Source of the DNA: Oscillatoria nigro-viridis PCC 7112
Lineage (GTDB): Bacteria > Cyanobacteriota > Cyanobacteriia > Cyanobacteriales > Microcoleaceae
Assembly: GCF_000317475.1 (NCBI RefSeq)
Contig: NC_019729.1
Location: 6,707,445-6,731,444, forward strand
DNA length: 24,000 nt
Direction of reading: 5' to 3'
Shown: positions 1-24,000 of the stretch, in pieces
Layout of the letters: each line of letters starts with the position of its first letter
Position numbering within the stretch: the stretch's first letter is position 1
Made by a program: the position numbers and the translations under genes
The notes under the pieces: model-generated
The model's input: the letters and a program-made list of their open reading frames with translations, nothing else
The model's database searches: none
Told to the model about the DNA's origin: nothing

Positions 1-610
1 TAAAGCTAGCCTTGGTAAAATTGCAATCGATGAACATACATTGTTGAATACACCCTCGATTCCAGTTAACTTTGCTAAAATTGCATCTTTCTTTGGGAGG
101 ACAAAAGCTGGAGATAGCTTCCCTCATATCAGCCCGGCTGAAGTCAACATCAATACACTCACCAGTGGATACATCAGCACCTCTAAGCTTTGGCCTTTGT
201 AGAACGGCTCCCTTTAGTCTAGCATCGCCTAAGTTAGCCCACTCTAGAACAGCTTTATTTAAGTTAGTTTGATGCAAGCGATCCCCGCAAAGTACAACTT
301 TTCTCATATTAGCTCCGCTCAGGTTAGCTTCATTGAGTCTCGCAACTTGCAATATAGCTCCAGCCAAGTTGGCTGAACTAAAATTAGCTCCCATAAAATC
401 AACGGCTTCTAGGTTAGCCCCTTCAAGATTAGCGTCACTCAGGTCTATGCAGCGCAGGTTGACTCCTCCAATTCTGGTGTTTTCTTCAGTTTGATATCGT
501 TTGATTAACCCGTCAGCGTAACGTCTACCCAAAAGAATTCCACTTAGGTCAAGGCCTGCAAAGTCTCTTTCTCCCGCAGCATACCGTCCGATCAATTCTT
601 CTGCATCCAT
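1..610 (-). CDS. Pentapeptide-repeat protein, N-terminal ~203 codons (ORF open to the left window edge)
   Basis: Absent from the ORF track because it has no stop in the window. Reverse-strand ATG at 610-608. My translation: MDAEELIGRYAAGERDFAGLDLSGILLGRRYADGLIKRYQTEENTRIGGVNLRCIDLSDANLEGANLEAVDFMGANFSSANLAGAILQVARLNEANLSGANM... This shows tandem A(N/D)LxG-type pentapeptides and stays open to position 1. It starts 47 nt downstream of the stop of the 1824-aa gene on the same strand. Confidence 0.8.
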   Translation of the reverse strand, partial: MDAEELIGRYAAGERDFAGLDLSGILLGRRYADGLIKRYQTEENTRIGGVNLRCIDLSDANLEGANLEAVDFMGANFSSANLAGAILQVARLNEANLSGANMRKVVLCGDRLHQTNLNKAVLEWANLGDARLKGAVLQRPKLRGADVSTGECIDVDFSRADMREAISSFCPPKERCNFSKVNWNRGCIQQCMFIDCNFTKASF

Positions 611-657
611 AACTTGAATCCTTAATTTGTAACAGTCAACCGTCAACAATCAAATGA

Positions 658-3600
658 CTAAAACTGAGGTTTTGCCGCCACCCCCTCACAGAGACGCCGA
701 TCGCGATCGCTCACATTAGGATTAGTTCTCAGATAATCCCCCACCCAGTCGCAGCCCCTCACCAGCAAATCGTCAAGATCCAAATTCCACAAAATCACCC
801 GATTATCCCGGCCGGCAGAAGCCAGAACCTTCCCATCCGGGCTAAAACTCACGCTCATCACGCTATCCTTGTGACCCGTCAAAGTTTTCAGCAAAGTCCC
901 GCTGCGACTCCAAAGCTTCACCTTATGATCGTAACTGCCCGAAGCAACCAACAAACCGTCCGGGCTAAAAGCAACGCTAGTCACGCTGTCGCTAGAACCC
1001 TTCAGCAGCGTCGCCACCAAAGTCCCGTCCACCTTCCACAATTTCACCGAATTGTCGTAACCAGCCGAAGCCAGCATTTTGCCGTCAGGGCTAAAAGCAA
1101 CCCCCAACACAAAACTGTTGTGAGCTCCTTCAAAAGTTCTCAGCAAACGACCGTCCCGATTCCAGAGTTTGAGAGTACCATCATCGCTTGCAGAAGCCAG
1201 CATCGAGCCGTCGGGACTGAAAGTCACCCCAGTCACCCAGCCTGTGTGTCCCGTCAAAGTCTTAATCAGCCTGCCGTTTCTCGTCCAGAGTTTCACAGTC
1301 TTATCCTTGCTCGCCGAAGCGAGAATCTCGCTGTCGGGGCTAAAACTCACGCTCATCACGCTGTCGGCGTGGCCGTCGAGAGTGAACAGCACAGAAGGCG
1401 AACACGGGAATAGCGGAGCCGAAGGACAAGGGAGAATATTATTCATGCCATCTTCTGTCAAACTCCAGACTTTCACCGTTTTGTCGTAACTCCCAGAAGC
1501 AAGTAGCTTGCCGTCGGGGCTGAAACTGACGCTGGCGACTCTCTCAGTGTGTCCTTCCAAGGTTTCCAGCAAAACTCCCGTGCGGCTCCAGAGTTTGATA
1601 GTTTTGTCCGTAGAAGCAGAAGCCAGCCTTTGGCCGTCGGGGCTAAAAGTAACGCCTTGCACCCGGTTTTGGTGTCCGTCGAGGGTTTTGAGCGGCACGT
1701 CATCGAGTCGCCACAGCCTGATAGTTTTGTCAAAACTTGCCGAAGCCAAGGTTTTGCCTTCGGGGCTAAAACTCACCTGAGTAACTCGATCGGCGTGTCC
1801 CTCAAAAGTTCTCAGTAAGCGACTCTCTGATTTAATGTTGCTAGCATCGGTTGGGCGTTTGTCGCCAACACCAGCAAGATTCCAGAGTTTGACAGTCCCG
1901 TCTGCACTTCCAGAAGCAAGTGTTTGACCGTCGGGGGAGAAACTGACACCAAATACCCACTTGCTGTGTCCCCGCAAAGTTGTTAGCAGTTCAGCTTTTT
2001 TTGCTGGTGTTGAATTTTCTGTTTGTGGGTGTTTTAGTGCAGCGATGCTCCAGATTTTCACCGTTTTATCTTCACCCGCACTGGCGATCGTTTCACCATC
2101 GGGGGAGAAACTGACGGTGTAAATTTTCGAGGGTTGTCTGTTGTCGCTGTGCCATAAATTAGCGATTAACTTACCGTCGGAACTCCACAGTTTCACAGTA
2201 CCGTCATCGCTCGCCACAGCGATTATTTTGCCGTCGCGGCTGAAGCTGAGCCAATTTACGGGAGCAAATTGTTCGATCGTTCGCAGCAGCGTGCCGTCGG
2301 TTTTCCAAAGTTTGATAGTTTTGTCTGTAGATCCACTGGCGATCGTTTGACCGTCAGGGCTAAAAGCAACGCTGGTAACGCTATTAGTATGCCCTTTGAA
2401 AGTTACCAGCAAACTGCCGTCTGTTTGCCAAAGCTTGACAGTTTTATCTAAACTTGCCGAGGCTATGGTTTTGTTGTCCGGACTGAACGCCACACAGGAG
2501 ACACTGTTAGTGTGGTCTTTGAAAGTTGCCAGCAAACTGCCGTCGCGCCGCCAAAGTTTGACGGTTTTATCTACACTGGAGGAAGCTATTGTTTCGCCGT
2601 CGGGACTGAAGCTAAGACCCCAAACTACATCGCCGTGTCCTTCCAAGCGGTTGCGTTCTTTGACTCCATAAACTGCCTGCTGGAGGGCGGCAGAAATCAG
2701 AATTTCGGTGTCTTTGAGAGTATACATTTGTTGGGAGTGTTCGATGTGTTTCCACTTTTTACCAGCTCTCAAACTTTCCATCATGGCGTCAAATTTGTTG
2801 TTTGAGAAATAAAGTGCTTCAGAAGCGGCTGTCAGGGTACTGATTTCGGCTCGCTGAGTTTGAGCGACAGCTAGCTGTTTTTGACCCACAGCCCGCCACC
2901 AAAAATTTACGGCGGCGATGGTGGAACTGGTTAGCAGCATGACGCCGATCACTGCTAATCCCAGCAGTTGTTTGAGAAAAGTATTGGCTCGGTAGAGCTG
3001 TGCTTGACTCATCTTTTTGTCCGCTTCTGCTTTGTGCAGTCTGGCTTCTAAGCCGAATCTTTGGCGGATCGGCCGCACTAAATAGTCGTGTACCAATTGA
3101 TAGCGGTCTTCGGGCGCTTCCCGTAGCAGAAATAGCAAACCGTGACCAACTAAAATGTCTAAAATTAAGTCGAGGTTGTCGTTTTTCTTGGGTCGGCTTT
3201 CAGGGTCTTTTGCGAACTGTCGCTGTAGGGAAATTCTGCCGGTGCTGCCGATCGCCGATAATTCGGTTTCCCCAGCATCGGCTGGCTGCTGACCTGTAAC
3301 TAACGAGAGTTCGTGTTTGGTTTTTATCAGGCGAACGCCTCTTTCATCGGTCAGGGAAAACAAGATTTTCCAAGCTGCGTCTTCGTTAACGGGCCCGCAG
3401 TCAGAGATGACTCTTTCGAGCGATCGTTTCACTAATTCTGCTTTGGGATTGTCCCCCAATTGCTGGTATTGTGCTAGACTGGTAATCCCTTCTTCTTGCA
3501 GTTGCGCTCCTACTACCTGCAATTCGATCGGCCGCACTTCTTGCAGTTCGTCTGCTAAATCTTCTACAAAGGCATCGATCAGTGCCGGCTCTAAATAAAA

Positions 3601-6132
3601 TTCCGCCCGTTCTGTTAAGTGTCTGATGACAGCCCGCGCGTCTTTGATAGAAAAACTCCGCAGTTGGTAGCGGATACTTTTGTCGAGAATATTATTGTTA
3701 ATAGCGTCAAGATTAGGGAAGCGGTCGCAATCTAGTAAGTAGTGCAAATAATCTTCGCGCAAGCAGAGAATTATCTTGACATAAGGCAAGTTTAAAAATA
3801 CACGCAAAAAATTATAAAAAAGTTGTCTTTGTGCCACTGAAGTCGAAACAAAGAAAAACTCTTCAAATTGATCGAAAATCAGCACTGTCAACAAATTATT
3901 TGTGGCATTTTCGCGCAACTGATCTATGATAAAAGAAGAGACTTCCGAGCTGCGCTCACGAATAACCGAGCAACTTTTTTTGTGGATTTCCTGTAGTCCT
4001 TTCGAGAGTAATTTACTTTCCTCTTCGGCTTGTTTGTCGTACAGGGCGCTGTTCAAAGCATTTTCTAACTCCACCAGCCAGTCGGTGTAAACTTTGACTA
4101 CTACGGGCAATGTATCCCGCGCGCCCGGAGTAATATTTTTCAAAGCTGGTACTAAGCCGGCATTGACTAGAGAACTTTTCCCGACTCCGCTGGGCCCGTG
4201 AATAATAGTTAATTTATGGTCGTCCCTGCTAATTCTTTCTAGCAAGTTATTGATATCTGTTTGGCGCGAGTAAGCTGTCATGGACGCTGCGATCGCGGCT
4301 TGGTTTTGAGCTGAGGGCCCCGAAGGATTGACGGCTTGGCGCTGCTGCTGCAATTGGCTGGCTCCGATAAAAGCTCTAAATCCGTATTGATATTCGATCG
4401 AACGCTGGGTTTTTTTAATCCGAAACGCTTTAAGATACTCTCCCTGCTCGAAATAAACCGCTTGCAATTCCGTCAAAATATCGATGTAAAGTCGGGGGTC
4501 GTACTTCGGCTCGCTTTGAGATTGAGCCAACTCCAAAGAATGAACCGCCGCTTCCCACTGGGCTAGCTGCCGCAAACTTCGGGCTAAAAGTAAAAGATAC
4601 GAACTCCTGTCGGATTTGGGATGTTGGATTTGAGATTTGGGTTCGTTACTTGACTCGTTAGGGCCCAGAAATTCTGGATAATTTCCCTCAAACCCCAATC
4701 TCAAATCTTCAATCAGCAATCTCAAATCATTAGGCGTTTGATCCAAAATCGCCAAAGCCAACTCGGCTAGCTGGCGGGCTTGGCTCCACCTCGACTGTTG
4801 CAGGGCAACTTCAGCCAAAAAGCCGTAATCTTGAGCTAGTTGGCTGGGAGTACCGTAAGTGAAGTGCAACTGCAAAGAATTTTCAGCTAATGCTTGCAAC
4901 TCTCCCCAAGCTTTCAGGCGCTGCAGCACTTCTCCGAGGTGTGCTGTCACCTCAGCTACCAATTCCGGGCGTGAGGCAAGGGAGAAAGCGTTTCTAGATT
5001 GTTCCAGGCTAATCCAAGCTTCTTCCCAGTGCTGGCGGTTGGCTACCGGGTTTCTGGCTGCTTGCAAGCGGTGACACAGGGCTATGTGAAACAGCACTAT
5101 GCCTTCTCTCTCTAAGAATAAAATTTTGGGGACAGGCTTCGACAAGGAGGAGAAGGTTTCTGGGTTTTCGGAAAGTTCTAAGTTTGCCAGTTCCCAGTTG
5201 CCCGTTTTCTGCTGCCAAAATGCTAAACTTTCTTGGTAGTGAATTAAGGCAGTTTCGGTTTGGTCGCTCACATAGTAATCTCGACCCAGAACGAATTGCA
5301 GGCTGGCTTTGAGGGCGGGTTCTAATTCTTCACCGCGATTTTGTAAATCTCTTAAAGCTAATTCTAGTTCTCGGCGCGGCAAAGAGCCGATCGCCAAATC
5401 GAAGGTATTGCCCGGACTCAATGGCGAATACGAGTGGACATCTGATTGTCGTCGGTTTTGGGGCCCTGAGTTAAAAGTTAGAAAGCGTTCTCCAGGGCTG
5501 ATTTCGCGCTCCAGGTCGCGTTTTTCGCACGGGGTTTCGCAGGTCTCACAATTAGCGATGGTGCTGACGTTGCTGCTGGCGAGTTCTTGATTGAGTTCGC
5601 CTATTTTAAATATAGTATCGGCCCGCTTAGCGAGGAAATTAATTAATTCGTCAACGCCCATTTCAAATTTAATTGTGGCGGCGGCCCAACTTTTGAAATC
5701 CGGGGCCAGACGAATCATTTTGGTCACGATGTCATCTGTTACCCACAAAATCACTGGGCAGGAAAAATTTTTGCGAAATTCGTCTCGCACTTGATTGGTA
5801 GAAGCCATCAGTTCGTCGATCGCTACTACTGTTTCTAAACCGAATACCATCAAAGCTGAGGCGGCACCGACAGGCGAGTACCCCTCCTGGAAACTGCTTG
5901 CCTGCAGAGTAGTGTAAAGGGTTTTAACTGAAGGTGGCAAGACGATATCTTGAATTGGAACTGGGGACACTTCTCGCAGCCGCCGCGCTATTTTCTGCCG
6001 CAACTGCTCGTAGTTGCAGCGCACCAAAATTAGCGAGAATTGGTGTTGAGACATTGTGATGGATCTGACCAGAGTTTTGAGCGAGCGCTCGTTGTAGTTG
6101 GCAGTTTCTTGTACCTTAATTAGATCGGTCAT
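658..6132 (-). CDS. 1824-aa multidomain STAND-class P-loop NTPase: uncharacterised N-terminal domain, TPR-like helical region, NTPase, one predicted TM helix, 14 WD40 repeats
   Basis: ATG at 6132, single 5.5-kb ORF. Walker A GPSGVGKSS (aa 646-654, nt 4171-4197). Walker B-like LLTVLIFDQFEE (aa ~747-758). Helical TPR-like stretch at aa ~250-600. Hydrophobic segment LLGLAVIGVMLLTSSTIAAVNFWW (aa 1056-1079, nt 2896-2967). Then 14 units of the form GH..V.SV.FSPDG..LASAS.DKTVKLW. Plus-strand ORFs inside it are antisense shadows. Confidence 0.9.
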   Translation of the reverse strand: MTDLIKVQETANYNERSLKTLVRSITMSQHQFSLILVRCNYEQLRQKIARRLREVSPVPIQDIVLPPSVKTLYTTLQASSFQEGYSPVGAASALMVFGLETVVAIDELMASTNQVRDEFRKNFSCPVILWVTDDIVTKMIRLAPDFKSWAAATIKFEMGVDELINFLAKRADTIFKIGELNQELASSNVSTIANCETCETPCEKRDLEREISPGERFLTFNSGPQNRRQSDVHSYSPLSPGNTFDLAIGSLPRRELELALRDLQNRGEELEPALKASLQFVLGRDYYVSDQTETALIHYQESLAFWQQKTGNWELANLELSENPETFSSLSKPVPKILFLEREGIVLFHIALCHRLQAARNPVANRQHWEEAWISLEQSRNAFSLASRPELVAEVTAHLGEVLQRLKAWGELQALAENSLQLHFTYGTPSQLAQDYGFLAEVALQQSRWSQARQLAELALAILDQTPNDLRLLIEDLRLGFEGNYPEFLGPNESSNEPKSQIQHPKSDRSSYLLLLARSLRQLAQWEAAVHSLELAQSQSEPKYDPRLYIDILTELQAVYFEQGEYLKAFRIKKTQRSIEYQYGFRAFIGASQLQQQRQAVNPSGPSAQNQAAIAASMTAYSRQTDINNLLERISRDDHKLTIIHGPSGVGKSSLVNAGLVPALKNITPGARDTLPVVVKVYTDWLVELENALNSALYDKQAEEESKLLSKGLQEIHKKSCSVIRERSSEVSSFIIDQLRENATNNLLTVLIFDQFEEFFFVSTSVAQRQLFYNFLRVFLNLPYVKIILCLREDYLHYLLDCDRFPNLDAINNNILDKSIRYQLRSFSIKDARAVIRHLTERAEFYLEPALIDAFVEDLADELQEVRPIELQVVGAQLQEEGITSLAQYQQLGDNPKAELVKRSLERVISDCGPVNEDAAWKILFSLTDERGVRLIKTKHELSLVTGQQPADAGETELSAIGSTGRISLQRQFAKDPESRPKKNDNLDLILDILVGHGLLFLLREAPEDRYQLVHDYLVRPIRQRFGLEARLHKAEADKKMSQAQLYRANTFLKQLLGLAVIGVMLLTSSTIAAVNFWWRAVGQKQLAVAQTQRAEISTLTAASEALYFSNNKFDAMMESLRAGKKWKHIEHSQQMYTLKDTEILISAALQQAVYGVKERNRLEGHGDVVWGLSFSPDGETIASSSVDKTVKLWRRDGSLLATFKDHTNSVSCVAFSPDNKTIASASLDKTVKLWQTDGSLLVTFKGHTNSVTSVAFSPDGQTIASGSTDKTIKLWKTDGTLLRTIEQFAPVNWLSFSRDGKIIAVASDDGTVKLWSSDGKLIANLWHSDNRQPSKIYTVSFSPDGETIASAGEDKTVKIWSIAALKHPQTENSTPAKKAELLTTLRGHSKWVFGVSFSPDGQTLASGSADGTVKLWNLAGVGDKRPTDASNIKSESRLLRTFEGHADRVTQVSFSPEGKTLASASFDKTIRLWRLDDVPLKTLDGHQNRVQGVTFSPDGQRLASASTDKTIKLWSRTGVLLETLEGHTERVASVSFSPDGKLLASGSYDKTVKVWSLTEDGMNNILPCPSAPLFPCSPSVLFTLDGHADSVMSVSFSPDSEILASASKDKTVKLWTRNGRLIKTLTGHTGWVTGVTFSPDGSMLASASDDGTLKLWNRDGRLLRTFEGAHNSFVLGVAFSPDGKMLASAGYDNSVKLWKVDGTLVATLLKGSSDSVTSVAFSPDGLLVASGSYDHKVKLWSRSGTLLKTLTGHKDSVMSVSFSPDGKVLASAGRDNRVILWNLDLDDLLVRGCDWVGDYLRTNPNVSDRDRRLCEGVAAKPQF
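780..2645 (-). repeat. Intragenic tandem array of 14 WD40-coding units (~120-130 bp each, two putative 7-bladed propellers)
   Basis: The DNA recurs as gccgtcgggnctnaaantnac...ccanagtttnacngt. A 26-nt block, gggctaaaactcacgctcatcacgct, is identical at 839-864 and 1337-1362. Confidence 0.8.
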
Positions 6133-6662
6133 GCGTGCACCTCTTTTGCATTAATCAATTACCTAACGCTCGCCAATCGTGACTGAAAGCGTATCTACTT
6201 AGAGATAGCCGTCTCTGTCTGACGCTTTATCTCTGTATAAATACGTAGTTTTTCGTACTTGTCCTATCAATACTTACATAGTTATTAGGTCCAATGTAAA
6301 GATATCATACCTCTCAATCTCAGAGAATGCTAGACTTCCCAATAAAAATTTAAGGTTACCTTAGATTTTTTGATTCAGCTATATATAAAGGACTACAGAT
6401 AGTAAATAGGCAACCGCTAAGTTTACGATCGTACCGACGACTAGCTATTAGTAAACAACTCCGATATATCTGTAGCAGGCATTTAACACAGCCGCCAAAC
6501 AAAATGTCCTCCGGGATGGGATTAGTTGAAATTAAGAACAACAGGTAAAAACAGACGTAGGGGGTCTGACATTGCAGATATGAGAGTTGAGAGTGGGCAA
6601 AGTCCTTAGTGGCGGCCAAGTTTTACGCGGCAATAACATTCACCGCCTATAGCCAGCATTCA

Positions 6663-6704
6663 ACAGAAATCAGCCAGTGGCAAAAACCGCTGACTGATTT
6701 CTGT
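6663..6704 (-). other. Imperfect 18-bp-arm inverted repeat (stem-loop) ~110 bp downstream of the 443-aa ATPase stop
   Basis: acagaaatcagccagtgg (6663-6680), caaaaa loop, ccgctgactgatttctgt (6687-6704). 16/18 positions are complementary, with one further G-U possible. No U-tract follows on either strand, so it is not a canonical intrinsic terminator. Confidence 0.35.
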
Positions 6705-6815
6705 ATTGAATGGTAAGATTTCGGAGTTTTGAGCGATGAATTTTCAGTTAAATACTTTATAAGTCCCTCGTGGTTAAGGGTTCTTGGAGTCGCGAAGCTA
6801 TCTCAAAAATCCCAA

Positions 6816-8147
6816 CTATTTTGCTTCTGTGCGCTGCAGCCACTCCTTATATTTTCTGGTCTCTGCTAGGGCTGGATTAATCCCAAACCAACGACCTTCT
6901 TGATCGCGGTATTCAAAGACAAACATACTTCGCAACAAGATTTGAGACTCTTCTTCGCCGGTTACACTTTGTCGGTTGACGACTTGAAACAGCAATTCCC
7001 ATTCCAGGTCATTGATGGCTCCCAAAAGGTCATCTCGATATTCTTGAATGACGCTTTCGAGGCATTCGCGAGAGAAGGGAGGGTCTTCGTGCTGCAAACA
7101 GCTATACAAAAGCATCAGTAGATTGCGAACGTGACCGCCACTAATCCGACAAAGCCGGTCTAAAGTTTCGGGAGAGTCAAACACCTGGGAAATCAAATCG
7201 ATGCGTTGATGGGGAGCAACTGCGGGGAAAGCTCTAGCTAATACTAGCTGCCGCAGCAGTGCCATTCCTTCCATGTGGTCGTCGCCCGATCGCATTTGCA
7301 CGGGTACCATCGGCATCACCTTGGGCTTGACTCCAAATCGACTGGCGAGGCGGCCGAAGTCGTTGGAAAAAATCAAAGTCAGGGGAATCGTGTAGACGAC
7401 GTGGCAATTGAGTTTTTTCAACTGTTCGCCGCGGTCTAAAAACAAGTATTCTGGCTGGGTGCGTCCGCTGGGTTTGAGGGAGGCGTCGAGGCGATCGAGG
7501 TTGTCAACGATGACTGCGAGTCCTTTTTTTCCTTGCTGCTTGAGTTCGGCGTTAGCTTTGTTGAGGAGTTCTTCGTTGATGGACTGCAAGATGCTGTTGG
7601 TGCGGGGTTCGAGATATTGCCTGAGTTGCGATCGCAGTTTGGGAGAGTCTTTAGTTTTAGCCGTAACTTTAGCAATGCCTATAGATAACTCCGCTTCCGC
7701 TGACAAATCTATGGGAGTCTGCAAAAATTCTGCCACTTCTGCAAACAGATTGGTAAAATAGCTCGGTCTGAGTTTGATTTTAGTCGATTCCATAGTTTCG
7801 CTGACTTGGCGGGCAATGCTCAGCAAAATATCGCTGATGTCTACATCTCCCATGTCTAAGTCTTGGGAAGACTCAAAGTAGACGACGCAAAAACCCTCTT
7901 GCTCTAACTCAGCTTTCAGTCGAAACAATTCGGTAGATTTGCCACACCCGATATGTCCTGTAAATAGCTGACAGGTTGGCTGGTCAGGCGAGATGCGAGT
8001 AATGGTTCGCTGTAAAGATTCAATGATTTTGCCGCCACGCACGGAACCAAAATCAATGTAGTATTGATAATCTCCTGGGTCTCCCGCAACAAGGGTCTTG
8101 CTGGGGTTGCAGGCTTTATAGAATCTGTCTAATTCGAGTGCGATCAC
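6816..8147 (-). CDS. 443-aa P-loop ATPase (AAA+/STAND- or ORC/Cdc6-like; exact family not determinable by eye)
   Basis: GTG start at 8147, with no nearby in-frame ATG. Walker A GHIGCGKST (aa 64-72, nt 7932-7958). Walker B-like LAVIVDNLDRLD (aa ~210-221). Helical C-terminal half. Same strand as, and upstream of, the 1824-aa NTPase gene. Confidence 0.8.
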   Translation of the reverse strand: MIALELDRFYKACNPSKTLVAGDPGDYQYYIDFGSVRGGKIIESLQRTITRISPDQPTCQLFTGHIGCGKSTELFRLKAELEQEGFCVVYFESSQDLDMGDVDISDILLSIARQVSETMESTKIKLRPSYFTNLFAEVAEFLQTPIDLSAEAELSIGIAKVTAKTKDSPKLRSQLRQYLEPRTNSILQSINEELLNKANAELKQQGKKGLAVIVDNLDRLDASLKPSGRTQPEYLFLDRGEQLKKLNCHVVYTIPLTLIFSNDFGRLASRFGVKPKVMPMVPVQMRSGDDHMEGMALLRQLVLARAFPAVAPHQRIDLISQVFDSPETLDRLCRISGGHVRNLLMLLYSCLQHEDPPFSRECLESVIQEYRDDLLGAINDLEWELLFQVVNRQSVTGEEESQILLRSMFVFEYRDQEGRWFGINPALAETRKYKEWLQRTEAK

Positions 8148-8485
8148 AATGGAAGCCGAATAAAAGTTAAAAAAGTTAATCGAAAGTCTAAACTTTCTTT
8201 AGTTGAGTTTAGTTTGATTTGTAACCTTTTGCCCTGTGGGGTAATGCCCTAAATACCCAAAGAACCTTGATCTGGTAAGGGGTTTTCCCGGCGCTGGAAT
8301 TTGGAATTTTTAATTAATAATTTTTTATTACTTAACGGCATCAGTGATATTACTGATATTGGCAGGCGGCTGGGTAAATTTGCGAGGATCTGGTTAAATG
8401 GTAGGGGAAAACAGGGTTCCAGAGAGAGAGATTAAACAGTTTTGAAGTTGTGCAAATCCTTAATTACTATATTCTCAAGACGTAG

Positions 8486-9376
8486 ATGGCTAGTTTTGGA
8501 GCGGTTTCTCAAACAGAGTTAGGGCGCAGGCGCCAAAAGTTGCGCCAGCAGAGGCGCGCTCGATTGGCGGCTGTTGTGTGGCAAATGCTGGCAGCGAGTG
8601 CAATGGCTGGAGGTTTGCTGTGGTGGATTGCTCAGCCGGCTTGGTTGATTGCCCGATCGGAACAAGTGAAGGTGGAGGGCAATCAGTGGCTGTCGGATAA
8701 GGCGGTGCGGTCTTTGGTGCCGCTGTCTTACCCGCAGTCGCTGTGGGGGATTCAACCGCAGGCCCTGGCCGAAAAGCTGGAGTCAACGGGGCCGATCGCC
8801 AAAGCGAAGGTGACTCGTAACTTGTTTCCGCCGAGTTTGACTGTAGAAGTGGCAGAACGCCTGCCGGTGGCGGTGGCGCAGCCGACTGCGGTGTTGAGAT
8901 CGAACAGTGACAAGGAAAAAGTGGGGTGGCTGGACGCTCGCGGAGGTTGGATGCCGTCGGATAGTTATACTGCTGTACGATCGCAGAATAGTTCGATCGG
9001 GCCCGGCAGCATTCCGGGAACGCAGCCTCAGCGTTCTTTGCCCACTTTAAAAGTCATCGGGCCTTTGGAACAGTATCGCGCCTATTGGCCGAAGTTTTAC
9101 CAAGGACTCAGCGGCTTGACGGTGAAAGTATTTGAGATTAATTGGCAAGACCCGAACAATTTGATCTTGAAAACAGAGATCGGTACCGTACACTTAGGGC
9201 CTTACAGTTCCAAGACTGCGGAGCAACTTAAGGTTTTAGACCGAATGCGACAATTGCCAAAACAGCTAGATTCAAGCAAAATAGCCTACATTGACTTGAA
9301 AAATCCTGCTTCGCCGATGGTCCATTTGCCAGAACTGCCCCCCAGTTTGGAGAGTTCCACTCGCGCCCAGAATTGA
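8486..9376 (+). CDS. ftsQ: Cell division protein FtsQ/DivIB (POTRA-containing)
   Basis: ATG at 8486. Basic N-terminus (RRRQKLRQQRRAR), a TM helix (AAVVWQMLAASAMAGGLLWWIA), then a POTRA-like segment (VKVEGNQWLSDKAVRSLVPL...LTVEVAERLPVAV). It sits upstream of ftsZ, as is typical in cyanobacteria. Confidence 0.85.
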   Translation: MASFGAVSQTELGRRRQKLRQQRRARLAAVVWQMLAASAMAGGLLWWIAQPAWLIARSEQVKVEGNQWLSDKAVRSLVPLSYPQSLWGIQPQALAEKLESTGPIAKAKVTRNLFPPSLTVEVAERLPVAVAQPTAVLRSNSDKEKVGWLDARGGWMPSDSYTAVRSQNSSIGPGSIPGTQPQRSLPTLKVIGPLEQYRAYWPKFYQGLSGLTVKVFEINWQDPNNLILKTEIGTVHLGPYSSKTAEQLKVLDRMRQLPKQLDSSKIAYIDLKNPASPMVHLPELPPSLESSTRAQN

Positions 9377-9699
9377 TCCTCTGCCAACAGAAGGTACAAG
9401 GGATCGATCGACAGGCAGAATTTTTGCGGGTCGGAATCGATAGGCAGGGCTGCAAATAAGGACACTTTTTTGATATCGAGTCGGGAAAAAAAATCTGATT
9501 TTTCTTTCTATCCCGATGCGGGAGGCTAGTATCAACTTTTTTTCCTTCTGACGCAGCGTACAAGCGCCCGGATTGGGGTCAATCGAGGTCTGAGCTTTGC
9601 AAAGCCTGCAAAATCCGAGATTGCTAACATTGAGCATCGATCGGTGTTAGTTTTTCGCGCAACATAGCCTATAGTTGATCGTGAATTGGCGTTTAGTTA

Positions 9700-11190
9700 A
9701 CAATTTCGCGCCCTCGTCCCCCAAACTAATTTGGTACTCCCTATCGGTGGGGGGATATAAGGTAGTTATAAACGAAACGCCCTGCGATCGATATTTACTA
9801 CAAGCAAGTGAGGGAATAAGGCGGTTAAATATATCACAATTTCTCCAGTATTCTAAGAAAATTGTAAATTCTGTTAGAATTCGATGGGAGGTTGCACAAT
9901 GCTCTGTTTGACGTACACATACCGAATTTATCCAGATGCCAGTCAAGAAGCCAAAATGCTTGCTTGGATGGAGATTTGTCGCAAAGTTTATAATTACGCT
10001 TTGCGAGAGCGAAAAGACTCGATAGCATCGCGTAAGTGTGCGATCGACGCTTGCAGTATTGATTCTGAGTACATCATTCCATCTGACGCAGCCTATCCTG
10101 ACTATTACAAACAACAGAAGGCCCTGACAAGAGCGAAAAAAGTAAATCCCGAACTCCAAGAGGTTCAATCGCAAGTTTTACAAGATGCCTTGAAGCGACT
10201 CGATCGGGCTTTCAAGTTTATGAAAGAACGTGGTTTTGGGTTTCCTAGATTCAAAAAGTTAGGTTCGTATCGGTCGTTTACTTTCCCTCAGTTCAAAGAC
10301 TATCCATTGATAGGAGTACAAATAAAGCTGCCTAAGATTGGAGCAGTGCCAATTAATTTGCACCGCCCCATCCCAGATGGGTTTGTCATTAAACAGGTGA
10401 GGGTAATCAACAAAGCATCAGGATGGTACACTCAATTGATTTTGCAGTGTGATGTCTCTGTTCCCGATCTCATGCCTCAGGGTTTGTCTATTGGCATCGA
10501 TCTGGGATTGGAGAAATTCTTGGCTGTATCTAACGGTAAGTTACTCTCAAGACCGCGTTTCTTTGTAGACTTGGAAAACAAGCTTAAATGGCTGCAACGC
10601 AAGCTGAGAAACAAAACTAAGGGTTCTGCTAACTACCGCAAGATCCAACACAAAGTCCGCCTTCTGCACGAGCGCATTCACGATCTCCGTAAAGAGTTTC
10701 ATTTCAAAACAGCTCATGCTTTATGCGATTTGGGAGTTGGAATGATTTTTACTGAGGAGTTGAATCTCAAAATGATGAGTCGCGGGATGCTAGCAAAACA
10801 CTGTCTTGATGCTAGTTGGGGCGGATTCCTCGATATCCTATCTTGGGTTTGCTGGAAACGTGGCGTGTACTTTGCTAAAGTTGACCCGAATGGCACTAGC
10901 CAAACTTGTCCTCAGTGTTCCACTCATACAGGAAAGAAAAAGCTGTCCGATCGCATTCGTGCTTGTCATGAGTGTGGATACACAACAGACCGCGATGTTG
11001 CTGCTGCAATGGTAGTAGAACAAAGGGGTCTTGCCGCTGCGGGACTCGCAGTCAAGTTGCCTGTGGAGGTATCGTTATCGGGGACTTCGGTCTAGATACG
11101 ACCAATGAAGCAGGAATGCCCATCTGTGAATTTGGGAAGCCTACACGCTCATTTGGTACTCCAAATCGGTGTATGGAGGATGTCACCAAG
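9700..11190 (+). mobile_element. Solo-tnpB IS200/IS605-family element (no tnpA); boundaries approximate (+/- ~30 bp)
   Basis: A tnpB ORF, plus a shared subterminal motif ATTTGGTACTCC-NN-ATCGGTG at 9729-9749 and 11151-11171. At the right end the motif forms a perfect hairpin, ATTTGG-TACT-CCAAAT (11151-11166). The element lies inside the otherwise conserved ftsQ-ftsZ spacer. Confidence 0.55.
9899..11095 (+). CDS. tnpB: TnpB (IS605 OrfB-type RNA-guided endonuclease), apparently intact
   Basis: The track ORF starts at 9884. The ATG at 9899 is preferred because GGAGG lies 7 nt upstream and it gives MLCLTYTYRIYP.... RuvC-like motifs present: IGIDLGL (D), FTEELN (E), TDRDVAAA (D). Zinc finger CPQC...CHEC. 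Confidence 0.85.
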   Translation: MLCLTYTYRIYPDASQEAKMLAWMEICRKVYNYALRERKDSIASRKCAIDACSIDSEYIIPSDAAYPDYYKQQKALTRAKKVNPELQEVQSQVLQDALKRLDRAFKFMKERGFGFPRFKKLGSYRSFTFPQFKDYPLIGVQIKLPKIGAVPINLHRPIPDGFVIKQVRVINKASGWYTQLILQCDVSVPDLMPQGLSIGIDLGLEKFLAVSNGKLLSRPRFFVDLENKLKWLQRKLRNKTKGSANYRKIQHKVRLLHERIHDLRKEFHFKTAHALCDLGVGMIFTEELNLKMMSRGMLAKHCLDASWGGFLDILSWVCWKRGVYFAKVDPNGTSQTCPQCSTHTGKKKLSDRIRACHECGYTTDRDVAAAMVVEQRGLAAAGLAVKLPVEVSLSGTSV

Positions 11191-11205
11191 CTGTAATCTA
11201 CTACC
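10960..11205 (+). ncRNA. Putative TnpB omega/right-end RNA (scaffold overlapping the tnpB 3' end, guide from flanking DNA)
   Basis: Called by analogy with characterised TnpB systems. The structured 3' region after the stop (aatgaagcaggaatgccc..., hairpin 11151-11166, ...ggaggatgtcac) resembles tnpB 3' tails as I remember them. Ends are not determinable without RNA data. Confidence 0.35.
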
Positions 11206-11215
11206 CCCAACTGTA

Positions 11216-12490
11216 ATGAAGCTTAATAATAGACACGGGTCTGACCAAGACAGTCCCCCTTCGGAAGAAGTAAAAAATTTTCCGGTGGCAGCAGATTCCG
11301 CCAATCCCTTTAGACGCAAGTCTGGTTATGTAAATGTAGATAGTATTGATATCGATCCTATGGTCAATCCCAAAGACATAATGCCCAGCAGTGCCGCCAA
11401 AATCAAAGTAATTGGCGTCGGCGGTGGTGGGGGCAACGCCGTTAACCGGATGATTGCTAGCGAGGTTTCTGGTGTCGAGTTTTGGTGCGTGAATACAGAT
11501 TCCCAAGCTCTGGTTCTCTCAAATGCTCCGAAACGCTTGCAAGTCGGACAGAAGTTGACGCGCGGTTTGGGCGCGGGGGGCAATCCGGCGATCGGCCAAA
11601 AGGCTGCGGAGGAATCTCGCGACGAGGTGGCTAATGCTCTGAATCATGCGGATTTGGTGTTTATCACGGCCGGCATGGGCGGCGGTACGGGCACGGGCGC
11701 GGCTCCGATCGTGGCTGAGGTGGCTAAGGAAATGGGCGCTTTGACTGTGGGCATAGTGACGCGGCCTTTTACGTTTGAGGGACGGCGGCGCACCAGCCAA
11801 GCTGAGGAAGGGATTGCGGCTTTGCAAACTCGGGTGGATACGCTGATCGTAATTCCTAACGACAAGCTGCTGTCTGTGATTTCCGAACAAATGCCGGTAC
11901 AAGAGGCTTTCCGAGTTGCTGACGATATCCTGCGCCAAGGGGTTCAGGGTATTTCTGACATTATTACTATTCCCGGTTTGGTGAACGTTGACTTTGCTGA
12001 CGTGCGGGCAGTAATGGCGGATGCGGGTTCGGCTTTGATGGGCATCGGCGTGGGTTCTGGCAAGTCGCGGGCTAGGGAGGCTGCGATGCAGGCTATTTCT
12101 TCGCCTCTGCTGGAAGCTTCGTCTATTGAGGGCGCTAGAGGTGTGGTGTTTAACATCACTGGCGGTACTGACATGACGCTGCACGAGGTGAATGCGGCTG
12201 CTGAGACGATTTACGAGGTTGTCGATCCGAATGCCAATATTATTTTTGGAGCGGTGATTGACGAGCGGCTTCAGGGCGAAATTAAGATTACTGTGATCGC
12301 TACTGGTTTTTCGGGAGAAGTTCCGTCGCCTCCGACTCCGGGGCGGACGCAAAATGTTAATGCTCCTTGGCGGGCTGCAACTGTGCCGGTGACTCCTGCT
12401 CAACAGACGCCCGATCCGAAAGCGAAACCGCCGCAGGATTTGGGATTGGATATTCCTGAGTTTTTACGCAACCGTCGCCCGCCAAGATGA
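11216..12490 (+). CDS. ftsZ: Cell division GTPase FtsZ
   Basis: [17 protein letters not shown], the tubulin signature [10 protein letters not shown], and NTDSQAL. ATG 11216 (MKLNNRHG...) gives a ~69-aa N-terminal extension containing an NPF motif, as in other cyanobacterial FtsZ. The track start at 11105 lies inside the tnpB element tail and is rejected. Confidence 0.93.
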
Positions 12491-12650
12491 TTTTAGATTT
12501 TAGATTTTAGATGGGGGATTTTGGGATTTGAGATTTTAGATTGGGGATTTGGCATTGCATCTCCAATCTCCCATCTAAAAAATCGAAAATATCGAGCATC
12601 TAAAATCTAAAATCGAAAAAATCTAAAATCTAAAATCTAAAATCTAAAAT
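12489..12650. repeat. STRR-like heptamer repeats in inverted orientation (GATTTTA x3 plus degenerate copies on the left; ATCTAAA x4 plus ~3 degenerate on the right)
   Basis: GATTTTA runs span 12489-12509 with degenerate copies to ~12545. ATCTAAA runs span 12598-12618 and 12621-12648. The two arrays are reverse complements and could form a long imperfect hairpin between the convergent ftsZ and MBL genes. The right array encodes the last 6 codons (ILDFRF*) of the MBL gene. Confidence 0.85.
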
Positions 12651-13421
12651 TTCCAGGGTTTGACCTGGTTCGGGTTCGAGGAGTTGGGTGGAGAGTCCCG
12701 ATTTTGCTAGTAAATCGCGAAATTCGGGGATGCTGCCGACCGATCGCACTAACATTGGTAAAATGCCTGTGGTTCGGATGTCTCCCGCCGCTGTAGGCAG
12801 GAAAAACCGAGGTTTCAGTGTTTGGGCGAGACTGAGGGCTTCCGAAGGGCCGATGATGACTTGTCCGAGGAAGGGGAAAATTTGACCGATGACTGGGGCG
12901 ATGGCTACGTCTACTGTGTCTATTTTCTGTTTGACTTTTTCTAATGGTGGCAGGTGCGGTTCGTAATAAAGTGTCTCGCCGCTGCTTAAATCTTTGAGCA
13001 AATAGCCGTTTTCTTCCTGTCCGGGCTGGATTTCGGCTCCGGGTACGGCGGTAATTTGTAACTTTTCTTGATAATTAAATTCTTGCCAATTTGCTAAAGA
13101 TGTGATATTGGTGTAGCCTAAACGGCTGAGGACTTTGGCGGCGGTGGGTGAGGCGATCGCGGGAATTGTCCGATCGAGCTTTTCGAGTGTTGGTCTGTGA
13201 CAGTGGTCGTCTAATCCTTGGGAAATCAGGATGAGGTCGATCGGCGGTAAGGTGCTGGGAGTGAAGGCGACGGGGGTGTTGTGGTAGGCGGTGAACAGCC
13301 AGGGTTGACCGTAAAATACGAGGGGATCGACTAGCCAGGGATCGACGAGGATGGTTTGGGCTGCGATGTGGAAGATCCAAGAGTTGAGGTCGATTCGGGT
13401 GATTTTCACAGTTGTTTGCAA
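12630..13421 (-). CDS. MBL-fold metallo-hydrolase family protein (start uncertain: TTG 13421 or GTG 13409)
   Basis: 263-aa ORF containing LILISQGLDDHCH, a variant of the HxHxDH region of beta-lactamase-fold hydrolases. The family call is made from memory of conserved cyanobacterial MBL-fold proteins. Confidence 0.6.
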   Translation of the reverse strand: MQTTVKITRIDLNSWIFHIAAQTILVDPWLVDPLVFYGQPWLFTAYHNTPVAFTPSTLPPIDLILISQGLDDHCHRPTLEKLDRTIPAIASPTAAKVLSRLGYTNITSLANWQEFNYQEKLQITAVPGAEIQPGQEENGYLLKDLSSGETLYYEPHLPPLEKVKQKIDTVDVAIAPVIGQIFPFLGQVIIGPSEALSLAQTLKPRFFLPTAAGDIRTTGILPMLVRSVGSIPEFRDLLAKSGLSTQLLEPEPGQTLEILDFRF

Positions 13422-13478
13422 TAATTCTTTACATTTGTTTTAATCATAGCTAATTTTGTTTGGGCATTTTAACCCCTT

Positions 13479-13686
13479 GGGAAGCACAGGCGGGACGCCC
13501 GTGCCACAGGGAAGCACAGGCGGGACGCCCGTGCCACAGGGAAGCACAGGCGGGACGCCCGTGCCACAGGGAAGCACAGGCGGGACGCCCGTGCCACAGG
13601 GAAGCACAGGCGGGACGCCCGTGCCACGGAAGCACAGGCGGGACGCCCGTGCCACAGGGAAGCACAGGCGGGACGCCCGTGCCACA
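13479..13686. repeat. Tandem array, 7 copies of a 30-bp GC-rich unit gggaagcacaggcgggacgcccgtgccaca (copy 5 is 28 bp)
   Basis: Read directly from the sequence. The array lies in the divergent spacer between the MBL start (13421) and the thiD start (13742). Each unit contains a small cggg-acg-cccg hairpin. It generates several artefactual repeat-encoded ORFs on both strands. Confidence 0.95.
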
Positions 13687-13741
13687 GATATGATTGGGAT
13701 GTGTGTGGGGAAAGTTGGCGTTTATCGGCGGTTGAAAGAAG

Positions 13742-14551
13742 ATGGTTAAATCGAGGATTCCTGTGGCTTTGACTGTGGCTGGATCTGACAGTGGCGGTGG
13801 GGCCGGGATTCAGGCGGATTTGCGGACTTTTGCGTTTCACTGCGTCCACGGTACGAGTGCTTTGACTTGCGTGACGGCTCAAAATACTTTGGGGGTGATG
13901 CGGGTGGATGCTTTGTCTGCGGAGGCTGTGGCGGCTCAAATTGAGGCGGTGGTTGGGGATATTGGGGTGGATGCTGTGAAGACTGGGATGCTGCTGAACC
14001 GGGAAATTATGGCGGCGGTGGCTTCACAGGTTGAGGCTTTGGGAATCGGGAATTTGGTTGTCGATCCGGTGATGGTTTCGCGATCGGGCGATCGATTGAT
14101 TGACGAGGGGGCGATCGCATTTTTGCGGGATGTTTTGATTCCAATGGCTGCTGTCGTGACTCCGAATCGGTTTGAGGCTCAGATTTTAAGCGGTTTGCAG
14201 ATTGTTTCTGTGGATGATATGCGATCGGCTGCAGAAAGAATTCACAGTTTGGGGGCTAAGGCTGTTTTGGTGAAAGGCGGCGGGATGGCGGGAGATTTGC
14301 GGGGGATTGATGTTTGGTTTGACGGTACGCGGTTGGATGTGTTGAAGACTGAAAATGTTGATACTGGGAATACTCACGGGACTGGTTGTACTTTGAGTGC
14401 TGCGATCGCCGCTAATTTAGCTTTGGGTAAAGATTTGTTTACAGCGGTGAGATTGGCTAAGGATTATGTGACTACTGCTCTCAAATATGCTTTGGATATT
14501 GGGGAAGGCCAAGGGCCAGTAGGTCATTTTTTCCCCCTTTTACTGAAGTAA
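13742..14551 (+). CDS. thiD: Hydroxymethylpyrimidine/phosphomethylpyrimidine kinase ThiD
   Basis: VALTVAGSDSGGGAGIQADLRTF at the N-terminus, VKTGML, GTGCTLSAAIAA, and a length of 269 aa. Confidence 0.9.
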   Translation: MVKSRIPVALTVAGSDSGGGAGIQADLRTFAFHCVHGTSALTCVTAQNTLGVMRVDALSAEAVAAQIEAVVGDIGVDAVKTGMLLNREIMAAVASQVEALGIGNLVVDPVMVSRSGDRLIDEGAIAFLRDVLIPMAAVVTPNRFEAQILSGLQIVSVDDMRSAAERIHSLGAKAVLVKGGGMAGDLRGIDVWFDGTRLDVLKTENVDTGNTHGTGCTLSAAIAANLALGKDLFTAVRLAKDYVTTALKYALDIGEGQGPVGHFFPLLLK

Positions 14552-14743
14552 TAAGTTATTTGTTACTTCTTATTGGTTATTTGTTTGAGTCTGTAATAAT
14601 ATCAAATCCCTTAGCATGGAAATTATTCCTCTCTCTCTTCTCTTCCTCTGTGTTCTCTGCGTACTCTGCGGTTAAATCATTCCGATCCAACCGGAATTGA
14701 TATAACCAATAACACGAGTGAAGCGCCAACAGTCAACAGTCAG

Positions 14744-15145
14744 TTAATTTCTTAATTTTTCAGGCGATAAAGCGATCGCCACCAAGTCTTCGATTTTCTT
14801 AATATTCGGATCGCCGGCCAAATAACCAATACCTCGGTGCAAGTGCAGGCGAAACTGTTTCGCTAGAGTTTCTTTTTCTGTGCCTAAATTGTCTTGGTGA
14901 CACCGCTGCTTCAGGGCCATTATCAAGATATCGGCCATGTCGCCGCCGAAGACATCCCAGCTTAATTCGACGTTGCTGTCGCTGGGAATTGGTACTGGCG
15001 ATGGGATGCTGGGCTCGGCGAGCGATCGGCAAAATCCCCACCTGCATAAAATATTCCACTGATCGATTTTGGTCGATCGTTTCAGTTTTGATAGTTGGTC
15101 TTTGCCTGTTTGGGAGAGGCGGATGCGATCGACTGGTGGTTCCAT
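14744..15145 (-). CDS. dndE: DNA sulfur modification protein DndE
   Basis: 133 aa, downstream of dndD on the same strand. The pattern RIRLSQTGKDQLSKLKRSTKIDQWNILCRWGFCRSL ... FRLHLHRGIGYL matches the DndE family as I recall it. Confidence 0.8.
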   Translation of the reverse strand: MEPPVDRIRLSQTGKDQLSKLKRSTKIDQWNILCRWGFCRSLAEPSIPSPVPIPSDSNVELSWDVFGGDMADILIMALKQRCHQDNLGTEKETLAKQFRLHLHRGIGYLAGDPNIKKIEDLVAIALSPEKLRN

Positions 15146-15411
15146 AGGTTTAAGATTTTTTGGTATATTGTAAAAAGTGTTAATGTTGGGGAAGCAAAGC
15201 CTCTAGATAACCCGAAATAATTAACATTTTTTTACACGGCGCGACTTGATTAAATCTGTTTTTTTTGGTATTGTATTTGTAGTAGGATTTATCCTTAATA
15301 ATGGGATGGTGGCAAAAATAAAATTTTCGCAACCATCCCATTATGCTATATATACTACCGCAACTCCCCAGCAAAGTCAAGGGGGTTGCGGCTATTTTTT
15401 AGCGCGAATTT

Positions 15412-17409
15412 TTATTCCCAGAAGTAACCTTTTTCGACGGTGGTTTGGTGTTTGGCGGAGTCGTATTTGAGGAGGTAGCTGTGGGCGATCGCCTCTAATT
15501 CTTGGAGTTTTTCGTATTCTACTTTTCTAATTTCCGTGTCGGTAGAAAGCAGGATGACTTGGTGGCTGGCCGAGGGGAAATAGCGTTCGACTAGGTTGTT
15601 TCTGTGGGAGGAGTCGAGGCGGCCCAAGGGAGTGTCGATCGCCACTGGCAATTGTCTCCCGGATACTCTAGCCAATCCCCACAAAAAGGCGATCGCCAGC
15701 AATTGTTTTTCCCCGGCTGAAAGTCGGTGTTTGGGTACTGGTTTGCCTTCTGGATCGTAAATCGAGAGGCTAAATGTTTGAGTGTCGATCGCAACTCTGT
15801 GCACGAGGTCGGTTTTGTGCAACAGGTAGCGGAAACAGTCGGTAATTTCTATTTCGAGTTTGTTGAGTTTTTTGAGGGTGAGTTTTTCTTTAAAGAGTTT
15901 CAGGGTGGCTTGGGCTTTGGCGATCGAAGCGATGACGTGTTGGCTGTTTCTGATGGTGAGGTATTCGCTGCTGTAGTTTTCTAGTTCTTTTTGGTTTTTG
16001 GCTAATTCTCTCTCTAATTCATCGACGCGGCGGTTGGCTGATTCGCAGGCTGCGGCTGCAATAGCGACTGCTTTTTGGGCTTTCCTGACCTCTTCTTCTA
16101 GCTTTTCGTAGGCTTCGGGGGAAGCGGCGGCTGCGAGTTGTCTGTCTGTGAAGTCGATTTCTGCTTCGATGCTTTTGATTTCTTCTATTTGGTCGCGGGC
16201 TAGGATTTGCTGGGCTTTGATTTGGTAGCTAAGGAGATTTTCTAGTTGCTGGATGCTGTTGTTGTCGGCGTTCATCCAGGGCGGGGCGTCTGTTCCCGCT
16301 TGCTGTTCGAGTTCTTGGTTTTCTTGGCGGATGAAGTCTTGAATTTTATCTAGCTGTTGCGGGTTTAAAGAGATTTCGGCGATATAGTTGAGAAGGCGAT
16401 CGCTTCTTTGTTTGATAACATTTTTGGCAATCTTTGCTTGCTGCTGGCTGGCTTCTGTTTCTGCTTGAGTTTTTGCTTCACTTAGCAAGGGCGAAATAAG
16501 GGCTAGCGGTAGCGTATTTGATGCCAATTCCATCATGGCTTGACGGGTTTTTTCTGCCTGATTTCTGTAGTCGTTTAGCTGTCTGTCTAGCTGACTGCGA
16601 TCGGCGGCAATTTTCCCGCCTTCAGAAATAAACTTTTCTGATGCTTGTTTCTGATTTTTTTGAGCTTTATCAAATTCGTTTTTAAAGCTGGCTTGTTCTT
16701 GCTTAGCTGAGTCTATTTTATCAGTAATTTCCTTAAAAGTTTGTTCGATTTTCTCTAAAGCAGCCAAGTCTTTTTTGCCAGCAATTTCTTTCCGCTTGCG
16801 GCCGGCTAAAATTTCTAAATCGACGGCGAGGCGTTCTGCTAATTCTAAACCTAAAAGAGATTTAATCGCCCCGACGACAAACTCTGGCGGTGTTTCGAGT
16901 TCGGCAAGTTCTTTTACTTGTTCGCCGTCAAACAGAAATAGGTTGGATATTCCAACTGGCAAAAGGGTTTCGATGTATTCGTCCCAAGTGTTAGTAATTG
17001 CTTTGTCCGACCACCAATCGCTGACAATCTCGCTGTATATGAGAATGCTTAAGGTGTCTTTGATATCTAATTTTTTCCAGTATCTAACTATTTTAAATTG
17101 AGCTAATTTGTCATCTTGGACTTGTTCAAATGTTAGTTCGACGCGGGTATCTTCTAATGGGGGGGTGTGGCGGTTGACGCATTGATTGAGAAAGTCGCTG
17201 TAGCTTAAATTGCCTCTGGTAGAACATTGGGCGCGGCCACCGTAGAGGGCGAGGCGAATGCCGTCCATGAGGGTGGTTTTGCCGCCGCCATTCATGCCGC
17301 CAAATAAAATGACTGGGCAGGGATTTCCGTCTTTTTCGGGGCGGAGATTGATGGTTTGGGTGCCTGCATAGGGGCCGAAGTTTTTGAGGACGAGTTCGAG
17401 GAATTGCAT
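15412..17409 (-). CDS. dndD: DNA sulfur modification protein DndD (SMC/ABC-like ATPase)
   Basis: N-terminus MQFLELVLKNFGPYAG...ILFGGMNGGGKTTLMDGIRLALYG, a long coiled-coil middle, and C-terminus LSAGEKQLLAIAFLWGLARVSGRQLPVAIDTPLGRLDSSHR...ILLSTDTEI. Confidence 0.93.
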   Translation of the reverse strand: MQFLELVLKNFGPYAGTQTINLRPEKDGNPCPVILFGGMNGGGKTTLMDGIRLALYGGRAQCSTRGNLSYSDFLNQCVNRHTPPLEDTRVELTFEQVQDDKLAQFKIVRYWKKLDIKDTLSILIYSEIVSDWWSDKAITNTWDEYIETLLPVGISNLFLFDGEQVKELAELETPPEFVVGAIKSLLGLELAERLAVDLEILAGRKRKEIAGKKDLAALEKIEQTFKEITDKIDSAKQEQASFKNEFDKAQKNQKQASEKFISEGGKIAADRSQLDRQLNDYRNQAEKTRQAMMELASNTLPLALISPLLSEAKTQAETEASQQQAKIAKNVIKQRSDRLLNYIAEISLNPQQLDKIQDFIRQENQELEQQAGTDAPPWMNADNNSIQQLENLLSYQIKAQQILARDQIEEIKSIEAEIDFTDRQLAAAASPEAYEKLEEEVRKAQKAVAIAAAACESANRRVDELERELAKNQKELENYSSEYLTIRNSQHVIASIAKAQATLKLFKEKLTLKKLNKLEIEITDCFRYLLHKTDLVHRVAIDTQTFSLSIYDPEGKPVPKHRLSAGEKQLLAIAFLWGLARVSGRQLPVAIDTPLGRLDSSHRNNLVERYFPSASHQVILLSTDTEIRKVEYEKLQELEAIAHSYLLKYDSAKHQTTVEKGYFWE

Positions 17410-17444
17410 TGTAGATGTTGTTGAGATGGGATGAAAGTTGGTGG

Positions 17445-17964
17445 GTGCGATCGGTGTGTCTGACAGTCTGGGGTCGATCTGTGAGTCCCCTAGTACGACA
17501 GGGATTGAAATCCCTGTCTCATAGCTGAAGTCCTCTGAAAGAGGACTGAAGTTTGTGACTGTTGAATCGGGGTTTTTAGTCTGTCTGTGATTCCCCCATT
17601 ACGACAGGGATTGAAATCCCTGTCTCATAGCTGAAGTCCTCTTGAAGAGGACTGAAATTTGTGACTGTTGAATCGGGGTTTTTAGTCGGTTTTAACCGAC
17701 TTTTGCTTTCTCGACGGGGATTTCAATCCCCGGTGGATCTTGGGGTAAGGGCGATCGACCAATCGAGTCGATCGGGGTCGATCTGTGAGTCCCCTAGTAC
17801 GACAGGGATTGAAATCCCTGTCTCATAGCGAAAGTCCTCTTGAAGAGGACTGAAGTCGGCGATCGTTTGATTTGGCTTTTCAGTCGGTTAAAACCGACTT
17901 TCGCTATTAGACGGGGATTTCAATCCCCGGCGGACTTGTGGGTAAGCCCGATCGCCCCCAAAGT
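17445..17964. repeat. Cluster of ~3.5 tandem copies of a ~180-bp quasi-palindromic multi-hairpin element (REPIN-like)
   Basis: Unit structure: CAGGGATtgaaATCCCTG-tctcatagc-AGTCCTCTtgaAGAGGACT, a spacer, then AGTCGGTTttaaACCGACT-ttcgct-CGGGGATttcaATCCCCG-gcgga...gcccgatcgcccc. Copies lie at ~17445-17580 (left half only), 17581-17757 and 17765-17964. Confidence 0.85.
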
Positions 17965-18014
17965 CTGAATAGCTGGAGATGCCGCGAGTCGGAGAGTCTG
18001 CCAATGTTTTTCAA

Positions 18015-18467
18015 TTAATTCTCTGCCGAATTCGGGTGCCACCGAGTAGGTGGATTGTCTCGATCCGTGATTTGTTCTAAATGCGAATTTGTGGTTTTTT
18101 GCAAGTGATGTTCTTTTTGATTTATCACATAAGCGACTGCTGAGTCTAGTTGTTTTTGTCCTAAAGAAAATACTCCGTATCCTTCTTGCCACGAAAATTT
18201 ATTGGGATTTTGCAAAGTTTGATTGAGATAACGGCTGCTGCTACCTTTAATATTTTTAACGAATTCAGCGATCGATTGTGTCGGAGGAATGGAAACTATT
18301 AAGTGGATGTGATTTTCTGTGCCGCCGATCGCATGAAGGATGCAATTGAGGGTGTCTGCTTTGCCGGTGATATAAGAGTAAAGTTCGGTTTCTTTTGCGG
18401 GAGATATGAGAGGCTGTCGCTCTTTTGTTGCCCAAACTAAATGATAGTACAGCAGCCACATTGCCAT
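18015..18467 (-). CDS. tnpA: IS200/IS605-type Y1 (HUH) transposase, RAYT-like (REP-associated), apparently intact
   Basis: 150 aa: MAMWLLYYHLVWATKERQPL..., HUH motif NHIHLIVS, GYGVFS, and C-terminal AYVINQKEHH (Tyr with Gln four residues later, as in IS608 TnpA Y127/Q131). Hairpin repeat clusters flank it on both sides and there is no tnpB next to it. Confidence 0.8.
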   Translation of the reverse strand: MAMWLLYYHLVWATKERQPLISPAKETELYSYITGKADTLNCILHAIGGTENHIHLIVSIPPTQSIAEFVKNIKGSSSRYLNQTLQNPNKFSWQEGYGVFSLGQKQLDSAVAYVINQKEHHLQKTTNSHLEQITDRDNPPTRWHPNSAEN

Positions 18468-18525
18468 AAAAATTTTTCCTCCTAATTTTTTAGGTTAATT
18501 TATCATTTTGCGACCAACTCCGAGA

Positions 18526-18714
18526 GTGCGATCGGGGTCGATCGGGGAGTCCCGTAGTCCGACAGTCCGACAGGGATTGAAATCCCTGTCTCATAGCTGA
18601 AGTCCTCTTAAAGAGGACTGAAGTCTGCCATTGTTTGATTTTGCCCTTCAGTCGGTTTTAACCGACTTTCGCTTTCTCGACGGGGATTTCAATCCCCGGC
18701 GGATCTTCGGGTTA
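18526..18714. repeat. Fourth full copy of the REPIN-like multi-hairpin element, same orientation as the 17445-17964 cluster
   Basis: cagggattgaaatccctgtctcatagctgaagtcctcttaaagaggact...agtcggttttaaccgactttcgctttctcgacggggatttcaatccccggcgga. Confidence 0.85.
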
Positions 18715-18794
18715 GCCCGATCGCCCCAAAGCCCGATCGCCCCAAAGCCCGATCGCCCCAAAGCCCGATCGCCCCAAAGCCCGATCGCCCCAAA
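18715..18794. repeat. Perfect tandem repeat, 5 x 16 bp (gcccgatcgccccaaa)
   Basis: Read directly from the sequence. The 16-mer is the terminal motif of the REPIN-like unit (a single copy lies at 17946-17964). The array ends 28 bp from the dndC stop. Confidence 0.95.
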
Positions 18795-18822
18795 GTGCGA
18801 TCGCCCGATCGACATTATTGAC

Positions 18823-20508
18823 CTAATCTTTGCTATTTTTCTCTCCTACATCGGGAGTAGAAAATTTAATATCCGCCCAAGATAGCTGTCTGCTTTGATT
18901 GCTGCTGCTTTCGAGTTCTTCTTTAAGCTTGGCAATATCAACCGTCTCGTTTTTTGCGGAACTGTTGGTTTGGGCGATCGCATCTTTGAATTGCTGAATT
19001 TTTTCCGTCGGATTTGCTTTAATATCTTCCACCGCTTTTTTTAAATTGCGTTGATAGTGGGCGTTGCCAATCGCTTCTTCCTTCGATCGCGAACTGGTTT
19101 CAAAGCATTTGTCCAAATCGGCGTAAATGCCTGTACGGCGCGGCTTCGTGTAGTATTGGCGTTCTGTATCGAGGAGTTTTGCCATCAATTCGAGGTGCAT
19201 TTTGTCCTCGCTGCAAATCTCTTCGATCGCAGTCCATTCATCGCTACCTAGGAGTTTTCTTTCGGCGGCGGGACGGGAATCTTCAAAAGGTTCGCCCGTG
19301 ACTTCTTCGTAAATTCGGGGCAAAGAGTCGTCAAATTCGTGCTTTTCTTCCAGCCAAATTCGGCGGATTTCGCTAAGTTCTTCCGGGGTAATTAAGGTGA
19401 TGTCGCGCATTTCTAGGGGTGCGGTTTTGCGGATTTGGGTTTGTGCTTCCAAGACTCGTCTCAGCCAGTGTTCTCGCCAGTATTTGGTGTAAGGCCCTGG
19501 GATGGGTTCGACGGAGGTTGTGTCGTCGCCCATGTTGCGTTCAAACAGTTCTACTCTACCGTAAATGCGTCGGAAGTCTCTTTTTGGGCGATCGTCTTTT
19601 ATATCTAATTCGTTGCGAATATCGAGGAGAGGCTGCATCCATTCTTTTTCCTCATCATTCAAAATCATTGCCTGCATAGATTTATCTTGGTCTACCATTG
19701 TACAAACCCAGCAGCCAAAGCGAGAATCTCCACAGCTAGGCGTAGAAGTATCAACGACTAGAGGGCATTCGTTATCTGCTGTCGCACCGCGATACATGGT
19801 AAACAAGTCTTTATTGTCACCTCCCCAAGGGTTAGGATACTGCATTAGATAAAGCCAAACTTCATCATCCCGCCAGTCTTCCACAGGAGTATAAATTAGA
19901 GAGTTAATTAAACGAGAATTAGGACTCAATCGCTCGCGCACTCTACCTGCTTCATGTCTTTTCATTGTTGCAGCGCGTTTGCTGCTCTCAGCCTTTCGAG
20001 TGCCTAAAACAACAATAGTTTCACCGTGAACCCTAACCATTTCACGGATAAAATGGTTAACAGGTTGAATTTTCATACGATCGGTACACCAGCGAAATCC
20101 ATTTCGAGGTGCTGGATAGCCTTTCCCCATTAAGCATACCCAGAATGTTTCTTGAAAGGAAGGATGAAGCAGATGAGGTTCGACTGGCATTTTTTGCTGG
20201 TTAGCTGCTAGCTTAACATATTTAATGCAATTGCGAACCCAGGTAGAAATTATCGGATTTTCAACCAGCGTATCTGTTGTAATTAAATGAATTGTTTTTG
20301 TGCGTTTTTCCAGTGGGAGTGCTGCGATTGCATACCATATTAACTGCAATACTGCACTCGAATCTTTTCCAAAAGATACGCCTAAAACCCAGGGAATTTC
20401 ATCGCTACAATACAAATCCTGAATTTCTTGAGTTAACTTTTCTACATCATCCACTAACTCAGTAACGCTGCGCGGTGGGAATAGTGGCATCTGCTGAGCT
20501 TGTGTCAT
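18823..20508 (-). CDS. dndC: DNA phosphorothioation sulfurtransferase DndC (PAPS-reductase-like ATP pyrophosphatase, Fe-S)
   Basis: ATG at 20508 with AGGAG ~9 nt upstream. PP-loop-like VLGVSFGKDSS, the cysteine motif SCGDSRFGCWVCT, and a length of 561 aa. Confidence 0.93.
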   Translation of the reverse strand: MTQAQQMPLFPPRSVTELVDDVEKLTQEIQDLYCSDEIPWVLGVSFGKDSSAVLQLIWYAIAALPLEKRTKTIHLITTDTLVENPIISTWVRNCIKYVKLAANQQKMPVEPHLLHPSFQETFWVCLMGKGYPAPRNGFRWCTDRMKIQPVNHFIREMVRVHGETIVVLGTRKAESSKRAATMKRHEAGRVRERLSPNSRLINSLIYTPVEDWRDDEVWLYLMQYPNPWGGDNKDLFTMYRGATADNECPLVVDTSTPSCGDSRFGCWVCTMVDQDKSMQAMILNDEEKEWMQPLLDIRNELDIKDDRPKRDFRRIYGRVELFERNMGDDTTSVEPIPGPYTKYWREHWLRRVLEAQTQIRKTAPLEMRDITLITPEELSEIRRIWLEEKHEFDDSLPRIYEEVTGEPFEDSRPAAERKLLGSDEWTAIEEICSEDKMHLELMAKLLDTERQYYTKPRRTGIYADLDKCFETSSRSKEEAIGNAHYQRNLKKAVEDIKANPTEKIQQFKDAIAQTNSSAKNETVDIAKLKEELESSSNQSRQLSWADIKFSTPDVGEKNSKD

Positions 20509-20680
20509 TTTATTAATCTCCTCTTGCTAAGCATCAACACTTGTGCTGTGAATTCCACCCTGTGACGCAACATAATTGTTTGCCCTTGATCGTTGAGCTT
20601 TGAGCGTAATGGTCTGCCTAACTACTATACCCCGTGATGAGTTATAATTAAAGATTAACCTTTAAGTTAATTTACAAGCT
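20509..20680. promoter_or_regulatory. Divergent control region between dndC and the extra DGQHR gene (candidate -10 and operator-like inverted repeat)
   Basis: TATAAT at 20643-20648, 33 nt before the ATG at 20681. Inverted repeat ATTAAC-N6-GTTAAT at 20654-20671. Direct TTGAGC repeats at ~20593-20605. The region is AT-rich, so chance matches are likely. Confidence 0.3.
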
Positions 20681-21856
20681 ATGCCTAATGACAACTCGAA
20701 TCAGCCAGAACTCAACCAGCGACTAGATGAATTCCTTGAGCCGTACTTCGCCAGATACCACCGTCAGAAGTGCTATCCGGGCTTAATCTTTCAGCATGGA
20801 AAGCGAAAAATGGTACAATTCAACGTGCCTGCTGATGACTTACCTACTCTCCTTCAAGCAAAACCTTCTACAAATAACGAGCCTGAGTCTGGTAAAAACC
20901 GTCCAGAGATTAAGGGCCATGCTGAGGAAGTCAAGGAGTACATTCTCAAGCGCGTTAGAAAAGACCAACCCTGGATTGTGGGTACACTCACTGCAAATGT
21001 CGATCCAGAGAAGATTGAAATTATCGAACTAAGTCGGGGCATTTGCTTAGTAGTTATCCCTCGTGGCGTTAAGTTAGATATTACTGACGGACAGCACCGT
21101 AAGCGAGCGATTCACGAATTGATTGAGAGTGCTAACGGCGAGTTAATTGGAGATAATGATTTCCCAATTACGCTAGTTTTAGAAGGCAACTTAAATCAGT
21201 GTCAAAGAGACTTTAGAGATATGGCGCAAACAAAAGCGCTGGATAAATCGTTACTCTTGTCCTTTGGCGAAATGGAAGGTCGAATAGGTATTTGCAAACA
21301 GTTAATTGAACAAGTGCCAATTTTTAAGGGCAAGACAGAGAAAGTTAAAGGTTCTCCATCATCTAAAGAAAAGCGAATATATACAATGAATTATGTAGTA
21401 AAGGCTGTTAGTTGCGCTTTTGCTAACGATCCGAATAACGAGCTGAAAGATTGCGATTTATCAGAATGCTCGGCAGCTATAATTAGTGGTCTCACTCAAT
21501 TTTTTACAGAATGCAGTCTAACTCAATACATTTATGAGACAGAGGCTCATGATTTGACAGTTAATGAAATTGATAACTTTAAAGAAAGTTGTTTATTGGG
21601 CAGGAGCGTGGGAATAGAAATATTAGGAAAGTTACTCTACTGCACTTATGATGCTGATAGCTATTGCTTCGATCCAGAACAAGTATCAGAACTTGCTCAA
21701 CTTGATTGGTCAAGAAAAAGCCACCTTTGGGAAGGAAATGTGGTTTTGTCGAACAATAATCCCAATAATCTTGTTCGTAACTATAGAATAACAGCTAGTG
21801 TTAATGCTGTAAAAATGGCAGTAAATCAAGTAAAAGCCCATCTAGAATGGATTTAA
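20681..21856 (+). CDS. DGQHR-domain (ParB/DndB-like) protein, divergent paralog inserted between dndB and dndC
   Basis: 391 aa. LDITDGQHRKRAIHELIE, with the DGQHR codons at 21086-21100. There is no IRGIQAGREYY-type DndB N-terminus. My hand GC counts on five 60-nt lines average ~39%, against ~50-55% for the neighbouring dndB. Confidence 0.8.
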   Translation: MPNDNSNQPELNQRLDEFLEPYFARYHRQKCYPGLIFQHGKRKMVQFNVPADDLPTLLQAKPSTNNEPESGKNRPEIKGHAEEVKEYILKRVRKDQPWIVGTLTANVDPEKIEIIELSRGICLVVIPRGVKLDITDGQHRKRAIHELIESANGELIGDNDFPITLVLEGNLNQCQRDFRDMAQTKALDKSLLLSFGEMEGRIGICKQLIEQVPIFKGKTEKVKGSPSSKEKRIYTMNYVVKAVSCAFANDPNNELKDCDLSECSAAIISGLTQFFTECSLTQYIYETEAHDLTVNEIDNFKESCLLGRSVGIEILGKLLYCTYDADSYCFDPEQVSELAQLDWSRKSHLWEGNVVLSNNNPNNLVRNYRITASVNAVKMAVNQVKAHLEWI

Positions 21857-21862
21857 CCCATA

Positions 21863-23002
21863 TTATGCGCCTTCCTTGTGGCACGGGCGTCCCGCCTGTG
21901 CTGTATCTGCGGTTTCCAAACCCAACCGATTTTTTAAATAATCAGTCATCCAACTAACACTCGCCCTCGACTTAGAAATCCCCCCTTTCAACAAAATCCC
22001 ATTCTCCCAATCAGGATTAGAAATCGACCAATCAACCTGCTGCAAAAGGCTCAAACGTTCCTCCCAACTCTCAGGAAAAACCGATCGCAAAGCCGCCCCA
22101 ACTTCCCCCAAACTCTCAAGCACAACACTGTGACAGTGTACGCAATCCCGGCGCATTTCCCCCGCCGCAACTTGCTTGTGCAGAACTAATTGCCAATCTG
22201 GAATAAAATTGCTAACCGCATTCCAATAACTAACCGCCAGTTGTATTTTTTGAGCGAGTTCTTCCTCTTTCTGTTCTTTTTTGGTGCGAGAACCAGAGGG
22301 TTGTGCCTGTTTGCTGCCGTGAATATTAGACAGCAAAGCCACGATCGCACGATCGATCGCACTCAGCGTAAACAATTTGTGCGATCGCCCGTTCAAACTC
22401 CCCCTCTCCATCTCAGTCAAACACCGGAAAACCTCAACCTGCTTAACAACCGCCTTCACCACAAAAGCCCGATCGTCCCGGTGGTTGTAAAGTAGACTTA
22501 GCGACGCCTCCAAAGGAACTTGAAAACCATTCAAATCAGCAAACATCTGCTGCGATTTTTCCAACCCAATATCGAGAAACAAAATCAGCGCCACCGTCTC
22601 ATATCCCAACTGCGGATTTTCCCTCAAAGCCATCTCAAAAGCCGCCCGGCGATGCTGTCCGTCATTAATAGTAAACTTAGCATCCATCGGCACTCGCAAG
22701 CGACCTATTTTCCGTTCTTCTGCCTCATTTCCCACAGCTTCAAAAGTAATATCCGCATCAATCGAAGCAGCAATTGCCCCACAAGTATAATTTGTAGGAT
22801 TCTTGACAAAATAATCAGCAATTTCGGGAATCCTAGCTTTGTTAAGCGCGCGTTTTGCCCGCATAGACGGCGGCAAATCTTCAGATTCAAAGGGAAACAA
22901 TTTCGGCAAAAAACGCACCGGACACATCGACACGTAATATTCGCGGCCCGCTTGAATTCCCCGGATAACCGGCAAAATGTATTCAAAAGAAGGAGTAGAC
23001 AT
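21863..23002 (-). CDS. dndB: DNA sulfur modification protein DndB (canonical DGQHR protein)
   Basis: FEYILPVIRGIQAGREYYVSMCPVRFLPKLF, LNKARIPEIADY, FTINDGQHRRAAFEMAL (DGQHR codons at 22649-22663), SQQMFADLN. I prefer ATG 23002 (MSTPSFEY...). The track start at 23062 is a TTG, and an ATG also exists at 23056. Confidence 0.88.
   Translation of the reverse strand: MSTPSFEYILPVIRGIQAGREYYVSMCPVRFLPKLFPFESEDLPPSMRAKRALNKARIPEIADYFVKNPTNYTCGAIAASIDADITFEAVGNEAEERKIGRLRVPMDAKFTINDGQHRRAAFEMALRENPQLGYETVALILFLDIGLEKSQQMFADLNGFQVPLEASLSLLYNHRDDRAFVVKAVVKQVEVFRCLTEMERGSLNGRSHKLFTLSAIDRAIVALLSNIHGSKQAQPSGSRTKKEQKEEELAQKIQLAVSYWNAVSNFIPDWQLVLHKQVAAGEMRRDCVHCHSVVLESLGEVGAALRSVFPESWEERLSLLQQVDWSISNPDWENGILLKGGISKSRASVSWMTDYLKNRLGLETADTAQAGRPCHKEGA
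21877..21902 (-). repeat. Solo inverted copy (26/30 nt) of the 30-bp unit that forms the 13479-13686 array
   Basis: tgtggcacgggcgtcccgcctgtgct is the reverse complement of agcacaggcgggacgcccgtgccaca. It lies inside the last ~13 codons of dndB (…AQAGRPCHKEGA*) and ~20 bp from the stop of the convergent DGQHR gene. Confidence 0.9.
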
Positions 23003-23083
23003 ATTTTTTTGTTGGTTGCAGGTGCGAAGTATGAAGAAATCAGGGGCAAGTGCCATCGTCAATTCACTCGCTTCCTCGATATT

Positions 23084-23253
23084 CCGCCGGGGGTTGAAAC
23101 CCCCGTCTGATAGCGAAAGTCGGTTAAAACCGACTAAACATAAACCTCGAAATTGATCCGTATTCAGTCCTCATAGCGAGGACTTTTGCTATGAGACAGG
23201 GGTTTCAACCCCTGGCGGGCCCGGATGGTGACCGGTTTTCAACCCCTGGCGGA
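23084..23253. repeat. Inverted, diverged copy of the REPIN-like multi-hairpin element (GGGGTTGAAACCCC variant)
   Basis: ccgCCGGGGGTTgaaaCCCCCGtctgatagcgaaAGTCGGTTaaaACCGACT...AGTCCTCatagcGAGGACTtttgctatgagaCAGGGGTTtcaaCCCCTGgcggg. This matches the reverse complement of the 17765-17964 unit, with paired (compensatory) stem changes. An extra partial hairpin lies at 23231-23253. Confidence 0.8.
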
Positions 23254-23398
23254 GTCAGACGGTGGCGCGTGACACCCAGACGCATCTGCATCAAGCCCGA
23301 TCGCCCCTCAGCTATTGACAAATAAAACATTAAATGATATGTAAGGTTGAACTTATTAGTATTTTAAGTATTTCACAAAAATTTTTTAAAAACAAGAG

Positions 23399-23427
23399 TT
23401 GACATACAATTTAACCTATGATATTTT
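23399..23427 (+). promoter_or_regulatory. Candidate sigma70-type promoter for the third DGQHR gene
   Basis: TTGACA (23399-23404), a 17-nt spacer, then TATTTT (23422-23427), ~34 nt before the ATG at 23461. The AT-rich context makes this call weak. Confidence 0.3.
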
Positions 23428-23460
23428 TGAAAAAATAGCCTAATTATATAGAAACCGCCG

Positions 23461-24000
23461 ATGAACGCCAATCCAGCGGATGACCTCGCTAGCAAAATTT
23501 TAGAAAAAGAAAATAGCGACAGACAGGAAATCGCACTTTTATTAGATAATTATTTAGGAAAGGACAATCGCATTTTCGTCCAAAAAACCCAGATGGGAAA
23601 CAGCGAAGCATACATCGGTTCAGTCACCCTAGAATGGTTAGACTCTCGCGTCCGTTTCGCCTCCCAGATGCCGCTTTTCCGCCAAAAATTCGACCTCCAA
23701 ACCAACAACATCGTCCGCGACGACGAAACCATTGACGAAATTATCCAGCGTCCCTTAGATTGGTCGCGCCAAGCCGCCTTAACTCAATATTTAGCAGCCC
23801 GAAAATCGCACAAATTCCCCGCAGTTTTAGTAGTAGTCAGTCCCCCGTGGGTAGATAATCCTTTAGCCGAGGAATGGGATAAAAATGGCGTAGCAACTAA
23901 ATCGGCGGCTGAATTTACATCCTTTGATAAAAACGAGAACTTAGGGCTGTTGAATGTCTCTCAAAAAGTCTCAATTTTTGCCTTAGACGGCCAGCATCGG
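23461..24000 (+). CDS. Third DGQHR-domain protein, N-terminal 180 codons (runs off the right edge)
   Basis: Absent from the ORF track because it has no stop. The ATG at 23461 is the first start after an in-frame TAG (23449-23451). My translation: MNANPADDLASKILEKENSDRQEIALLLDNYLGKDNRIFVQKTQMGNSEAYIGSVTLEWLDSRVRFASQMPLFRQKF...IQRPLDWSRQAALTQYLAARKSHKFPAVLVVVSPPWV...VSIFALDGQHR. The DGQHR codons are the last 15 nt of the window (23986-24000). Confidence 0.75.
   Translation, partial: MNANPADDLASKILEKENSDRQEIALLLDNYLGKDNRIFVQKTQMGNSEAYIGSVTLEWLDSRVRFASQMPLFRQKFDLQTNNIVRDDETIDEIIQRPLDWSRQAALTQYLAARKSHKFPAVLVVVSPPWVDNPLAEEWDKNGVATKSAAEFTSFDKNENLGLLNVSQKVSIFALDGQHR

What the first reader, a model, noticed from the sequence alone, without database searches (positions are those of the whole stretch)
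20509..21862. Extra, oppositely oriented DGQHR (ParB-like) gene wedged between dndB and dndC
Described dnd loci are dndBCDE operons, with dndA or iscS supplying sulfur. Here canonical dndB (21863-23002, minus) is cut off from dndC (minus) by a 391-aa plus-strand gene. That gene has the DGQHR motif (21086-21100) but lacks the DndB-type N-terminus (IRGIQAGREYY) and has a different C-terminal half. It shares a 172-bp divergent control region with dndC. Its stop lies only 6 bp from the convergent dndB stop. DndB is known as a DNA-binding negative regulator of dnd transcription. A second ParB-fold protein placed exactly at the dndC promoter could be an alternative or competing regulator, or a PT-sensing component. 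I do not know of a characterised role for such a paralog.
Basis: partly seen in the sequence, partly recalled or inferred. Interest (0 to 1): 0.72.

Follow-up and report, generated by a model that had tools for sequence, protein, structure and literature searches.

The report
Diverged DndB-family partner of cyanobacterial dndC
The gene is real: it is a diverged, uncharacterised DndB-family (ParB-like) protein that sits head-to-head with the DNA-sulfur-modification gene dndC in most cyanobacterial loci sampled, so it is the usual partner there and the textbook dndB next to it is the rarer extra.

Summary
A 391-aa plus-strand ORF (20681-21856) with DGQHR at 21086-21100 lies between dndC and a canonical dndB. 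It is 172 bp from the dndC start and 6 bp from the dndB stop.

It is not a wedge peculiar to this window. It belongs to a discrete, strongly conserved cyanobacterial subfamily ("A") of Pfam DndB:
- The Pfam match is full length (291 bits), and the N-terminus is diverged, not missing.
- It fails the DndB equivalog model (65 vs 328 bits) and is 23% identical to the neighbouring dndB.
- Public databases already label it "DndB".

Of 58 informative A loci, 51 show dndC within about 2 kb on the opposite strand. Canonical dndB is present in only 6 of 32 loci with good flanks.

The window also holds the start of a third DGQHR gene (23461 onward). Relatives continue into a Pbe-like CxC-ATPase module.

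Among Microcoleus strains, dndC+A behaves as an exchangeable cassette. Some strains carry an SBD-HNH gene in its place.

The most likely role, inferred and not shown, is a DndB-like NTP-dependent DNA-binding controller dedicated to dndC. Interest is moderate: a new variant of a known kind.

The parts
20681..21856 (+). Gene A: 391-aa member of a cyanobacterial subfamily of the DndB family (DGQHR, ParB/Srx fold)
   Evidence: ORF. PF14072 291 bits, full length. TIGR03187 69.8 bits (cutoff 58.85). TIGR03233 65.5 bits (cutoff 328). Homologues at 64-97% identity among the top 120 hits, every named one from a cyanobacterium. AF2 pLDDT 89. dN/dS 0.15-0.20.
21086..21100 (+). DGQHR motif (residues 136-140)
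   Evidence: D136, G137, Q138, H139 and R140 are invariant in the 16-sequence subfamily alignment. D, G, H and R remain invariant in the 65-sequence family alignment.
20509..20680 (.). 172-bp divergent spacer between dndC and A. It contains a -10-like TATAAT (20642-20647), a direct repeat (20557-20577 and 20629-20649) and a short inverted repeat (20648-20665).
   Evidence: Sequence. Repeats. A 'GTTATAAT/GATTATGAT'-type -10 box about 35-45 nt before the A start recurs in distant orthologous spacers. No operator-like motif is shared across lineages.
18823..20508 (-). dndC (PT sulfurtransferase), divergent partner of A
   Evidence: TIGR03183 697 bits. dndC lies within about 2 kb of A on the opposite strand in 51 of 58 informative loci.
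21863..23002 (-). Canonical dndB (B), convergent with A
   Evidence: TIGR03233 409 bits, above the 328 cutoff. 23% identical to A. Present in only 6 of 32 A loci with at least 2.5 kb on both flanks.
23461..24000 (+). 5' part (first 180 codons) of a third DGQHR gene (C, about 530 aa in relatives), cut by the window end
   Evidence: tblastn: 92% identity to residues 1-180 of the L005 protein. Relatives score TIGR03187 155-189 bits and PF14072 46-56 bits. Similarity to A or B is limited to the DGQHR region.
23382..23393 (.). Palindrome TTTTTTAAAAAC (consensus GTTTTTAAAAAC) next to the promoter-like TTGACA (starting 23399) of gene C
   Evidence: The same palindrome lies within 400 nt upstream of C (typically about 80-110 nt) in 22 of 31 loci, whatever the gene order. 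It is also present in loci that lack A.
15412..17409 (-). dndD
   Evidence: TIGR03185 647 bits.
14744..15145 (-). dndE
   Evidence: PADLOC DndE 59 bits. PF08870 is annotated on the orthologues.
18015..18467 (-). IS200/Y1 transposase gene inserted between dndC and dndD
   Evidence: PF01797 104 bits and NF033573 89.5 bits. Present in some relatives (L003, L097) and replaced by a PDDEXK_3 gene in others (L092, L095).

Best explanation
Gene A encodes the cyanobacterial version of a DndB-type protein. It has a ParB/Srx-fold N-terminal domain with an intact DGQHR nucleotide-binding site, followed by the DndB helical domain. It is dedicated to dndC.

By analogy with characterised DndB, I infer the following. 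DndB is an ATP-modulated repressor that binds palindromes in the dnd promoter and limits PT density (He 2015, PMC4507180; Xia 2019, as cited in PMC10853773). I propose that A binds DNA in an NTP-dependent way and sets the level or activity of DndC, most simply by controlling the divergent A|dndC promoter region.

In most cyanobacteria A does this job alone or together with the third paralog C, and canonical dndB is absent. In this window the A|dndC module sits next to a canonical dndB and gene C, so dndCDE is expressed from the A-side spacer and not from the dndB promoter.

What is shown: family membership, fold, conservation, linkage to dndC, and cassette exchange.
What is inferred: DNA binding, NTP dependence and repression.
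For: - Full-length PF14072 match (291 bits) and a DGQHR-domain hit above cutoff. DGQHR is invariant across the subfamily.
- The AF2 model is confident (pLDDT 89). It matches ParB/Srx-type and 'DNA-sulfur modification-associated' viral models (E 5e-10, TMq 0.53) and the ParB-like PadC (probability 0.90).
- Of 58 informative non-identical loci: 30 have dndC directly divergent, 5 have one gene between, and 16 have dndC|C>A>.
- A stays beside dndC where no dndDE was detected in the flanks, and where no CxC module (a4/D2) was detected (L041-44 for both; L011 and L013 for the CxC module). Downstream of A in L041 are SDR, methyltransferase and NRPS genes.
- Canonical dndB is absent from 26 of 32 A loci with good flanks. 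Microcoleus loci that lack A retain dndB (L092-94). This pattern is expected if A and B have overlapping functions.
- dndC+A is exchanged as a unit. L021 has flanks at 96.5-99.5% DNA identity but dndC+A at 79.4%, with the break in the A/B spacer. L092 has flanks at 95-96.5%, dndC at 83%, and A replaced.
- Purifying selection: dN/dS 0.15-0.20.
Against: - No operator-like dyad is conserved in dndC|A spacers. Only promoter- and RBS-like words are enriched.
- In 16 or more loci gene C, not A, abuts dndC, so A is not always at the dndC promoter.
- A and B coexist here, so they are not simply redundant.
- The Cys that matters for Salmonella DndB (C29) is Val49 in A.
- Mirror-tree correlations do not single out DndC as A's partner (A-DndC Pearson 0.62 against A-DndD 0.63).
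- The transcription-factor role of DndB itself has been questioned in favour of NTPase, nuclease or effector roles (PMC10853773).
- There is no experimental datum for this subfamily.
Confidence: 0.45

Rival explanations
1. A is a non-transcriptional partner of DndC in the modification reaction. It would act as an NTP-gated ParB-like DNA clamp or loader, or as an NTPase, that limits or targets where DndCDE inserts sulfur. This would explain why it is inherited and exchanged together with its own dndC allele.
For: - dndC+A is exchanged as a cassette between near-identical flanks.
- A alleles inside Microcoleus differ as much as between orders (64-69% against 60-70%), while B, DndD and DndE stay at 85-98%.
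- No operator was found in the spacer.
- The Aravind-lab reappraisal proposes NTPase or direct limiting roles for DndB (PMC10853773).
- A DndB-like ParB-fold protein binds ATP and GTP in vitro (bioRxiv 10.1101/2025.10.10.680097).
Against: - Adjacency alone would produce co-inheritance.
- Mirror-tree correlation between A and DndC is no higher than with DndD.
Confidence: 0.22
2. A is a PT-sensing or defence-side component. It would work with the third DGQHR protein C and the adjacent Pbe-like module (dnd_restrict_1 helicase, CxC ABC ATPase, Uma2 nucleases, DndE-like dnd_assoc_4), much as the ParB-like domains of SspE and DndI read PT.
For: - In 27 of 71 loci A ends, typically within 15-43 bp, at the convergent dnd_assoc_4 gene.
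- In the C>A> loci with enough flank, the CxC ATPase and TIGR04095 helicase usually follow.
- The slot upstream of dndC is filled in sister strains by an SBD-HNH gene, which carries a sulfur-binding (PT-reading) domain.
- SspE and DndI sense PT with ParB-like domains (PMC11662687).
- SspE appears among the weak PDB fold matches.
Against: - A has no nuclease or other effector domain. Pfam finds only DndB.
- A persists next to dndC where no CxC module lies within 10 kb (L011, L013, L041-44).
- In the window lineage A is separated from the CxC module by B and C.
- A is closer to DndB than to DUF262 proteins.
Confidence: 0.2
3. A is a redundant, drifting duplicate of dndB with no role of its own in this genome.
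For: Both are PF14072 members and lie side by side. Some Microcoleus strains do without A.
Against: - Only 23% identity to B.
- It forms a discrete, old subfamily: only 15 clusters at E<1e-30, followed by a drop to about 26% identity.
- dN/dS 0.15-0.20.
- The 391-aa length and the motifs are conserved across orders.
- It is usually present without B.
Confidence: 0.05

Closest known systems
DndB (DptB) of Salmonella enterica Cerro 87, E. coli B7A and Streptomyces lividans (TIGR03233)
   Same: Same Pfam family across the full length, with the DGQHR motif and a ParB/Srx-type fold. Encoded beside dndC. Its presence is largely complementary to canonical dndB in cyanobacterial loci.
   Different: - 23% identity; 65 bits against the 328-bit equivalog cutoff.
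- Transcribed divergently from dndC, not as the first gene of dndBCDE.
- The conserved Cys (C29) is replaced by Val.
- The 'FADLN' motif reads 'FRDM-AQT'.
- It has a 29-aa N-terminal extension.
- No TACGN10CGTA-like operator was found.
DNA phosphorothioation-associated DGQHR protein 1 (TIGR04172), the extra DGQHR gene noted beside dnd genes in Serratia odorifera (ProPhylo, PMC3226654)
   Same: It is a precedent for a second DGQHR paralog travelling with dnd genes in addition to DndB.
   Different: A gives no hit to TIGR04172 at E<=0.01. The taxa differ (gammaproteobacteria against cyanobacteria), as does the position in the locus.
SspE and DndI (DUF262 ParB-like NTPase plus HNH/DUF1524 nuclease; PT-sensing effectors)
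   Same: Same ParB-like superfamily N-terminal domain, encoded next to PT-modification genes. They are plausible models for PT sensing.
   Different: A has no nuclease domain and is half their size. It is a DndB-family member, not DUF262. Only weak fold matches were found.
PbeABCD / CxC-ABC-ATPase systems (Xiong 2019, PMC6459918; reannotated in PMC10853773)
   Same: Relatives of this locus continue into a PbeC-type CxC ATPase (PADLOC PbeC 1107 bits, with a CIC motif), a PbeD-size DndE-like protein (TIGR04062) and an SF2 helicase (TIGR04095).
   Different: A itself is not a Pbe protein. The cyanobacterial helicase matched only helicase domains in the Pfam scan. Uma2 nucleases and two DGQHR proteins accompany the module instead.
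DpdB (DGQHR protein of the 7-deazaguanine Dpd system, NF041060)
   Same: A DGQHR/DndB-family protein serving a DNA-modification system.
   Different: A gives no hit at E<=0.01. No dpd genes are present.

Membership tests
Pfam PF14072 (DndB, DNA-sulfur modification-associated) | Whole-protein score above the gathering threshold, with coverage of the model | tested here: met
   291.2 bits against a cutoff of 29.1. Residues 32-390 align to model positions 1-337 of 338.
TIGR03187 DGQHR domain | Score above the curated cutoff, with the DGQHR motif present | tested here: met
   69.8 bits against 58.85. DGQHR at residues 136-140 is invariant in the subfamily.
DndB equivalog (TIGR03233) | Score at or above the curated equivalog cutoff (328 bits) | tested here: not met
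   65.5 bits. The neighbouring gene B scores 409.4.
DndB equivalog (TIGR03233) | First gene of a co-directional dndBCDE operon | tested here: not met
   A is on the opposite strand to dndC here. It is also opposite in all loci where dndC was found beside it.
DndB equivalog (TIGR03233) | Conserved N-terminal Cys (C29 in Salmonella DndB; He 2015, PMC4507180) | tested here: not met
   In the 65-sequence alignment, B Cys27 aligns with A Val49.
DndB equivalog (TIGR03233) | Binds palindromic operators in the dnd promoter and represses dndCDE; ATP releases it | not testable with these tools
   No conserved dyad was found in dndC|A spacers. This is weak negative evidence only.
ParB/Srx superfamily fold | N-terminal alpha/beta domain of ParB/sulfiredoxin type carrying the arginine-containing motif | tested here: met
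   AF2 model pLDDT 89.2. Foldseek hits include the ParB-like PadC 6ryk (probability 0.90, TMt 0.57). They also include viral ParB/Srx, GmrSD-N and DNA-sulfur-modification-associated models (E down to 5e-10).
TIGR04172 (phosphorothioation-associated DGQHR protein 1) | HMM score at or above 450 bits | tested here: not met
   No hit at E<=0.01 for A.
DpdB (NF041060) | HMM score at or above 300 bits, in a dpd gene context | tested here: not met
   No hit at E<=0.01 for A. No dpd genes are in the window.
SspE/DndI-type PT sensors | ParB-like (DUF262) NTPase fused to a C-terminal HNH/DUF1524 nuclease | tested here: not met
   Pfam finds only PF14072. The C-terminal half of the model is helical and DndB-like.

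The most novel reading that the evidence does not exclude
The divergent dndC|A pair is a self-contained, horizontally exchangeable 'allele cassette' of cyanobacterial PT systems. In this reading A is an NTP-gated ParB-like DNA clamp matched to its own DndC allele. It would license or restrict where and how much DndC modifies, and possibly read PT itself. Sister strains fill the same slot with a PT-reading SBD-HNH nuclease. Together with paralogs B and C and the Pbe-like CxC module, this would make a three-DGQHR control layer that has not been described for any PT system.
Probability: 0.15. Interest if true: 0.7.

Novelty: new variant of a known kind. Interest (0 to 1): 0.45.

Why it matters
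PT systems are known mainly from proteobacteria, Streptomyces and haloarchaea. In those, a single DndB tunes modification, and DndFGH, Pbe or Ssp modules restrict.

Cyanobacteria have been proposed as the cradle of dnd (PMC8569181). Earlier work reported that their dndB homologues were 'not clear' (PMC2442094), or lumped everything together as dndBCDE (PMC8546630).

This analysis shows that the usual cyanobacterial partner of dndC is a separate DndB-family subfamily. Up to three DGQHR paralogs coexist in one locus, and dndC plus its partner are swapped between strains. Two consequences follow:
- It gives concrete candidates for how PT density is controlled in these organisms.
- It warns against annotating all PF14072 proteins as the same 'DndB'.

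Tried and rejected
- PDB sequence searches with A, with B and with a 65-sequence profile found nothing usable.
- I looked for an operator in the dndC|A spacer.
  - The window has a direct repeat and a short inverted repeat.
  - Across 19 non-redundant spacers only promoter- and RBS-like words are enriched.
  - A recurring ACATAA half-site (7 of 19) was not significant.
- The palindrome GTTTTTAAAAAC tracks gene C, not A, and is present in loci that lack A. I rejected it as an A operator.
- Mirror-tree correlations of A with DndC, DndD, DndE, C, a4 and D2 did not single out a partner.
- The dN/dS estimate for dndC was unreliable, probably because of an indel, and I discarded it.
- No relatives were found in viral contigs.
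- No Rfam family lies in the window.
- The DndC-anchored sampling reached only Microcoleus and Kamptonema (75-93% identity). How often cyanobacterial dndC lacks A outside that group is unknown.
- One 47%-identical A-like copy (L077-79) is an orphan flanked by transposase fragments.
Full report
**1. Observation**

The window is from a Microcoleus-like filamentous cyanobacterium. The closest genome locus is Microcoleus vaginatus DQ-U2, at 96% protein identity for the gene in question.

- It runs 20681-21856 on the plus strand, with an ATG start, 391 aa and a TAA stop.
- To its left is dndC (18823-20508, minus strand; TIGR03183 697 bits).
- To its right is a canonical dndB (21863-23002, minus strand; TIGR03233 409 bits against a cutoff of 328).
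- The divergent spacer is 172 bp. The convergent stops are 6 bp apart.
- DGQHR is residues 136-140, which is 21086-21100.
- dndD (15412-17409) and dndE (14744-15145) follow dndC on the minus strand. An IS200/Y1 transposase gene (18015-18467) separates dndC from dndD.

One descriptive claim is wrong. The protein does not lack the DndB N-terminus or have a different C-terminal half.
- The Pfam DndB model aligns end to end: model positions 1-337 of 338 to residues 32-390, at 291 bits.
- In a 65-sequence family alignment, residues 30-60 of the new protein align with residues 8-36 of dndB. "KCYPGLIFQHGKRKMVQFNVPADDLPTL" lies opposite "YILPVIRGIQAGREYYVSMCPVRFLPKL".
- The AlphaFold model has the corresponding beta-hairpin at residues 30-50.
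- The N-terminus is therefore diverged, with a ~29-aa extension in front of it.

**2. What the protein is**

I call it A, the canonical dndB B, and the third paralog (section 3) C.

- A is 23% identical to B over 330 residues.
- A passes the generic DGQHR-domain model (69.8 against 58.85 bits).
- A fails the DndB equivalog model (65.5 against 328 bits) and gives no hit to TIGR04172 or DpdB.
- PADLOC knows it only as a weak DndB match (70.7 bits).

A search of 5.8 billion proteins found 544 relatives. The best 120 are almost all 388-406 aa long and 64-97% identical, and every one that a source names comes from a cyanobacterium. Where a source names them they are almost always called 'DNA sulfur modification protein DndB'.

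In a library of 50%-identity cluster representatives, only 15 clusters score below E 1e-30. Similarity then drops to about 26% identity, where a broad set of ~420-aa proteins begins. All 40 of those I scanned are also sub-threshold DndB/DGQHR proteins. A is thus a discrete, old subfamily inside PF14072.

Within the subfamily, DGQHR and a series of other motifs are invariant. dN/dS against three Microcoleus orthologues is 0.15-0.20.

An AlphaFold2 model built from 65 sequences is confident: pLDDT 89.2, pTM 0.74. It has an N-terminal alpha/beta domain and a C-terminal helical domain.
- No solved structure matches by sequence.
- Foldseek against the PDB gives only weak hits, led by the ParB-like PadC (probability 0.90), with SspE further down.
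- Foldseek against predicted viral structures gives clear matches, with E down to 5e-10. The targets are 'DNA-sulfur modification-associated', ParB/sulfiredoxin and GmrSD-N proteins.
- The ParB/Srx fold assignment is therefore supported.

**3. Surroundings in the window**

From 23461 to the window end, the plus strand encodes the first 180 residues of a ~530-aa protein (C). It is 92% identical to the orthologue in a Microcoleus chromosome.

C scores 155-189 bits on TIGR03187. It resembles A and B only around DGQHR.

Upstream of C, the B|C spacer carries a promoter-like TTGACA-N17-TATTTT, with TTGACA starting at 23399. Next to it is the palindrome TTTTTTAAAAAC at 23382-23393.

**4. Neighbourhood survey**

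I collected loci in three ways:
- 10 genome loci
- 77 metagenome loci anchored on A
- 14 loci by exact-protein look-ups (4 anchored on A; 6 anchored on DndC)

I located all dnd-related genes by tblastn.

Of 71 non-identical A loci, 58 are informative upstream of A:

| Layout upstream of A | Loci |
|---|---|
| dndC directly divergent from A (as here) | 30 |
| One gene between dndC and A (an HNH_2 gene in L013) | 5 |
| dndC< \| C> A> | 16 |
| C> A>, contig ends before dndC would be seen | 3 |
| Canonical dndB divergent from A (dndC< dndB< \| A> in L069) | 3 |
| Orphan copy among transposase fragments | 1 |

Among the 32 loci with at least 2.5 kb on both sides, the counts are:

| Gene | Present in |
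|---|---|
| dndC | 31 |
| C | 23 |
| dnd_assoc_4 | 20 |
| Canonical dndB | 6 |

A remains next to dndC in two informative situations:
- where no dndDE was detected in the available flanks (L041-44);
- where no Pbe-like module lies within 10 kb (L011, L013, L041-44).

Downstream of A in L041 are SDR, methyltransferase and NRPS genes.

So across cyanobacteria A is the constant partner of dndC, and canonical dndB is the variable element. This fits an early remark that dndB homologues were 'not clear' in cyanobacteria (PMC2442094). It also fits the 'various configurations' noted later (PMC8569181).

**5. The wider island**

Downstream of A (or of C), most loci carry a second module on the opposite strand:
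- a 155-aa TIGR04062 'dnd_assoc_4' protein (199 bits);
- one or two Uma2 nucleases;
- a ~688-aa ABC ATPase that matches PADLOC PbeC at 1107 bits and has a CIC motif at the middle of its coiled coil;
- in Nostocales-type loci, a ~490-aa SF2 helicase matching TIGR04095 'DNA phosphorothioation system restriction enzyme' at 673 bits against a cutoff of 600.

According to the reannotation in PMC10853773, PbeC is a CxC ABC ATPase, PbeD is its DndE cognate, and PbeA is an HKD-nuclease-helicase. The cyanobacterial module is therefore a Pbe-like CxC system.

The close relatives of this window (L003, L005, L015, L022) have dnd_assoc_4 and the CxC ATPase a few kb beyond C. The window's own genome probably has them too, but that lies outside the data.

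**6. Polymorphism within Microcoleus**

Look-ups anchored on DndC show that the slot between dndB and dndC is polymorphic at one chromosomal site. In every case the site has the same thiD, lactamase_B, ftsZ and IS605 neighbours as the window.

| Loci | Layout | Notes |
|---|---|---|
| L092/L093, L094 | C< \| B> SBD-HNH> dndC>, all co-directional | No A. L092 continues PDDEXK_3> dndD> dndE>; L094 has no dndDE nearby. SBD-HNH is PF26340 + PF13391. |
| L095 | A divergent from dndC | A is a 64%-identical allele. B is reduced to a 21-aa remnant. |
| L097 | Window layout | An extra 203-aa gene lies between A and B. |

At the DNA level:
- L092 matches the window at 95-96.5% on both flanks, but at 83% in dndC, and not at all over A.
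- L021 matches at 99.5% (dndD 5' end) and 96.5% (dndB), but at 79.4% across dndC+A. The break falls in the A/B spacer.

So dndC plus its upstream partner is exchanged as a cassette between conserved flanks. The window looks like a hybrid of the canonical dndB-first operon and the cyanobacterial dndC|A module. In that hybrid, A cuts dndB off from dndCDE, and dndC must be expressed from the 172-bp spacer.

**7. Regulatory signals**

A -10-like box lies about 35-45 nt before the A start in distant orthologues. It is of the GTTATAAT or GATTATGAT type, and the window copy is TATAAT at 20642-20647.

The window spacer has two repeat features:
- a 21-nt direct repeat, at 20557-20577 and 20629-20649, in which each copy ends in a -10-like hexamer;
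- a short inverted repeat, at 20648-20665.

Across 19 non-redundant dndC|A spacers, only promoter- and RBS-like words are enriched. I found no counterpart of the TACGN10CGTA operators of Salmonella DndB (PMC4507180).

By contrast, a 12-bp palindrome, GTTTTTAAAAAC, lies within 400 nt upstream of gene C, typically about 80-110 nt before its start. It is often present twice. I found it in 22 of 31 loci, whether C follows dndC, dndB or A. It is also present in loci without A. It is therefore a C-linked operator candidate, not evidence for A.

**8. Mechanism**

*Shown:* A is a conserved, selected, full-length DndB-family ParB/Srx-fold protein with an intact DGQHR site. It is linked to dndC more tightly than to any other gene and is exchanged with it.

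*Inferred:* like DndB, A binds DNA in an NTP-modulated way and controls how much DndC modifies. DndB is an ATP-modulated autorepressor whose loss raises dndCDE transcription 15-fold and PT 2-fold (PMC4507180; mechanism as summarised in PMC10853773).

Confidence in each reading:

| Reading | Confidence |
|---|---|
| A is a DndB-like controller dedicated to dndC | 0.45 |
| A is a direct, non-transcriptional DndC partner | 0.22 |
| A is a PT-sensing or defence-side component working with C and the CxC module | 0.20 |
| A is a drifting duplicate | 0.05 |

- The lack of an operator, the A+B coexistence here, and the loci where C abuts dndC count against a simple version of it.
- Mirror-tree correlations did not discriminate between partners.

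**9. Comparison with what is known, and novelty**

A is a member of Pfam DndB and of the DGQHR domain family. It is not a member of the DndB equivalog, of TIGR04172 or of DpdB, and it is not an SspE/DndI-type sensor.

Extra DGQHR paralogs beside dnd genes have a precedent in gammaproteobacteria (PMC3226654). Duplicated DndB/D/E modules and CxC systems have been catalogued (PMC10853773).

I found no paper that separates this cyanobacterial subfamily, its divergent pairing with dndC, the three-paralog layout or the cassette exchange. Public annotation simply calls it DndB.

I rate it a new variant of a known kind. Interest is moderate (0.45): useful for PT biology and for annotation, but not a new principle, and its function is still inferred.

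Noticed in passing
window 23461-24000 (+): Start of a third DGQHR/DndB-family gene (C, about 530 aa in relatives) that runs off the window end. It is conserved in 23 of 32 well-flanked A loci and resembles A and B only around DGQHR.
   Followed up: partly
window 23382-23393; relatives e.g. L029 8002 and 8065, L051 1300 and 1364: The palindrome GTTTTTAAAAAC lies typically about 80-110 nt upstream of gene C and is often present twice. It was found in 22 of 31 loci regardless of gene order, and next to a -35-like TTGACA in the window. It is a candidate operator; the binding factor is unknown. It is also present in loci that lack A.
   Followed up: partly
L092 7010-7978, L094 7015-7983 (Microcoleus); L013 8873-9820: Sister Microcoleus strains carry an SBD-HNH gene (ScoMcrA-type sulfur-binding domain plus HNH_2) between dndB and dndC, in the place A occupies here. 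Crocosphaera has an HNH_2 gene between dndC and A.
   Followed up: partly
L010 13263-16761, L056 11093-15827, L064 11198-15108 and others: A Pbe-like module lies next to cyanobacterial dnd loci. It comprises dnd_assoc_4 (TIGR04062), Uma2 nucleases, a CxC ABC ATPase (PADLOC PbeC, CIC motif) and a TIGR04095 SF2 helicase, which matched only helicase domains in the Pfam scan.
   Followed up: partly
window 17478-17687, 18015-18467 and 18714-18806: Three features lie between dndD and dndC: an IS200/Y1 transposase gene, a 106-bp x2 tandem repeat with small hairpin-like units, and a 16-bp x5.8 repeat (AGCCCGATCGCCCCAA) just past the dndC stop. Relatives have a PDDEXK_3 gene there instead.
   Followed up: no
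window 13479-13687: A 30-bp tandem repeat with 7 copies at 97% match (GGGAAGCACAGGCGGGACGCCCGTGCCACA), between the lactamase_B-like gene and the thiD-like kinase gene.
   Followed up: no
window 12489-12650: Heptamer-based AT-rich tandem repeats (GATTTTA and ATCTAAA, in opposite orientations) directly after ftsZ.
   Followed up: no
window 658-6132 (-) and 6816-8147 (-): A 1824-aa protein with an N-terminal NTPase-like region and many WD40 repeats lies next to a 443-aa P-loop ATPase. The ATPase gives weak PADLOC hits (PDC-S20, 21 bits). This may be an unrelated conflict or signalling pair.
   Followed up: no
L029 9824-12341, L030 7331-9848: Two A-type genes in tandem (61% and 57% identical to the window protein) after C, in one metagenomic lineage.
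   Followed up: no
L097 3979-4590; also about 710-bp gaps in L015 and L021: An extra 203-aa gene with no Pfam hit lies between A and dndB in some Microcoleus strains. In the window the two stops are only 6 bp apart.
   Followed up: no

What the first reader, a model, noticed from the sequence alone, without database searches (positions are those of the whole stretch)
23399..24000. Third DGQHR gene divergent from dndB, possibly the first gene of a PT-linked module continuing beyond the window
A third ORF ending (in this window) exactly at ALDGQHR starts at 23461 with a plausible promoter of its own. Its N-terminal 175 aa (…AYIGSVTLEWLDSRVRFASQMPLF…QRPLDWSRQAALTQYL…) resemble neither dndB nor the 20681 paralog. 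No dndFGH-, pbeABCD- or sspE-like restriction partner is visible anywhere in the window. ParB-fold DGQHR/DGQQR domains occur in DndB, DpdB and SspE/GmrSD-type (DUF262) proteins. This gene is therefore a reasonable candidate for the sensor or entry point of the defence half of the system.
Basis: partly seen in the sequence, partly recalled or inferred. Interest (0 to 1): 0.65.

Follow-up and report, generated by a model that had tools for sequence, protein, structure and literature searches.

The report
Long DndB-like gene beside phosphorothioation genes
The window ends inside a real, well-conserved gene for an uncharacterised 530-residue relative of the DNA-phosphorothioation regulator DndB, which sits next to DNA-sulfur-modification genes in many bacteria and, in this cyanobacterium's relatives, lies between the modification genes and a phosphorothioate-dependent defence module.

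Summary
ORF 23461-24000 is the first 180 codons of a gene cut by the window edge at ALDGQHR. It has a sigma-70-like promoter and shows no pairwise similarity to the window's two other DGQHR proteins.

In Microcoleus relatives (about 98% identical) the gene encodes 530 aa. It belongs to a distinct "long DGQHR" branch of the DndB/ParB-like fold. It passes the generic DGQHR domain model but fails the DndB, DpdB, TIGR04172 and PADLOC models.

It is monocistronic. The next genes converge on it. In 42-43 of 44 close relatives a pbeD-pbeC-pbeB-pbeA module lies within about 9 kb, on the opposite strand.

The family is strongly linked to phosphorothioate (PT) systems:
- Cyanobacterial-type loci have dndC/D adjacent in 96 of 98 cases, often with no canonical dndB.
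- Non-cyanobacterial homologs form a GIY-YIG / long-DGQHR / RelA-SpoT cassette beside dnd or ssp modules.

The cyanobacterial promoter is bracketed by two conserved T5A5 palindromes about 42 bp apart. This geometry resembles the two DndB operators of Salmonella.

My best reading is an NTP-modulated, DndB-like DNA-binding regulator at the junction of the PT writer and PT restriction genes. An SspE-like PT-sensor role is the main rival. I class it as a new variant of a known kind, of moderate interest.

The parts
23461..24000 (+). First 180 codons of a gene of about 530 codons for a 'long DGQHR' (DndB/ParB-like fold) protein. It is cut by the window edge.
   Evidence: Translation. TIGR03187 89.6 bits. 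98% identical to the start of intact 530-aa ORFs in Microcoleus genomes, e.g. L001:10001-11593. Excess of synonymous changes.
23986..24000 (+). Codons for D176-G-Q-H-R180, the DGQHR motif (the ParB/Srx-type phosphate-binding box).
   Evidence: D176, G177, H179 and R180 are invariant and Q178 is at least 90% conserved across 53 family members down to 30% identity.
23746..23772 (+). Codons for Q96-RPLDWSR-Q104, a conserved arginine-rich box upstream of DGQHR.
   Evidence: Q96, R97 and R103 are invariant family-wide. The whole box is invariant in cyanobacterial members.
23399..23427 (+). Sigma-70-type promoter-like site: -35 TTGACA, 17-nt spacer, extended -10 TGnTATTTT.
   Evidence: 10 of 12 matches. 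A TTGACA in the same place relative to the palindrome is kept in Microcoleus, Tychonema and Coleofasciculus and in one Trichodesmium locus, L072.
23382..23393 (.). Operator-like palindrome O1, TTTTTTAAAAAC (consensus GTTTTTAAAAAC), just upstream of the -35.
   Evidence: 84 of 85 cyanobacterial loci carry T5A5 at -115 to -50 from the start codon, and these account for 84 of only 103 T5A5 in 1.45 Mb of those loci. All the remaining copies but one map to the same promoter region. Present in 109 of 121 type-A loci and 0 of 27 type-B loci.
23423..23436 (.). Second, imperfect palindrome O2, ATTTTTGAAAAAAT, overlapping the -10 and the likely transcription start.
   Evidence: Read. TTTTT[A/G]AAAA within 50 nt of the ATG in 66 of 121 type-A loci. 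O1-O2 spacing is 41-43 bp in 58 loci.
21863..23062 (-). Canonical dndB, transcribed divergently from the long DGQHR gene.
   Evidence: TIGR03233 409 bits (cut-off 328); PADLOC DndB 440 bits.
20681..21856 (+). Second DndB-family paralog (391 aa).
   Evidence: Pfam DndB 291 bits, but TIGR03233 only 65.5 bits. In relatives this slot holds either this paralog or an SBD-HNH endonuclease, never both.
18823..20508 (-). dndC.
   Evidence: TIGR03183 697 bits.
15412..17409 (-). dndD.
   Evidence: TIGR03185 647 bits.
14744..15145 (-). dndE.
   Evidence: TIGR03184 136.6 bits.

Best explanation
Identity (shown). The ORF is the N-terminal third of a roughly 530-aa 'long DGQHR' protein. This is a separate, deep branch of the DndB/ParB-like fold. 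It is an accessory gene of DNA phosphorothioation loci. In Microcoleus it is a stand-alone gene lying between dndB-C-D-E and a convergent pbeD-C-B-A module.

Mechanism (inferred). It works like DndB, as an NTP-modulated DNA-binding switch. As a dimer or oligomer it binds the two T5A5 palindromes that bracket its own promoter: O1 just upstream of the -35, and O2 over the -10 and transcription start, about 42 bp (four helical turns) apart. In this way it represses itself and the divergently transcribed dnd genes. NTP binding at the DGQHR/arginine pocket releases or recycles it. It would therefore set how much PT writer is made at the junction with the PT-dependent restriction genes.

In the many cyanobacteria that lack canonical dndB, it would be the only DndB-type regulator.
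For: Identity:
- TIGR03187 scores 89.6 bits on the fragment and 181 bits on the full-length ortholog. Pfam DndB scores 45.7 bits against a gathering score of 29.1.
- The family is large and conserved: 605 hits, with the top 120 at 64-98% identity and about 530 aa, all named only 'DGQHR domain-containing protein'.
- There are 571 clusters (50% identity) in the representative library, with full-length homologs down to about 30% identity.
- DGQHR, Q96/R97/R103, R254, R408 and R504 are invariant family-wide.
- The AlphaFold2 model is confident (pLDDT 91.6, pTM 0.83).
- hhalign gives a collinear alignment to DndB (residues 40-395 against 17-307) with insertions.

PT linkage:
- dndC is found within 6 kb upstream in 65 of 65 genome loci.
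- dndC/D are adjacent in 96 of 98 type-A loci.

DndB-like position:
- The gene is directly divergent from dndC, with no canonical dndB, in Trichodesmium, Chlorogloeopsis and most metagenomic cyanobacterial loci. Canonical dndB is present in only 4 of 25 of the latter, and the nearest divergent gene is dndC in 24 of 37 (31 with any divergent dnd-type gene detected).

Operator:
- The T5A5 palindrome is present in 84 of 85 cyanobacterial loci at a fixed position, and is almost absent elsewhere in 1.45 Mb.
- A second site lies at 41-43 bp.
- Precedent: Salmonella DndB protects two palindromic motifs in the dndBCDE promoter region (regions BB1 and BB2, between about -72 and +4), and mutating the motifs impairs DndB binding (PMC4507180).
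- A DndB-like protein binds ATP and GTP (PMC12704722).
Against: - No binding or expression data exist. The palindromes could instead be an A/T-rich UP element, or the site of another regulator.
- The protein coexists with canonical DndB in Microcoleus, Crinalium, Psychromonas and M. abscessus and in loci L088, L091 and L092. It is therefore not simply redundant with DndB.
- Non-cyanobacterial homologs sit in an operon with a GIY-YIG nuclease and a RelA/SpoT-domain protein. They also sit next to ssp modules, which have no DndB. That looks more like a defence effector cassette than a dnd repressor.
- These type-B loci lack the T5A5 motif (0 of 27).
- No recognisable HTH was detected, and no solved structure resembles the model.
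- The hhalign probability against DndB is low, because both alignments are shallow.
Confidence: 0.5

Rival explanations
1. PT-state sensor of a defence module. Like the DUF262 (DGQQR) domain of SspE, the long DGQHR protein would read the phosphorothioate status of DNA in an NTP-dependent way and license neighbouring effectors. In cyanobacteria these would be PbeABCD and/or the SBD-HNH and EEP nucleases. In other phyla they would be the GIY-YIG nuclease and the RelA/SpoT-domain protein.
For: - The GIY-YIG -> long DGQHR -> RelA_SpoT cassette is seen in 38 loci. GIY-YIG is present in 31 of 34 with enough upstream flank, and RelA_SpoT in 18 of 27 with enough downstream flank.
- The RelA_SpoT partner matches the PADLOC phage-defence candidate PDC-S33 (114-135 bits). 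Pfam confirms GIY-YIG and RelA_SpoT.
- The cassette lies directly after sspB-sspC-sspD in L093/L094, and directly after sspD in L145, L149, L151 and L164. This is where a defence partner of an Ssp writer would be expected.
- It also lies next to dndA/dndBCDE in L091, L092, L131 and L155/L156.
- In cyanobacteria pbeD lies downstream in 71 of 86 loci and pbeC in 62 of 82.
- The protein coexists with canonical DndB, which implies a non-redundant function.
Against: - In cyanobacteria neither partner gene is present (hmmsearch).
- The gene is never co-oriented with pbe, and the cargo between them varies.
- Chlorogloeopsis and M. abscessus have the gene with dnd genes but no pbe, ssp or RelA_SpoT partner within 10 kb.
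- There is no SspE or PADLOC match.
- No sulfur-binding domain was detected.
- All the evidence is contextual.
Confidence: 0.3
2. The protein is itself an enzyme effector. A ParB/Srx-superfamily nuclease or NTPase could nick DNA or deplete nucleotides as a back-up when the PT system fails. The NAR 2024 reappraisal suggested this possibility for DndB.
For: - The DGQHR box and the arginine residues are strictly conserved.
- ParB/Srx members with nuclease or NTPase activity are cited in PMC10853773.
- The gene is located in a defence island.
Against:
- The gene is stably and widely carried with no visible immunity gene.
- Conservation is very high (at least 64% identity across cyanobacterial orders), which is atypical for toxic effectors.
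- Separate nucleases accompany it.
Confidence: 0.1
3. The gene is the first gene of an operon that continues rightwards beyond the window.
For: - The gene has its own promoter.
- In Crinalium a 216-aa ORF follows on the same strand.
- In type-B loci RelA_SpoT follows on the same strand.
Against: - In the Microcoleus/Tychonema clade the downstream conserved genes (unk227, EEP, pbeD, pbeC, pbeB, pbeA) are on the minus strand.
- pbeD is on the minus strand in 53 of 53 loci and pbeC in 50 of 50.
- In L012, the locus that best matches the window across dndC-paralog-dndB, the next ORF (unk227) is on the minus strand 10 nt after the stop.
Confidence: 0.04
4. The gene is a decaying or redundant duplicate of dndB with no function of its own.
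For: There are three DndB-family genes within 3.3 kb of the window.
Against: - There is no pairwise similarity to the other two DGQHR proteins.
- 77 of 80 genomic orthologs are full-length; two of the other three are cut by a contig end.
- Synonymous changes outnumber nonsynonymous ones.
- The family spans several phyla with a conserved length.
Confidence: 0.02

Closest known systems
DndB / DptB (TIGR03233; Pfam PF14072), the transcriptional repressor of dndBCDE
   Same: - It has the DGQHR motif and the overall DndB-type domain: TIGR03187 181 bits and PF14072 45.7 bits for the full-length ortholog.
- It is collinear with DndB over residues 40-395.
- It is adjacent to dndC/D.
- Its promoter has two palindromic sites, as at the Salmonella dndB promoter (PMC4507180).
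   Different: - It is 530 aa, against about 355-400 aa. The extra length comes from an N-terminal helix, two insertions and a longer C-terminus.
- TIGR03233 scores only 16 bits, against a cut-off of 328.
- There is no BLASTP similarity to the DndB in the same window.
- It is transcribed divergently rather than as the first gene of dndBCDE.
- It coexists with canonical DndB in many loci.
- It also occurs next to ssp modules and in a GIY-YIG / RelA-SpoT cassette.
SspE (N-terminal DUF262 / DGQQR ParB-like domain plus C-terminal nuclease), the PT-sensing effector of SspABCD
   Same: - It has a ParB-like fold with a D-G-Q-x-R box.
- In some loci it is encoded immediately after sspBCD.
- In type-B loci it is accompanied by a nuclease, but as a separate GIY-YIG polypeptide.
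   Different: - There is no PADLOC SspE match.
- There is no fused DUF1524/HNH nuclease domain.
- The motif is DGQHR rather than DGQQR.
- The cyanobacterial members have no adjacent co-oriented nuclease.
PbeABCD (the CxC-ABC ATPase-centred system; Xiong 2019, reappraised in NAR 2024)
   Same: It is a genomic neighbour. pbeD, pbeC, a small pbeB-position ORF and the pbeA helicase lie within about 9 kb downstream in 42-43 of 44 close relatives, and also in Psychromonas.
   Different: - It is not one of the four Pbe proteins (no PADLOC Pbe hit).
- It is on the opposite strand, and the spacer cargo varies.
- Many loci have the long DGQHR gene without pbe.
DpdB (NF041060) and TIGR04172 'DNA phosphorothioation-associated DGQHR protein 1'
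   Same: It shares the DGQHR domain superfamily.
   Different: - Neither model gives a hit at E 0.01 or better.
- No dpd (7-deazaguanine) genes are nearby.
- The lengths differ: 352 and 381 model positions, against 530 aa.
ParB CTPase-fold switches
   Same: The NTP-binding fold is predicted, and the arginine and G-x-x-R-type boxes are conserved. A DndB-like protein was shown to bind ATP and GTP (PMC12704722).
   Different: There is no parS/HTH architecture and no ParA partner. Foldseek finds no PDB neighbour (E at least 0.9).

Membership tests
DGQHR domain superfamily (TIGR03187) | Score above the curated cut-off (58.85 bits). | tested here: met
   89.6 bits for the 180-aa window fragment. 181.2 bits for the full-length ortholog.
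DGQHR domain superfamily (TIGR03187) | The D-G-Q-H-R motif is present. | tested here: met
   Residues 176-180, window 23986-24000. D, G, H and R are invariant family-wide.
Pfam DndB (PF14072) | Score above the gathering threshold (29.1 bits). | tested here: met
   The fragment alone scores 26.8 bits, below threshold. The full-length ortholog scores 45.7 bits. A type-B homolog scores 59.4 bits.
DndB equivalog (TIGR03233) | Score of at least 328 bits on the equivalog model. | tested here: not met
   No hit for the fragment. 16.4 bits for the full-length ortholog. The window's true DndB scores 409 bits.
DndB equivalog (TIGR03233) | About 355-400 aa, and the first gene of a co-directional dndBCDE operon. 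| tested here: not met
   530 aa. Divergent from dndB or dndC in all cyanobacterial loci.
DndB equivalog (TIGR03233) | Binds palindromes in the dnd promoter and represses transcription, modulated by ATP. | not testable with these tools
   Only the cis side could be examined. Two conserved palindromes bracket the promoter.
DpdB (NF041060) | Equivalog score of at least 300 bits, and a dpd gene neighbourhood. | tested here: not met
   No hit. No dpd genes in the window or in related loci.
TIGR04172 DGQHR_dnd_1 | Score of at least 450 bits. | tested here: not met
   No hit at E 0.01 or better.
SspE / GmrSD (DUF262 plus nuclease) | A DGQQR DUF262 domain fused to a DUF1524/HNH nuclease, and a match to the PADLOC SspE models. 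| tested here: not met
   PADLOC gives only a weak DndB hit (E 2e-4) for the full-length protein. No nuclease domain appears in Pfam.
PbeABCD | The protein is PbeA (HKD plus SF2 helicase), PbeB (small protein), PbeC (CxC ABC ATPase) or PbeD (DndE cognate). | tested here: not met
   No Pbe model hit. The Pbe proteins are separate neighbouring genes in relatives.
'Long DGQHR' PT-associated family (defined here) | About 520-580 aa. The boxes Q-R-x5-R, DGQHR and R254 are conserved. The gene is adjacent to dnd or ssp genes. | tested here: met
   The window fragment aligns at 51-98% identity to the N-termini of members. It scores 243 bits on the family HMM. dndB, dndC, dndD and dndE are adjacent in the window. 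The C-terminal 350 residues lie outside the window and were not seen.

The most novel reading that the evidence does not exclude
The long DGQHR family would mark a PT-linked defence module that has not been described. In proteobacteria, actinobacteria and uncultured lineages it would be a three-gene cassette: a small GIY-YIG nuclease, the long DGQHR ParB-like protein and a RelA/SpoT-domain nucleotide pyrophosphokinase. This cassette plugs into either Dnd or Ssp writer modules. It would act as a PT-sensing restriction or abortive-infection arm, with the DGQHR protein as the PT/NTP sensor. The cyanobacterial gene in this window would be the same sensor, detached from those effectors and re-paired with PbeABCD and SBD-HNH nucleases.
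Probability: 0.3. Interest if true: 0.75.

Novelty: new variant of a known kind. Interest (0 to 1): 0.55.

Why it matters
PT systems are usually described as a writer (dnd or ssp) plus one restriction partner (dndFGH, pbeABCD, sspE or sspFGH), with DndB as an optional repressor.

This gene shows a second, much longer DndB-fold lineage. It is conserved at 64% identity or more across cyanobacterial orders, and is recognisable in Psychromonas marina (a gammaproteobacterium), Mycobacteroides abscessus (an actinobacterium) and many metagenomic contigs of unassigned origin. It tracks both Dnd and Ssp writers and is absent from the curated defence-system models. In many cyanobacteria it is the only DndB-type gene beside dndCD, so it is probably needed to understand how PT levels are controlled there.

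Its conserved two-palindrome promoter gives a directly testable operator hypothesis. The GIY-YIG / RelA-SpoT cassette of its non-cyanobacterial relatives is a concrete candidate for a new PT-dependent defence arm.

For genome annotation, it argues for a dedicated family model in place of the generic label 'DGQHR domain-containing protein'.

Tried and rejected
1. Split gene or intein. The first homology search with the 180-aa fragment returned only proteins of 294 aa or less, many at contig ends. This suggested a split gene or an interrupting element just after DGQHR. I rejected the idea. The longer hits read straight on (…DGQHRLMGVQGL…). Genomic loci encode intact 530-aa ORFs. A search with the full-length sequence returned hundreds of full-length proteins. 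The short hits were an effect of how the search tool collects candidates.

2. Solved-structure homologs. A profile search of PDB sequences found nothing. Foldseek against BFVD gave weak hits: an unnamed 549-aa viral protein at E 1e-6, and GmrSD N-terminal and DndB-like giant-virus proteins at E 1e-3 to 1e-2, all with TM scores below 0.3.

3. Reading beyond the window in the source strain. Exact look-up of the window's 391-aa paralog found only 4.4-kb contigs that end in dndB. The closest fragment hit (P0006) lies on an error-rich contig that is 94-95% identical to the window and is a different strain.

4. Hidden partner genes in cyanobacteria. HMMs built from the GIY-YIG and RelA_SpoT partners found nothing in any cyanobacterial locus or in the window. 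The 227-aa and 216-aa neighbours have no Pfam match.

5. A wider T5A5 regulon. The palindrome was not found upstream of pbe or of other genes in the loci. In the window alone, its single occurrence is not significant.

6. Literature. Searches for DGQHR, DndB-like, PDC-S33, and DndB with GIY-YIG and RelA found no description of this subfamily.
Full report
**1. The observation**

ATG at 23461 follows an in-frame TAG at 23449-23451. It opens a frame that runs without a stop to the last base of the window. The 180 codons end …VSIFALDGQHR. The window therefore cuts the gene exactly after the motif, which is a coincidence of the window boundary.

A sigma-70-like promoter lies 34 nt upstream: TTGACA at 23399-23404, a 17-nt spacer, and TGnTATTTT ending at 23427.

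The fragment scores 89.6 bits (E 2.9e-25) on the curated DGQHR-domain model TIGR03187, whose cut-off is 58.85. It covers model positions 1-107 of 276. It hits no DndB, DpdB, TIGR04172 or PADLOC model.

The rest of the locus is a standard dnd cluster:
- dndE at 14744-15145
- dndD at 15412-17409
- an IS200-type tnpA at 18015-18467
- dndC at 18823-20508
- a DndB-family paralog at 20681-21856
- true dndB at 21863-23062 (TIGR03233, 409 bits)

BLASTP of the full-length ortholog against both other DGQHR proteins finds only the motif neighbourhood. Those two proteins do match each other (E 1e-17). Synonymous differences dominate in comparisons with ten orthologs.

**2. What the whole gene is**

A scan of one genome per species found at least 551 related stretches. 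The best 80 are Microcoleus, Tychonema, Laspinema, Oscillatoria, Coleofasciculus, Trichodesmium, Okeania and Dapis. The window is a Microcoleus vaginatus-like strain. No fetched locus is the same strain; identity is about 94-97%.

In these genomes the gene is an intact ORF of 530 codons. In 77 of 80 loci the match reaches the C-terminus.

A search with the full-length protein returned 605 relatives. The best 120 are 64-98% identical, about 530 aa long and essentially all cyanobacterial. None is named more specifically than 'DGQHR domain-containing protein'.

An exhaustive search of 50%-identity representatives found 571 clusters, 127 of them below E 1e-30. Full-length homologs of 520-580 aa extend down to about 30% identity. 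Named examples are Psychromonas marina and Mycobacteroides abscessus.

The following are invariant across 53 diverse members: Q96, R97, R103, Y110, W130, W139, D176, G177, H179, R180, R254, R408 and R504.

With that alignment AlphaFold2 gives a confident model (pLDDT 91.6, pTM 0.83). No solved structure resembles it by sequence or by fold. The viral library gives weak matches to GmrSD N-terminal and DndB-like proteins.

A profile-profile alignment to DndB is collinear (residues 40-395 against DndB 17-307). The extra length comes from an N-terminal helix, two insertions and a longer C-terminus. The probability is low because both profiles are shallow.

The protein is a distinct long branch of the DndB/ParB-like fold. 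It is not a DndB ortholog.

**3. What lies beyond the window in relatives**

In M. vaginatus GB1-A2 (L001) the genes after the stop codon are all on the opposite strand:
- a 227-aa ORF with no family match
- an EEP-family nuclease
- TIGR04062 / dnd_assoc_4 (158 aa)
- a Uma2 gene
- a 688-aa ABC ATPase (PADLOC PbeC, 1086 bits)
- a 105-aa ORF
- a 463-aa helicase (TIGR04095 'DNA phosphorothioation system restriction enzyme', 656 bits; PADLOC PbeA profile positions 241-681)

According to Xiong et al. 2019 and the 2024 reappraisal, PbeA is an HKD plus SF2 helicase, PbeB is a small protein, PbeC is a CxC ABC ATPase and PbeD is a roughly 150-aa DndE cognate. So this is a pbeD-C-B-A module. The HKD domain is not in the pbeA ORF here.

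Among Microcoleus/Tychonema loci with at least 7 kb downstream, pbeD is present in 43 of 44 and pbeC in 42 of 44. Both are always on the minus strand. pbeD lies 100 to 8241 nt after the long DGQHR gene, and the inserted cargo varies.

So a PT-dependent defence module does follow. The long DGQHR gene is not in its operon.

**4. Genomic associations of the family**

I built ad hoc HMMs for the Dnd, Pbe and Ssp proteins and for the partner proteins. I applied them to all ORFs of 175 sources, the window plus 174 fetched loci. Two architectures emerged.

Type A (124 loci; cyanobacterial-type):
- The gene stands alone.
- dndC/D are adjacent in 96 of 98 loci with at least 3 kb upstream.
- pbeD lies downstream in 71 of 86 loci, and pbeC in 62 of 82.
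- No ssp genes were found.
- Canonical dndB is present in 61 of 98 overall, but in only 4 of 25 in the metagenome sample, which Microcoleus does not dominate.
- In that sample the gene usually lies directly divergent from dndC, in the place of dndB.
- Trichodesmium and Chlorogloeopsis PCC 9212 show the same arrangement.

Type B (38 loci; non-cyanobacterial):
- A small GIY-YIG gene lies immediately upstream in 31 of 34 loci with enough flank.
- A RelA_SpoT-domain gene lies immediately downstream in 18 of 27.
- Pfam confirms both partners. The RelA_SpoT partner matches the PADLOC candidate PDC-S33.
- These cassettes lie next to dndA/dndBCDE (L088, L091, L092, L131, L155/156), or directly after sspB-sspC-sspD or sspD (L093/094, L145, L149, L151, L164).
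- 13 of 18 well-flanked cases have a PT writer nearby.

Intermediate cases:
- Psychromonas has pbeABCD, the GIY-YIG/long DGQHR pair and dndBCDE together.
- M. abscessus has dndA and dndBCDE followed by the GIY-YIG/long DGQHR pair, without pbe.

The family is therefore linked to PT systems in general. It is not linked to one particular restriction partner.

**5. A conserved cis element**

The intergenic sequences have diverged across cyanobacterial genera. Even so, a palindrome with consensus GTTTTTAAAAAC sits just upstream of the -35 element.
- T5A5 occurs 103 times in 1.45 Mb of cyanobacterial loci.
- 84 of these lie at -115 to -50 from this gene's start codon, in 84 of 85 loci.
- All the rest but one are the same site, measured from a different start.

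A second copy, TTTTT[A/G]AAAA, overlaps the -10 and the likely transcription start in 66 of 121 type-A loci. It lies 41-43 bp from the first copy in 58 of them.

In the window the two sites are:
- O1 at 23382-23393 (TTTTTTAAAAAC)
- O2 at 23423-23436 (ATTTTTGAAAAAAT)

Type-B loci have none (0 of 27).

Salmonella DndB protects two regions of the dndBCDE promoter region (BB1 and BB2, between about -72 and +4), each holding a palindromic motif (PMC4507180). The geometry here is closely similar.

Two caveats apply. Many loci are closely related, so the counts overstate independence, although about ten genera are represented. An A/T-rich UP element or another regulator could also explain the motif.

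**6. Mechanism**

Shown:
- The identity of the gene and its family.
- Purifying selection.
- The linkage to PT loci.
- The convergent pbe neighbourhood in relatives.
- The conserved palindromes at the promoter.

Inferred:
- The protein is an NTP-modulated DNA-binding switch of the DndB type.
- It binds O1 and O2, autoregulates, and co-regulates the divergent dnd genes.
- It is the sole DndB-type regulator in the many cyanobacteria without canonical dndB.

I give this about 0.5.

The main rival (about 0.3) is an SspE-like PT sensor that licenses neighbouring effectors. Three points favour it: the type-B cassettes, the association with ssp modules, and coexistence with canonical DndB. The two roles are not mutually exclusive.

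A direct enzymatic effector role (about 0.1) cannot be excluded. The operon-start reading and the decaying-duplicate reading are contradicted by the data.

**7. Comparison with what is known, and novelty**

The protein is a member of the generic DGQHR/Pfam DndB superfamily. It fails the membership tests for DndB equivalog, DpdB, TIGR04172, SspE and PbeA-D.

I found no paper describing this subfamily or the GIY-YIG/RelA_SpoT cassette. A Microcoleus genomics paper noted only dndBCDE and the 'type III restriction enzyme' nearby (PMC8546630).

I class it as a new variant of a known kind. Interest is moderate (0.55). A PT specialist would probably not have expected three things: a third, long DndB-fold lineage shared by Dnd and Ssp loci; three DndB-family genes in one locus; and a conserved operator pair. 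The function, however, rests on context only.

**8. Limits**

- The C-terminal 350 residues and everything to the right of base 24000 are inferred from relatives that are 94-98% identical, not from this strain.
- The family labels in the census come from small ad hoc HMMs.
- The genome and metagenome samples each return only the 80 best loci.
- No experiment was possible.

Noticed in passing
window 20681-21856, and the equivalent slot in L001-L080: The slot between dndC and dndB holds one of two genes: this 391-aa DndB-family paralog (25 of 65 loci), or an SBD-HNH endonuclease resembling the phosphorothioated-DNA-binding restriction endonuclease model NF045808 (below its cut-off) (32 of 65). 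It never holds both. In some metagenomic loci the paralog sits downstream of the long DGQHR gene instead (L104, L111, L117, L121). The two look like interchangeable accessory cassettes.
   Followed up: partly
L088, L089, L091-L094, L103, L131, L138, L141, L144-L152 and others: There is a conserved cassette of small GIY-YIG protein -> long DGQHR protein -> RelA_SpoT-domain protein (like PADLOC candidate PDC-S33). It lies next to dnd or ssp writer modules in non-cyanobacterial contigs. It may be an undescribed PT-linked defence module.
   Followed up: partly
window 17410-18822: The dndD-dndC spacer carries three elements: an IS200/IS605-type Y1 transposase gene (18015-18467, minus strand), a 106-nt unit repeated twice (17478-17687), and a 16-nt unit repeated 5.8 times (18714-18806). 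Related strains have multiple repeated segments of about 160-400 nt here.
   Followed up: no
window 23064-23272: Nested inverted repeats lie between dndB and the long DGQHR gene. They have a GGGTTTCAACCCCTGGCGG core, 38-39-nt arms at 72-89% complementarity, and a 31-nt direct repeat at 23200 and 23234. This looks like a small MITE/REP-type insertion. The 106-nt repeat at 17478 contains a comparable short palindromic hairpin, GGGATTGAAATCCC.
   Followed up: no
window 13479-13687: A 30-nt unit is repeated 7 times in tandem (97% matches) upstream of thiD (13742-14551). It creates spurious ORFs with ARASRLCFPV repeats on the minus strand.
   Followed up: no
window 9884-11095: A TnpB / IS605 OrfB gene (Cas12f1-like TNB domain) is inserted between ftsQ (8486-9376) and ftsZ (11105-12490).
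   Followed up: no
window 658-8147: An 1824-aa protein with 14 or more WD40 repeats and a P-loop region lies next to a 443-aa KAP/STAND-like NTPase. The NTPase gives weak PADLOC hits to PDC-S20. This may be another conflict-system pair.
   Followed up: no
L001:17512-20002 and its equivalents: The Microcoleus pbeA ORF (463 aa) matches only the helicase part of PbeA (PADLOC profile positions 241-681). No HKD/PLD domain was found in it. Uma2-family genes are interleaved between pbeD and pbeC and upstream of pbeA. An EEP-family nuclease gene accompanies pbeD in all 44 Microcoleus/Tychonema loci.
   Followed up: partly
L007, L014, L025, L006, L016, L028, L003, L009, L177: Variable cargo lies between the long DGQHR gene and the EEP-pbeD-pbeC block in several Microcoleus strains. 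It includes an alpha-amylase-family gene and, in L177, an IS630 transposase. The interval is a hotspot for insertion.
   Followed up: no
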